A stretch of DNA of 56,722 nucleotides from NCBI GenBank assembly GCA_012512505.1, contig JAAZEB010000153.1:1-56722 (forward strand), in the 5' to 3' direction. Positions 1 to 56,722 of this stretch are shown here, piece by piece. How positions within the stretch are numbered: position 1 is the stretch's first letter; the number at the start of each line of letters is the position of its first letter. The DNA is from Armatimonadota bacterium. GTDB lineage: Bacteria; Armatimonadota; JAAZEB01. Below the pieces are notes generated by a model. That model had not been told where the DNA came from, made no database searches, and worked only from the letters and a program-made list of their open reading frames with translations. The translations under genes and the position numbers were made by a program.

Positions 1-77
1 CGGAGCGCCGCAGCAATGCGGCTTCCTAACGGTGTGAAGCCCGATGGCTCGGGCACTCCGGCCATTTCCTGGGAGAG
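1..77. repeat. REP-like palindromic doublet (family shared with 18353, 20812, 39517), possibly cut by the window edge
   Basis: CGGAGCGCCGCA-GCAA-TGCGGC followed by inverted GCCCGA-TGGC-TCGGGCACTCCG; near-identical to the units at 20882-21039. Confidence 0.8.
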
Positions 78-186
78 GTAACATCCCTTCGGCGTCGGAG
101 GCCCCTCCTACCTCGGGCCGAGCACCCCTCCGTGGGCCGTTCGCGGGTCTCCGGGCGGTGGCGGGTGGTAGGGGCGGATAGGTTCT

Positions 187-214
187 TTGCGTACCCCCGC
201 GGGTGTGGTATAAT
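187..214 (+). promoter_or_regulatory. sigma70-type promoter for the URO-D-family gene
   Basis: TTGCGT-N16-TATAAT with extended -10 TG (206-207). Confidence 0.55.
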
Positions 215-296
215 GGGCCGAACGCAACCGCTGGCCGGCACCGGAGGCGCCTGCCCTGGTGGCCCAACGCGGCATCTCTTCCTGGAGGGACCCCTG

Positions 297-1307
297 ATGA
301 CTCCCAGAGAGCGGGGACTGGCTGCCCTCGAACACCGGCAGCCGGACCAGACGCCGTTCAGCCTCGGGTTCACGGTGCCCGCCTACCAGAAGCTCGTCAC
401 CTACTACGGCAGTGAAGAGCCGCTTCGCGCCCTCGACAACTGCCTGGCCGCCACCGAGGCGAAGGTCCCCGGGGAGGCCTGGGTAGAGGTGAAGCCGGAC
501 TTCTGGCGTGATGAGTTCGGCGTGGTCTGGAACCGCACGATCGACAAGGATATCGGGAACGTGGAGTTCTACCAACTCCCGGAGCGCTCGCTGGCCGGCT
601 ACACCTTCCCGGATCCGCACGACCCGCGCCGCTTCGCCCACTTCCCGCAGTTCCTCCAGGACCATGCCGACCGGGTGACGGTGTGCAACATCGGCTTCTC
701 CCTTTTCGAGCGCGCCTGGACGCTGCGCGGCATGGAGAACCTCCTGATCGACATGGTGGAGGCGCCCGCCTTCGTTGACGAACTGCTGGACGCGATCACC
801 GAGTACAACCTCGGCATCATCGAGGAGGCACTCCGCTTCCCGATTGACGTTGTCATGTTCGGCGACGACTGGGGCAGCCAGCGCGGCCTGATCATGGGGC
901 CAGAGAAGTGGCGCCGCTTCCTCAAGCCGCGGCTGGAGCGCATGTACGGGGCGGTGAAGCAGGCCGGCCGCTACGTCTTCATCCACTCCTGCGGCGCCGT
1001 CGCCGAGCTGTTCCCCGAACTGATCGCCATCGGGCTGGACTGCTTCAACCCGTTCCAGCCGGAGGTGATGGATGTCTACGCCCTGAAGCGCGAGTTCGGG
1101 CGCGACCTCACTTTCTACGGCGGCGTGAGCACTCAGCGCACCCTTCCCTACGGCACGCCGGCGGAGGTAAAGCGCGAGGTACACCGCCTTTGCCGCGAGG
1201 TGGGGCACAACGGCGGCTACATCTGCGCGCCCGCCCACGCGGTGCCGGGAGACGTGCCGGTGGAGAACCTGCTGGCGCTGATCGACGCGGTGCAAAGCGC
1301 TCCCTGA
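297..1307 (+). CDS. uroporphyrinogen decarboxylase (URO-D/MtaA-CmuA)-family protein
   Basis: MTPRER start after a GGAGGG RBS; DEFGVVW, GDDWGSQRG, HSCG, FYGGVSTQ and GGYICAPAH motifs. Confidence 0.85.
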   Translation: MTPRERGLAALEHRQPDQTPFSLGFTVPAYQKLVTYYGSEEPLRALDNCLAATEAKVPGEAWVEVKPDFWRDEFGVVWNRTIDKDIGNVEFYQLPERSLAGYTFPDPHDPRRFAHFPQFLQDHADRVTVCNIGFSLFERAWTLRGMENLLIDMVEAPAFVDELLDAITEYNLGIIEEALRFPIDVVMFGDDWGSQRGLIMGPEKWRRFLKPRLERMYGAVKQAGRYVFIHSCGAVAELFPELIAIGLDCFNPFQPEVMDVYALKREFGRDLTFYGGVSTQRTLPYGTPAEVKREVHRLCREVGHNGGYICAPAHAVPGDVPVENLLALIDAVQSAP

Positions 1308-1361
1308 TCGGCTCCGCGGGCAGCCGGGGCCGCCGGCCGGCAGACGCCGGGGGTGAAAGCC

Positions 1362-1838
1362 ATGACGCCAACCACGCGAGCAGTCGTTATCGGCGCGGCC
1401 TTGCTGCTGGGGCTCGCCACCCTGCCAGCGTTCGCGTCGCCGGGCACGCCAGACGCCCCCGCGCGGGCCACCGACCCGTGTGCACGGAACCTGCGCGACT
1501 GGAACGACCGCTTCCCCCCGGCAGCGCAGTGGCAGACGGCCCTGCAGCCCTACGTGAAGGGAGCGGACGCCTGGCACTGCCCGCGGCACCGCGCGCAGCA
1601 GGGCAGCACCTACGCCATGAACCGGCTCCTGGGCGGCCGGTCGATTCAGGATGAGACGCTGTGGGGGTGCGTTCTCCTCTTCGAGAGCCAGCGCGTGGGC
1701 AAGAACATTACCGACACGGGCGAGAGCCTCTGCACGCCGGGCCGCCACCAGGGGGGCCACTATTACCTCCTCGGCAACGGCCGCGTGGTCTGGAGCAAGA
1801 GGCGATTGCCCTTCCGGCCAACCCTACGGGCGGAGTGA
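1362..1838 (+). CDS. secreted hypothetical protein with H-X9-DG-like C-terminal motif
   Basis: signal peptide; WHCP, STYAMN and RHQGGHYYLLGNGRV resemble DUF1559/H-X9-DG proteins; start could be 1353. Confidence 0.6.
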   Translation: MTPTTRAVVIGAALLLGLATLPAFASPGTPDAPARATDPCARNLRDWNDRFPPAAQWQTALQPYVKGADAWHCPRHRAQQGSTYAMNRLLGGRSIQDETLWGCVLLFESQRVGKNITDTGESLCTPGRHQGGHYYLLGNGRVVWSKRRLPFRPTLRAE

Positions 1839-1898
1839 GCGCGGCGGCCGACCGCGCGTTCAGTGAGCAGGCAACCCCGCGGTGACGGAGGTGCCGTG

Positions 1899-2381
1899 AT
1901 GGCAGGCGAGCTGTTCAAGGAAGAACAGTGGTTCCCTAACGCGGTGGGGGCGGTGATCGGGGCGATGCTGGCGGGCGCGGCACTGACGCTGGCGCTTGGT
2001 GGCCGGCGGGGCAGAGCCTGGGCCGGCACGCTGCTCAGCAGCTCCGGCGGCCTGCTGGCCGTTACCGCCGCCTTCGCGCCGATGCGCACCACGGTGACGC
2101 CCGAGGGGGTGCAGGTGAGCTTTGGGCTGCCGGGGTGGATCCGGTTCCGCGTCGACGCGGCTGGAATCCGTGGCGTGGAGGCGGTTACCTACCGGCCGCT
2201 GGCGGAGTTCGGCGGCTGGGGCATCCGGCTCTCGCTGGGTGGCACCCGGGCCTACACCGCGCGCGGCAATCAGGGGGTGCGCGTGCGGACTACTCGCGGA
2301 GAGTATTTGATCGGCAGCCAGCGGCCGGAGGAGCTGGCGGCGGCGCTGCGGCAAATCGCGCCCAGCGCGCAGGAGGAGTGA
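1899..2381 (+). CDS. hypothetical membrane protein (2 TM plus PH-like domain, DUF6141-like)
   Basis: GGAGG RBS; [20 protein letters not shown] and [10 protein letters not shown] motifs. Confidence 0.7.
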
Positions 2382-2385
2382 TAGC

Positions 2386-3675
2386 ATGGCCAGGCCGACG
2401 CAGCAGTCGCGGGAGTGGTTTGCCCGGGCACAGGCGGTGATCCCGGGCGGGGTGAACAGCCCGGTGCGCGCCTTCCGGTCAGTGGGAGGCGAGCCACGGT
2501 TCATCGAGCGGGGCGAAGGCGCCTACCTGGTGGACGTGGACGGCAACCGCTATCTCGACTACGTCTGCTCGTGGGGGCCGCTTCTTTTTGGGCACGCGCA
2601 CCCGGAGATCGTGGCGGCGGCGCGGGACGCGGTGACGCGCGGCACCAGCTACGGCGCGCCGACACCGCTGGAGGTGGAGTTCGCCGAGGCGGTGTGCGCC
2701 GCGATGCCGTCGGTAGAAATGATCCGCTTGGTGAACAGCGGCACCGAGGCGGTGATGTCGGCGATCCGGTTGGCGCGCGCCTTCACCGGGCGCGAGCGGA
2801 TCGTGAAGTTCGCCGGCGGCTACCATGGCCACTTCGATGCCCTGCTGGCCAAGGGCGGCTCCGGGATCGCTACCCTGGGGCTGCCGGACACGCCGGGCGT
2901 GCCAGCGGGCTTCGCGGCCCTGACGCACACCCTCCCCTATAACGATGCCGACGCGGTGGCGGCGCTGTTTGCCGAGCGCGGCGCCGAGATCGCCGCCGTG
3001 ATCGTCGAGCCGGTGGCCGGCAACATGGGGGTGGTCCCGCCGCAGCCCGGCTTCCTGGAGCGCCTGCGGGAGATCACCCGGCAACACGGGGCACTGCTGC
3101 TCTTCGACGAGGTAATCACCGGCTTCCGTGTGGCCCGTGGCGGCGCGCAGGAACGCTACGGAGTGCAGGCCGACTTGACCACGCTCGGCAAGATCATCGG
3201 CGGCGGCTTCCCGCTGGCGGCCTACGGCGGCCGGCGCGAGGTAATGGAGCAGATGGCCCCCAGCGGGCCGGTCTACCAGGCAGGCACCCTCTCGGGCAAC
3301 CCGGTGGCCGTGGCCGCCGGTCTGGCGATGCTGCGCCTCCTCTCCCGACCCGGGCTGTACGAGGAACTGGAGGAGAAAGCGGCCGCCCTTCAGGCCGGCC
3401 TGGAAGAGGCCGTCGCCCGCGCCGGAGTACCGGCCACCGTGAACCGCGTCGGGTCGATGCTGACGACTTTCTTCACCGCGGGTCCGGTGACCGACTACGA
3501 GAGCGCCCGGCAGTCAGACACGGCGCGCTATGCCGCCTACTTCCAGGAGATGCTGGCGCGCGGGTTCTACCTGGCCCCGTCGCAGTTTGAGGCGGCGTTT
3601 GTGTCTGATGTCCACACGCGCGAGCAGATCGACGCCACCGTTGCCGCCGCCCGCGAAGCGCTCGCCACCCTCTAA
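2386..3675 (+). CDS. hemL: glutamate-1-semialdehyde 2,1-aminomutase
   Basis: [40 protein letters not shown] and [10 protein letters not shown]. Confidence 0.97.
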
Positions 3676-3911
3676 CCCCCGGACATCGCATCGCCGCGCC
3701 CGGGGGAAAGGGGCCGAAGGCTACAGCCGCGGCCGTGATCACCCGATAGGGAATCGGGTGCCACGCCCCCGGTCCCACGGCCCATGGCTGAATGCCGGGC
3801 GCGCGAATCGCGCGGGGGGCGGTGCCGGCAGCAGCCACGGTCGCCAGCGATCACCACGCCCGAATCTGGGGGGAGCCGCAGGCCTGACCACCGATTCCTT
3901 AGATCTGGGAG

Positions 3912-4868
3912 GTGCCACTCGTGATTGTCCACAGCAAAGCGCCCGTACGCATCGACTTCGCCGGCGGCTGGACCGACGTCAGCATCTTCGCCTCCGGCGC
4001 CGGTGGCGCGGTTGTCAACGCCGCCATTGATAAGTACGTGCATGGCCGCATGCACGTCATCGACACCGAAGGACCGGTGAAGAAGCGCGTCAGCGGTCCC
4101 TCTGGCAAGTACACCGTCGAGGCGGCAGCCGACGAGGGGATCGAGGTAGCTTACCGCTCGGACCTGCCGGCCGGCTCCGGGCTGGGCACCTCGGCCACGC
4201 TGAACGTCGTCTGGCTCTCGCTGATCAAGTCGCGCGTCACCTCGGATGAGGACCGCAAGACGATTGCCGAGCTCTCCTACGACCTGGAGCGCATCCTTGG
4301 CATTCTGGGCGGCAAGCAGGACCAGTATGCCAGCGCCCTGGGCGGGATCAACTACTTCACCTTCAACGACCAGGTGACCGCCGAGCGCCTGGTGGTGCGG
4401 CCGGAGGTCGTCTCCGAGTTGGAGGAGCGGCTGGTGCTGTGCTACACTGGCAAGCCGCGCCTCTCCAGCAGCATCCACCACGACGTGTGGGGGAACTACC
4501 GCAGCGGCAACCCGGACACGGTGAACGCCCTCTACAACCTGCGCAACGTGGCGATCCGGATGCGCACGGTCCTGCTGGAGGGCGACCTGGCGGAGTTCGG
4601 TGACCTGCTGAACCAGAACTGGCGTCACCAGCGAGCGCTGCACCCCTCGATCACCAATGCCCAGATCGACTCGCTCTTCGAGTTTGCCCTGGCAAACGGG
4701 GCCGTGGCCGGCAAGGCGTGTGGCGCTGGCGGCGGCGGCTGCCTCCTCTTCCTCTCCCAGCCCGGGCGCAAGGCAGACCTGGAGATGGGCCTGCGCGACC
4801 AGGGCGTGCGCGTGATCCCGTTCAAGTTCGACTTCGGCGGCCTGCAAGTAACTATCGAGGAGGAGTAA
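3912..4868 (+). CDS. GHMP-family sugar kinase (HddA/heptose-7-P kinase-like)
   Basis: APVRIDFAGGWTD, PAGSGLGTS, GGKQDQY and GKACGAGGGG. Confidence 0.88.
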   Translation: MPLVIVHSKAPVRIDFAGGWTDVSIFASGAGGAVVNAAIDKYVHGRMHVIDTEGPVKKRVSGPSGKYTVEAAADEGIEVAYRSDLPAGSGLGTSATLNVVWLSLIKSRVTSDEDRKTIAELSYDLERILGILGGKQDQYASALGGINYFTFNDQVTAERLVVRPEVVSELEERLVLCYTGKPRLSSSIHHDVWGNYRSGNPDTVNALYNLRNVAIRMRTVLLEGDLAEFGDLLNQNWRHQRALHPSITNAQIDSLFEFALANGAVAGKACGAGGGGCLLFLSQPGRKADLEMGLRDQGVRVIPFKFDFGGLQVTIEEE

Positions 4869-4908
4869 CTCCGCTCCCCCATTCGGCCGCGCGCGGCCCC
4901 CTCGCCAG

Positions 4909-4965
4909 GAAGGCACCGGGGGCGGCGGCACCCGCCCGGGAACCGCCGCTGCCCCCGGTGCCTTC
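4909..4965 (+). terminator. strong 21-bp stem-loop downstream of the GHMP kinase (terminator-like, no U-tract)
   Basis: GAAGGCACCGGGGGCGGCGGC / GCCGCTGCCCCCGGTGCCTTC with one G-U pair. Confidence 0.5.
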
Positions 4966-5068
4966 GCCTCCGCCAGATCCATCCCCCACCCCCATCGCTC
5001 CTGCCGTCCGTTCGCCACCGTGCAGCTCGGGTAGCCTGGCCGCTGCCTGCGCCACCGCCGGGTTCCCT

Positions 5069-5094
5069 GTTTCCGACGCGCGGCAGGCGGGTAC
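5069..5094 (+). promoter_or_regulatory. SigB/SigF-type promoter motif upstream of the RsbW-like gene
   Basis: GTTT-N16-GGGTAC. Confidence 0.45.
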
Positions 5095-5234
5095 ACTCCA
5101 AGGTGAGGAGTGGGGCGAGGACCACGACGATAGGGGTGGTCCAGACCTGGTTTGGCACCGTACCTGCAGGCGCGCTCGGCGCTGCCGCAGAAGGCGCCCG
5201 TGGCGCTGCCAACCGGGCACCAGGAGAACCGTGG

Positions 5235-5720
5235 ATGTTCACGCTCCATATGCGCCAAACGCCGTGGCGAACGCCGCGAATCCGCGTCCCTGAGTTCAAC
5301 CCGTACCGGCCGGTGCGGATTAGTATTCCCAGCCGCGAGCAGTACCTGGGCGAGGTGCGCGGGCTGATCGAGCGGATCAGCATCCCCACCTGCCTGACCG
5401 GCGAGGACGTGGCCGAGCTGAAGCTGGCCGCTACCGAGGCGTGCCTGAACGCCATCCGCCACGGCTCGCCCCAGGGGAACAGCAACCTGGTGGACGTGCA
5501 GGTGAAGCCGGAACTGGACCGCGTCGTGATCGAGGTGCGCGACGAGGGGCGCGGCTTTGACGTGCGCAAGGCCCGCCAAAGCCCGCTGCCGCTGGGCGAG
5601 AGCGGCCGGGGCCTGAAGCTGATCGAGAGCCTGGTCGACCGCGCGGAGTACTGCAACAGCCGCCGTGGACACCTGGTGCGGCTCACCAAGCGCTCGCGCC
5701 CTGCCACGAAAGTACACTGA
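5235..5720 (+). CDS. anti-sigma factor / serine kinase, RsbW/SpoIIAB-like (HATPase_c_2)
   Basis: AATEACLNAIRHG, VRDEGRGFD and ESGRGLKLI; AGGAG RBS at 5222. Confidence 0.88.
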   Translation: MFTLHMRQTPWRTPRIRVPEFNPYRPVRISIPSREQYLGEVRGLIERISIPTCLTGEDVAELKLAATEACLNAIRHGSPQGNSNLVDVQVKPELDRVVIEVRDEGRGFDVRKARQSPLPLGESGRGLKLIESLVDRAEYCNSRRGHLVRLTKRSRPATKVH

Positions 5721-5791
5721 GCCACCCGCTCACCCCAAGCCCGCCAAGGATCAAGGGCATGAAAAAGAAGCAGAGAAAGACGCGCGCGTGA

Positions 5792-5818
5792 GGTTTAGCC
5801 CCGGCATGCGCCGGGTAT
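5792..5818 (+). promoter_or_regulatory. SigB/SigF-type promoter motif upstream of the zinc-ribbon gene
   Basis: GGTTT-N16-GGGTAT, full consensus match. Confidence 0.55.
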
Positions 5819-5979
5819 ACTCCAGTAGACGCCTTCCAGTAGTCGCCTGAGCGGGCTCTCAAAGCAGGGATGGTCCAAGCCTTTTGCCAGGGTCCTCCCC
5901 TTCGGTCCGCCATTCCAGGGCGAAGCTATCGCGGAGGCTGCGCCAGACCACATCGGATCGATACCACTAGGAGGAGACG

Positions 5980-6192
5980 ATGGCAGAGGACAGGACCCTC
6001 ACCTGCAAGGAGTGCGGACGCGACTTTACGTTTACTGCCGGGGAGCAGGAGTTCTACGCCGAGAAGGGCTTCCAGAACGACCCGGCGCGGTGTCCGGCCT
6101 GCCGGCGCGCCCGCAAGGCGGCCCGCTATCAGATGTACAGCATGTCCGGTGCCCGCGGCGGCTTCACCATGTATCGCAGCCGCCGCGTGTAA
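5980..6192 (+). CDS. zinc-ribbon domain protein (zf-trcl-like)
   Basis: EDRTLTCKECGRDFTFTAGEQEFYAEKGFQNDPARCPACR; AGGAGGAG RBS. Confidence 0.92.
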   Translation: MAEDRTLTCKECGRDFTFTAGEQEFYAEKGFQNDPARCPACRRARKAARYQMYSMSGARGGFTMYRSRRV

Positions 6193-6247
6193 CGCCCGCG
6201 GATCCAAGCTTGCCCGCCACCGCCACGGCGGAACGGGCAAGAGAACG

Positions 6248-6286
6248 CTCACCCCCCCGCCTGTGCGGGGCAGGTGGGGGGGTGAG
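6248..6286 (+). terminator. 16-bp stem-loop after the zinc-ribbon gene
   Basis: CTCACCCCCCCGCCTG / CAGGTGGGGGGGTGAG. Confidence 0.5.
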
Positions 6287-6362
6287 TCGATTGCCGGAAA
6301 TCAGCCCGCCCTCCGCTGCCGCCATTACCTTCTACTCAGACTGGCAAGGGGAGGTCATACCA

Positions 6363-6587
6363 ATGTCTAGAAGACCCGCCGCGATTGGTCGGTTCGTCAT
6401 CGAGATTCTAGTGCCGGAAGAAGAAGTGCGCCCCACCTCGGGGGGAATGCTGGTTGCCCTGGAAGAGGGGCTGCGCCAGCGCGGCTACGAGGTGCGGGTG
6501 CGGTCCGTGACCCCGGTGCCGGGAGTGCAGGGCTGGCGGCCCACTCCTGAGGAACCGCCCAAGCTGGCCATTCGCGCCGCGGTGTAA
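6363..6587 (+). CDS. small hypothetical protein (74 aa)
   Basis: GGAGGT RBS before ATG 6363; protein-like composition (RFVIEILVPEEE...LEEGLRQRGYEVRV). Confidence 0.6.
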   Translation: MSRRPAAIGRFVIEILVPEEEVRPTSGGMLVALEEGLRQRGYEVRVRSVTPVPGVQGWRPTPEEPPKLAIRAAV

Positions 6588-6860
6588 GGCCACCCACACC
6601 GCTTTCCACCCCCCTCCCACCCGGAGCGGCCCGCGCCGGCGTCTGGCCGGCATCGGATCGTGCTCCGTGCCCTCGTTCGTGCCTCCTTGCCCCGTTGCCT
6701 TCCTGACCGCCACGGCCCGTGTCTAGGATGCGGCATGCTTCTTGCCGCCCGATCACGCAACCATGCTTCGCTGCCGGCGCTGCCCCGCCCCGCGGTGGGG
6801 AAGCGCTAGTGCGGGATCAGGCAGGACGAACGCGCCGCCCTGCCGGCGCGCGGAGGCGGG

Positions 6861-8447
6861 ATGCTGCGAAACCGGCTGCGATCGCTGTATCAACGGCTGC
6901 CGCTTGGCCGGGCGGTGCCCCGGAACACCTCCGGGCACCACCCGACCGGCACCCCTACCCCCCCGGCGGGGGCGCCACCCAACGTCACCGTGGCCCACGG
7001 CGGCGGCTCCATCGCCCGGAACGCCGCCGCGATGATGGTGGCCCAGGTGATGACCTGGACGGCGACCTTCCTGCTCATCCTGCACCTGCCGCGCGCCCTC
7101 GGCGCCGAGACCTACGGGAAGCTGAACTTCTCCCTGGCCCTGATGGGCCTCTTTGCCAGCTTCGTCGACTTCGGCACCACCACCCTGGTAACCCGGGAAG
7201 TGGCCCGCGACCGCTCGCGCGCGGAAGCCTACCTGACCAACGTGCTGGTGTTGAAGTCGGTCACGGCAGTCCTTGCCTACCTGGGGCTGTTGGGCAGCAC
7301 GGTGCTGATCGGCCGCTCACCGGACATTGTCCACCTGGTGTTCATCTTCGGCATCGGGATGATGATCGACGCCATCGCCCGCCTGGCCGATAGCCTGCTG
7401 CAGGCCTACGAGTACGTTCACTACCAGGCCTGGGGTGAGGTGATGGACAAGGTGCTCCACACGGCGCTGGTCTTGTTCCTGCTGGCCCAGGGCTACGGCA
7501 TCGTGCCGATCGCCTGGGCGATGACGGCGATGAACGCGGTGCGCCTGCTGCGGAACGGCTACTGGGTGCTGCGCCTGGTGCGCCCGCGCCTTCACCTGCT
7601 GAACCTGGGCTTCATGCGGCAGGCGATGCTCGCGTCACTCCCGTTCTTCCTGTTCGCCGTGTTCGCCAAGGTGTACGACAAGGTCGATATCACCATGTTG
7701 GGGATGATGGCCAGCGACACCGTGGTCGGCTACTACGGCGCCGCCTACCGGCTCTTCACCTCGCTGTTCTTCGTGCCGCACATCCTCTACACGATCACCT
7801 TCCCGGTGCTCTCGCGTCTCTGGGCGGCCGACCAAGCCGCCTATCGCCAGGCGGTGCGGCGCAGCTTTGCCGCGCTGTCGGTGGCGGCGGTGGGGGTGTT
7901 GGTCTGCACCGTGGTCCTGGCAGAGCCGGTGGTGGATCTGCTCTACACGCGGGCGGAGTTCCCCGGCACGGCGCCGGCACTGCGCATCCTGGCGCTGGCG
8001 CTCGCCTGTCAGTACGTGAATACGGCGGCGGTGATGGTGCTGCAGACGACGGACCGCCAGACCCAGTGGGCCCGCGCCGGAGCGCTGGCGGCGCTGGTGA
8101 ACCCGGCGATCAACTACCTGCTCATTCCGCCGCTGGGCCATCTCGGCGCCGCTGCCACCACCGTGATCACCGAGGCGATGCTGCTGGTCCTGGCCGTGCG
8201 GGCCTGCCCGCCCGGATCCCTGCGGCTGGAGGACGCGCGCGCGCTGGTCCGCTCGCTGCTGGCAGGGGGTTTCCTGGCCGGCGCGCTGCTGCTGGGCCTG
8301 CGCTGGGGGCTGGCCGGCGCGCTGCTGCTGGGGCTGCCGGTCTATACCGCCGCCGTGATTCGTCTGGGCGCCGTCTCCAGGGAGGACCTGGCCCTGGCGA
8401 AGCTCACCGTGCGCTCGCACCTGCGCGCGGTGCGGAAGGCGGCATAA
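6861..8447 (+). CDS. Wzx-like polysaccharide flippase (MOP superfamily)
   Basis: many TM segments; RALGAETYG, DFGTTT..REVAR and KVDITMLG..VGYYGAAYRL. Confidence 0.88.
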   Translation: MLRNRLRSLYQRLPLGRAVPRNTSGHHPTGTPTPPAGAPPNVTVAHGGGSIARNAAAMMVAQVMTWTATFLLILHLPRALGAETYGKLNFSLALMGLFASFVDFGTTTLVTREVARDRSRAEAYLTNVLVLKSVTAVLAYLGLLGSTVLIGRSPDIVHLVFIFGIGMMIDAIARLADSLLQAYEYVHYQAWGEVMDKVLHTALVLFLLAQGYGIVPIAWAMTAMNAVRLLRNGYWVLRLVRPRLHLLNLGFMRQAMLASLPFFLFAVFAKVYDKVDITMLGMMASDTVVGYYGAAYRLFTSLFFVPHILYTITFPVLSRLWAADQAAYRQAVRRSFAALSVAAVGVLVCTVVLAEPVVDLLYTRAEFPGTAPALRILALALACQYVNTAAVMVLQTTDRQTQWARAGALAALVNPAINYLLIPPLGHLGAAATTVITEAMLLVLAVRACPPGSLRLEDARALVRSLLAGGFLAGALLLGLRWGLAGALLLGLPVYTAAVIRLGAVSREDLALAKLTVRSHLRAVRKAA

Positions 8448-8456
8448 CCCGGCGCG

Positions 8457-9887
8457 TCAGGGCACGATTGCTTCGTTGTTGTCGGCCACGATGCCGTTGA
8501 GCATGTAGCGCTGCAGGGCGAACTCCCCCTCCGGCCCATGCACGTGCAGCAGGTCGGCGGCCAGGAGGTGGCCCGGGGTCTCGCGGGAGAAGTGCAGGAT
8601 GGCCGCCGAGTAGGGCACCCCCTCGCGGGCATGGAAGTAGCGAGCGCCGGCGCCCCCGGTGGTGCCGGCCCCAATGAACACCGTCTGCGGCGTGCGCCTC
8701 ACCGCGGGACGGTGGTCGTGGCCGTAGAGAATGACCGGGGCGAGCCCCTTGAGGCGCTGGGCCAGGCGATGATGGTGAACCAGCAGCACGTCAGGCGGCT
8801 TCTCCAGCGTGGCAAGCTTCTGGCGGATCACCGCTTCCAGGGCGTCGAGGTCGTCAGGCGCGGCATCGACGCGGCCGTAACCCTCGCGCTCTGAGACCGG
8901 ATCGCCCCAGCCGAGGAAGCGGATCCCCTCGGTTTCTACGATCTCGCCGTCCAGCACGCGCACGCCGGGGATGCGGCTCACCGCGCGCAGCGTCGAGCGC
9001 GAGTCGTGGTTGCCGGAGATGAAAAGCTGCGGCACCGGGAGCCCGCGCAGCGGCTCAAGGAGCGCCTCCTCCACCTCGGTGCCGTAGTCAGTCAGATCGC
9101 CGGTGTTGACGATCAGATCGACGCGGAAGCGGAGGGCCAGCTTTTCGATGAAGCCGACCGCCAGCGGGTTGTTGTGGAGGTCGCTGATGTGCAGCACCCG
9201 CACGTCGGTATCGCGCGGCAGGCGCGGCCCGGAGTCGCCCAGGGAGGCGTAGAAACGGGCCAGGCTGGCAGTGATGGTGTCCATGCGGCCACGCAGCCGG
9301 TTGAGGCGCGCCAACCCATCGCGCGCGAAGCGCACCGCCCCGGGGGCTTCAGCCAGTGGCCCGGTGTAGCGCGGGCTGGCAAAGGCCCCCCGGTCAAACG
9401 TCAGGGCGATCATCACGAAGAGAATGGCGACGGCGCCCAGGCCGGCCAGGCCGGAGACGGCATGTCGCAGCAGTGGCCCGCGCAGAAGCAGCGCACTGGC
9501 CAGCGGACCCCCGAGCAGCGCCAGCAGCAGGATCCGGGCCGCGTAACCGCGGGCACTCCGCCGGGCACAGCGCTCCAGGTCGGCCACCACGCTGTTGGCG
9601 TCTGGCAGTTCGCGGGCCATCGCCCGGATCACCGGGGTGTTCAGCCGCGCCAACTCCACCGTCAGCCGCACCGGGGCACGATGCGTCCGCGCGGTGATCT
9701 CGCCGACTGGAGTGAGCACGATGGTGGTGTCGCCGCGCCACGCCGGCGCCACGGAGACGCGCACCCGCGCTGGCCCCCACGAATAGACCGCGCGGCCGAA
9801 GATCCACACCGCCAGCAGCGCCCCCAAGACGCCAACCACCGCGTGCAGTCCCCACTCCATCCCTCGTCTCGCCTTCAGCTTGCGCAT
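8457..9887 (-). CDS. membrane-anchored calcineurin-like metallophosphoesterase
   Basis: HISDLHN, TGDLTD, SGNHD and YGHDH; N-terminal TM helices. Confidence 0.88.
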   Translation of the reverse strand: MRKLKARRGMEWGLHAVVGVLGALLAVWIFGRAVYSWGPARVRVSVAPAWRGDTTIVLTPVGEITARTHRAPVRLTVELARLNTPVIRAMARELPDANSVVADLERCARRSARGYAARILLLALLGGPLASALLLRGPLLRHAVSGLAGLGAVAILFVMIALTFDRGAFASPRYTGPLAEAPGAVRFARDGLARLNRLRGRMDTITASLARFYASLGDSGPRLPRDTDVRVLHISDLHNNPLAVGFIEKLALRFRVDLIVNTGDLTDYGTEVEEALLEPLRGLPVPQLFISGNHDSRSTLRAVSRIPGVRVLDGEIVETEGIRFLGWGDPVSEREGYGRVDAAPDDLDALEAVIRQKLATLEKPPDVLLVHHHRLAQRLKGLAPVILYGHDHRPAVRRTPQTVFIGAGTTGGAGARYFHAREGVPYSAAILHFSRETPGHLLAADLLHVHGPEGEFALQRYMLNGIVADNNEAIVP

Positions 9888-9998
9888 GGCCGCCCTGTTG
9901 GAGTGATGCCATGCGGCAGCGACAGCTTCGCGCAGGGCGAGAGCATCACTCCCTCCCTACGCAGCACCATCACCCCGGCATCGATCCCCTCCTGTCGG

Positions 9999-11954
9999 TC
10001 AGTTGAGGAAGAACATATTGCCTCGTTGGCCCGTGGCCAGATCGATCAGGAGCCAGAGCATCGCGGCGGTATACTCGCCGAGAACCAGCCCCAAGAAGAA
10101 AGGACGCGCGCGAGCGAAGGTGCGTTGCCCTCCCCAGCGCAAAATCGACGCTTTCAGCATCCAGCCAACCAGAATCGAGAACCAAAGCTGGATCATCGGC
10201 CACGAAGGCCCCATCACGAACCCGATTGGGTGAAGCTGCCACCAGACGAAGTGCATCCGCAGCCAGTAGAGCGCGTAGGTGACGGCGGAACCGATCACCA
10301 CGTAGGGCCAGTAACCCAGTGTCGCCGGCCGGGGGTTGGTCATCGCCGCCGCCAACGCCTGGCCAGGCTGCTGCGGACTGGCGATGGCGAACCAGCCGGA
10401 CATCCGCACCGCGCCATACTGATAGCCGAGGGCGATCACCACCACGCAGGAAACAACCGCCGCGACGACCACCGCGGCGAGCAGCGCCGGCGTGAGGCGG
10501 CGGCGGTCCAGCGCGGCGGTATCAGAGAGGCGGTAGGTGTCCAGCACGCTCGGCATCAGGAAGCCGCGCAGGTCGAAGATGAAAACGCGCTCCACCATAG
10601 AGAGCACAGTGAGGTTGGCCGGCCCGATGGCGGCGGAGCCGAGCGCGGCGCCGATCAAGCTGGTGGGCTGAAACGGCGCCTGGATGAAGAGGAGCCCGCC
10701 CTCGGAGACGAACCGCGTCAGCACCAGGGCCACGACGTAGAGGATCGCGATGGCGACGATCGGCACCAAAAAGGTCATCCCGGCGAACCAGCACCAGGCG
10801 CACATCCCGAGCGTGGTGAGCCCGAGCCCGACCACCGCCGCGCGATAGGAGAGCGGCTCGCCCGCGTCTTTGCCGGCCTTGTCGCCGCGCAGGGTGGCGG
10901 TCCACACGTCGCGCAGGTGTGGCCGGGCCAGCCAGAGCATCATCGCGGCCAGCACCACGAAGCCGCCCAGCATCTCGAACGCCTGGAACGACTGCACCGG
11001 GTAGTTCGCCATGTACTCGATCTGCATGCCGTAGGAGGCCGCCAGGGCAGATTGCAGCTTCGAGAGGAGGAAGAAGAGCCACAGACTGAGCGAGAGATCC
11101 GCGGCGAGGAGGAAGGAGAAGCCGATCACGCTGAAGTGCGTCCAGATCTGGAAGATGCCGATCTGGTTCCAGGGCCACGTCACCAGGTAGCTGTTGAGGT
11201 TATGCCGCAGCGGCACCTGGGGGAAGGTGGGGAAGTACATGTGGATGCTATTGATCGAGTGGATGATCGCCGGGATCGCGAAGCCGAGCCACATCAGGCG
11301 GCTGCGGAAGAAGGCAGAGCCGAAGCTGGGCACTGGGTCCGACCGCACCATCTCCGCGGGAAGCTGCACCAGCGGGAACGCCAGGCGCTCCCGGTCCACC
11401 CATTGGCGGCGCAGGATGGTGCCGATGCAGAAGTAGGCAGCGAACAACAGCAAGGCGAAGATGAGCCAGGCCGCCACCGGCAAAATCCAGGCGGCCCAGG
11501 GGATCGCCTCGCCATGGAACAGCCCCTGGTAGTAGCCGCGGCTCACCGCCTGCTGTCCGGCAGGGTTGGCCGGGTCGAACGGCACCATCCACTTTGGGAG
11601 GTACTTGTAGAACAGCTCGCCCCAGCGGTTCTCCGGGGTGGAGAAGTAGTTGATCCCCGCCAGCGTCGGGATCAGGTAGGCGGCCAGGCCGAAGGAGGGG
11701 ATGCCGGCGCCGACCAGCATCATCCCGTAGATGGCAACCAGCTCGTGCCGCTTCAGGCCCAGCCGGGGGCTCAGCCGGCGCAGCGCCGTGTTGAGGCCGG
11801 CCACGAGAACCAGGAAGAGAACGAGGGCGCCAATCGGCAGGTGGCACGAGGCAAGCCAGGTGCTTTGGACCAGGAGATCCGCCAGCGGCGTCGCCACGCA
11901 CAGCAGGACAACGCACACCAGTCCAACGGCAAAGGCGCGCAGAGTGATGGGCAC
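9999..11954 (-). CDS. large polytopic membrane protein, DUF6785/DUF6784 (OPT-like peptide transporter) family
   Basis: LRRQWVDRERLAFPL, WWQLHPIGF and ARPFFLGLVLGE signatures. Confidence 0.82.
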   Translation of the reverse strand: MPITLRAFAVGLVCVVLLCVATPLADLLVQSTWLASCHLPIGALVLFLVLVAGLNTALRRLSPRLGLKRHELVAIYGMMLVGAGIPSFGLAAYLIPTLAGINYFSTPENRWGELFYKYLPKWMVPFDPANPAGQQAVSRGYYQGLFHGEAIPWAAWILPVAAWLIFALLLFAAYFCIGTILRRQWVDRERLAFPLVQLPAEMVRSDPVPSFGSAFFRSRLMWLGFAIPAIIHSINSIHMYFPTFPQVPLRHNLNSYLVTWPWNQIGIFQIWTHFSVIGFSFLLAADLSLSLWLFFLLSKLQSALAASYGMQIEYMANYPVQSFQAFEMLGGFVVLAAMMLWLARPHLRDVWTATLRGDKAGKDAGEPLSYRAAVVGLGLTTLGMCAWCWFAGMTFLVPIVAIAILYVVALVLTRFVSEGGLLFIQAPFQPTSLIGAALGSAAIGPANLTVLSMVERVFIFDLRGFLMPSVLDTYRLSDTAALDRRRLTPALLAAVVVAAVVSCVVVIALGYQYGAVRMSGWFAIASPQQPGQALAAAMTNPRPATLGYWPYVVIGSAVTYALYWLRMHFVWWQLHPIGFVMGPSWPMIQLWFSILVGWMLKASILRWGGQRTFARARPFFLGLVLGEYTAAMLWLLIDLATGQRGNMFFLN

Positions 11955-11998
11955 GGCATGTCTCCGGTGGGAAAGGCGAGGGGCGGTTGCCCCGCCCC

Positions 11999-12028
11999 AT
12001 TATAGCGGACCAGGCGCGTCGGGGTCAA
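11999..12028 (-). promoter_or_regulatory. sigma70-type promoter for the DUF6785-like gene
   Basis: minus-strand TTGACC-N18-TATAAT. Confidence 0.65.
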
Positions 12029-12049
12029 TCGAATGGTGTGGAACTTGCA

Positions 12050-12079
12050 TTGACACCTGCGCTGGAACCCCCGTATAAT
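12050..12079 (+). promoter_or_regulatory. consensus sigma70-type promoter
   Basis: TTGACA-N18-TATAAT. Confidence 0.7.
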
Positions 12080-12103
12080 GCAGAGGAGAGGCTGGACAGC
12101 CAG

Positions 12104-12985
12104 ATGCGCGCGCGGTCGCTGAAGCTACTCGCCGGCTTGCTAGTGCTGGTGATCGGGGTGTGGGGAGTGAGCCGCATAGGCCGTGCCCGGCCGGAGACTG
12201 GGGGCACGGTGGCCTCGGCACGCCCGGACCCCGGGCAAACACTCACCATCACGCCCAACCGCGCTCCCGGCATGGTGGCGCCCCAACCGGTGACCTCCCC
12301 GGCGCGCCGGCCGCCACCGCCCGACCCGCTGAGCTATGATCCCTGGCTGAGCGCGGCACCCCCGGTGCAGACCACGCCACGCCAACCGCAGAGCCCGTCT
12401 GGCCGCCTCAGTGCCACCCCGCCGGCGCGGCCGTACTCCGGGATGCGCCTGCCTGCCTCTGCCGCCGCCACGCCGCGCCCGGCAAGCCCGGTGACGATCA
12501 CGCCCCAGCGGCCCGCGACGCCGGCCGCGCCCTTGGCCGCGACCCCACCGCCGGCGCGTCCAGCCGGTCGGGTGACGGCTGTTGGCCCGCTCGGCTTCCA
12601 GGAGGAGCCGAGTGACCAGCGCGCGCCGCTGCTGATCATGGAGAACGCCGAAAACGCGACGATGACGATCACCCTCACCGGGCCAAAGAGCTATCGCCGG
12701 CAACTGGCGCCCGGCAGCATCGTCCAACTGGAGATCGAGCCGGGCTACTACCAGGCCCAGGTGCGTTCCTCGGCGCTGGGCAGCGTGCCCAACCGGGGCG
12801 CCGGCGAGTTTCGGGCGTTCAACCGCTACTACGCGCGCTGGCAGGCGGTGCCCCTCGGCGAGAAGACACCGCTGCGCCTGGGTGAGCTAGCGAAGGAACG
12901 CCCGGCCGAGCTGCCCGCGGCGTCCCCTACCATCGAGGAAACTCCCGAGGAGCCGCTGGTCAAGCCGGTGCCCGAGACACCGTAG
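12104..12985 (+). CDS. membrane-anchored proline-rich hypothetical protein with C-terminal beta domain
   Basis: N-terminal TM helix, Pro/Ala/Thr-rich linker, TITLTGPKSY..IEPGYY; lies downstream of a consensus promoter. Confidence 0.65.
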   Translation: MRARSLKLLAGLLVLVIGVWGVSRIGRARPETGGTVASARPDPGQTLTITPNRAPGMVAPQPVTSPARRPPPPDPLSYDPWLSAAPPVQTTPRQPQSPSGRLSATPPARPYSGMRLPASAAATPRPASPVTITPQRPATPAAPLAATPPPARPAGRVTAVGPLGFQEEPSDQRAPLLIMENAENATMTITLTGPKSYRRQLAPGSIVQLEIEPGYYQAQVRSSALGSVPNRGAGEFRAFNRYYARWQAVPLGEKTPLRLGELAKERPAELPAASPTIEETPEEPLVKPVPETP

Positions 12986-13084
12986 CACACCCCCTGGCAG
13001 CCTACCTCAAGTTTGGCAAGTGCCCGCCGATAATACGTACGAGCGCTGTGCCCTACAGCGTCCTCTCGGGAGGGATATCCAGGC

Positions 13085-14146
13085 GTGCTCGTACTGCTTC
13101 TGGCGGCACTGCTGTCGCTTTCCCTGAGCCCTTTGGCGCGGGCGGCGGAGTTCGCACCGACGGCCTATTACAACGTGAACCCCTACGACGACACGGTGCT
13201 GGGCGCCGGCCTGTCGTGGCGGGGCCAGTGGAACCACACGGAGGTGGACCTGGGCTACTCGACCGCCCAAAGCGAGGCCCGCGGCCGTTTCCACTACTGG
13301 AACGACGTCGGCCTGGGCGCCCGCGGTGGCTTCGACCTCCAGGTGTTCCACGAAGTGCAGGCGCGCTCCGACCTCGTGCCGCTGATCCAGCACGGGTTCT
13401 ACGAGGGGCACACCGGCGGCATCATCACCGCTTACCGCCGCCTCGGCTACCATGAGGTGGGCATGGTCTCGCTGATCAGCGACCGGGTGTGGCCGCTGCC
13501 GGCGCGCGGCAACCTGATCGCCACCGAGCGCGACCGCGTCTACTCGCTGCGCCTGGCCTATCAGCGCGACACCCGCGAGGATCGCTTCAACCCACGCACC
13601 GGCGGGCGCACCGAGGTGGCAGCCACCCAGGCGGCGCGCGTCTTCGGCGGCACCCGCTCCTACCTGGTCTCCACGCTTCACTGGACGCGCTACCAGGCGC
13701 TGGGAGAGCGAGGCGCTTTGGCCTGGAGATTGCACACCGCGGCTACTGCCGGCGGGCTGCCGGAGCAGCGACGCCTGGGCCTGCCCGGCGCTGGCGTGCG
13801 CGGTTACGACTTCGTGACGGCGGAGGACCGGGTGAATGACCCCGGTACGTTCGTGACCGTGGCCAACGCCGAAGTGCGCCTGCCGGTGCTGCCCCGCGAG
13901 AACATCTCGCTGGGAATGCTCGGCACGCTGATGCACCTACAGGTGGCCGCCTTCGCCGACGTGGGAACCGCCAGGCAAGCCGGCTCCTCCTGGATTGTGC
14001 GCGGCGGCGTCGGCCTGGGGGTGCGGGCGCCACTGGTGGCGCTAGGGCGCGTGCCGATGATCGTGCGCCTGGATGTGGCCCAGGGCCTCACCCGGACGGG
14101 CCGGCTGAGCACCTACGTACTGCTCACCGCGCCGGAGCTGTTCTGA
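13085..14146 (+). CDS. Omp85 (BamA/TamA-like) beta-barrel protein without POTRA domains
   Basis: signal peptide; RDTREDRFNPRTG, GVRGY, AFADVG, GVGLGVR and RLDVAQG; terminal Phe. Confidence 0.8.
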   Translation: MLVLLLAALLSLSLSPLARAAEFAPTAYYNVNPYDDTVLGAGLSWRGQWNHTEVDLGYSTAQSEARGRFHYWNDVGLGARGGFDLQVFHEVQARSDLVPLIQHGFYEGHTGGIITAYRRLGYHEVGMVSLISDRVWPLPARGNLIATERDRVYSLRLAYQRDTREDRFNPRTGGRTEVAATQAARVFGGTRSYLVSTLHWTRYQALGERGALAWRLHTAATAGGLPEQRRLGLPGAGVRGYDFVTAEDRVNDPGTFVTVANAEVRLPVLPRENISLGMLGTLMHLQVAAFADVGTARQAGSSWIVRGGVGLGVRAPLVALGRVPMIVRLDVAQGLTRTGRLSTYVLLTAPELF

Positions 14147-14259
14147 GGCCGGCAGCGGCGCGGCAAGGCGTATGATTTGGGCCGCGCGAGGCTGAATGCC
14201 GGCCCAGCGCCTCGCGCGGCCGGACAAACCAACGGCGCCGGTGCTGGGTCACCACCCGT

Positions 14260-14523
14260 CTACGCGGTGGCGCGCCGGCCAAACACGGCGTGGTAGATGA
14301 ACAGCAGGATGACGGCGCCGATGACTGCCACCAGGATGCTCCATAGGTTCAGGCCCGTGGCCCCGGCAAACCCGAGCGCGGAGAAGATCCAGCCGCCGAC
14401 GATGGCCCCGAGGATGCCGACCAGCAGATCGGCCAGCAGCCCTCCAGGCTCATTCCCGGGGACGAGCGCGCGGGCGATCAGGCCGGCGATCAGGCCCACG
14501 ATGATCCATGCCAGAATAGACAT
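14260..14523 (-). CDS. GlsB/YeaQ/YmgE family stress-response membrane protein
   Basis: MSILAWIIVGLIAGLIARALVPG...GILGAIVGG. Confidence 0.92.
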   Translation of the reverse strand: MSILAWIIVGLIAGLIARALVPGNEPGGLLADLLVGILGAIVGGWIFSALGFAGATGLNLWSILVAVIGAVILLFIYHAVFGRRATA

Positions 14524-14544
14524 CGCCTTTCCTCCCCCGCGACT

Positions 14545-14571
14545 CTTCCCGGCCGGCTGGCCGGTCAAACC
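14545..14571 (-). promoter_or_regulatory. SigB/SigF-type promoter motif upstream of the GlsB/YeaQ gene
   Basis: minus-strand GGTTT-N16-GGGAAG. Confidence 0.55.
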
Positions 14572-14645
14572 AGCGGCGGGGAGGATCGGCAGGCCCGGCG
14601 GCCATCGAACGTGCAGGGCTTTGGCACCCGGGGCGGGGAGAAGCG

Positions 14646-15470
14646 ATGCAGGTTGAGTTTTGGGGCACCCGCGGGTCGGTCGCGGCGCCCGGTCCGTTCA
14701 CCGTCCGCTATGGCGGAAACACCTCTTGCGTTGCCGTCACGCTCACCGACGGCACGCTGCTGGTGCTAGACGCCGGCACCGGCATCCGCCGGCTCGGCCA
14801 CGCCCTGGCCGCCCGACCGCCGGTGACCGTTCACCTCTTCCTCAGCCACTGCCACTGGGATCACATCCAGGGCTTCCCCTTCTTCGCGCCGGCCTACTGC
14901 CCCAACGCCCACCTGTCCATCTACGGCTATCCCGCCGCCCGCCAAAAGATCCGCAAGACGATGACCGACCAGATGGAAGGCGCCTACTTCCCGGTGGACT
15001 TTTCCCAGTTGAGCGCCAAGATCGAGTTCATCGACTTGTGGCAGGACACGCTGCGACTGGGAACCTCGCGGATCACCCTGGTGGAGACGAACCACCCCGG
15101 CGGTGGGGTGGGGTTCCGCATCCAGGAGGGCGACCGCAGTCTGGTGTACCTCACCGACAACGAGCTGGGCACGGCCGGCAACGGGCGTTTCACCGGCTTC
15201 TGCCACGGCGCCACGCTGCTGATCCACGACGCGCACTACACCCCGGAGGAGATGGAGACGCACCGCGGCTGGGGACACTCCTCCTACCAGGAGGTACTGG
15301 CGCTGGCGCGCGCCGCCGAGGTGCAGCAGGTGGCGCTGTTCCACCACGATCCGGAGCGCACCGACGACGCCATCGATGCCATGGTGGCTGCCTGCCGGGC
15401 CGAGATGGCGCGGCGAGGGGATCGCTTCACCTGCTTTGCCGCCGCGGAAGGAGCGGTGCTCTCGCTGTGA
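14646..15470 (+). CDS. MBL-fold metallo-hydrolase
   Basis: FWGTRGS, YGGNTSC, DAGTG, SHCHWDHIQG, WGHS and FHHDP. Confidence 0.92.
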   Translation: MQVEFWGTRGSVAAPGPFTVRYGGNTSCVAVTLTDGTLLVLDAGTGIRRLGHALAARPPVTVHLFLSHCHWDHIQGFPFFAPAYCPNAHLSIYGYPAARQKIRKTMTDQMEGAYFPVDFSQLSAKIEFIDLWQDTLRLGTSRITLVETNHPGGGVGFRIQEGDRSLVYLTDNELGTAGNGRFTGFCHGATLLIHDAHYTPEEMETHRGWGHSSYQEVLALARAAEVQQVALFHHDPERTDDAIDAMVAACRAEMARRGDRFTCFAAAEGAVLSL

Positions 15471-16519
15471 GACGCGCCGCGTGGTGGCGCCCGACCGGGT
15501 GGGTCCTCGGCTGCCTGGCCCTGGCCGTGCAGCGCTGGGCACCACCGCAGTTCGCCGAGGAGTGGTACGCCCGCCGGCTCTATCCTCCGCTCGCCAGCGC
15601 GCTGGCCGCCCTCAACCGGCAGGTTCCCTTCTCCCTGGCGGAGGTGCTAGTCGTCCTGCTGGCGCTGTTGGGGTGGGTGCTGTGGCCGCGGCCGGGCCGG
15701 GCCCGTCGGGGGCTGGCGGCGCTGGCCGCGCTGACGGCGGGGATCGGCTGGGGCCTCTTCGCCTTCTCTGCCCTATGGGGAGTGAACTACCGCCGGCCGC
15801 CACTGGCACAGCGCCTCGGCATCCCGGTTGGCGGCACCCCCAACGACCTGGCGCGCACGGCGCGCTGGCTGGCGCGTGAGACGGTCCGGTTGGCGCCCTC
15901 CGGGCCGGCGGAGGCGCCCACCGCCCTGCCCTACTCGCTCTCGGAGCTGGATGCCCGCATTGAGGCGGCCTACGCCCGGGTGGAGGAGTTGGGCGCCCTG
16001 CCCCGCCGCCGCCTCGGCCCGGCCAAGCCGGTGCTGGCCTCGGGGCTGCTGTGCCGCCTCGGGCTGTCCGGGATCTACAGCCCGTTCACCGGCGAACCCA
16101 ACTACAACCGACTGCAGCCGGCCACCGACCTTCCCTTCGCCATCGCCCACGAGAAGGCGCATCAGCGCGGCATCGCCCCCGAGGATGAGGCGAACTTCGC
16201 CGCGTTCCTGGCCCTCCACACCTCGCCCGACCGCTATCTGCGCTACAGCGCCGCGCTGCACGCCGCCGGCTACGTCCTTGGCGCCCTGGCCCACGCCGAC
16301 CCGCAGGCCTATGCCCGCCTCCTCCCGCTGGTGGCCGGCCGGCCGGTGGCCGATTGGTCACGCTCGCAGGCGTTCTGGCAGCGCCACTGCGGCCCGGCAC
16401 AGCGCGTGTCGCAGCGGGTGAACGACCTCTACTTGCGGGCCAATCGCGTGCCCGGCGGCATCCAAAGCTACGGCGCCGTCACCGACCTCCTCGTCGGCTA
16501 CCACCGCGCCCGGCGCTGA
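15467..16519 (+). CDS. DUF3810-like membrane protein with HExxH zinc motif
   Basis: GTGA overlap with the upstream stop; PFSLAE, WGVNYRR, GIYSPFTGE and AHEKAHQRG..EDEANF. Confidence 0.82.
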   Translation: MRRAAWWRPTGWVLGCLALAVQRWAPPQFAEEWYARRLYPPLASALAALNRQVPFSLAEVLVVLLALLGWVLWPRPGRARRGLAALAALTAGIGWGLFAFSALWGVNYRRPPLAQRLGIPVGGTPNDLARTARWLARETVRLAPSGPAEAPTALPYSLSELDARIEAAYARVEELGALPRRRLGPAKPVLASGLLCRLGLSGIYSPFTGEPNYNRLQPATDLPFAIAHEKAHQRGIAPEDEANFAAFLALHTSPDRYLRYSAALHAAGYVLGALAHADPQAYARLLPLVAGRPVADWSRSQAFWQRHCGPAQRVSQRVNDLYLRANRVPGGIQSYGAVTDLLVGYHRARR

Positions 16520-16578
16520 CGTGTTTGCGGCGCGGCGGCACCGGGGATACCCCGGGTAGCGCATGAGGAGGCTCACCC

Positions 16579-17007
16579 ATGGCAGTGAAGGTGTTCGGCA
16601 TGAACCACGTCGCCCTGGAGGTCACCGACGTAGAGGCAGCGGTTCGCTTCTACCAGGAGGTGTTCGATCTCCCGCCGCCCGAGGAGGGTGAGGGGCAGGC
16701 GTTCTTCCGCATCGGCAAGCACCAGTTCCTGGCGATCTTCGTGGTGGACCAAATCGCGGAGACCAAGTGGCGTCACTTCGGGATCATCGTCACCGACGAC
16801 GACGAGATCGCCAAGGTGCGCGAGCGCGTGCAGGCCCGGGGCTGCCGGCTCAACCCCGGCTTCGCCTGCGACTTCTACGATCCCTGGGGCAACCGCATCC
16901 AGGTGGTAGACCTGTCGGTGGTTTCCCCCTACTGGCGCCTGGGCCGGGTGCGCATGGAGGAGGAAGAGCACGGCTGGTCTGCCGACCAGCCGCTCGGCAG
17001 GCGCTGA
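16579..17007 (+). CDS. VOC/glyoxalase family protein
   Basis: MNHVALEVTDVEAAVRFYQEVF, RHFGI and DPWGNRIQ; GAGGAGG RBS. Confidence 0.88.
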   Translation: MAVKVFGMNHVALEVTDVEAAVRFYQEVFDLPPPEEGEGQAFFRIGKHQFLAIFVVDQIAETKWRHFGIIVTDDDEIAKVRERVQARGCRLNPGFACDFYDPWGNRIQVVDLSVVSPYWRLGRVRMEEEEHGWSADQPLGRR

Positions 17008-17052
17008 GGGGGCGCTCCCTGCCCGTTCGCTCGCCGCCGCGGCCGGCCTGGC

Positions 17053-18180
17053 TCACGGCGCGAGAACGGTGCCGGCGATGTGGCGGATGCCATCGCCCCC
17101 GTAGAAGTAGTAAGTGACCAGCACGCGCCCGTCCGGCAGCAGCGTGGACCAGGGATAACCCAGGTCGCCCCCCAGGCCATCCTCCCGGAGGATGATCTCG
17201 GGGCCGGCGAAGTCGGTGCACTCGTCGTCCAGCACGCGCGCCCGAATCCCGAACGGAGCGTGCCGGTAGCCGTAGACCAGCAGCACCCCGCCGTCGGGGA
17301 GCGGCAGCGGGTGGTAGGGATGCCCGATCACCGGGCGCTGCTGCCACGGCGACCAGGTGTGGCCGTTATCGTGCGACTCGGCGGTGACCAGGTGGTCCTC
17401 CAGGTTGGCGGTGCGGAGGAAGCAGACGATCTTGCCGCTGGGGCAGCGGTGCAGCGCCGGCTCGTGCATGTGGACGCGGTCATCCTGGGCGATGCAGGCG
17501 CGGAGGCGCCAACTCTCGCCGCCGTCGTCCGACACGTAGACGTAGGCGGCCGACGGCGCGCCAGGTCGTGGGCTGGCATAGACCGGCAGGAGGATCTCAC
17601 CGGCGCTCTCCACGGCGCGCCCGCGCACCGCACCACCATGGCGGGGGCAGTGGCCCGGTCCGGGCCCGGCGCCGGGAAGGGGCGGCAGGTAGCGGTGCTC
17701 GCCCCAGGTGCGACCGGCGTCGTCCGAGGCACGCACGAAACCGCCGTAAAAGGCGTAGTAGAGGCCATCGTTCTCCGGGCCGCCGTGCAGCTCCGGCACC
17801 TGCCGGCGAACCTCCGCCACGAAGGGCGGCGGGAACCCGTACCAGGCAAACGACCCCAGCAGCAGGCGCCCGCTGCTCAGCAGCAGCAGCGAGGGGTCTT
17901 GGTCAGCGGCCAGAGGGTTCATCGGCAGCGCCTCCGCCGCGGCCAGTGGCTGCAGTGTCTGCCCGTCGAGGCGCACCTGGGCGTGGTGCGAGCGCTCGTG
18001 AACGTGCGAAGCCCACCCCCGCAGGTTTTCCGGTGCGTCCGGCCCCAGCAGCCAGCGCGGGTCCGGCGCCCGCCGGAACACCAGTAGCACGCTGCCGTCC
18101 GGCAGCGTCACCGCCGAAGGAAACGCGGCGTAGAACGGCTCTTCCCGGTAAAGGACCCGATCCTCAACCTTGCGCAGCAT
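17053..18180 (-). CDS. BNR/Asp-box sialidase-like glycoside hydrolase
   Basis: YAAFPS; three Asp-boxes (SDDAGRTW, SDDGGESW, SHDNGHTW); DLGYP. Confidence 0.82.
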   Translation of the reverse strand: MLRKVEDRVLYREEPFYAAFPSAVTLPDGSVLLVFRRAPDPRWLLGPDAPENLRGWASHVHERSHHAQVRLDGQTLQPLAAAEALPMNPLAADQDPSLLLLSSGRLLLGSFAWYGFPPPFVAEVRRQVPELHGGPENDGLYYAFYGGFVRASDDAGRTWGEHRYLPPLPGAGPGPGHCPRHGGAVRGRAVESAGEILLPVYASPRPGAPSAAYVYVSDDGGESWRLRACIAQDDRVHMHEPALHRCPSGKIVCFLRTANLEDHLVTAESHDNGHTWSPWQQRPVIGHPYHPLPLPDGGVLLVYGYRHAPFGIRARVLDDECTDFAGPEIILREDGLGGDLGYPWSTLLPDGRVLVTYYFYGGDGIRHIAGTVLAP

Positions 18181-18352
18181 CACCGACCTCCTTTGCCCGA
18201 CCCTCGGCAGCAACTTCGGCACCCGGTCGGCACCTCCTTCCTCGGGCCGAGCGCCCCGCCGCGGGCCGTTCATGGTCGTGGCACCTCAAACCGTTGCGGT
18301 GAGGTCCTCGCGGTCGGATCGCCGGCGTCCCGCCGGCCCCCGTGGGAAGCAT

Positions 18353-18411
18353 CGGAATGCCCGAGCCATCGGGCCTCTGCTAGACGGCCGCGTCGCCGCG
18401 GCACTCCGCTG
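18353..18411. repeat. degenerate single REP-like doublet
   Basis: CGGAATGCCCGA-GCCA-TCGGGC ... GCCGCGTCGCCGCGGCACTCCG. Confidence 0.7.
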
Positions 18412-18487
18412 TACTACCCGGGGAAATGGTCTCTTGCCGCGCGGGCGATGCTCCTCTGCGGGCTGGCGCTGGCACTGGGCCTGCGCG

Positions 18488-19252
18488 TTATCCTGGTGGC
18501 AGGGTGAGCAGCGACAGCACCTCGGGGTGGATCTTCCCGTTGGTGGCCACCACGCTGCCCGCCTCAATCGAACGCGGCTCACCTGCCAGCGTGGTGATCG
18601 TGCCGCCGGCCTCGGTGAGAATGAGGTGACCGGCGGCAAAGTCCCAGGCCGACAGCCCCGGGTGAATGAACGCCTCCAGTTGGCCAGCCGCCACGCTGCA
18701 CAGGTCCAGCGCCGCCGAGCCAAAGGAACGCACCTTGCTGGCGGCAAAGAAGAGGCGCTCGGTGAGGGCGAAGGTATCGTGCCGGGAGTGCCGGCGCGTC
18801 CAGTCGAGAATGACAATGCTTTCCTCGACGCGATCCACCTGGGAGACGGAGAGCGGCTCGCCGTTGAGCGTGGCGCCACCCCCGCGCTCCGCGGCGAACA
18901 GCTCCCGAGTGAGCGGGCGGTAGACGACGCCGATCCGCACCTCGCCCCGATGCACGAGGCCGATGGAGACGGCGAAGTAGCTGTTGCCCCGCGCGAAGTT
19001 CACCGTGCCGTCCAGGGGGTCGACCACCCACTCCCACTCGGCTTCCCCCTCGCTGCTGCCGTACTCCTCGCCGGTCACGCGGTGCCCCGGGTAGTGCCGC
19101 CGCACCTCTTCGCGGATAAAGCGCTCCGCGGCCTCATCCGCCTCGGTGACGATATCAGTGCCGAACTTCACCCGCACAATGCGCGCGCCCAGGTGGCGCA
19201 CCAGAAGGTTGCCTGCCTCAACGGCAAGCCCGCTGACAAACTCTCGATTCAT
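18488..19252 (-). CDS. inositol monophosphatase (SuhB-like)
   Basis: DIVTEAD, GEE, WVVDPLDGTVNF, RSFGSAAL and WDFAAG. Confidence 0.92.
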   Translation of the reverse strand: MNREFVSGLAVEAGNLLVRHLGARIVRVKFGTDIVTEADEAAERFIREEVRRHYPGHRVTGEEYGSSEGEAEWEWVVDPLDGTVNFARGNSYFAVSIGLVHRGEVRIGVVYRPLTRELFAAERGGGATLNGEPLSVSQVDRVEESIVILDWTRRHSRHDTFALTERLFFAASKVRSFGSAALDLCSVAAGQLEAFIHPGLSAWDFAAGHLILTEAGGTITTLAGEPRSIEAGSVVATNGKIHPEVLSLLTLPPG

Positions 19253-19304
19253 CGATAATCGCCCTGCTTCTTCCCAGGGGCATGAGCACCAGCGCCCCGC
19301 CCCC

Positions 19305-19727
<423 letters not shown>

Positions 19728-19816
19728 CCCCACTGGCCAGCCCCATATCCCCCACCGCCGGGTCCTACCCGCGGACCACCAGGAGGGCACCCCTCGCCGC
19801 GTATCGGCACCGGACA

Positions 19817-20776
19817 TCAGGGGCCCTTGGCCGACCGGACCGAGCCTGGCCATGGACCTGACTTCACCAACTGGAACACCGTTGGCGGGATCCGGGCCTG
19901 CGCCACCGCCTTCGAGTTTGGCTTGGGGCACGGCGGCACCAGCGCCCGGAGCCGCGCCGCTACCTTCCCCTTGCCGGTGCCAGCAGCAACCGGAAGTACC
20001 CACACCAGGGCCAGCACGCCCGTGTGCGCGTTCACTCGCCCGCTGAAATGTGCGCACTTGTAAGGGCGCCTGGCATTCGAATCGCGGAGCGTGATCTCCC
20101 AAAAGAGCATCTGGGGGCCAGGCCAGTGCGGATGGTAGTCGACGACGGCCCGGGTCTCCTCGACGACCGGGTCTGTCACCTTCCAGTACCGCGCGAGGAT
20201 GGCCACCGCCTGGGCCACGGGGATGCACGGCTGCAGGGGAACGACGACCGGATCGTCGATCAGGGAGTAGCTGCGGAGCTCCCCGGTGTCCGCGTCCACC
20301 GCCACCTTGAGGCTGGCGGGCAGCCGGAACCCGCACACAACCTTCACCCACTCGAAGGCGTACTCGCGTCGGGCCAGGTAGCGCGCCGACACCAGCCGCC
20401 AGGGGGCCTCCAGCCGGATCGGAACGCGCTCTAGAAAGCCCCGGGCGCGCGCCAGCGCCTCCGCCGCCGTCAGTTTGGGGTCGCCGCGGAGCGGTTTGCC
20501 CGGGCGAGACACCCTCAGTTGCACGAGCAGGCCGGTTTCGGCATCGACGGCGGCCACCACTCGCTCACCGGCGCGCACGTTCACCGTGCGGGCACGGTGG
20601 CTGTCGGTCGCCCACCAGGCGTGGTCCCATGCCGGCCGGCACCCCAACACCTCGGAAGCCACGGTCTGCGCGGCACTCGCCAGGGCGCAGAGCCTGGGGC
20701 CGGGCGCGGCCGGCGCCGGCATGGGGAGCAATGCCAGACAGGTCGCGAGAAGCAAGGGAGTGACGATGGCACGCAT
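19817..20776 (-). CDS. secreted hypothetical protein with PepSY/YcdB-like repeats
   Basis: signal peptide; three V-D/N-A-x-T-G motifs; LTAAEALARARGFL. Confidence 0.65.
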   Translation of the reverse strand: MRAIVTPLLLATCLALLPMPAPAAPGPRLCALASAAQTVASEVLGCRPAWDHAWWATDSHRARTVNVRAGERVVAAVDAETGLLVQLRVSRPGKPLRGDPKLTAAEALARARGFLERVPIRLEAPWRLVSARYLARREYAFEWVKVVCGFRLPASLKVAVDADTGELRSYSLIDDPVVVPLQPCIPVAQAVAILARYWKVTDPVVEETRAVVDYHPHWPGPQMLFWEITLRDSNARRPYKCAHFSGRVNAHTGVLALVWVLPVAAGTGKGKVAARLRALVPPCPKPNSKAVAQARIPPTVFQLVKSGPWPGSVRSAKGP

Positions 20777-20811
20777 CGGCCTCGCCTCCTTCAGGTCACC
20801 GAACCGGTCGT

Positions 20812-21039
20812 CGGAGCACCCCCGCGATGCAGCCAGGATGCCCGATGGCTCGGGCACTCCGGCATTCGCCCGGGAAAGCAGCGGAGCGCCGCAGCAATGC
20901 GGCTTTCCAGACCGCCGATGCCCGATTGCTCGGGCACTCCGATAGTTGCCCGGGAGAGAGCAACGGAGTGCCGCAGCAATGCGGCTTCCCACAGTGCGAT
21001 GCCCGATGGCTCAGGCACTCCGATAGTTGCCCGGGAGAG
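20812..21039. repeat. tandem array of three REP-like doublets (70-82 bp period)
   Basis: units begin near 20812, 20882 and 20964: GGAGYGCCGCAGCAATGCGGC ... GCCCGATKGCTCRGGCACTCCG; the first unit is degenerate. Confidence 0.85.
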
Positions 21040-21213
21040 GTGCCGCCGACGCCGCCAAGCCCGCGCGGGGTAAACAAGCGCGCGGCGAATCCCCTGCCCT
21101 GGGTGAGCGCGCGTGAGGATAGGGTACCTGTGAGACAGCGCCTGCGGCGGGATTGTTCCCGGGGGAGGATGCGAACGAGGCAACCCCGGGGGAGCCAGCG
21201 CCACGCGGCGGCC

Positions 21214-24200
21214 TCAGAAACGCGCCAGGAACACCTGCCGGATAGCCTGCCGGTGGTGGGAGAACGCTTCCAGCAGCTCGCCGGCGTTGTCCAGATCCAT
21301 CGCCCGCGCCAGCGCCCGCTGATCCTCATCCCCCTCGGGAAGCAACGCCGATTGCCGGCCGGAGCGCAGGGTCATCAGGTTGCGCAGGCGCGTCTGGAAG
21401 CAGTAACCCTCCCGCAGCACCGCGGCCTCCGCGGGCGGCAGCAGCCCCTCTCCCTCCAGCGCCGCCAGGGCGGCCAGCGTGTTCGTCTCGCGCAGTGCTG
21501 GCCGCGCGTGCCCATAGCAGAGCTGGTAGCGCTGCACCAGCCACTCCACGTCCGAAAGGCCGCCCGGCCCCAGCTTTAGGTCGCAGCCGCGAGTGGCCGG
21601 GTCGGCGCGCTCGTTCTCCACGCGCTGCTTCATCGCGCGCACCTCGTCGGCAAGCGCCGGCGAGGGGTCGGTCGGGTAGGCGAACGGGCCGATGATCGCC
21701 AGGAACGCCTCGCCAACGCGGGCGTCGCCGGCCAGGAGGCGCGCCTTGAGCATCGCCTGGCGCTCCCAGGTCTGGGCCCGTCCGGCATAGTAGCGCCGGC
21801 AGGCGTCCAGGGAGGGGATCAGGTCGCCCCCCTTCCCTTCCGGGCGCAGGCGCAGGTCAATCGGGTAGAGGTCGCCGTCCGGGAGCAGGCGGGTCATCGC
21901 CTCCTGGAACAGCTCCGCCAGGCGTTGGTAGGCTCGGTCGTACTGCTCGCGCGCGTCGCCTTCGGGGAGGTCGCACACCAGCACCAGGTCGAGATCCGAC
22001 GAGTAGAGCAGCTCGCGGCCGCCCACCTTGCCCAGCCCGATCACGGCGAACTGGGGCTCGCCGACCAGGTCTCCCCGCGCCTGGGCTTCAGCAATCGCCA
22101 GCTCCAGCGCCGCCCGCACGCAGGTCTCGGCGAGGAGCGTCAGTTGCTGGGCGAGGCGATCCCCTTCGTGGGCGGCCAGCACGTCGGCGGCGGCGATGCG
22201 CAGCATTTCGCGGCGCTTGAAGCGGCGCAGCGCGTTCAGGCGCGCCTCGTGCTCCGACAGGCCGGCCCACCGTGCCTCCAGGCGCGCGCGCAGCGCGGCG
22301 GCGTCCGCCGGCGTCACCACCGCCTCGGGTTCCAGGAGCATGTCGAGCAGCGCCGGCTCGCGGCGGACGGCGGCGGCCATCGTCGGCGCGGTGCCCCCCA
22401 GCCGGCAAAGAACCTCGCGCGCGAAAGGGCTCTCCCCCAATGCCGTGAGGAACCCCTCAGGGTCGCCTCCCTGCGCCAACTCGGCGACGAAGGAGAGCGC
22501 CGCGTCGGGATCGGGGGCGGCGGCCGCCACCGCCAGCAGCGGCGGTCCCACCCGCGCCAGCAGCGCCAGGCGCTCCAGCCGGGCAGGCTCGTGCCCGCCG
22601 AGGCCGGCCAGGCGCTCCACGTCGGCCAGGGCGCGGTCGGACGCGGAGAACCCCTGCGCCGCCAGGTACTGCCGCACGTGCTGGCGCGCCTCCTCCGTGT
22701 CGAGGGCCAACAGCGTCTCGCCCAGTGGCGAGCGGGGCAGGACGGCGGGTGTCTCCTCCGCGCCCGCGTCCTCCGGCCCAGCGGTGGAGCCGTGCCATTC
22801 GCCATAGAAGAGCCGGCGGTGGAAGGCGCGGACCACGCCAGCGCGGCGGCGGTGCTCGGCGATGAACTCCGCCGCGGGATCGTGCTGCCAGTGGCGGGGC
22901 AGGCGCCGGGCCAGCCGTTCCACGGCCAGCGGGTCGCGAGGCAGGCAGCGCACGGCGCGCTCGTCCAGGATCTGCAGGCGGTGCTCGACGGTGCGCAGGA
23001 ACTGGTAGGCCTCACCGATGGCGCGCTGTTCCTCGGGGGCGATCAGGCCGGCCGTTTCGAGGGCAGCGAGCGCTTCCAGGGTGTTGCCGGTCTGCAGCGC
23101 CGGACAGCGTGCCCCAAACAGGAGCTGCAAGAGCTGCACGGTAAACTCGACATCGCGGATGCCGCCGTAGCCATCCTTCACGTTGGTGTAGCGCTCGCCC
23201 GACAGCTCCACTCGCTTCTCCAGGCGCAGCTTGTTCAGGCGCAGCGCCTCCACCAGGCCGGGGGGCACGTCGGCGCTGAAGATGCGCGGGGGAAGCATCG
23301 CCATAAACTCCGCGCCCAACGCCGCCTCGCCGGCAATGAAGCGCGCTTTGAGGAGCGCCTGCCGTTCCCAATGCTCCAGGTGGTGGTCGTAGTAGTCGCG
23401 GTAGGCGTCGAGAGAGCGCACCAGCGGGCCAACCTTCCCCTCCGGGCGCAGGCGCATATCGACGCGGAAGACGTAGCCTTCCGCCGTTGGGCGCGCGAGC
23501 GCCTGGATCAGGCGCTCACCGATGCGTTGGGCGGCCTCGACGTGCTGCTGTCCTCCCCGGTAGACGAACATCAGGTCGATGTCGGAAGAGTAGTTCAGCT
23601 CGCGGCCGCCCAGCTTGCCCATGGCGATGACGGCGAACTCCAGCCCCTCGCAGGGGCCGTAACGCCGCTCCATCTCCGCGCGGGCCACTTGATAGGCCAC
23701 GCCGACGGCGGCCTCGGCGAAGGCGGAGAGGTCGGCCACCGTTTCCGTGAAGGAGGCGATCCCAAGCACGTCGCGCGCGCCGATACGGAGGATCTCGCGG
23801 CGTTTGACGCGCCGCAGCGCTTCGAGGCGGCCGTCGTAGGTGCGGAAGGGTGCGACGGCGCGCTCCACCTCCGTCCGGATCGCCTCCGGCGAGCGGGCCC
23901 GGGTGAGAGCGGGGAGGTCGGCCAGCAGCTCGTAGTAGTGGGGGTCGCGGCAGAGGATATCGGCAAAGTACTGGCTGGCGGCAAATAGCAGCAGCAGGTG
24001 GCGGAGGAGGTGCGCGTCTTCCACCAACAGCCGCTGAACGGAGAGGCTGAAGCCAAGCTGCGCCAGCCAGCGGTGGAGGTTGGCCAGGGCCAGGTCCGGG
24101 TCAGCACACTCCGGCAGGCAGGCCCGGAGCGCGTCGGCCAGGCGCGCGAACGCCGCGGCATCCGGCGCCGCCGCCAGCAGCGACGCGAGCATCTGCCGTG

Positions 24201-24270
24201 CCGCCGCCAGGTCGCGCACACCGCACCCGGCCACCTCCCGCACCAAGCTGTCGTGATCGCCCCGGTCCAT
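21214..24270 (-). CDS. glnE: bifunctional glutamine synthetase adenylyltransferase/deadenylylase
   Basis: two NT domains (MGKLGGRELNYSSDIDL and LGKVGGRELLYSSDLDL), D.RLRPEG twice, WERQA twice; start 24270 preferred because ATG 24285 overlaps the -10 box. Confidence 0.95.
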   Translation of the reverse strand: MDRGDHDSLVREVAGCGVRDLAAARQMLASLLAAAPDAAAFARLADALRACLPECADPDLALANLHRWLAQLGFSLSVQRLLVEDAHLLRHLLLLFAASQYFADILCRDPHYYELLADLPALTRARSPEAIRTEVERAVAPFRTYDGRLEALRRVKRREILRIGARDVLGIASFTETVADLSAFAEAAVGVAYQVARAEMERRYGPCEGLEFAVIAMGKLGGRELNYSSDIDLMFVYRGGQQHVEAAQRIGERLIQALARPTAEGYVFRVDMRLRPEGKVGPLVRSLDAYRDYYDHHLEHWERQALLKARFIAGEAALGAEFMAMLPPRIFSADVPPGLVEALRLNKLRLEKRVELSGERYTNVKDGYGGIRDVEFTVQLLQLLFGARCPALQTGNTLEALAALETAGLIAPEEQRAIGEAYQFLRTVEHRLQILDERAVRCLPRDPLAVERLARRLPRHWQHDPAAEFIAEHRRRAGVVRAFHRRLFYGEWHGSTAGPEDAGAEETPAVLPRSPLGETLLALDTEEARQHVRQYLAAQGFSASDRALADVERLAGLGGHEPARLERLALLARVGPPLLAVAAAAPDPDAALSFVAELAQGGDPEGFLTALGESPFAREVLCRLGGTAPTMAAAVRREPALLDMLLEPEAVVTPADAAALRARLEARWAGLSEHEARLNALRRFKRREMLRIAAADVLAAHEGDRLAQQLTLLAETCVRAALELAIAEAQARGDLVGEPQFAVIGLGKVGGRELLYSSDLDLVLVCDLPEGDAREQYDRAYQRLAELFQEAMTRLLPDGDLYPIDLRLRPEGKGGDLIPSLDACRRYYAGRAQTWERQAMLKARLLAGDARVGEAFLAIIGPFAYPTDPSPALADEVRAMKQRVENERADPATRGCDLKLGPGGLSDVEWLVQRYQLCYGHARPALRETNTLAALAALEGEGLLPPAEAAVLREGYCFQTRLRNLMTLRSGRQSALLPEGDEDQRALARAMDLDNAGELLEAFSHHRQAIRQVFLARF

Positions 24271-24283
24271 GGTCTCCCCGGCC

Positions 24284-24313
24284 ATTATGCCAGAACGGGG
24301 GCAACGTTGGCAA
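24284..24313 (-). promoter_or_regulatory. sigma70-type promoter for glnE (very short leader)
   Basis: minus-strand TTGCCA-N18-CATAAT with TG extension. Confidence 0.45.
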
Positions 24314-24330
24314 GCGGGCGGAAGCGCGGG

Positions 24331-25500
24331 TCAGTCGCCCCCTTCGATGCGCTTGATCACCATCAGCGACATGTCGTCGTTGGGGCTGCCGGAGAAATCG
24401 ATTGCCGTCTGCAGCACCTTATCGGCCAACGCGGTGGCGGTCAGGGCGGCATGGCGGCAGATCAGGTCGTGCAGGCGGTCCACCCCGAACATCTCGCGGC
24501 TGTGACCGGGGGCGCGGCCGCGGGCCTCGATGATGCCGTCGGAGCAGAAGAAGAGGATGTCGCCCGGCACGAACTTGAGGGTGACCTCGGAATAGCGCGA
24601 CTCCAGCAGCCCGAGCGCCGGCCCGGTAGGAGGAATGTTGGTGATCGTGTTGTCGTGGCACATGAAGACCGGGGCGTGGCCGGCATTGACCAACGTCAGC
24701 TCGCTGCTCTGCGGTCGCAGCCAGCCGTAGACCATGGTGACCATGATGTCGCTGGGCGTTTCCACCACCAGGACGTGGTTGGTGCGCTCCATCACCCAGG
24801 CGGCCGAGGGCGCACCCCGGTAGAAGCCGCCGGAGATGAACTTCACCGCGGCGACCAGAATGGCGGCGCCGATGCCGTGTCCGGTGACATCGGCCAGCTT
24901 GCAGGTGATCACGCCGTCGTCCGGGTAGTGCTTCACGCTCCAGTAGTCGCCGCCCACTTCCAGGGCAGGCACCAGCCGGCCAGCGATCTCCCACCCGGGC
25001 ACCTTGGGCACCACGCGCGGCGTGAGGCGCTCTTGAACGCGCTTGGCAACGCGCAGTTCGTTGCTGAATCGCTCGCGGTACTGGAGGCGGATCGTCTTGC
25101 GCAGGCGGTCGGCATGGGCGTGCCAGAACGCGTCGGTGATGGTGTTGAAGAAGGCAAGGAGGTGACCGGTGCGCTCGCCGTCGACGCTGGCGGTATACTC
25201 CACCACCGCCTCCTGGAGGGCGTTGCGGAAGACGTTGATCAGGGTGTGGTAATCCTCTTCCTCCAGGATCTGCTGGGCAATGCGGTAGGCCAGGTGGCGG
25301 GTGTCCTCCTCTACCTCTCCCCGTGCCCCGGCGAGGTACTCATACATCAGCAGCAGCAGATCCCGCACCGGCTCCGTGAGCGTGCCGGCCAGCTCGCTCG
25401 CCTCCGGGGGCATCAGGCTCAGCCAGGCCTCCAGGATCTTGTTCTCCTGCAGGATGATGTTCTCTCGCAGCTCGGTTAGCGGGGTCACCTCACGCGCCAT
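24331..25500 (-). CDS. PP2C/SpoIIE (RsbU-like) serine phosphatase with helical N-terminal domain
   Basis: EVGGDYW, ADVTGHG, NAGH, SDGIIE and DDMSL. Confidence 0.9.
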   Translation of the reverse strand: MAREVTPLTELRENIILQENKILEAWLSLMPPEASELAGTLTEPVRDLLLLMYEYLAGARGEVEEDTRHLAYRIAQQILEEEDYHTLINVFRNALQEAVVEYTASVDGERTGHLLAFFNTITDAFWHAHADRLRKTIRLQYRERFSNELRVAKRVQERLTPRVVPKVPGWEIAGRLVPALEVGGDYWSVKHYPDDGVITCKLADVTGHGIGAAILVAAVKFISGGFYRGAPSAAWVMERTNHVLVVETPSDIMVTMVYGWLRPQSSELTLVNAGHAPVFMCHDNTITNIPPTGPALGLLESRYSEVTLKFVPGDILFFCSDGIIEARGRAPGHSREMFGVDRLHDLICRHAALTATALADKVLQTAIDFSGSPNDDMSLMVIKRIEGGD

Positions 25501-26165
25501 CAGTTGCTCCGGTATCGCGGCATCTGGTCCAACTCCTGGTGGTCACAACGCAGCTCCACGCGCTCCTCTGTCACCCGGTCCACTTGCGTGACCGGCACGA
25601 TTCGTTCTTCTGTACCCAGGACACCGCGGCGCACCACCAGGTGCGTTGCATGATCACCCTCCGGGTCCAGCAGAATTCGGTCGAGCTGCCCGACCACCTC
25701 GTGGCCGCACGTAACCTCCATTTCAGCCGCCAGGGTGATCGCGTCCGGGGGGATGTTGCGCACGCCCTCCACGTTCGGCTCCGGCACGACGCTGGGCGGC
25801 ACGAACGCTTCCACGGCGCGGCGCGGTGCCCAGAAGAGCACCACGTCCGGCGTATGCTCGGGCAGGCCCTCCCACCCCGCCTCCGGCTGGCGGAAGCGCA
25901 CTGCCTCGAACTCCGGCAGCGCGCGCACCTCCGCCGTTGTCAGATCCACCACTATGCCATCGGCGTCGGCGTGAACTACCCGCGTGGCCGGGACCACCAC
26001 CTCCCGGTCCGGACCGACGCGCGGCACGCTGACGATCAGGTCCACTACCTGCGCGTCATCCGGATCCACCACAATGCGTTCCAGCGTGCCGGCGATTCCG
26101 TCGCGCGCCATGACGCCCGCGCCGATGGCGTACTGCCGCGTGCTTGTCTTCCGTTGCGGTGGCAT
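25500..26165 (-). CDS. double PRC-barrel domain protein
   Basis: two PRC-like repeats (IGAGVMARDG..GTLERIVVDP; VGQLDRILLDP..THLVVRRG); stop overlaps the RsbU-like start (TGATG). Confidence 0.8.
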   Translation of the reverse strand: MPPQRKTSTRQYAIGAGVMARDGIAGTLERIVVDPDDAQVVDLIVSVPRVGPDREVVVPATRVVHADADGIVVDLTTAEVRALPEFEAVRFRQPEAGWEGLPEHTPDVVLFWAPRRAVEAFVPPSVVPEPNVEGVRNIPPDAITLAAEMEVTCGHEVVGQLDRILLDPEGDHATHLVVRRGVLGTEERIVPVTQVDRVTEERVELRCDHQELDQMPRYRSN

Positions 26166-26276
26166 CGCCCGTTCCCTCCCGGGAGGCCCGGCGGCGCGCC
26201 GCTGCGTGGGGGCGCCGTCACCGGTTTCGTAGGCGGGCGCCCGCATCCCTGCCGCCGCCGCTGCCCGCAGCGGGGG

Positions 26277-26468
26277 TTAGCCCAACCGCTCCCAGTCGAT
26301 GTTGTGGGGCAGGCGCTCCTCGCCGCTTTGCTGGAAGCCGCCAAACGCCTCTTGCGCCGCGCGGGCGATGTCCTCCACCCGGTCGCTCTCCGCGTCAAAC
26401 TCGACGGTCTGGGCGTGCTCCTGCCCCCGGTCGTCCACGTACTCCACTTTGGCCCGATACCTCGGCAT
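26277..26468 (-). CDS. small acidic hypothetical protein (63 aa)
   Basis: GGAGGAGG RBS; MPRYRAKVEYVDDRG... Confidence 0.7.
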   Translation of the reverse strand: MPRYRAKVEYVDDRGQEHAQTVEFDAESDRVEDIARAAQEAFGGFQQSGEERLPHNIDWERLG

Positions 26469-26549
26469 CGCCGGCCTCCTCCCTCTTTCCAACCGGAGTA
26501 CTTACCACGACGCCCGCCTGCCAAACCGCGTCGGAGGAACCCGGCGCAC

Positions 26550-27377
26550 TCACTTCCAGCGGCGGGCCACCGCGTCCAGGTCACGGGCCTCGGCAAGGAG
26601 GTCGGCCAGGAGGTGGAGGGGCCACATGTTGGGGCCATCGCTGAGGCCGTGGTCGGGATCAGGATGGACTTCGAGGAAGAGGCCGTCAACGCCGGCGGCC
26701 ACGGCGGCCCGCAGCAGTGTTGGCACGAACTCGCGCTTGCCGCCGGAGGCGCTGCCCAGCCCGCCCGGCTCTTGCACGCTGTGGGTGGCGTCGAAGATCA
26801 CCGGATAGCCGAAGGCACGCTGAATCGCCAGGCCGCGCATGTCCACGACGAGCGTGTTGTAGCCAAAGGAGGTGCCGCGCTCCGTCAGCAGGAGGCGATG
26901 GTTGCCGCCGGCGGTCACCTTGCCGACGACATTCTTCATGTCCCACGGGGCCAGGAACTGCCCCTTCTTCACGTTGACCCCGCGCCCGGTGCGCGCCGCG
27001 GCGACGAGAAGATCGGTCTGGCGACAAAGGAACGCTGGGATCTGCAGGACATCCACCACTTCGGCGGCGGGCGCCACCTGCTCCACCGAGTGAACGTCGG
27101 TGAGAAGCGGCACGCCCACCGCGCGGCGCACGTCATCCAGGATGCGCAGGCCCTCGTCGAGGCCCGGCCCGCGCGGCGAAGAGATCGACGAGCGGTTGGC
27201 CTTGTCGAACGAGGCCTTGAAGATGTACCCCAGGCCAAGGCGCTCGCAAATGGCGCGCGTCTCCTCGGCGATGCGCAGGCACAGGTCGCGCCCCTCGATC
27301 ACGCACGGCCCGGCGATGACCACCAGCGGCGCGTCTCCCCCGATGCGGACCCCCTCGATGCTGACTTCACGGACCAT
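26550..27377 (-). CDS. kdsA: 3-deoxy-8-phosphooctulonate (KDO8P) synthase
   Basis: [40 protein letters not shown] and SDG. Confidence 0.97.
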
Positions 27378-27390
27378 TGGCGACTACCTC

Positions 27391-28419
27391 TCACACCTCG
27401 ATGACCACCCGCCGGCCCTGGCGGGCGCTCTCGATGGCCCCGAACACCATCGCCAGGCTCTTGATGTTGTCGGTACAGTTCGTCTCCGGCGTCTCGCCGC
27501 TCTGCACGCAGCGGATGAACTCGCGGAGGAGGCCGGCGTGCCCGCCCACCTTCTCGCCGGGGTCGTGCTCCGGGATCTCCACGGCCCGCCGCTCGCGCAG
27601 GAAGCCCTCCTGGCCGATGACCTCCTCCGCCTGGAACAGCTCTTGGCCGTCCCAGCGGACACTGCCGCGGGTGCCGATCACGCGCCAATCGCTCTCCCAG
27701 GAGGTGTTCAGCCCCTCGGCGCACCAGCTTCCCCGGTAGGAATAGACGATCCCCCCGGTCATCTCGAAAGTGGCGACGGCCGCGGCGTCGTGGTCGTACC
27801 AAGAGCCGGGCGGGTTCCACTCCACGCAGGTCACCGCCACCGGGTCGGCGCCGGTGAGGAAGCGGGCAGCATCGAAGGTGTGGATCGCCATGTCGAGCAG
27901 CAGCACGTGCTCCATGCGGTCGCGAAAGCCGCCGAAGTGGGCGCCGATGAAGAAGTCACTGGTGAACGTGGTCAACTGGCCCAGCCGGCCGGACTGCAGG
28001 AAGTGGCGCAGGCGCCGAATGCGCGCGTCGTAGCGCCGGTTCTGGATCACGGCGTAGATCCGCCCCGCCGCTTCAGCCGCCGCCACCATCGCGCGGGCGT
28101 TCTCCAGGCTGTCGGCCATCGGCTTCTCGCCAAGAACGTGGCACCCGTGCGCCAGCGCCTGGAGAGTCACCGGCGCGTGCGCCTCCGGCACCGTGCAGTC
28201 GAAGACCACATCCGGCGTCGCGCGCCGCAGCACTGCTTCCAGGTCGGTGTCGATCAGGGCATCGGCCAGCCCGAACTCCGCCGCCCGTCGCTGGGCGGCC
28301 TCCTCCTTCAGGTCCACCAGCCCAACGATCCGCAGGTTGGGGATCTCCCGGGCCGCGCTCAACCAGGCATGGCTCATGCCGCCGCAGCCCACCAGGATCG
28401 CTCGCACCTCCTGCTCCAT
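27391..28419 (-). CDS. Gfo/Idh/MocA family oxidoreductase
   Basis: LVGCGGM, GEKPMA, QNRRY and LDMAIHTFD. Confidence 0.92.
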   Translation of the reverse strand: MEQEVRAILVGCGGMSHAWLSAAREIPNLRIVGLVDLKEEAAQRRAAEFGLADALIDTDLEAVLRRATPDVVFDCTVPEAHAPVTLQALAHGCHVLGEKPMADSLENARAMVAAAEAAGRIYAVIQNRRYDARIRRLRHFLQSGRLGQLTTFTSDFFIGAHFGGFRDRMEHVLLLDMAIHTFDAARFLTGADPVAVTCVEWNPPGSWYDHDAAAVATFEMTGGIVYSYRGSWCAEGLNTSWESDWRVIGTRGSVRWDGQELFQAEEVIGQEGFLRERRAVEIPEHDPGEKVGGHAGLLREFIRCVQSGETPETNCTDNIKSLAMVFGAIESARQGRRVVIEV

Positions 28420-28477
28420 GGTCCTCTCCTCATCCGCGTGCCACGCGTCCGGTGTCGGGGTCACCGGCTACCTTCGG

Positions 28478-31400
28478 TCACGCTGCCTGGGGCACGTCCT
28501 CCAGGCGCACTGAGACGACGCGGGAAACGCCCTGCTCCGACATGGTAACGCCGTAGAGGACATCCGCAGCCTCCATGGTTGCCTTGTTGTGGGTGATGAC
28601 GATGAACTGGGAACTCCCGGCGAACTCGCGCAGGAGGGCCGAGAACCGCACCACGTTCAGTTCGTCCAGCGGGGCGTCCACCTCATCCAGCAGGACAAAG
28701 GGGCTCGGCTTGATCTTTAGCAAGGCGAAGAGGAAGGCGGCCGCCGTCAGCGCCCGCTCGCCCCCCGAGAGCTGGAGCAGGTTCTGCGGCTTCTTGCCCG
28801 GCGGCTGCACGATGATCTCCAGGCCGCTCTCCAGCACGTCCTCTTGATTGGTCAGCCGGATAGAGGTGGTGCCGCCGTTGAAGAGGCGGGTGAACACTTC
28901 GGCGAACGCCTCCCGCAGTTGCTCCAGGGTGCGCAGGAAGCGGTCGCGCGTTTCGGCATCGATCTCGGCGATGACGCGCAGCAGGCCTTCGCGGGCGTCC
29001 ATCAGGTCGGCGCGTTGGGTGGTCAGGAAGCCGAGGCGCTCTTCCAGGCGCTGCACTTCCTCGATGGCACCGAGGTTCACCTCGCCCATGGCGGCCATCT
29101 GGGCGCGGAGCTGGCGCAGCTCCTGGCTGGCCTGCTGGCGGTTGCGGATCTCCGGGAGCTGGTCCGGGGCCAGGCGGCTTACCTCCTCGGGGCTGAGGCC
29201 ATGCTGCTCGTAGAGTGCCGTCTGCGCGTGCTGAATATCCGCTTCCACGCCGGCCAGCTTCACCTCGGCGCGGTGCAGCTCGTGCTGGGCCGCCGCCAGG
29301 CGATCACGCGCTTCCTTGGCCTCCTGCTCCGCCTTGCCAGAGGCTTCCAGCAGGCGGCGGCGATCCTCGCGGCGGTCGTCCAGGTACTGCTGCGAGCGCT
29401 CCATCTCGGTGGTCAGCCGCCCCAGTTCCGCTTCCTGCGCGGCGATCTCCTCCTGCAAGGCGCGCACCCGCTGCGCCCGCGCCGCCATCTCGGCGCGCCG
29501 GCGCTCGCTGTCTCGCTGGATCCCCTGCTCTTGCTGGATTGCCCGCGCCAGGTTCTCGCGCTGGCTCTCCGCCTGCTGCCGCGCCCGTGCCGCCGCCACC
29601 TTCTGCTCGGAAACCGACTCCGCCAGGCGCTCGCGCTGCCGGCCCAGCTCCGCCACCTCCGCGCCCCGGCGCTCGCTGTCGGCATCGGCACCCGAATCGC
29701 GCGCCTGCAGCTCGGCAACGACGGCACGCAGCCGGGCCTCGCGCGCCCGCGCCTTCTCCACGTCGGCCGCCGTCTGCTCGATGCTGTGCTCCACCCGGCG
29801 CCGCTCGTCGGCCAGCCGGCGCGCCTCCTGGCCGGCATAGTCCAGATCCTTCTTCGCCGCCGCCAGGGCCGAGGTTGCCTTCGCAGCCTCGTCGCGCTGG
29901 CGGCGCACCTGGGCCTCCGCGGCGCGCAGCGCCGCCGTCTGCGCCTCGCCCTCCTTCACGAGTTGGGCAAACTCCTGCTCGAGGCGGCCCACCTCTTCCT
30001 GGAGCGCGGTCATCTCCCGCCGCCGCGCCAACAGGCTGCTGGCCCCCCCGTTGGTACGCCCACCGGTGAGGATCCCTCGCGGGTGGAGCAGGTCGCCCTC
30101 CAGGGTAACCGCCCGGAAGCGGGCGTGGTCCAGCGCGAGCACCGCGCGCGCCTCCTCCAGGTGGCGCACCACGACGGCGTTTCCAAGCAGAGCACGCACC
30201 ACGGCGTCGTGGCCCTCGGCGTAGCGCACGTGGTTTATGGCGCACCGGGCGCGCAGCTCCTCCACGACCGTCTCGGCCGGAGCAGGCACCGCCGCGTCGG
30301 CGACGATGAAGGTGGCGCGTCCACCCCCCTCGCGGCGGAGGAAGCGCACCGCCTCGCTGGCGTCTTCCAGGCTGCCGGCCACCAGCGCGTCCACGTCGTC
30401 GCCCAGCGCCGCGTGGATGGCCGCCTCAAACTCGGGCGCCACTTCCAGCACCTCGGCCACCGGCACGAAGCGCCCCTTCAGGCGCCCCTGCTTGACGGCG
30501 CGCAGCACGGAGCGGGCGCCGTCGCGGTAGCCCTCCAGCTTGCCCTCCAGCTCGCGCAGCGTGCGCAGGCGGGCGGCACGGGCAGTGATCTCGGTGCGCA
30601 GCTCTGTCAGGCGCTGGTTGCGCAGGTTGATCTCGCGCTGCAGCGTGGCGCGCTCCGCCTCGCGGTGCCGGACCTCCGCGGCAAGCTGCTCGCAGCGCGC
30701 CTCGGCGTCGGCCACTTTCGCGCGGAGGTTGTCGCCGCGGGCTTCTTGCGTCTCCGCGCGCGCCGCCAGCAACTCCAGGCGCTGGGCCGCGCGCGCCGCG
30801 GCCGCTTCCAGCTCTTCCACCTGCCGGGCGGCGGCACGCACGTCGGCCTCGGCGTTGGTCAAGGCGCGCGCCCGGGCCACGGCTTCACGGCGCTCCTCCT
30901 CGGCCGCCCGGGCGGCCTGCGCCAGGCGCTCGCTGAGGGCGGCCAGCTCCCCTTCGCGCCGTTGCAGCTCCTCCCGCGCCGCCTGCTCCGCTGCCTCCGC
31001 CGCCGCGATCCGCTCGGAGGCCTCCTCCTGCTGGCGTCGGCACGCCTCCAGCGTCCGCTCCAGCTCGGCGATCCGCCCCGCCTCGTCCGCCTCCCCTGCC
31101 TGCAGCGACGAGAGCCGCTCGCGCGACACGCCCAGGGCACCGCGCGCGCGCTCCACCCGCTGCGACGCGGCCGATGCCGCCGTGCGCGCCTCATCGAGGG
31201 CGGCATCGGCGCGGGTCACGGCAAAGCGCGCCCCCTCCGCCTCGCTCTCGATGCGCGCTAGCTCCGCCTGAATCGTCTCCACCCGCGTGGCGGCAACCAT
31301 GCGCGCCCGGCGCACCTCCTCCACCTGCTGCAAGGCGCGGCGGTGCTCCGTCAGCAGCAAAGCCCGCTCCAGGGCCTGAGCCTGGTCGCGCACGGTGCGG

Positions 31401-32044
31401 TAGCGGCGGGCCACCTCCGCCTGCTCGCGCAGCGGTGGAAGCTGCCCCTCAATCTCGCTGAGGATGTCCGCCACCCGCGTCAGGTTAGCCTGGGTCGCCT
31501 CCAGCTTGCGCGTGGCGTCGCGCTTGCGCACCCGGTACTTCTTGATCCCGGCCGCCTCCTCCACCAGCGCCCGGCGGTCCTCCGAGCGGATGGAGAGGAC
31601 GGCGTCGATCTCGCCCTGCCCGATGATCGAGTAGGCGTCACAGCCCACGCCGGTGTCCAGGAACAGCTCCGTAACGTCGCGCAGGCGGCAGGCTACCTTG
31701 TTGATCAGGTATTCGCTCTCGCCGGAGCGGAAGAGGCGCCGGGTGATGGTGACCTCATCGAAGTCGAGGCTGAGGGTACGCGATTCGTTATTAAAGGTGA
31801 GGGAGGCCTCAGCGAAGCCGAGCGGCTTGCGCCGGTGAGAGCCGAGGAAGATTACGTCTTGCGACGAGAGACTGCGCAGCGAGCGCATGCTCTGTTCGCC
31901 CAACACCCACTGGATCGCGTCGGCGATATTGCTCTTGCCGCTGCCATTGGGGCCAACAACAGCGGTGATGCCGGGGAGAAACTCCAGTTCGGTGCGGTCG
32001 GCAAACGTCTTGAAGCCGAACAGCTCTAGCCGCTTCAGGTGCAT
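28478..32044 (-). CDS. smc: chromosome segregation protein SMC
   Basis: GPNGSGKSN Walker A, coiled coils, hinge (GRATF, LTGG), LSGGE signature, LLDEVDAPLD. Confidence 0.97.
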   Translation of the reverse strand: MHLKRLELFGFKTFADRTELEFLPGITAVVGPNGSGKSNIADAIQWVLGEQSMRSLRSLSSQDVIFLGSHRRKPLGFAEASLTFNNESRTLSLDFDEVTITRRLFRSGESEYLINKVACRLRDVTELFLDTGVGCDAYSIIGQGEIDAVLSIRSEDRRALVEEAAGIKKYRVRKRDATRKLEATQANLTRVADILSEIEGQLPPLREQAEVARRYRTVRDQAQALERALLLTEHRRALQQVEEVRRARMVAATRVETIQAELARIESEAEGARFAVTRADAALDEARTAASAASQRVERARGALGVSRERLSSLQAGEADEAGRIAELERTLEACRRQQEEASERIAAAEAAEQAAREELQRREGELAALSERLAQAARAAEEERREAVARARALTNAEADVRAAARQVEELEAAAARAAQRLELLAARAETQEARGDNLRAKVADAEARCEQLAAEVRHREAERATLQREINLRNQRLTELRTEITARAARLRTLRELEGKLEGYRDGARSVLRAVKQGRLKGRFVPVAEVLEVAPEFEAAIHAALGDDVDALVAGSLEDASEAVRFLRREGGGRATFIVADAAVPAPAETVVEELRARCAINHVRYAEGHDAVVRALLGNAVVVRHLEEARAVLALDHARFRAVTLEGDLLHPRGILTGGRTNGGASSLLARRREMTALQEEVGRLEQEFAQLVKEGEAQTAALRAAEAQVRRQRDEAAKATSALAAAKKDLDYAGQEARRLADERRRVEHSIEQTAADVEKARAREARLRAVVAELQARDSGADADSERRGAEVAELGRQRERLAESVSEQKVAAARARQQAESQRENLARAIQQEQGIQRDSERRRAEMAARAQRVRALQEEIAAQEAELGRLTTEMERSQQYLDDRREDRRRLLEASGKAEQEAKEARDRLAAAQHELHRAEVKLAGVEADIQHAQTALYEQHGLSPEEVSRLAPDQLPEIRNRQQASQELRQLRAQMAAMGEVNLGAIEEVQRLEERLGFLTTQRADLMDAREGLLRVIAEIDAETRDRFLRTLEQLREAFAEVFTRLFNGGTTSIRLTNQEDVLESGLEIIVQPPGKKPQNLLQLSGGERALTAAAFLFALLKIKPSPFVLLDEVDAPLDELNVVRFSALLREFAGSSQFIVITHNKATMEAADVLYGVTMSEQGVSRVVSVRLEDVPQAA

Positions 32045-32237
32045 GGATCACCTTTCGCGCGGCCTGCCGGCGAACAGGAGAGGAGCGAAACGGCGGCAGG
32101 AACACGGAGGCATCCGGGCTGGGGGTGTGGATCCACGGCGCGCCGGGCCGGGCGTCCGAACTCCCCCCGGTCTCCAGCGCCCCTCTCTTCCGCTCCCCAA
32201 GCGCCTGCGCGCATGCCCCCGTGCCCCTTGCCGACTG

Positions 32238-32522
32238 CTACGCCTCTCCCTGGAGCCCGCGCGGCTCCAGGACGAATCGGATCCCGGTCTTGGTGCCGTC
32301 ATCCGTCTCGATCTTGAAGAAAGAAGGAACCGAGATGAGGTCAATACCATTGGGTGCGACATAGTCGCGCGCGATGGCGATCGCTTTCACGGCCTGGTTG
32401 ACGGCACCGGCACCCACGGCCTGGACGCTCACACCCCCGTCACGCCGCACCACCGACGCGATCGCTCCGGCCACCATCTTGGGCGACGACTGCCCCGAGA
32501 CTTTGAGGATCTCGCTATCCAT
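32238..32522 (-). CDS. spoVS: stage V sporulation protein S (SpoVS) family
   Basis: ILKVSGQSSPKMVAGAIA, QAVGAGAVNQAVKAIAIAR; AGGAGG RBS. Confidence 0.95.
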   Translation of the reverse strand: MDSEILKVSGQSSPKMVAGAIASVVRRDGGVSVQAVGAGAVNQAVKAIAIARDYVAPNGIDLISVPSFFKIETDDGTKTGIRFVLEPRGLQGEA

Positions 32523-32868
32523 ACACTCGCCTCCTGCTGTGCTTAGGGTCTCCAACCCGACGACCACTTCGCGCCCCGCCCCACGCCGCAGCGGCACCAG
32601 GCGCCAACCGGCACCGCCCTCCGGAGGCATACTGATCGGCCCCAGGGGCAGGGGGTACGCGTGCAAGGCAGTTCCAGCGAGGGCAGGCTGCACGGCGAAC
32701 TACACATCGATTACCCGCGCTGCACGGGAGTAGGGACGTGGATAAGCCGGCTGCGGTCGCCACAAAGAAGTAACCACACCCGTGCCTCCGGCGTAACGCT
32801 GACTGGCTGGACGACGGCGCGTAGGAACGTTACCCATCCCCCGTGGTTATCGTACGCATGACCTAAGG

Positions 32869-33051
32869 ACGGTGGCCTGGCCCCGGATTGCACTCGCTGA
32901 GGGTCAGGGGGATCCGACCGCGCGGCGAGCGTCGTGGCGTGTTCCAGACGTCTTTTGGGTCTTGGCGACGAGAAGAACATCGATCCCGCGAACCAAAGGC
33001 CACTGTGGGGGAGCCGTGCGCTCCACCAGGCGGCAGCCTGGTTCCCGGTGC
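32869..33051 (-). ncRNA. candidate structured RNA or long leader (6S-like rod?) upstream of spoVS
   Basis: no convincing ORF; GTGGCCT/AGGCCAC stem closes an irregular rod of about 138 nt, preceded by two short hairpins; lies downstream of a consensus promoter. Confidence 0.3.
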
Positions 33052-33057
33052 CGTTTT

Positions 33058-33086
33058 ATTATAGGGGAATGCGGCCGTTTTGGCAA
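33058..33086 (-). promoter_or_regulatory. sigma70-type promoter about 530 nt upstream of spoVS
   Basis: minus-strand TTGCCA-N17-TATAAT. Confidence 0.7.
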
Positions 33087-33177
33087 GCCTTTTCGTGCCT
33101 GTGTCGGTGGCAAGCGGTGGCACAACGGCCCGGCGCCCGGCGGCGCACGAACAAAGCGGTAACTTTCCGGGCCAGCG

Positions 33178-34959
33178 TCACCCAAGCAGCCGCAAGAAGC
33201 CGGCGTAGACCAGCGGGGCGGTGATGGCCAGGAGGCTGACCACCACCGGACGGAGGGCCTCGGCTGGGTCCAGCCGCACGGCCGCCCGCGCCAGCGGCAC
33301 CAGCATGCCTAGCCCGGTGCCGATGAGCGCCATCGCCGCCGCCGCTAGGCCAACGAGCAGGCCCCAGGCAGCGCCGCCCCAAACCGCGCCCGCCAAGCCA
33401 CCGGCCAGCCCCACCGCCAGCGCCACGGGCACCGTCGCCTTCAGCTCGCCCACCAGACGAGCCCACCAGTTGGCCCGGTCTACCGCGTGCAGTGCGATGC
33501 CGCGCGCGGTGACGGCGGCGGCCCGGGCGGCGGCCTGGTTGCCCACCAGCAGCAAGAGCGGGAGGAAGAGGATCGCGCGCGCGAGGGCCGGGCCGCCGAA
33601 GCGATGCAGCACGCTTGCGCCCAGCAGGCCGGCAGTGAGTGCCAGCAGCATCCAGGGCAGGCGGTGGAAGGCGATGGCGCGGGAACGCTGCAACTGCGCG
33701 ACAGTCTCCGTCGGCGTGCCGGCGATATGCGAGACGTCTTCCTTCGCCTCTTCATCCACCACGTCGATGGTGTCATCCACCGTGACGATGCCCAGCAACC
33801 GGTGCTGCTCGTCGATCACCGGCACTGCCAGGAGGCGGTACTTGGCGATGGTGGCCGCCACCTCTTCCTGATCCATTGTGGCCGGCACGGCGATCACGGC
33901 CGCTGTCATGCTGGCGGCGATCGGCTGCTCTGGCGGACTGGTCAGCAGGCGGAACAGCGACAGCACCCCCATCAGCCGGCCCTCGTCGTCCACGACGTAG
34001 AGGTAGTAGATCGTCTCGGCCTTGGGGGCGAGCTCGCGCACGCGGGTGATCGCCTCCTGCGCCGTCAGGTGCGCCGGCAGCGCGATGAACTCGGTGGTCA
34101 TCAAGCCGCCAGCGCTCTGTTCGTCGTAGCGCAGCAGCCGACTCAGTGCCGCGGCATCCTCGCTCCCCATCCGGGTCAGCAGCTCGGTCTGGCGCTCCTC
34201 TGGGAGGTCTTGCAGCAGGTCGGTCGCCTCGTCCGGCGCCATGTGCGCCAGGATGCTGGAGGCTCGCCGGTCATCTAGCTCCTCCAGGATTGCGCTCCGG
34301 GTAGCGGCATCCAGGCCACCCAGCGCCTCGGCGAGCGTCTCGTCGCTGAACTGCATCACCGCGGCGGCACGATCCTCGGCGGAGAGCTGGCCCAGGATGC
34401 GGCTGATGTCTGCCGGATGCAGGCGTTCCAGGCGGCTGGAGGGCACCGAGAGGCGCACATCGGCACCGCGACCGGGAATAGACTCCACGTAGTTCCAGGG
34501 GATGAGCGCCTCCGGGAGCGTGCGCCCGGCCAGCCGCTCTAGTCCCAACCGCCGCAGGATCCCCCGCCCGCTCACATCCACGCCCACCACCCGCAGCTCA
34601 CCGCGCGCGAAGACGAGCCGCAGGTCGTTCACCTTCACCACGCGGCGGTCGTGCGTGTCCACCAACTGCCGGTCCAGCACCTCCGCGCGCAGCAGGATCT
34701 CCCCCTCGCGGAGCGGCAGCGCCGCCGCCTCAGCGGCCGGGGTCCGCAGCCGCACCTGGCGCTCGCTGGCAGCGCCGACGCTGGACCAGGCAAGGCGCAG
34801 TGTGGGGGCGCCCGCACGGCGGACCACCAGGCCAACCACGGCGGGGAACAGCTCCCCCGGACGCACCACGGCATCCACCACCCAGCCGACTCGGCGGCCG
34901 TCGGCGTCCACCACGCGGGCATTGAGGAGTTGCGACAGGTAGAGCGAATCGACGGACAA
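33178..34959 (-). CDS. mgtE: MgtE-family protein (PRC-like N-term, MgtE_N, CBS pair, degenerate TM pore)
   Basis: LHPADI, SAGGLMTTEF, ETIYYLYVVD, LLGIVTVDD, RLPW and LDPA; TTG start inferred after the nitroreductase stop. Confidence 0.85.
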   Translation of the reverse strand: MSVDSLYLSQLLNARVVDADGRRVGWVVDAVVRPGELFPAVVGLVVRRAGAPTLRLAWSSVGAASERQVRLRTPAAEAAALPLREGEILLRAEVLDRQLVDTHDRRVVKVNDLRLVFARGELRVVGVDVSGRGILRRLGLERLAGRTLPEALIPWNYVESIPGRGADVRLSVPSSRLERLHPADISRILGQLSAEDRAAAVMQFSDETLAEALGGLDAATRSAILEELDDRRASSILAHMAPDEATDLLQDLPEERQTELLTRMGSEDAAALSRLLRYDEQSAGGLMTTEFIALPAHLTAQEAITRVRELAPKAETIYYLYVVDDEGRLMGVLSLFRLLTSPPEQPIAASMTAAVIAVPATMDQEEVAATIAKYRLLAVPVIDEQHRLLGIVTVDDTIDVVDEEAKEDVSHIAGTPTETVAQLQRSRAIAFHRLPWMLLALTAGLLGASVLHRFGGPALARAILFLPLLLLVGNQAAARAAAVTARGIALHAVDRANWWARLVGELKATVPVALAVGLAGGLAGAVWGGAAWGLLVGLAAAAMALIGTGLGMLVPLARAAVRLDPAEALRPVVVSLLAITAPLVYAGFLRLLG

Positions 34960-34972
34960 CGGCGTTCCCCTG

Positions 34973-35545
34973 TCAGCCGATGATGATATCATCGAGGCGG
35001 CGCTTGGGCACGTGATGCACGCCGTCGGCGTCGCGGTAGTACTTCACGTCGCCATCAGGGCCCAGCTCTTCGAGCACCACGCGCTCCTTGGGATGGCCCA
35101 GGGCAACGACGAGGAGGATTTCATACCGTTCGGGGATGGCCAAGTCGTCACGCAGGCGCTGGCGGTTGATGCTGCCGATCATGCAGCCGCCCAGCCCGCG
35201 CGACACGGCGCCCAGCAGGATGCTCTGCGCGGCGATGCCGTAGTCACAACCGAACTCCTTGGTGATCTCGGTATCGCCCAGGATCACGATGTAGGCTGAC
35301 GGGCGCTCCCCTTCCTCCGGCCCAGGCCACTCCTTCAGGTAGCCGGCCCACCCAAGGCTTTGGAAGATGCGGGCGTTGCGCCGGGGCTCGGCCGAGAGCA
35401 GGTACTTCAGCGGCTGCAGGTTGGCTCCCGAGGGAGAAAGCCGCGCCAGGTCGACCAACTCCCGCAGGGTGCCTTCATCGACCACCTTGTCTTGATGGAA
35501 GCGGCGGTAACTCCGGTTCGCGCGAATCAGATCCTCCATCATCAT
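34973..35545 (-). CDS. nitroreductase family protein
   Basis: RSYRRF, SPSGANLQP, DYGIAAQSILL and GLGGCMIG. Confidence 0.92.
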   Translation of the reverse strand: MMMEDLIRANRSYRRFHQDKVVDEGTLRELVDLARLSPSGANLQPLKYLLSAEPRRNARIFQSLGWAGYLKEWPGPEEGERPSAYIVILGDTEITKEFGCDYGIAAQSILLGAVSRGLGGCMIGSINRQRLRDDLAIPERYEILLVVALGHPKERVVLEELGPDGDVKYYRDADGVHHVPKRRLDDIIIG

Positions 35546-35822
35546 GGGAAGAATCCCCCTTCCTCCGAAGCGCAGTACGAATCGGGGCGATGCCGGCACC
35601 TGGCCGGCCATCCGGTCGCTGGTAGGTCATGCGCTATGGCTACGGCCGCGCGGCTGCGGGCAGGGCAAACTTCTGGTTTACCCCGCTTTGCCCCGATGCC
35701 GCAGCCGACCCGCCCACCTCAGTCGCAAGGCGCCGTCCCTTGGGGCGCCGAGTCTCGGCTGCCCAGTTCGCGGGATGCCTCGCCGGCGCGTGACGCCGGG
35801 TTGCCCGCACCGGGCGCTTCGT

Positions 35823-36677
35823 CTACTCCGTCTGGCCAGAGGGGCCGGTCGGGGTGGCGGCCGGCGGCGGTGCCGTCGGCGCGGGGCTGCCGCCGGACTG
35901 GCGCTGGGCCAAGCCCTGGATGAACGGCGTGAAGAGGTCCACCGGCACCGGGAAGATGGTAGTGGAGTTGTGTTCGGTCGCCACCTCGGTGAGTGCCTGC
36001 AGGAAGCGCAGTTGCAGCGCGGCGGGCTGGCTGCTGATCACCTTGGCGGCCTGGGCGAGCCGCTCGGAGGCTTCGTACTCGCCCTGGGCATTGATCACCT
36101 TCGCCCGGCGCTCGCGCTCGGTCTCGGCCTGGCGAGCCATGGCGCGCTTCATCCCATCCGGCAGCACCACGTCGCGAATCTCGGTGGCGGTCACCTTCAC
36201 GCCCCACGGCCCGGTGTGCTCGTCGAGGATCCCCTGGATTCGCTGGTTCACCTCGTCGCGCTTGGAGAGGATCTCGTCCAGCTCCACCTGGCCGACGACA
36301 CTGCGCAGGGTGGTTTGGGCAAACATCGAGGTGGCCGCGGCGAAGTTCTCCACCTTGACCACCGCGTCACTCGGGTCCACCACCCGGAAGTAGACCACCG
36401 CGTCCACGGTGAGGGGCACGTTGTCGCGCGTCATGCACTCCTGCCGGGGCACGTTCATGGTGATGATGCGCAGGTCCATCTTGATCATCTTGTCGATGCC
36501 GGGGATGAGGAAGAAGATCCCGGGCCCCTTTGCGCCGTGCAGCCGCCCCAGGCGGAAGATGACGCCGCGCTCGTACTCGCGCACCACCTTGACCGCCGAG
36601 GGCACGATCATCGCCGCAAGCACGATCAGCGCGAATCCGAACGAACCAATAGCTCCGAGGAGCCCGCCGTCCCCCAT
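35823..36677 (-). CDS. SPFH/stomatin (slipin) family protein
   Basis: EYERGVIFRLGR, AQTTLRSVVG, MARQAETERERRAK and ALQLRFLQAL. Confidence 0.95.
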   Translation of the reverse strand: MGDGGLLGAIGSFGFALIVLAAMIVPSAVKVVREYERGVIFRLGRLHGAKGPGIFFLIPGIDKMIKMDLRIITMNVPRQECMTRDNVPLTVDAVVYFRVVDPSDAVVKVENFAAATSMFAQTTLRSVVGQVELDEILSKRDEVNQRIQGILDEHTGPWGVKVTATEIRDVVLPDGMKRAMARQAETERERRAKVINAQGEYEASERLAQAAKVISSQPAALQLRFLQALTEVATEHNSTTIFPVPVDLFTPFIQGLAQRQSGGSPAPTAPPPAATPTGPSGQTE

Positions 36678-36678
36678 C

Positions 36679-38028
36679 TCAGATCTCCTTTCTCACCTTC
36701 AGGGTGAAGCCGTCGAACCCCACCACCACCGCGTGCGTTCCGGCTGGGATCGGCTCGTCGCCCGCGTTCTCCGCGTTCCAAAGTTCGCCCTCGGCCAACA
36801 CCTTGCCGCTGGAGAGGATGTCGGTCTTTACCAGGACCAACTGTCCGAGCATCCCCTCCATGCCCGTAACGACCCGCAGCCGTTGGGCACGGAGGCCGGC
36901 GCCGACCACAAAGGCGAAGAAGAGCGTGGTGACGGTGGTCGCGGCCAGGATGAGGCGGGTGGAGACGTGGAGGAAAGGATCGGGCGTGCGCACCAGCATG
37001 AACGACCCAATCGCGAAGGCGATCGCCCCGGCGCCGGTCAGGATGCCATGGCTCGGCACCTTGATGTCGGCGATCATCAGCCCGACGCCCAGCACGATCA
37101 ACAGCAGGCCAACCACGTTGATCGGCAGGACCGCCATCGAGTAGAGCGCCAGCAGCAGCGAAGTGGCCCCGATCACCCCGGGAAAGATCGCCCCCGGGTG
37201 CTGCAGCTCGGCGTAGATGCCGACCATGGCGAACAGCATCAGCAGGTAGGCCACGTTCGGGTGCAGGATCGTATGCAGGACGCGCTCGCGCACGTCCATC
37301 GGGATCTCCTCAATCGGCGCCCCGGCGGTGCGGAGCTGGTGCTCGCCCACCCGGCGCCCATTGAGCTGGCGCAGCAGGTCGGCCCGGTCCTGAGCGATCA
37401 GGTCCACCACGTTCTTGGCGCGCGCCTGCCGCTCGGTGATCGAGCGGCTCTCGCGCACGGCGAGGACGTACCACTCGGCGTTGCGGCCGCGCTTCTCCGC
37501 CGCCGTGCGGATGGCGGCCGAGGCATCGTTGGTGACCTTGTCGCCCACCGCCTCGCCGGTTGCCCCATCTACCGGGTGGGCCGCGCCGAGGTTGGTGCTG
37601 GGGGCCATCGCCGCGATGTGGGCCGCGGCGGTGATGAACGTTCCGGCGGAGCCAGCCCGAGCGCCCGAGGGCGAGATGTAGACCACCACCGGCACCCGGG
37701 CGTTCAGCAAGCGGCGCATGATCTGGTGCGTCGACTCCAGCAGGCCGCCGGGCGTGTCCATCTCCAAGATGACGGCGGTCGCCCCGGTCTGCTCCGCGTG
37801 GGTGATCACCCGGTCAATGTAGCTGGCCACGGTGGGGCCGATGACGCCGTCGACAGTCATCACCACCACGGGCGCGCGCGTTTGGGCCGACGCGGCCGGC
37901 ATCAGGGCCAGGAGCATGAGGAGCGGCATCAGCAGCCGCACGATCTGGACAGAACGGTAAGGAGCGGCAGGCAGTGAGGACTGCCGTGCCGGCAGCCGCT
38001 CCCTCCGCTGCGCCACTGCAGCTCTCAT
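36679..38028 (-). CDS. nfeD: NfeD (STOPP) membrane-bound serine protease, long form
   Basis: DTPGGL, ARAGSAG, TNLGAAHPV, KVTND; TM region; C-terminal OB fold GELWNA; paired with the stomatin gene. Confidence 0.93.
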   Translation of the reverse strand: MRAAVAQRRERLPARQSSLPAAPYRSVQIVRLLMPLLMLLALMPAASAQTRAPVVVMTVDGVIGPTVASYIDRVITHAEQTGATAVILEMDTPGGLLESTHQIMRRLLNARVPVVVYISPSGARAGSAGTFITAAAHIAAMAPSTNLGAAHPVDGATGEAVGDKVTNDASAAIRTAAEKRGRNAEWYVLAVRESRSITERQARAKNVVDLIAQDRADLLRQLNGRRVGEHQLRTAGAPIEEIPMDVRERVLHTILHPNVAYLLMLFAMVGIYAELQHPGAIFPGVIGATSLLLALYSMAVLPINVVGLLLIVLGVGLMIADIKVPSHGILTGAGAIAFAIGSFMLVRTPDPFLHVSTRLILAATTVTTLFFAFVVGAGLRAQRLRVVTGMEGMLGQLVLVKTDILSSGKVLAEGELWNAENAGDEPIPAGTHAVVVGFDGFTLKVRKEI

Positions 38029-38051
38029 CGCAACCCACCTCCCCTTGCCGT

Positions 38052-38080
38052 ACTATACCATAGGTGATCTTATCCGTCAA
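38052..38080 (-). promoter_or_regulatory. promoter for nfeD-SPFH overlapping the aldehyde dehydrogenase 3' end
   Basis: minus-strand TTGACG-N17-TATAGT with TG extension, then a GGAGGT RBS. Confidence 0.6.
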
Positions 38081-39473
38081 CGGCGGTATAGATGCGGCGC
38101 TGGCGGGTGTAGTTCCGCGGGCGGGTGAATCCTTCGCCGGTTGGGCCCGCCAGCGTCATCGCCAGGTAGCCGGACCCGGGCGGGCCGTTCCCCTCCACGC
38201 TGGGAGCGTTGACCACGGTGAGGGTGCAGGCCATGCGGTCGGTGAACGCCTGGATGCGCCCCAGCAGCCGCGAGTGGATGATCGCCGTGTGACGGAAGCC
38301 GTGCTCCAGCGTCGCGGCGAGCTCCAGCGCCTCGGAGAAGTCACGCGCCCGCAGCAGCGGCAGCACCGGCATGAGCTGCTCGTGGACCGCCAGCGGGTGG
38401 TCGCGCGGCGCCTCGAACACCGCCAGCCGCGGGTCGCCCGAGACGGACACCCCGGCGTCACGGAGGATAACGCTCGCGTCTTTGCCCACATACGCCTTGT
38501 TCAGGGCGTTGTCGCGCCACACCAGGTTGGTGACCGCCTCAATCTCACGGCCGGTCAGCTCGTAGGCGCCGGCCGCCTTCAGCTCGCGCATCAGGTCGCC
38601 CGCCACCGCATCGACGACGATGATCTCCTTCTCGCAGATGCAAGGCAGGTCGTTGTCGAAGGAGGCACCCCGGAGGATCGCCCGGGCCCCGCGCCGCAGG
38701 TCGGCCGTCTCATCCACGACAACCGGCGGGTTGCCCGGCCCGGCAGCGATTGCCTTCTTGCCAGACTCCAGGGCGGCGCGCACCACGCCCGGGCCGCCGG
38801 TGGCGTTCACCAGGCGCACCCGCGGATGCTTCATGATCGCGCCGGCCGAGCGGATGTCTGGCTCCGCCAGGCAGGTGAGGAGGTTGCGCGGCGCGCCGGC
38901 GGCCACCATGGCCTCGTTCAGCAGTGTCATCGCCTTCTGGCTGCACGCCCGGGCGCTGGGATGGGGGCAGAAGACCACCGCGTTCCCCGCCGACAAGATC
39001 AGGATCGCGTTGTTGATGATGGTGGAAGTGGGGTTCGTCACCGGGGCAATCGCCGCCACCACGCCGACCGGGTCATAGACCTGCACCACGCTGCCGCTCT
39101 CATTGCGGCCGTACTCGCTCGGCAAGTCCTCCACGCCGGGGGCGTAGCGCGCGTTGAAGCGGTTCTTGAGGACCTTGTCCTCGTAGCGGCCCATCCGGGT
39201 CTCGTCCACGGCTAGGCGCGCCAGCATCTCGGCGTGCTCGTCGCCACAACGCCGCACGGCCGCGATGATCTCCTTGCGCTTCTCCAGGCCGAGGGCGGCA
39301 AACGCCCGCTGCGCCTCGTCGGCTGCCCCTATGGCATCCTCCACCGTCCGGAACACGCCGTGGCCCTCCGGATCCGGGGCAAGCCCATGCGCGGTCGGCG
39401 CGCTCGCCGTCGGCTGCAGCGCGCGCATCACGTCCTCGACGATCTGGCGGATCTGGTTCTCGTCTATCTGCAT
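38070..39473 (-). CDS. CoA-acylating aldehyde dehydrogenase (EutE/PduP-like) with N-terminal encapsulation peptide
   Basis: PVTNPTST, CPHP, TGGPGVV, AGPGNPPVVVDETAD, SFDNDLPCICEKE and GPTGEG; N-term IDENQIRQIVEDVMRAL. Confidence 0.93.
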   Translation of the reverse strand: MQIDENQIRQIVEDVMRALQPTASAPTAHGLAPDPEGHGVFRTVEDAIGAADEAQRAFAALGLEKRKEIIAAVRRCGDEHAEMLARLAVDETRMGRYEDKVLKNRFNARYAPGVEDLPSEYGRNESGSVVQVYDPVGVVAAIAPVTNPTSTIINNAILILSAGNAVVFCPHPSARACSQKAMTLLNEAMVAAGAPRNLLTCLAEPDIRSAGAIMKHPRVRLVNATGGPGVVRAALESGKKAIAAGPGNPPVVVDETADLRRGARAILRGASFDNDLPCICEKEIIVVDAVAGDLMRELKAAGAYELTGREIEAVTNLVWRDNALNKAYVGKDASVILRDAGVSVSGDPRLAVFEAPRDHPLAVHEQLMPVLPLLRARDFSEALELAATLEHGFRHTAIIHSRLLGRIQAFTDRMACTLTVVNAPSVEGNGPPGSGYLAMTLAGPTGEGFTRPRNYTRQRRIYTAVDG

Positions 39474-39516
39474 CGACCCGAACCCCTGTTCCCTACCCTC
39501 CCGGAAGCGGGCCAGC

Positions 39517-39744
39517 GTGCCCGAGCAATCGGGCATCGGCGGTTGGAATGCCGCATCGCTGCGGCACTCCGTTGCTCTCCCAGGCAACTGGCCGGAGTGC
39601 CCGAGCAATCGGGCCTCTGCGGTTGGAATGCCGCATCGCTGCGGCACTCCGCTGCTCTCCCAGGCAACTGGCCGGAGTGCCCGAGCAATCGGGCCTCTGC
39701 GGTTGAATGCCGCATCGCTGCGGCACTCCGCTGCTCTTTCCGGG
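39517..39744. repeat. tandem array of three near-identical 80-bp REP-like doublets inside the BMC operon
   Basis: GTGCCCGAGCAATCGGGC starts at 39517, 39597 and 39677, each followed by GCCGCATCGCTGCGGCACTCCG. Confidence 0.9.
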
Positions 39745-39810
39745 CGCCGTTCGTGGGGCGCCGTAAACGACGCCCCTGACCCGGCCGGTGTGGTTGCTCG
39801 CGAACGACGC

Positions 39811-40086
39811 CTAACCCGGCGCAACCTCCACCTGGTCGACGATCCCGATGATCGCCGCGTCGACAGGGGCGGGGGCTTCACCGCGCAGCGCCGCCCGCGC
39901 CTGCGAGCCAACGCTCACCAGCACCAGTTCGCTGACGCCCGCGCCGACCACGTCGGCGGCCACCATCGGGTTGCCGGTGGCAACGAGGGCGCGGTCCAGC
40001 GGCTGGACCAAAAGCAGCTTGTAGCCGTTCAGGCCCGCGTGCTTCTGCGTGGACACCACCGTGCCGACGACTCGCGCCAGTATCAT
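39811..40086 (-). CDS. eutN: BMC-P vertex protein (EutN/CcmL family)
   Basis: MILARVVGTVVSTQKH..L.G.KLLLVQ, DVVGAG and PVDAAIIGIVD. Confidence 0.95.
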   Translation of the reverse strand: MILARVVGTVVSTQKHAGLNGYKLLLVQPLDRALVATGNPMVAADVVGAGVSELVLVSVGSQARAALRGEAPAPVDAAIIGIVDQVEVAPG

Positions 40087-40089
40087 CCT

Positions 40090-40886
40090 TCACCTCAGCT
40101 CGATCCGCACCCCAAGGCGCTCCGCCGTCTCCCGCGCCACGTGCGTCACCACGCTGCCAGCCGCCGCCAGCAGGCAGGACTGCCCCGCGGCCGCCGCCTG
40201 GCGCACGTCTTCCCCGGTAATCACCGTGCGCTCCAGCATCGGCGCCGCCGGGCCGGCGCCTTCGAGCGCCTGTCGCGCGGCCGCCGCCAACTCGCCGGCA
40301 TCCACCAGGCGCACCCCAAACTCTGCCAGGCGCGCCAGGTGGCCCTCCAGCACGCGGCGCATCGCCTCCGGACCGCGGCGGGTGGCCACAGCCGGCACGT
40401 CCGCGGCCGGGTCGGCGCCGTTGCGCGCGGCCACCACCGGCTTCGCCAGCATCAACGCCTGCCAGATCGCCTCCGCCGCCAGGATGTCGGCGAGGCCCAC
40501 CGCCAGGCCGGCCGCCGCGTGGCGTGTCAGTGCCGGCACCAGCACCAGCGCGTACGGCGCCAGCAGGGCCGCCACATCCGCCGCCGCGTCTGGCGCCAGC
40601 ACGACGCCCCCCGTCGCCGCGCGCACCCGCTCGGCACCGATAGCCGCCGTCGCGCCCGGCGCAAGGAGCGAGTCGATCTGAAAGCCAAGCCGGCGCAGCT
40701 CGGTGAGCTGCAGCAGCGCCGTCTCCAGCCCCGGCGCCGCCCCGGTGAAGAGGGCAAGCGCCCGCGGCCCGGACGGCTCCGGGGCGCTTGGGGCCGGCTC
40801 CGGCACGGGCTGACCCAGCGCTTCCCGCACTCGCTCGGCCACCAGCGCCGCGATGCGCGCAATCTCGGCTCGCTCTTGCTCGGGGG

Positions 40887-40890
<4 letters not shown>
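40090..40890 (-). CDS. BMC-associated flavoprotein-like protein with N-terminal encapsulation-peptide-like helix
   Basis: ALALFTGA, LVPALT..AAGLAVGLAD, ALMLAKPVVAA and LAEFGVRL; C-term VITGEDV..VVTHVARETA. Confidence 0.75.
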
Positions 40891-41528
<638 letters not shown>

Positions 41529-41534
41529 CAGGCG

Positions 41535-41813
41535 CTAGCTTCCGTCCGGCAGCACCTTGTCCACCTCGGCGTGTGGCCGGGCGATGATGTTGGTGGCGAC
41601 CAACTCGCCGAGCGAGCGCGCCGCCGCGGCGCCGGCCTCTACCGCCGCCTGCACCGCCGCCACCTCGCCCTCGACCACGGCCGACACCAGGCCCGAGCCG
41701 ATCTGCTCGTAGCCGACGAAGCGCACATCCGCCGCCTTCAACATCGCGTCGGCCGCCTCGATCAGGGCCACCAGACCTCGCGTCTCGACGAAACCGATTG
41801 CCTGACGCGCCAT
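41535..41813 (-). CDS. BMC-H shell hexamer protein
   Basis: [31 protein letters not shown] and IIARPH. Confidence 0.95.
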
Positions 41814-41917
41814 TGGCTGCCCACCCTTTCTGCCCACGCCGGGAGCCAACCGACCGATAGCATCACCCGGCCGGCGCTATCCCGGCACCGCTGCCGGTGT
41901 TGGCGGATTGCCGGGGG

Positions 41918-42202
41918 TTACTCCGTCGCCAACTGGAACCTGCTGAGCAGTGCTTCGAGGTCTTCGTGCGGCCGGGCGATGACATGGACCGAGATGATCT
42001 CGCCGACCTTTTTGGCCGAAGCAGCGCCGGCATCCACGGCGGCCCGCACCGCGCCCACGTCGCCGCGCACCATCACGGTCACCAACCCGGAGCCGATCTG
42101 CGCGTAGCCGACGAGGCGGACGGTCGCCGCCTTCACCATGGCGTCGGCGGCTTCCACCGCCCCCACCAAACCGCGGGTCTCCACCATACCGAGAGCTTCC
42201 AT
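41918..42202 (-). CDS. BMC-H shell hexamer protein (EutM/PduA-like)
   Basis: [38 protein letters not shown] and HVIARPH. Confidence 0.96.
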
Positions 42203-42223
42203 GACTCCTCCGTCTGTTCAGGC

Positions 42224-42604
42224 TCAGTCCATCTCGCCCCGGGCGCGTGGGCCCAGGCCAACCGTCTCTCGCGAGCGGATCAGCGGCGTCGTTTCGTCAT
42301 CCGGCCGGGCGATGACCTGGGTGGCCACCACCTGGTTGACGCGCCCGGCCCACTCCCTCGCCGCTTCCACCGCCACCTGCACCGCGGCGACGCTCCCCTC
42401 GATCTTCACGCACACCCAGCCCTTGCCCCGGGTCAGGTGGTATCCCAACACGGTGACGTCTGCGGCTTTGGCCGCGGCGTCGGCCGCCTGGATCGCCGCC
42501 GTGTAGCCGTACGTCTCCAGCAGGCCAAGCGCCCGCGGGGCCTCCGGGGCGGAGTCGGCCGCGCGCGACGGGCGGCGAGAGGAACGCTGTCTGGGCATCG
42601 GCAC
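42224..42604 (-). CDS. divergent BMC-H shell protein (PduK-like) with N- and C-terminal extensions
   Basis: ALGLLETYG..AAIQAADAAAKAADV, TRGKGW and VIARP; start 42604 or 42598. Confidence 0.9.
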   Translation of the reverse strand: MPMPRQRSSRRPSRAADSAPEAPRALGLLETYGYTAAIQAADAAAKAADVTVLGYHLTRGKGWVCVKIEGSVAAVQVAVEAAREWAGRVNQVVATQVIARPDDETTPLIRSRETVGLGPRARGEMD

Positions 42605-42626
42605 AACACCCCTTCCGCGGGCAGGC

Positions 42627-43442
42627 CTACCGGCTCCTTAAGCTCTGCAGCACCTCGCGGGTGATCCGCTCGACCAGCTCACGGGTGTGCCCCTCGGCGG
42701 CGGCTGGGGACGGCTCACCAACCCCGCAGACGGGGCAGTCTTCCCCCATGCAGGTGGGCGAGCGCGGCACGCAGACGGGCGGGGCGGCGGGGTGCTTCAA
42801 GCCGAAGCGCTCGCGCAACCCGTACAGCTCCTGCACCCGCTCTGTCGGCAGCCCCTGCGCGCCGCCCAGCAAGCGCGCCGTCAGCAGGATCTTGGCGAAG
42901 TGCTCGATCGTCTCCATCTTGTAGTAGGCGGCAAAGAGGTCCGGGCCGATGGTGACCGCGCCGTGGTTCGCCAGCAGGAAGGCATCGTACTGGTGTAGGT
43001 AATCTTTCAGTGACTCCGGCAGCTCCGGGCTCCCCGGGAGCGCGTAGGGGCACAGCGGCACCCCCCCGAGGTTGACGATCACCTCGGGCAATACGCACTC
43101 CTGCAGCGAGAGGCCGGCGGCGGCGAAGCCGGTGGCCGTGGGCGGGTGGGCGTGGACCACGGCCTTCACGTCGGGGCGCTGGCGGTAGATCTCCAGGTGG
43201 ATCAGGATCTCGGAAGAGGGCCGGTAGGCGCCCTCGAGGGGGTTCGCCTCCATATCCACCTTGCAGATCATGTCGGGGGTGAGGAAGCCCTTGCTCATGC
43301 CGGTCGGGGTGGCCAGCACCTCGTTCTCGCTGATCCGCAGGCTGAAGTTGCCGTCGTTGGCTGCCACGTACTCGCGCAGCCAGATGCGCCGGCCGATCTC
43401 ACACAGCTCCTGCTTCCACTGGGTCTCGCTGGTCACGCTCAT
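42627..43442 (-). CDS. class II aldolase (FucA/RhaD/Ald2-like) with C-terminal encapsulation peptide
   Basis: NDGNFS, TPTGMSK, PSSEILIH, VVHAHPP and NHGAV; C-term RELVERITREVLQSL. Confidence 0.93.
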   Translation of the reverse strand: MSVTSETQWKQELCEIGRRIWLREYVAANDGNFSLRISENEVLATPTGMSKGFLTPDMICKVDMEANPLEGAYRPSSEILIHLEIYRQRPDVKAVVHAHPPTATGFAAAGLSLQECVLPEVIVNLGGVPLCPYALPGSPELPESLKDYLHQYDAFLLANHGAVTIGPDLFAAYYKMETIEHFAKILLTARLLGGAQGLPTERVQELYGLRERFGLKHPAAPPVCVPRSPTCMGEDCPVCGVGEPSPAAAEGHTRELVERITREVLQSLRSR

Positions 43443-43666
43443 GATAGGCCGATCTCACTGGAGAGAAGTGGCAGCGGCCGGCATCCCCCGTCGTAGGAGG
43501 CGCCTTCGCCATCAGGCGCGCCCCCTACCCGCTGCCCGCGGGGGCCGGCCCGCCGGCAGGTGGCAAGCGCCCACCGGGCGAATGCCCCGACCGAAAACAC
43601 CGCGGGTGATGCTCACCCGTGTGCCCCGCACACGGCGGACCTCCAGGCGCGCGGGCAACCTGGCCT

Positions 43667-43695
43667 ATTGTAGCCTCTGGGCGGCCGGTTGTCAA
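43667..43695 (-). promoter_or_regulatory. sigma70-type promoter for the BMC operon
   Basis: minus-strand TTGACA-N17-TACAAT. Confidence 0.65.
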
Positions 43696-43816
43696 CCAGC
43701 GCAAGGAGATCGGCGGCTCCGTGGCGTAGTTGAGACGTGCCGGTCTCCTGGCGCGCCATCTGGCGACGCCTTGCGCCCCGCCACGCGCTCAGGAACCGAC
43801 CGCGAAGGCAGCAACC

Positions 43817-46204
43817 ATGAGACCACACCAGACCCGAGCGACCCACTACCGCGTGCTTGTTACCCTGACGGGGTTCCTCTTGCTGACGGCCGCGCTCCCT
43901 GCCGGCGCCGCCGCCGATGCGTCGCTGCTGTTGGCCCGCCAGGGGAAAGCCATGGCGACGATCGTCCTGGCGGATGACGCTTCCGCCCCGGAGCGAACCG
44001 CCGCCCTGGAACTGGCCCACTACCTGGGGAAGGTCACCGGCGGCACCTTCCGCATCGTGCGCGAGGCCGCCGCCCCCAAGCAGGGCACCTGCCTCTACGT
44101 TGGGCCCACGCGCTTTGCCCGCCGCAACGGGCTGGATGCCGCCAAGCTCGGGCCGGAGGAGTGGGTTCATCACACCGCCGCGCCCCACTTGATCCTCACC
44201 GGCGGTCGGCCCCGGGGCACGCTTTACTCGGTCTACCGCTTCCTGGAGGACCGTATCGGCGTTCACTGGTGGACCCCCTTTGATGAGTCGGTGCCGCGCA
44301 AGCCTGATCTAAAGTTGGCCGCGCGCAACCGCCGGGGCCAGCCGGTATTCCGCTACCGCGACATCTACATGCTGTATGGCAACGACGGCGGACGCTTCGC
44401 CGCGCGCAACCGCCTCAACCGCGAGGGAGATGCCCGCATCGACGCCCGCTACGGCGGCTGCATGGACTACGGCCCGCCTTACCACGTCCACACGTTCTAC
44501 ATGTACCTGCCGCCGGAGCAGTACCTGGCGGAGCACCCGGACTGGTTCTCGCTAATCGACGGGAAGCGCGTTGGTGGACAGGCGCAGCTTTGCCTCACCA
44601 ACCAGGAGATGCGCGCCGTCTTCCTGCAGAAGCTGAAGCGCTACATTGAGGAGTCGCGAGCGGCGGCGAAGAAAGCGGGTGAGCCGGCGCCGCTCGTCTT
44701 CAGCGTTTCCCAGAACGACTGGGGCGGGCAGTGCCAGTGCGAGCCGTGCCAGGCGATCACCAAGGCCGAAGGCTCGGAGGCCGGCCCCCTGCTCGATTTC
44801 GTCAACTACCTGGCCGATGCCATCCGCGACGAATACCCCGAGGTTTCCCTCGATACCCTGGCCTACATGTATACCCAGCAGGCGCCGAAAACGATGCGCG
44901 TGCGCGACAACGTGATCATCCGCCTCTGTGACACCACCAGCAACTTCACCCGCACGATCACCGACCCGGAGAACCGGGCGTTCCGCGAGCACCTCCGAAG
45001 CTGGGCACGCATCGCCAAAAACCTGCGCGTGTGGGACTACGCCGTGACCTACGCGACGCCCTACGGCCTGCCGCTCGCCTCGCTGCATACCTATCCGGTG
45101 GACTACCGGTTCTACGCTGAGAACAACGTGGAGGGTGTCTTCACCGAGCACGAGTATCCCATCCTGGCCGACATGCGTGACCTGAAGGTCTGGATGATGA
45201 TGAAGCTGCTGGAGGACCCCTACCGCGACTACAACGCCCTCCTGCGCCAGTTCACCGACGGCTACTACGGGCCGGCCGCGCCGCAGATCCGCGAGTATCT
45301 GCGCCAACTGCAGACTGCCGCCGCCACCAAGATCAGCTACCTGAGCATGGGGGCCTCGCCACAAAGCCACCACTACCTCGATCTGCGCTTCGTGCGCGCC
45401 GCCCAGCGTATCTTCGACCGCGCCGAGGCCGCCGTTGCCGCCAAGCCGACACTGCTGCGGCGGGTGCGCTTTGCCCGTCTGCCGCTGGACCGAGCCACCC
45501 TGGTGCTCTACTCCAAGCTAGCGCAAGAGTGGGTAGCCGGGGGCAACCCGCCAGAGGCGATGCCGCTAGACCGCGATGCCGTGGCCCGGCGCTGCAAGGC
45601 CACCTGGTACGCGGAAGCCGAGCGCCGACTCCCCGAAGCAGAGCGCGCCAAGGAGCGTGCCGCCGCCGACAAGGAGATCACCCCCTTGCTGGCGCGGAAA
45701 GTCCTCGTTCCCCTGCCGGAGCGGTTCCGCGGGCTCCCGGCTGGCACCGTCGTAGATTTCCTCGCCGACACCACCCGCAACTGGAACGACATCGCCAAGG
45801 TGGTGCCCGACCCCGAGGCGGAGAGCGGGGTCACCAACCGCCTGGAGCTTTCGGCAGAGGACATGGAAAAGTATGCCCTGCCGATGCCGTGGGGCCTCTA
45901 CGATCAGCTTGGGGCGAAGGACGCCGGCAGCAGCAACATCACCGCCGACATGGTTCCTGGCCCTGGCTACCACTGGTATCGCCTGGGCAGCTTCATCCTC
46001 AAGCCCTCCTACTACCTCTACTTCTTCTGGAGCTGGATCATCCAGGTGGATGTGGACAGCGCCTGCGACCCGCAGCATCCCGACCAGCAGTGGGAGGTGT
46101 GGGCACGCATCAAGTTTGAGGGCCCCGGCTTCCCCCACGGCCGGTCAGATCAACAGAACGCTATCTGCGTCGAGCGCGTCATCCTGAAGAGGGTAAACCC
46201 CTGA
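43817..46204 (+). CDS. secreted DUF4838-like (glycoside hydrolase-like) protein
   Basis: signal peptide; AALELAHYLGKVTG, RGTLYSVYRFLE, HTFY, HPDWFSL, QLCLTN, SVSQND, CQCEPC, TLAY and YYGPAA. Confidence 0.82.
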   Translation: MRPHQTRATHYRVLVTLTGFLLLTAALPAGAAADASLLLARQGKAMATIVLADDASAPERTAALELAHYLGKVTGGTFRIVREAAAPKQGTCLYVGPTRFARRNGLDAAKLGPEEWVHHTAAPHLILTGGRPRGTLYSVYRFLEDRIGVHWWTPFDESVPRKPDLKLAARNRRGQPVFRYRDIYMLYGNDGGRFAARNRLNREGDARIDARYGGCMDYGPPYHVHTFYMYLPPEQYLAEHPDWFSLIDGKRVGGQAQLCLTNQEMRAVFLQKLKRYIEESRAAAKKAGEPAPLVFSVSQNDWGGQCQCEPCQAITKAEGSEAGPLLDFVNYLADAIRDEYPEVSLDTLAYMYTQQAPKTMRVRDNVIIRLCDTTSNFTRTITDPENRAFREHLRSWARIAKNLRVWDYAVTYATPYGLPLASLHTYPVDYRFYAENNVEGVFTEHEYPILADMRDLKVWMMMKLLEDPYRDYNALLRQFTDGYYGPAAPQIREYLRQLQTAAATKISYLSMGASPQSHHYLDLRFVRAAQRIFDRAEAAVAAKPTLLRRVRFARLPLDRATLVLYSKLAQEWVAGGNPPEAMPLDRDAVARRCKATWYAEAERRLPEAERAKERAAADKEITPLLARKVLVPLPERFRGLPAGTVVDFLADTTRNWNDIAKVVPDPEAESGVTNRLELSAEDMEKYALPMPWGLYDQLGAKDAGSSNITADMVPGPGYHWYRLGSFILKPSYYLYFFWSWIIQVDVDSACDPQHPDQQWEVWARIKFEGPGFPHGRSDQQNAICVERVILKRVNP

Positions 46205-46219
46205 GCGAGGAGGAGAGGG

Positions 46220-47980
46220 ATGGCGAGCTACCAGCCTGAGCTTCCCCTGCGCCACATCGCGTCGCGCAGCAGCCGCACGATCAAGACCGGTTACCAGCGC
46301 TTCGAGCGCCCGGTTTATGACTACGATACGCGTTACGCGCCTTGCCGTGCTCACTGCCCGGCCGGCCACGACATCGCCTGGGCGATCCACCTCGCCAGCC
46401 GCGGCCGGTTCGATCTGGCCCGGGAAGCGTTCGCCGAGGAAAGCCCCTTCCCCGCCATCACCGGCCGCGTCTGCTACCACCCTTGCGAGGGCGCCTGCAA
46501 CCGTGCCGACTACGACCAGCCGATTGCCATCAACGCCCTGGAGCGTGCCTTTGCCGAGCACGGCGCCGCCGCCGTGCCCCACGCCGTGGCCAGCGTGTAT
46601 GAGGAGAGCATCGGCGTCGTCGGCGCCGGTCCGGCGGGGTTGACCTGCGCCTACCACCTGGTGCGTTTGGGCTATCCGGTCACCGTTTACGATGCCAACC
46701 CCACGCCGGGCGGGGTGCTGGCTCACGGGATTCCGGCCTACCGGCTGCCGCGCGCGGTGGTGGCGGCAGAGATCGCCGCCTTGCGCGCGCAAGGCATCGT
46801 CTTCCGCTGCGGCGTGCGGGTGGGAACAGACGTTTCGCTGGCGGAGCTGCGCGAGCGGCACGACGCGCTGTTTCTTGCGCCGGGCCTGGCCCGCCCGCGC
46901 TCCCTCTCGATCCCGGTGCCGGAGGATCCCCGCGTGGAGGCGGCCATTCGCTTCCTGCGCGCGGTAGCCGCCGGGAAGGAGCGTCGCTTCAGCGGCCAGG
47001 TGGTGGTGATCGGCGGCGGCGACGTGGCGATAGACGCGGCACGTTCCGCCGTGCGGCTGGGCGCCGCCAAGGTCATCCTCTGCTGCGCCGAGGCGCGCAC
47101 CAACATGCCCGCCCACCCGGAGGAGGTGGACGCCGCTCGCCAAGAAGGGATCGAGATCCTGGACCGGGTGGCACCCGAGAGCATCCAGGCAAGTGATGGC
47201 GGGCTGCACCTGTCGCTGGTGGCGGTGCAGCACCTGCGCCGGGGCGAAGACGGCAGCATCCTGTTCGACGTGGCGGCGGCCGAGCGGCGGGTGCTAAAGG
47301 CGGCACACGTCCTCTACGCCGTCGGGCAGGAGGCAGACCTCTCCTTCCTGCCCGCTCCCCACTCCCGCAAGCGCCGGCTGCGTGTGGATGCCTGGGGCCA
47401 GACCAGCGTGCCGGGCCTCTTCGCCGGGGGCGACATCACCGGCACCTACAGCGTGGTGAACGCCATCAGCGGCGGCAAGCGGGCGGCCATCGGCCTGGAC
47501 GCCTTCCTGCGCGGGCTGAACCTGGAGGATGCCGAGGAGCGGATCCGGGTGGGCCCACACGGCGTCGTATCGATGCGCGCCTACCTTGCCCTGCGGCGGG
47601 GCGAGCCGAACCCGCCGATCACCCGGCCGGTGCGCCTCCAGGCAATCAACCTCGACTACTTCCCACCGGCGGCACGCACGCCGGTGAGCGAACTGGGGCA
47701 CTCCACGCGCGCCGCCTCGTTCGCCGAAGTGAACCTGGCGCTGTCGCCGGAAGAAGCCGTGGCCGAGGCACAACGCTGCTTCCACTGCGGCACCTGCACG
47801 ATGTGCGGCAACTGCTTCCGCTACTGCCCCGATTCCTCCGTGATCCAACTGGAGGACTGGGGCTTCTCCATTGACCTCGACCACTGCAAGGGGTGCGGCG
47901 TGTGCGTTGAAGAGTGCCCGCGCGACGCGATGTCGATGGTGCCAGAAGGGGAGTTGGTGCGTGAAGGCAGCAGCCGCTAA
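46220..47980 (+). CDS. GltD/NfnB-like FAD/NAD(P) oxidoreductase fused to a PorD-type 2x[4Fe-4S] ferredoxin
   Basis: PCRAHCP, GRVCYHPCEGAC, GAGPAG, GGGDVAID and FAGGD; C-term RCFHCG, CTMCGNCFRYCPD and CKGCGVCVEECP. Confidence 0.9.
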   Translation: MASYQPELPLRHIASRSSRTIKTGYQRFERPVYDYDTRYAPCRAHCPAGHDIAWAIHLASRGRFDLAREAFAEESPFPAITGRVCYHPCEGACNRADYDQPIAINALERAFAEHGAAAVPHAVASVYEESIGVVGAGPAGLTCAYHLVRLGYPVTVYDANPTPGGVLAHGIPAYRLPRAVVAAEIAALRAQGIVFRCGVRVGTDVSLAELRERHDALFLAPGLARPRSLSIPVPEDPRVEAAIRFLRAVAAGKERRFSGQVVVIGGGDVAIDAARSAVRLGAAKVILCCAEARTNMPAHPEEVDAARQEGIEILDRVAPESIQASDGGLHLSLVAVQHLRRGEDGSILFDVAAAERRVLKAAHVLYAVGQEADLSFLPAPHSRKRRLRVDAWGQTSVPGLFAGGDITGTYSVVNAISGGKRAAIGLDAFLRGLNLEDAEERIRVGPHGVVSMRAYLALRRGEPNPPITRPVRLQAINLDYFPPAARTPVSELGHSTRAASFAEVNLALSPEEAVAEAQRCFHCGTCTMCGNCFRYCPDSSVIQLEDWGFSIDLDHCKGCGVCVEECPRDAMSMVPEGELVREGSSR

Positions 47981-49145
47981 CCGCCGCGGGCAAGTGGCCC
48001 GCATGATCAACGGCGCGGAGGCGATGGCCATCGGCTACGACCTGGCCGGGGTGCGCCTCTCCTATAGCTACCCGATCACCCCCCAGGTGGAGGTGATGGA
48101 GGCCTTCAGCCGCAACACCCGCATCACCGCCGTGCAGGCCGACAGCGAGTACAACGTTTTGGCCGGCGCCCAGGGAGTGGCGTGGGCGGGCGAGCGCTGT
48201 GCCGTCGCCACCTCCTCCCAGGGCCTGATCCTCATGTCCGAGGTGATGTGGGAGGTGGCCGGGAACCGGCTGCCCCTGGTGATGGGCGTGTTCAACCGGG
48301 CGCTGAAAGGCCCCGGCTGGTGCCTGGGCGCCCATCAGAACGATACCCTCTTCATGCGCGATACCGGGTGGCTGCAGTTCTACTGCGAGACGGCCCAGGA
48401 AGTGCTCGACCTGCTGCTGATCGCCTTCCGCGTGGCCGAGGAGGTCTCCCTCCCGGCGATGGTCGCCGGCGATGGGTTCTACCTGTCGCACGAGACCGAA
48501 GAGGTGCTGATCCCGGAGCGACGGGAGGCGCTGGCGTTCGTCGGCGAGCGGGTTCGGCACGGCCCGCCGATGACGGATGCCCATGCCAACTATGGCGGGC
48601 TGGTGCCCCCGGCCCGCTACTTCCGCTTCTACCAGCGGCTGCACCACGACGTAGCGCGCGCCGCCACCGTCTTCGAGGCAGCAGCCGCGGAGTTCGCCGA
48701 CCGTTTCGGGCGGCGTTATACGCTCGCCGCCCCGACTGCCACGCAAGATGCCGAGTGCGTGGTCGTGAGCGCCGGCACCATCTGCGGCACCGTGCGCGAC
48801 GTGGTGGAGCGCCGCCGGGCCGCGGGCGACCGCGTTGGCCTGGTGAAGTTGCACTCGTTCCGGCCGTTCCCGGGCGCCGCGCTGGTGCAGGCCGTCGGCA
48901 GCGCCTCGCGGGTGATCGTGCTGGACCGCAACCTGGCGCCCGGCCTGGGCGGCGTCTTTGCCGCCGAGGCGCGCCTTGCCTTCCGCCGCCACCAGCACCC
49001 GGCCACCATCTACTCGATGGTGACCGGCCTGGGCGGCAGCGACGTGACCCCGGAGACGGTCGAGCGCGCCCTGGAGTTTGTCGCCAGAAGCAAGGGCACT
49101 CCCCCGGAGACGCTGTTCCTCCACGAAGGCGGCATAGAGGAGTAG
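47961..49145 (+). CDS. 2-oxoacid:acceptor oxidoreductase alpha subunit (PorA-like)
   Basis: NGAEAMA, YPITPQ, ATSSQGL, NRAL, DGFYLSH, FRPFP and GLGGSD; start 47961 or 48003. Confidence 0.9.
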   Translation: MKAAAANRRGQVARMINGAEAMAIGYDLAGVRLSYSYPITPQVEVMEAFSRNTRITAVQADSEYNVLAGAQGVAWAGERCAVATSSQGLILMSEVMWEVAGNRLPLVMGVFNRALKGPGWCLGAHQNDTLFMRDTGWLQFYCETAQEVLDLLLIAFRVAEEVSLPAMVAGDGFYLSHETEEVLIPERREALAFVGERVRHGPPMTDAHANYGGLVPPARYFRFYQRLHHDVARAATVFEAAAAEFADRFGRRYTLAAPTATQDAECVVVSAGTICGTVRDVVERRRAAGDRVGLVKLHSFRPFPGAALVQAVGSASRVIVLDRNLAPGLGGVFAAEARLAFRRHQHPATIYSMVTGLGGSDVTPETVERALEFVARSKGTPPETLFLHEGGIEE

Positions 49146-49406
49146 GAGACCGCAGGCGGCAGGAACGACAACCGGCCGCGCTTGGACGAACCCGCCTGGG
49201 AGGAACCGCCGCGCCAGACCCCGACGGTTTCCTCCAGGCTCTTCGGCCCGCCCGCAGGCTTTCCGCGGGCGGGCAGCAACCGGCGTCCTGCCCATCGGGA
49301 CGGAACATCCGCGCGGGAGCGCCGCTCTAAGGCGATGGGGGAGTGTGCGCCCCGGGCGCGGCCGGAGGAGGAGGCATCGCCTCCGGCGAGTAAGGCGGAC
49401 GATCGA

Positions 49407-50378
49407 ATGCAGAGACTGGCCAAGCAACTGGAACTGACCCCTTTCCGGGAGACTGCCTTTGCCCCCGGACACAACGCCTGCCCCGGCTGCGGCTCCACCA
49501 CGGCCCTGCGAATGGTGCTCAACGCGGTGGGCAACCGCGCCGTCTTCTTCGTGCCGGCAAGCTGTGCCAGCCTCTACTGCGCCCCTTCGGACACCAGCGC
49601 CACCGACGTGCCGGTGATCCACACGATCTTCGCCGGCGCCTTTGCCGAGGCGGAGGGGATGGCCCATGCCCTGCGGATCCAGGGGCGCGAGGAGAAGGTG
49701 GTCGTTTGGGCCGGTGATGGGTGTTGTTACGACATCGCCCTGGGCGGGCTTTCCGGCGCCGCGGCGCGCGGTGCCAACATCCTCGTGATCTGCAACGACA
49801 ACGAGGGCTACCAGAACACCGGCGGCCACGAGTCAACCGCCACGCCACCCGATGCCGCCACGCGCACCGGCCGGCGCACCGAGCGCAGCCACGGCATCCG
49901 GCGCCGCAAAGACCTGGTGGAGATCATCGCGGCGCACCACGTGCCGTACGTCGCGACGGCCTGCGCCGCCTTCCCGGAGGATCTGGAGGCCAAGGTGCGG
50001 AAGGCGGTCGCGCTCGAAGGCTTCCGCATGATCCTGCTCCTCACCCCGTGCGTGACCTGGGGCTACGACAGCCGCTTCTCCGTGAAGCTCGCCCGCCTGG
50101 CGGTGGAGACCGGTTACTTCCCCCTCTATGAGGTGGAGTGGGGCAGCCACTACCGGGTGACCCAGGAGCCGGCGATGGTGCCCCTGGAGAGGTTCACCCG
50201 CCTGCAGCGCCGCTTCAGCGGCAGCGACGTGGACCTGCTACGGGAGGAGATCGCGGCGAAGTGGGGAGATCTGCGCTTCCGCTGCAGCCGCGAGCAAGCC
50301 CCCCCACCCTCCCCGAACGCGGGAGGGCTCGGGAGTTCCTGCCTCGGCATCACGCGCCGACAGACGGGGGCATCCTGA
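49407..50378 (+). CDS. 2-oxoacid:acceptor oxidoreductase beta subunit (PorB-like, TPP-binding)
   Basis: GHNACPGCG, AGDG, DNEGYQNTGG, PYVATAC and LAVETGYFPLYE. Confidence 0.9.
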   Translation: MQRLAKQLELTPFRETAFAPGHNACPGCGSTTALRMVLNAVGNRAVFFVPASCASLYCAPSDTSATDVPVIHTIFAGAFAEAEGMAHALRIQGREEKVVVWAGDGCCYDIALGGLSGAAARGANILVICNDNEGYQNTGGHESTATPPDAATRTGRRTERSHGIRRRKDLVEIIAAHHVPYVATACAAFPEDLEAKVRKAVALEGFRMILLLTPCVTWGYDSRFSVKLARLAVETGYFPLYEVEWGSHYRVTQEPAMVPLERFTRLQRRFSGSDVDLLREEIAAKWGDLRFRCSREQAPPPSPNAGGLGSSCLGITRRQTGAS

Positions 50379-50698
50379 TGGAAGCGCGCTGCACCCTCTC
50401 CCTGGTAGAGCCCCTGACCGGCTCGCTGGAGCCGGATCAGCCCCTCTACGAGGACTGCGACCTGCTGATCGACTATACCGACGCGCTGCTGGCCGACCTC
50501 GGGCCGGTGCTGATGATGCTCTACGCCTCGTGGGCCGGCCCGCCGATCACGCGCGACGCCCTGGGCGAGCTGGCAGAGCCGGTGGTGCGCGTGCATCTGG
50601 AGCGAGCCACGCGGGAGGAGCTACTGCAGCGCGTGCGCGACGAGTATCCGGCGGTGCTTGCCCGCGCCCGCGAGCGCGTCACGGCGCTCCGATCGTAG
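50378..50698 (+). CDS. hypothetical protein (106 aa) translationally coupled to the beta subunit
   Basis: TGATG overlap at 50376-50380; GC-rich third codon positions. Confidence 0.65.
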   Translation: MEARCTLSLVEPLTGSLEPDQPLYEDCDLLIDYTDALLADLGPVLMMLYASWAGPPITRDALGELAEPVVRVHLERATREELLQRVRDEYPAVLARARERVTALRS

Positions 50699-50804
50699 GC
50701 CGGAACGACCCGCCGCCGACTAAGCGTCCCCGGTCCCACCATCGACCAGCATGGCGCGCCCTCGTTCGGAGACGCCCCGCTCGCCGGGGCAAGGAGGTTC
50801 GCCG

Positions 50805-53111
50805 CTACCGGCTCGCTCGCAACACCACCGTCTCAAGACCATCGATGTCGCCCCGGATGCGGCCGCCACGCACGCTGGGCGCGGGGCCATCCCGGAACAG
50901 CAGTTCGGCGCTCCTTGCCCGCAACGGGAGATCGAACGAGCGCTGCTTTGGGGCGGAGTTCACCACGACGACGAGACGCTCGCCCCGATGCGACCAGACA
51001 CCGGCATAGAGGCCGTCTCTTCCCTCGGAGAGCAGGGAGAAGCGGCCGTCCATCACCGCTGGCGCTATGCGGCGCATCTCGGGCACCAGCGCCTTCAGGG
51101 CATCCCACTGCTCGGGGTGCTCAGGCAGAACCCAGGTGCCGTCGGCATAGGTGTAATAGAGAATCCCCTTGGCTCCGGCCAACAGCGCCAGGTAGGTCAT
51201 CGCCCGGATCTCGGCGGGGGTGGGCGCGCGTGACTTTTCCCACGCGAATGCCTGCAGAATGCCCCATAGCGCCGTGCCCCAGCGGGATGCCTCCCGTCGC
51301 GCCCGCGACAAACTGTCGTAGACCATGCTGACCGGCGCGTTCGGGATCGGATAGGGGTCGGGCGCCAGGATGTCGGTGCCGCGCGCATAGGCCGCGTAGG
51401 CGACCGGGTTGGCGACAACAGTGTAAACGGGGTGGTCGGGATCAAGCTGCTTGAACTGGTCGTACGAGGCGGTCATCTTCGCGGGGCTGATGCCCCACAG
51501 GTCGGGCTCGTCGCCAGGATCCCAGCCCAGCACCGCCGGGTGAGAGCGGTAGCGCGCGATGACCTCCAGTGGGGGCGCGGTAAACTCAGTGACGACGTAC
51601 ACGCCGGCCTTCGCGCACTCGTCGAGGAACGAGCCGTACTCGTTCACCTCCATCGCCCGCGCATGCGCCGCATTGAAGCCGGCGGCCGCCAAGTCACGCA
51701 GCATTTCCAGCCGGTGGGGCAGCGGGCGTGACTGTGAGACGTGGTAGAACCCGAACGGGAAGAACGGCTTGCCCTCAACGAGGGTCACCCCGTCGCCGCG
51801 CAACGCCACGCGCGGCGAGTCATGCCTGAAGAAGCGCTCCGTCGCCGCCCCGACCTCACGGCCGCCGGCGCGCAGGCTCACCCGCAGCGTATGCTCGCCC
51901 CGCTGCAGCCGCCCCACCGGCAGGGAGAGAGGCAGCGCACGGCCGGACGCCGCGCACGAGCCAGCCCTGCGATCATCGATGCGGTACTCCAGGCGCAGGC
52001 CCTCCACCTCTGTGCCCAGATCGGGAAGCAGGCAGACCTCTACTTCAAGGCGCGATTGGCCAGGGTAGAGATGCCAACGCCTGAGGGTCACCCGCACCGG
52101 CGGGGGGATCTCCACCGGTGTCGGCCAGTCCAGAAGCGCCCGGCCGGACTCATCGGTTACCACGACACGGATAATCTGCTGGCCGCGCGCGGCCACCCGC
52201 AGCGGCAGCTCCAGCCGCGCCTCCTCGGCAGGGGTAACGCGCGCGGGCACGAGGGCGGGCATCTTTGCGGCGGCACCTGGCATCTCAGCTTGCACGCCGA
52301 CCTTGAGCTCGCGCGGGCCCTCGCCGACATGGCGGATGCCAAGCCTCACCTTCGTCTCACCAGGGGCCAGTTCGCCCAGATGCAGGCGGGTCACCTCCAG
52401 GTCATGCCGCGCGGCCTGGGCATACAGCGCCAGGTTCTCCAGCATGGCCCGCGCCAGTGCCTGGCCCTGGGGATCCTTCAGGGAGTAGTAGCTGGTAGCA
52501 ACGAGGAGCCCTCGCCCGACACGCCGGGTGAGCCAGAGGCTCTTGCCATCTCTGCAGGTGACGTGGGACTGCCAACCTTCGGGCCAGGAGTCCAGGTGAG
52601 CCCAGAGGTTCTCGCGAGCACGCAGCAGTGGGGCGAGGTCGTTGGGGACCGTCATTAGCGGGCCGCCGTCAACCGTGACAGCGCGGGCCTCGGGGTTCTG
52701 TTTGGACGCAGCAGCGCAGACGGCCGAAGCGAGCTGGTAGGCGTCCCCCAGTGTGTTCACCCACATGCTAAGGACGCTTGGGTAGCTGGCGTCAGTTACG
52801 AGGAGGACGCCACCGCCCTCGAGGTAAGCGAGCCACTGCGCGCGGAAGGCCGCCATGTCTTGCGGGCTCTCGTAGTTGCCCGTGGATGCAGAGATAACGA
52901 GGTCGAAGTCCTTCAGGCGAGCGGCAAGCTGTGCCGCCGCCGTGTTCTCGAAGCCCTCGTAGCGCCAGCCGAGGGCCGAGAGGGGAGCCTCGTACTCGCT
53001 GCGGAAGCTGTAGCCGCTGAAGGCGCTGTATACGACGGCAACCCGGGGCGTCGGCGTCGCCGGCGCGGTGGCTCCAAGCAGGGCAAGCAGCAAGGGTGTA
53101 GCGGTTTGCAT
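50805..53111 (-). CDS. large secreted protein with C-terminal glycoside hydrolase-like domain
   Basis: signal peptide; EGKPFFPFGFY, AGFN, HPAVLGWDPGDEP, DPDHP, DPYPI, LQAF and GAKGILYY. Confidence 0.75.
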   Translation of the reverse strand: MQTATPLLLALLGATAPATPTPRVAVVYSAFSGYSFRSEYEAPLSALGWRYEGFENTAAAQLAARLKDFDLVISASTGNYESPQDMAAFRAQWLAYLEGGGVLLVTDASYPSVLSMWVNTLGDAYQLASAVCAAASKQNPEARAVTVDGGPLMTVPNDLAPLLRARENLWAHLDSWPEGWQSHVTCRDGKSLWLTRRVGRGLLVATSYYSLKDPQGQALARAMLENLALYAQAARHDLEVTRLHLGELAPGETKVRLGIRHVGEGPRELKVGVQAEMPGAAAKMPALVPARVTPAEEARLELPLRVAARGQQIIRVVVTDESGRALLDWPTPVEIPPPVRVTLRRWHLYPGQSRLEVEVCLLPDLGTEVEGLRLEYRIDDRRAGSCAASGRALPLSLPVGRLQRGEHTLRVSLRAGGREVGAATERFFRHDSPRVALRGDGVTLVEGKPFFPFGFYHVSQSRPLPHRLEMLRDLAAAGFNAAHARAMEVNEYGSFLDECAKAGVYVVTEFTAPPLEVIARYRSHPAVLGWDPGDEPDLWGISPAKMTASYDQFKQLDPDHPVYTVVANPVAYAAYARGTDILAPDPYPIPNAPVSMVYDSLSRARREASRWGTALWGILQAFAWEKSRAPTPAEIRAMTYLALLAGAKGILYYTYADGTWVLPEHPEQWDALKALVPEMRRIAPAVMDGRFSLLSEGRDGLYAGVWSHRGERLVVVVNSAPKQRSFDLPLRARSAELLFRDGPAPSVRGGRIRGDIDGLETVVLRASR

Positions 53112-53357
53112 GCCGTCCTCCCGGCCCCCGGTTCACCGCGAGGAGCGGGATCTCCTTCGCCCGCAGCCCCGCGTGGAGCGCCGTGGCCGCCCGTGCCCTG
53201 CCATGGCGTCCGAGTGCTCGGCGGACTCCGTGCCGGCGCTGACAGGGGAGAAGTGCGAGGTCCGCGTGGGGAAGGCCAGAAGGGGTCAGCGTGCCGGGAT
53301 CCGCCAGGTAGGACTCCCACGCTCGCTGCCGAATGCAGGGTACCGGAGGAGGCCACC

Positions 53358-53891
53358 TTGCCGTACCTCGCGGTGCTGGCGGCGCTTGCTGGTCTTGCCG
53401 GCAGCCTTGCCCCGCGGCACTATCACGAACCGATCCTATGGAGCACCGAATCGCTGGCAGGCGCTGCCGTCGTCAACGACCTGCAGGCTGCCGCCTTGCG
53501 GGCCGCCGATGCGCTCCTCGGCGCCCCCTACCACTACGCCGGAGCCGGGCCGGGGCGCTGTCCCACCGGCGAGCATCCGGTGTGCACCGATTGCTCCGGG
53601 CTCGTGTCCTTTGCCTATGCGGCCGCCGGCGTGCCGCTGCCACACTCCTCGGCAGCGCTGGCGAACGTCGGCGAGGCGGTGCCGCGAGCGCAGTTGGCAC
53701 CCGGCGACATTCTACTCTTCCGCTCGGACGGCAGCGAGAGCGGCCCGATCAACCACAGCGGCATCTACGTGGGCAACGGCCTCTTCATCCACGCGGGCAA
53801 TCGAGGCGTTCGCCTCGATGACCTGGAGGGCCCTTACTGGGGCGACGCGCACCGCCCGCGCCTGCGCGCGATCCGCCGGATCTCGCGGTAG
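53358..53891 (+). CDS. NlpC/P60 (C40) cell-wall peptidase
   Basis: GGAGGAGG RBS plus TTG; LLGAPYHYAG, DCSGLV, PGDILLF, HSGIYVG and FIHA. Confidence 0.9.
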   Translation: MPYLAVLAALAGLAGSLAPRHYHEPILWSTESLAGAAVVNDLQAAALRAADALLGAPYHYAGAGPGRCPTGEHPVCTDCSGLVSFAYAAAGVPLPHSSAALANVGEAVPRAQLAPGDILLFRSDGSESGPINHSGIYVGNGLFIHAGNRGVRLDDLEGPYWGDAHRPRLRAIRRISR

Positions 53892-54007
53892 CCTGGGCTT
53901 CGCCGGTGGGGCTGGGAGATGCAGGCGCCGCTTCACCGCAAGCACGGCTGGTCGTGGGCACAACCGCCCGCGCCGCCGTTGGCGGACACCGGCACGAGGC
54001 AACGATC

Positions 54008-56281
54008 ATGGAGCTGAGTTGGGAGGCGCCGCAAAGCGGCGGCGACCTCGCTTGCGGGCACCTGGAGCGCCTGGCCGAGCTGCTGGAGCGCGCGGTACGC
54101 GATGGGGAGGTTCCCGGTGCCGTCGCGCTCGTGGCACGGCACGGACACGTCCTGTTCCACCAGGCATTTGGCTGGGCGCAGCAGGTACCAGAGCGGGAGC
54201 CGATGCGCCTGGAGACACGCTTCGATGTGGCGTCGCTCACCAAGGTGGTGGCAACGACGCCGGCGATCCTGCTCCTGGTGGAGGAGGGCGTCTTGCGCCT
54301 TCAGGACCGGGTGGTGCACCACCTCCCCGAGTTCGCCGCGGACGAGGCAGCCGGCGAGCGAGAGCGGGTGGAGCTGCGCCACCTCCTGACGCACTGCTCC
54401 GGGCTGCCGGCCTGGCGGCCCTTCTACACGGCGGGGGAGTCGCTGTCGGAGCGGATGGCGGCCCTCTACGCTACGCCCTTGGTACACCCGGTCGGGCGCC
54501 ACTTCGTCTACAGCGACGTCGGATTCCTGCTGCTGGGGGAGATCGTGCGCCGTGCTGCCGGCATGCCCCTGGACGAGTTCTGCCGCCGGCGGCTCTTTGA
54601 GCCGCTGGGAATGCACAACACCGGTTTCTGCCCACCGCCCGGAGATGCTGCCCGCTGCGCCGCCACTGAGATCTACGACGGCGTGGTCACCCGCGGCCGG
54701 GTCCACGACGAGAACGCGGCCGCGCTGGGCGGGGTGTGCGGGCATGCCGGCCTCTTCTCCACGGCGGCCGACCTGGCCCGTTACTGTCAGATGCTGCTGA
54801 ACGGCGGTGAGTACGGCGGAAAGCGCCTCCTCAGCCCCTTAAGCGTGCGCTTGATGCTGTCGCCGCAGTCGCCCTGCCTGGGCAGCGCGCGCGGGCTTGG
54901 CTTTGACCTCCACTCTGCCTATGCCTCCATCCGTGGTGACCTGCTGCCGACCGGTTCGGGCGGGCACAGTGGGTTTACCGGCACCTCGCTTTGGATTGAC
55001 CGCGACCTGGGGCTGTTCATCGTGCTGCTGACGAACGCGGTGCATCCCGACCGGGGCCGAACCGCCGTGCGCTTGCGCTCGCGGGTGAGCAACGTGGTGG
55101 CGGCGACGCTGGAACCGGCAGCGGCGGCCGTGCCGGACCGCGTGCGTGAGCCGATGCGGGTGGTGCCGGGCGCCGACGTGCTCCGTGAGGAGGCTTGCCG
55201 CCGGCTCCGCGGCCAGGCGGTCGGGTTGATCACCAACCACACCGGCCGCTGCGCGGATGGCACCCCAACGCTGGAGGTGCTGCGGCAGCATGGTATTGCG
55301 GTGCGGGCGCTCTTCAGCCCAGAGCATGGCCTGGCCGGCGTCCTGGACGAGGCGGTAGCCTCCGGGTATGATAAGCGCACCGGCCTGCCGATCCACAGCC
55401 TCTACGGCGAGACGAAAAGCCCACAGCCGGAGTGGCTTGCGGGCCTGGACACGCTCGTCTTCGACATCCAGGACATTGGCGCGCGCTTCTACACCTACAT
55501 CACCACGATGGGCCTCTGCATGGGGGCCGCCGCCGCCCACGGCCTGCGCTTCGTCGTGCTCGACCGCCCCAACCCGATCACCGGCGGCCACATCGAGGGG
55601 CCACGGCTGGATCTGCGCTTCCAGAACTTTGCCGGCTACTACCCGATCCCGGTGCGCCATGGGATGACCGTGGGCGAACTAGCCCAGTGGATCCGCCAGG
55701 AGCGCGGCATCGGCTGCGAGCTGGAGGTGGTGCCGGCCTACGGATGGCGGCGCTCGCTGTGGTGGGACGGAACGGGCCTGGAGTGGGTGAACCCCTCGCC
55801 GGCGATGCGGTCGCTCACCGCGGCGACACTCTATCCCGGGCTGTGCTGCCTGGAGAACAGCAACCTCTCGGTTGGCCGGGGCACCGGCACGCCGTTCGAG
55901 GTGATCGGCGCGCCCTGGCTGGACGCACGCCGGGTGGCCGCCGAGATGAACGCGAAGGAGCTACCGGGCATCCGCTTCGTGCCGATCCACTTCACCCCGG
56001 AGCTGCGCATCTACCAGGGCGAGCGCTGCGGCGGCCTGCACTGCCTGATCACCGACCGCGAGGCGCTGCGGCCGGTAGCCATGGCGATCCACCTGGCCGA
56101 GGTGCTCCGCCGCGTCCATACCACGGCGTTCACCTTCGACAAGATGGACACCCTCGTCGGCACCGACCGCGTCCGCCTCCTCCTGGAGCAGTTCGCGCCC
56201 GCCGAGGTAATCACCGCCGAGTGGGTCAAGGACGAGCAAGACTTCGCCGCGGAGCGCGCGGCCTATCTGCTGTACGACTGA
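54008..56281 (+). CDS. serine hydrolase (beta-lactamase/AmiE-like) fused to exo-beta-N-acetylmuramidase NamZ (DUF1343)
   Basis: ASLTK (SxxK), LLTHCSG, YSD, HDENA and GHSGFTG; then GLITNHTG, FSPEHG, FDIQDIGARFYTY, LDRPNP and RHGMT. Confidence 0.9.
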   Translation: MELSWEAPQSGGDLACGHLERLAELLERAVRDGEVPGAVALVARHGHVLFHQAFGWAQQVPEREPMRLETRFDVASLTKVVATTPAILLLVEEGVLRLQDRVVHHLPEFAADEAAGERERVELRHLLTHCSGLPAWRPFYTAGESLSERMAALYATPLVHPVGRHFVYSDVGFLLLGEIVRRAAGMPLDEFCRRRLFEPLGMHNTGFCPPPGDAARCAATEIYDGVVTRGRVHDENAAALGGVCGHAGLFSTAADLARYCQMLLNGGEYGGKRLLSPLSVRLMLSPQSPCLGSARGLGFDLHSAYASIRGDLLPTGSGGHSGFTGTSLWIDRDLGLFIVLLTNAVHPDRGRTAVRLRSRVSNVVAATLEPAAAAVPDRVREPMRVVPGADVLREEACRRLRGQAVGLITNHTGRCADGTPTLEVLRQHGIAVRALFSPEHGLAGVLDEAVASGYDKRTGLPIHSLYGETKSPQPEWLAGLDTLVFDIQDIGARFYTYITTMGLCMGAAAAHGLRFVVLDRPNPITGGHIEGPRLDLRFQNFAGYYPIPVRHGMTVGELAQWIRQERGIGCELEVVPAYGWRRSLWWDGTGLEWVNPSPAMRSLTAATLYPGLCCLENSNLSVGRGTGTPFEVIGAPWLDARRVAAEMNAKELPGIRFVPIHFTPELRIYQGERCGGLHCLITDREALRPVAMAIHLAEVLRRVHTTAFTFDKMDTLVGTDRVRLLLEQFAPAEVITAEWVKDEQDFAAERAAYLLYD

Positions 56282-56300
56282 GCCGGCGGGCGAGGCCCCC

Positions 56301-56722
56301 TCACGCCGCGGCGAACACGTCCTCGAGGCGCTCGGCCGTCATCGCGCGCACACCCCACGCCACGAGCGTCTCGGGATCTGCCTCGGCCAGGCGCTGGCGT
56401 GTCGCCTCGTCCAATGGGCCAAACTTGGCCTCCAACTGCGCGGCGAGCAGCGCTACCCGGCCCTGCACCAGGCCTTCCTGCCGGCCCTTCGCTATCGCCC
56501 GTCTCTCGAAGCTGCTAACGTAAGGCACCGTTCCCTCCTTCGCTTCGCGCTCCAACTCCTCGTCAAAACTCAACTGCAGCTCCGCCGGGAGCGCGACCAA
56601 CCAGTCGACCAGCCGGAACAGCTCCTCACGCTGCTCCTGGCTCAGTCCCAGGTCGCGTAGCCGCCGCACCGCATATCGCTTCCCCGAAAGCCGCCGGTGG
56701 GGGTCTTTCGCCGTCTCCAGGA
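56301..56722 (-). CDS. C-terminal part of an Rpn-like/DUF4351 family protein (5' end outside the window)
   Basis: frame is open to the window edge; LFRLVDWLVALP, PYVSSFER, KGRQEG, LEAKFGPL and LEDVF. Confidence 0.8.
   Translation of the reverse strand, partial: LETAKDPHRRLSGKRYAVRRLRDLGLSQEQREELFRLVDWLVALPAELQLSFDEELEREAKEGTVPYVSSFERRAIAKGRQEGLVQGRVALLAAQLEAKFGPLDEATRQRLAEADPETLVAWGVRAMTAERLEDVFAAA

Follow-up and report, generated by a model that had tools for sequence, protein, structure and literature searches.

The PVM metabolosome of Planctomycetes and Verrucomicrobia, described by Erbilgin in 2014, reportedly acts on fucose and rhamnose. According to the available text of PMC4207490, its locus carries a DeoR regulator, an acetate kinase and a lactate/malate-DH-like reductase, and the PVM loci that we examined follow the order PduL-H-H-P-AldDH-(P)-P-aldolase with at most three BMC-P genes. 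The PVM-like class (Axen 2014, cluster 4.2; Sutter 2021) has a class II aldolase as its signature enzyme together with an AldDH, and extends beyond Planctomycetes and Verrucomicrobia. In the portions of PMC4207490 and PMC11275729 available to us, its BMC-P genes are outnumbered by BMC-H genes and AlcDH is lacking; the latter text adds that MNdh/PduS is absent and that how NAD+ is recycled is "yet to be determined", and the former that PVM-like loci are syntenic with GRM5. GRM5 is the glycyl-radical fucose/rhamnose microcompartment, in which a class II fuculose/rhamnulose-phosphate aldolase is encapsulated, and in the Acidobacteriota type (ACI; Sutter 2021) a BMC-P triplet is accompanied by a hydroxyacid dehydrogenase, with AldDH encoded on a satellite.

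Operon layout and its closest counterparts

Our computational analyses of a 56,722-nucleotide stretch of DNA from an Armatimonadota bacterium (the window) recovered eight co-oriented genes on the minus strand at 38070-43442, with the same order and coordinates as in a preliminary description of the sequence. Marker proteins are compatible with the Armatimonadota-like host proposed in that description, short of proving it: the nearest named RecA matches are Bacillota/Actinomycetota proteins at 62-71%, and the genome gave 0 matches to DUF1501 and 45 of the DUF1559 type. Seven of the eight proteins passed the curated Pfam cut-offs, the exception being the 266-aa flavoprotein-like protein, and the gene identities proposed in that description were borne out by Pfam, by NCBIfam and, for the flavoprotein, by profile and fold. 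Our best explanation, to which we assign a probability of roughly 0.6 with its proposed mechanism included, is that the operon serves as main locus for a predicted metabolosome of the aldolase (PVM-like) type. The features are as follows.

43667..43695, minus strand: promoter-like site TTGACA-17-TACAAT, by its 11/12 consensus match alone, ~225 nt ahead of where the aldolase begins
43603..43619, minus strand: terminator-like hairpin followed by a T-run, within the 5' leader
42627..43442, minus strand: class II aldolase, 271 aa, signature enzyme (PF00596, 167 bits)
42224..42604, minus strand: BMC-H 1, single-domain hexamer (PF00936, 85.7 bits, residues 25-101)
41918..42202, minus strand: BMC-H 2, EutM/PduA-like major hexamer, 94 aa (PF00936, 97.5 bits)
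41535..41849, minus strand: BMC-H 3 (PF00936, 93.6 bits, residues 17-92 of a 104-aa ORF)
40887..41528, minus strand: PduL-type phosphotransacylase, 213 aa (PF06130, 233 bits)
40090..40890, minus strand: BMC-associated flavoprotein, 266 aa, its start overlapping the PduL stop
39811..40086, minus strand: BMC-P pentamer vertex protein, 91 aa (PF03319, EutN_CcmL, 103 bits)
39510..39737, no strand assigned: dispersed-repeat array, an 80-nt hairpin-rich unit repeated 2.9 times in tandem, between BMC-P and AldDH
38070..39473, minus strand: CoA-acylating AldDH, EutE/PduP type, 467 aa (NF011927, 552 bits, cut-off 403)

Each of the three BMC-H proteins has a single BMC domain in Pfam. BMC-H 1 is divergent and extended at both its N- and C-terminus, and the first BMC-H after the aldolase is also divergent in the related G030/G017 locus; BMC-H 2 scores 126 bits against the EutM model NF012018 (cut-off 133); and BMC-H 3 more likely starts at ATG 41813, which would make it 92 aa long. 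The single BMC-P gene of the preliminary description is also the only match genome-wide, in an assembly that is 96.9% complete.

The site at 43667..43695 is the probable operon promoter judging from its sequence (37800-44000 contains two promoter-like sites, where shuffled sequence would be expected to give 0.3), and the leader hairpin is a possible attenuator. No Rfam family was matched in 37900-43800, the repeat array included. The array, which folds with a z of -7.3, belongs to a repeat that the genome matches 247 times over 60 nt or more, across 135 of its 396 contigs; it is not considered part of the organelle and may affect relative AldDH expression. Its 228 bp split AldDH off from the other operon genes, an observation that we count against our best explanation.

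The earlier suggestion of a possibly undescribed subtype is not borne out, as the departures from PVM on which it drew (fewer BMC-P than BMC-H genes, no AlcDH) are those of the PVM-like class in the published text descriptions, as available, from which our assignment is made. The operon too is without AlcDH and PduS/MNdh, and its AldDH groups with Bacillota enzymes. "Most" PVM-like loci, as well as the related G032/G004 locus, have a DeoR regulator, whereas none adjoins the operon, as had been noted; the operon also differs in its helix-tagged flavoprotein, and the genome in its satellite, which encodes BMC-T together with a DHDPS-family aldolase tagged with a helix. Contrary to the earlier claim, the locus is not minimal, given that satellite. 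The statements that BMC-T, acetate kinase and alcohol dehydrogenase are missing stand for the operon but fail for the genome, which has the BMC-T on another contig and, elsewhere, three acetate kinases and Fe-alcohol dehydrogenases.

With PVM loci the operon shares an aldolase C-terminal helix of the LV..IT..V..L style, an AldDH N-terminal helix, PduL and an identical proposed chemistry, and three PVM-bearing Planctomycetota MAGs also have the helix-tagged DHDPS protein. In contrast, PVM proteins are only 40-44% (aldolase) and 39-40% (AldDH) identical to those of the operon, both of which fall outside the PVM clade, and none of the three PVM accessory genes named above is in the operon. ACI aldolases are closer (47-56% identical, also with a C-terminal helix), and 70 of the 80 nearest loci have the order aldolase-H-P-P-P; PduL and AldDH were found in only one of the 80 and the flavoprotein in none. 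As to GRM5, neither the operon nor the satellite has a glycyl radical enzyme, activase or lactaldehyde reductase. Six same-phylum genomes share a core of aldolase, BMC-H, flavoprotein, BMC-P and AldDH, with or without PduL, in three arrangements.

G030/G017: aldolase-H-H-H-flavoprotein-P-AldDH
G032/G004: DeoR-aldolase-H-H-PduL-P-P-P-flavoprotein-AldDH
G029/G016: aldolase-H-H-PduL-flavoprotein

Enzymes and terminal helices

The aldolase has the motifs SSE (76), HAH (97) and NHG (159), the last two of which align with the YgbL structure 6VOP and are presumably the aldolase-type zinc-binding histidines; a Cys-rich linker then leads to a C-terminal encapsulation-peptide (EP)-like helix, ELVERITREVLQSL. 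In trees obtained by quick searches, with two PVM references and with both reference E. coli outgroups on long branches, BMC aldolases formed a single clade separate from FucA, RhaD, YgbL and AraD (SH-aLRT 96). The operon aldolase lay within a BMC-only clade, outside the ACI clade (14 rows; SH-aLRT 99) and the PVM pair, the closest named aldolases being ACI enzymes, and AldDH grouped with same-phylum, Limnochordia and Flavonifractor enzymes (SH-aLRT 95), not with the two PVM references.

PduL scored 241.5 bits against NF011652 (cut-off 209) and begins with an EP-like helix, EQELIRAITTEVLRRL. AldDH, which scored 120 bits against Pfam Aldedh and is 42% identical to E. coli EutE, has the motif CICEKE at residue 278 and the N-terminal EP-like helix ENQIRQIVEDVMRAL, given a start at ATG 39473; a longer ORF (to 39911) crosses the repeat array and extends into the BMC-P gene. 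With that start, the helices previously claimed for all four enzymes are present at the proposed termini. When whole proteins were scanned for hydrophobic moment in 15-residue windows, the terminal helix ranked first in the aldolase (257 windows), PduL (199) and AldDH (453) and ninth of 252 in the flavoprotein. The helices are conserved among orthologues despite divergent linkers: all 26 BMC-linked aldolases compared have the C-terminal helix, the listed AldDH orthologues have theirs at the N-terminus, and the flavoprotein family consensus opens with the pattern L..I..EV...L.

In the flavoprotein, an N-terminal helix (3-26, the EP) and a linker precede a UbiX/HFCD-type FMN Rossmann domain that spans 43-211; the C-terminal part, ~220-266, forms a small domain that is conserved. 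It scored 17.1 bits in Pfam, under the cut-off of 22.7, and has 488 homologues; of 73 that were aligned, 68 matched PF02441. An AlphaFold model from this alignment (pLDDT 92) matched UbiX/CoaC/DmrB-type FMN proteins at E about 1e-7 (UbiX in Foldseek: E 9e-8, TM 0.6-0.76 by target length), and profile and predicted fold thus identify it as a PF02441/UbiX-fold flavoprotein.

A satellite with BMC-T and a DHDPS-family aldolase

On a separate contig, an intact 345-aa PF00701 protein (DHDPS-family class I aldolase) is followed directly by an intact BMC-T with two BMC domains in one 223-aa frame (G000:C52:29989-30660); no second BMC-P was found in the genome. The aldolase ends in EEQVRAVVREVLLRL, the same kind of targeting helix as in the main-locus enzymes. 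Every NCBIfam score of this protein was under cut-off, with no characterised subfamily matched, and it is about equally far from DapA, NanA and YagE. Orthologues at 55-64% identity occur in five of the six sampled genomes of family f15, all five with the C-terminal amphipathic helix and two with BMC-T adjacent within the short flank examined. In the three Planctomycetota MAGs the protein is 50-60% identical, and the copy whose sequence was followed to its end (L176) has a C-terminal amphipathic helix. All three have BMC-P genes, in two (G041, G043) with a full PVM-type locus, aldolase included, and in the third (G042) with a PduL-H-H-P-AldDH fragment at a contig break; the neighbours of the DHDPS protein in these MAGs gave no clue to its pathway. 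The main text of neither catalogue paper was found to contain this type of satellite.

Proposed pathway and alternatives

Three BMC-H paralogues, one BMC-P and the satellite-encoded BMC-T would form the shell, to which the cargo enzymes would be recruited through the short amphipathic helices at their termini. Cleavage of a deoxy-ketose-1-phosphate by the class II aldolase would yield DHAP plus an aldehyde, most likely L-lactaldehyde from L-rhamnulose-1-P and/or L-fuculose-1-P; AldDH with NAD+ would convert lactaldehyde to lactyl-CoA, PduL would convert this to lactyl-phosphate with CoA recycled, and a cytosolic acetate kinase could convert the acyl-phosphate to acid and ATP. The Pfam and NCBIfam identities support the aldolase, AldDH and PduL core originally proposed. 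A fucose/rhamnose-derived substrate, also proposed then, is still the most likely one judging from gene content. The genome encodes RhaA (61% to E. coli), RhaB (split across two contig ends), a FucI-like protein, FucU (68%) adjoining a GH78 rhamnosidase, and a second rhamnosidase; tblastn of the genome gave no RhaD match, and the sole FucA-like match was the BMC aldolase. Of the genome's other two class II aldolase-family genes, one encodes an AraD epimerase and is paired with a ribulokinase gene, and the other is a weak RhaD-ADH-like fragment. Neither the operon nor the satellite has a rhamnose or fucose gene beside it. The DHDPS/NAL class I aldolase probably supplies the same organelle with aldehyde from a 2-keto-3-deoxy sugar acid.

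Different chemistry in the same organelle, with another phosphosugar (e.g. ribulose-1-P or xylulose-1-P, giving glycolaldehyde) or an OtnC-like decarboxylase, in which case the DHDPS-type enzyme would be the true aldehyde-forming signature enzyme, is unlikely. The aldolase met no NCBIfam equivalog cut-off, with 3-oxo-tetronate-4-P decarboxylase as its top similarity (139 bits) and 92 bits against the ribulose-1-P aldolase model; it is nearer to YgbL (OtnC/YgbL decarboxylase; 115 bits, 37%) than to FucA (70 bits, 32%), and to 6VOP (E = 5e-30; 6VOQ likewise) than to FucA structures (1e-15 to 2e-19). YagE-type enzymes, which release glycolaldehyde from 2-keto-3-deoxy-pentonates, are DHDPS-family aldolases, and YagE matches the satellite protein at 118 bits. 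However, YgbJ, YgbK and YgbM homologues were not found in the genome, AldDH would receive no aldehyde from a decarboxylase, the BMC aldolases are distinct from YgbL and the operon enzyme retains HAH and NHG, and four of the six same-phylum loci (G030, G017, G032, G004) are in genomes without a high-identity DHDPS orthologue.

A DHAP shunt, in which MtnP and MtnA would make 5-methylthioribulose-1-P or 5-deoxyribulose-1-P from SAM by-products, the aldolase would cleave it to DHAP and (methylthio)acetaldehyde or acetaldehyde, and AldDH and PduL would process the aldehyde, is a weaker reading than a fucose/rhamnose substrate and improbable. Contig C383 carries MtnA (PF01008, 293 bits) next to an MtnP-like phosphorylase and no MtnB adjoining the pair, the aldolase partially matches NCBIfam MtnB models, and only three class II family genes, one being AraD, are available. 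Yet the pair is unlinked to shell genes, what adjoins the relatives' loci is not salvage genes but a sugar regulator (DeoR) or a sugar oxidoreductase of the MocA type, the rhamnose/fucose entry enzymes would have no other aldolase, and a megadalton organelle for low-flux salvage seems unlikely. That the cluster is a horizontally acquired, repeat-interrupted remnant, inactive or decaying and building no organelle now, is highly improbable: BMC-P is absent from both other genomes sampled in the same family, so that the locus is patchy, the array sits ahead of AldDH and several relatives have three BMC-P genes to the one here, but none of the eight reading frames is broken, their third-position GC is as high as elsewhere in the genome, catalytic motifs, terminal helices and satellite are retained, and one BMC-P is found in all five f16 genomes and is normal in PDU and EUT loci.

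Neither the operon nor the satellite encodes an alcohol dehydrogenase or PduS. For the PVM-like metabolosome that we favour, the helix-tagged FMN-fold flavoprotein would be the best candidate to re-oxidise NADH within the shell. To our knowledge, the UbiX/HFCD fold is not among known NADH oxidase folds. Flavoproteins of pfam02441 in BMC operons are already on record in the available text of PMC11275729; a helix-tagged one as candidate NAD+ recycler is possibly new. The DHDPS aldolase, a targeted enzyme judging from its terminal helix, is possibly also new, and occurs in PVM-bearing Planctomycetota too.

Gene content and borders of the operon

Eight co-oriented genes were found on the reverse strand at 38070-43442, in the order reported in the preliminary description. 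The features of the operon and its borders are as follows:

43695-43667, -, promoter-like site upstream of the operon
42627-43442, -, class II aldolase (Pfam PF00596, 167 bits)
42224-42604, 41918-42202 and 41535-41849, -, three single-domain BMC-H proteins (PF00936)
40887-41528, -, PduL (Pfam, 233 bits; NCBIfam NF011652, 241 bits, cut-off 209, phosphate propanoyltransferase subfamily)
40090-40890, -, flavoprotein-like protein of 266 aa (Pfam Flavoprotein, 17.1 bits, below the cut-off of 22.7)
39811-40086, -, BMC-P (PF03319)
start at 39473, -, CoA-acylating AldDH of the EutE/PduP type (PF00171; NCBIfam NF011927, 552 bits, cut-off 403)
38080-38052, second promoter-like site, overlapping the AldDH stop and ahead of unrelated NfeD/stomatin genes

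The start of the AldDH was placed at the ATG at 39473 because the longer open reading frame (to 39911) crosses a repeat array and overlaps the BMC-P gene. With that start, the encapsulation-peptide-like helices that the preliminary description had quoted for the four enzymes are all terminal. In three of the enzymes the terminal helix has the top hydrophobic moment of the entire protein, and that of the flavoprotein ranks 9/252 (15-residue scan).

The array is composed of an 80-81-nt hairpin-rich repeat, found in short tandem arrays at 39510-39737 and 20837-21039, and interrupts the operon ahead of the AldDH, where the same-phylum relatives G030 and G017 have ~27 nt. One repeat unit gave 300 blastn HSPs on 135 of the 396 contigs of the genome (247 HSPs of at least 60 nt; median identity 83%). 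The predicted fold of the array is much more stable than those of its shuffles (z = -7.3), and no Rfam match was obtained for it.

The promoter-like sites before the operon and at the AldDH stop agree with the boundaries found for the operon. Between the upstream site and the aldolase start is a leader of ~225 nt with a terminator-like hairpin and T-run (43603-43695, -), which may be an attenuator or riboregulator of no known kind; neither the operon nor its leader has an Rfam match. The genes at 43730-50375, divergent from the operon, begin with one for an 824-aa DUF4838 protein; those for a GltD-like Fe-S flavoprotein and for two 2-oxoacid:ferredoxin oxidoreductase subunits follow.

Class assignment and relatives

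A BMC main locus, as defined by Sutter 2021, has at least one BMC-H (PF00936) and at least one BMC-P (PF03319) that are contiguous, and within 39811-42604 the operon has three proteins with PF00936 and one with PF03319. It also has the enzyme pair of a metabolosome, a CoA-acylating AldDH and a phosphotransacylase. The kind of organelle, an aldolase-type metabolosome, had been correctly named. The AldDH and PduL score above their NCBIfam cut-offs and there is an aldolase in the locus. The feature that points to a possible enclosure of the enzymes in a shell is their terminal amphipathic helices.

The view that the operon has an unusual parts list was overstated, because the oddities listed are shared with the catalogued PVM-like class as described in the text of PMC4207490, PMC8156839 and PMC11275729. 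The text of PMC4207490 and PMC8156839 (Asija 2021, which adds the AldDH) characterizes PVM-like loci by a class II aldolase together with an AldDH, and the operon has both, its aldolase being a PF00596 protein. Its BMC-P genes are fewer than its BMC-H genes (one versus three), as in the class description in PMC4207490. In the text of PMC11275729, a 2024 preprint, PVM-like is one of the types that have neither AlcDH nor MNdh/PduS and whose NAD+ regeneration is "yet to be determined", and pfam02441 flavoproteins are noted in BMC operons. AlcDH and MNdh/PduS are likewise absent from the operon, its flanks and the satellite, a BMC-T and DHDPS-family aldolase pair on another contig (C52) of the same genome. 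One difference is that the DeoR-family regulator of "most" PVM-like loci is absent, the flanks of the operon being the DUF4838 and NfeD/stomatin genes. By the published text descriptions of the class, the operon matches the PVM-like kind.

The operon differs from PVM in having a single BMC-P and none of PVM's DeoR, acetate kinase and lactate/malate-DH-like reductase genes in the locus, and its aldolase and AldDH are outside the clades of two Planctomycetota PVM references. Membership of ACI was considered, as the closest named aldolases come from ACI loci, and was rejected on gene content and the aldolase tree. ACI loci, of Acidobacteriota, have a BMC-P triplet, a hydroxyacid dehydrogenase and a satellite AldDH, whereas the operon has one BMC-P only, lacks the dehydrogenase and includes the AldDH in the main locus.

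The trees were quick ones in which PVM was represented by those two Planctomycetota references. In the maximum likelihood tree of the aldolases, 27 BMC-linked sequences are united in a single clade (SH-aLRT 96) that excludes E. coli FucA, RhaD and YgbL as well as the genome's AraD. The operon aldolase groups with sequences of the same phylum and is in neither the ACI clade (99) nor the PVM clade (100). The AldDH shares a clade (95) with enzymes of the same phylum, of Limnochordia and of Flavonifractor, and the two PVM references are not part of it. Nearly all of the 80 nearest named aldolases (47-56% identity) belong to Acidobacteriota; 70 of their 80 loci have the ACI arrangement aldolase-H-P-P-P, one has PduL and AldDH, and none has the flavoprotein. 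The 80 nearest AldDHs (42-51% identity) are mostly from Bacteroidales and Spirochaetes, and 59 of the 80 loci have four BMC-P genes, with aldolase, PduL and flavoprotein absent from the flanks.

Of 40 other genomes of the phylum, six have a homolog to the flavoprotein, and in each of the six the homolog is part of a BMC locus that shares the core of the operon. The gene order is aldolase-H-H-H-flavoprotein-P-AldDH in G030 and G017, aldolase-H-H-PduL-P-P-P-flavoprotein-AldDH in G032 and G004, preceded by a gene called DeoR-like from its N-terminal sequence alone, and aldolase-H-H-PduL-flavoprotein in G029 and G016. After the AldDH in the small genomes G030 and G017 (loci L261 and L262) are two genes that by sequence alone look PduS/MNdh-like and radical-SAM-like, then a two-domain BMC gene; if so identified, these would be the published NAD+-recycling module, which is absent from the operon, its flanks and the satellite. 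BMC-P genes were found in 17 of 151 sampled genomes of the phylum, including 6/6 in family f15, 5/5 in f16, 4/13 in f3 and one in another family, and in 0/2 of the others sampled from the family to which the window's genome belongs. Among the matches listed for RecA of this genome in named genomes, all are from Bacillota or Actinomycetota, at 62-71% identity.

Candidate roles of the class II aldolase and the flavoprotein

No NCBIfam equivalog cut-off was reached by the operon's aldolase, whose best scores were 94-108 bits for FucA-type models (cut-offs 250-264) and 65 for RhaD (cut-off 170). The motifs SSE (76), HAH (97) and NHG (159) are present, and HAH and NHG align with YgbL structure 6VOP; these motifs would hold the zinc-binding histidines and the catalytic acid, as in FucA. 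Most BMC-linked aldolases have Cys pairs in the linker that joins the core to the terminal helix (42627-42760 in the window), in the operon's enzyme as C-x6-C-x4-C-x2-C and elsewhere as PAPIC...CQVV in ACI and EDCDLCG in PVM (loci L016-L095, L281, L282 and L261), which could potentially form a metal site or a disulfide.

The genome has RhaA (656 bits, 61% to E. coli), FucU (68%) beside a GH78 rhamnosidase, a second rhamnosidase and a FucI-like protein, as well as a rhamnulokinase gene split over the end of C178 and the start of C264, which suggests that these contigs are adjacent. The preliminary description had proposed to search the genome for missing pathway genes and shell proteins; RhaA, the split rhamnulokinase, the FucI-like protein, MtnA, acetate kinases, Fe-ADH genes and a BMC-T were found, but a second BMC-P was not. 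A tblastn search of the genome with E. coli RhaD gave no match, and one with FucA found the BMC aldolase only. Of the remaining two class II family genes, one is an AraD epimerase gene that is paired with a ribulokinase gene and the other is a weak RhaD-ADH-like fragment, so that the rhamnulose/fuculose-1-P step has the BMC aldolase as its sole visible candidate. A point against that reading is that the closest similarity of the aldolase is to the OtnC/YgbL decarboxylase. An MtnP-MtnA pair also exists in the genome and speaks for the DHAP shunt as the pathway of the organelle, a reading that we consider very improbable. The OtnC pathway, raised by the best PDB and NCBIfam matches, was rejected as YgbJ, YgbK and YgbM have no homologs in the genome.

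A word-indexed search for homologs to the flavoprotein gave two proteins, and an exhaustive HMMER search, which was used instead, gave 488 (E <= 0.001). PF02441 was detected in 68 of 73 aligned homologs (E <= 0.01) and PF15953 (PDU_like) in 8 of the 73. The family consensus starts with an amphipathic pattern, by which the targeting helix at the N-terminus appears to be a trait of the family. The AlphaFold model obtained with an alignment (pLDDT 92.0; a single-sequence prediction reached 42.9 and was unusable) predicts a helix at the N-terminus (residues 3-26) that a linker joins to a Rossmann domain (43-211), with a small domain at the C-terminus. The Foldseek matches to the Rossmann domain are flavoproteins of the UbiX, CoaBC, DmrB and cysteine-decarboxylase kinds (best E 9e-8; TM 0.6-0.76 by target length), and the ESM Atlas result was consistent with this. 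These Foldseek matches leave out the C-terminal domain (~220-266; 40090-40230 in the window), which has a near-invariant IVTPLARD.A across the family; T249, A252 and A256 are kept in at least 90% of the 73 sequences. By sequence and synteny, this helix-tagged protein is a candidate for the cofactor (NAD+) recycling that is otherwise missing.

The satellite BMC-T and DHDPS-family aldolase

The operon had been described as minimal, which does not hold for the genome: elsewhere it has a satellite BMC-T with a helix-tagged DHDPS-family aldolase, three acetate kinases (contigs C270, C22 and C113) and two Fe-ADH genes. The single BMC-P of the operon is also the only one found genome-wide, and the reported absence of a BMC-T is correct for the operon but not for the genome. 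Five BMC domains were found genome-wide, three in the window and two within one 223-aa frame on C52, which is the BMC-T.

Directly upstream of the BMC-T gene, its stop overlapping the BMC-T start, is a gene for a DHDPS/NAL-family protein of 345 aa (PF00701, 208 bits) that has the motifs GTMGE, YNIP and IKDS, scores below the cut-off of every NCBIfam equivalog, and has C-terminal residues, EEQVRAVVREVLLRL, that resemble the helices of the main locus. On one side of the pair, upstream of the DHDPS gene and at the contig end, is a Cys-rich gene of the NADPH-dependent FMN-reductase family (C52:31796-32389), and on the other, downstream of the BMC-T, a RidA (enamine/imine deaminase) gene (29474-29911). 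Another class II aldolase-like gene, of divergent sequence, and an EamA transporter gene are about 7 kb from the satellite. A regular expression for the encapsulation-peptide pattern gave 58 matches in the genome's 61,612 ORFs, seven of them within 14 residues of a C-terminus, among which only the aldolase and the DHDPS-family protein are convincing. PduL and the AldDH match at their N-termini, the flavoprotein helix does not fit the pattern, and no additional cargo candidate was found among these ORFs.

In the phylum sample, orthologs of the DHDPS-family protein at high identity (55-64%) were found in family f15 only, in five of six genomes. All five have an amphipathic C-terminal helix and two have an adjacent BMC-T (within a ~1.5-kb flank). 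The protein adjoins the sole BMC-T in three genomes of two families. Counterparts with 50-60% identity were also found in three Planctomycetota MAGs, and the one translated through (L176) ends in an amphipathic helix. In these MAGs there were no shell genes within 8 kb of the DHDPS gene and no conserved pathway genes among its neighbors. All three have BMC-P genes, in a PVM-type locus including an aldolase in G041 and G043, and G042 has a contig-truncated fragment, PduL-H-H-P-AldDH. DHDPS and pfam00701 are absent from the main text of both catalogue papers, whose supplements (locus diagrams, satellite contents) may well bear on the point, and in the literature we found nothing linking BMCs to dihydrodipicolinate synthase/pfam00701 or to Armatimonadota/Armatimonadetes.

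The helix, the adjacency to a BMC-T in three genomes and the unlinked recurrence in PVM-bearing Planctomycetota, all of them matters of sequence and synteny, suggest that the DHDPS-family aldolase may be a second signature enzyme. A bolder proposal, which we regard as unlikely, is an organelle in which the class II enzyme, as a sugar-1-phosphate aldolase, and the DHDPS-family enzyme, as a class I 2-keto-3-deoxy-acid aldolase, would share one shell, with phosphorylated and non-phosphorylated deoxy-sugar routes meeting at one toxic aldehyde and the UbiX-fold flavoprotein recycling NAD+, and in which the DHDPS enzyme would be an unrecognized, unlinked cargo of Planctomycetota PVM organelles as well.

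The operon adds a member, in a poorly studied phylum, to a known, uncharacterized class of sugar-degrading organelles. What is left of interest is the helix-tagged DHDPS-family aldolase by the BMC-T and the helix-tagged flavoprotein. The latter, as a targeted flavoprotein conserved within the loci, is a concrete candidate for NAD+ recycling in PVM-like organelles, and a second signature enzyme of the former kind would escape locus-based catalogues.
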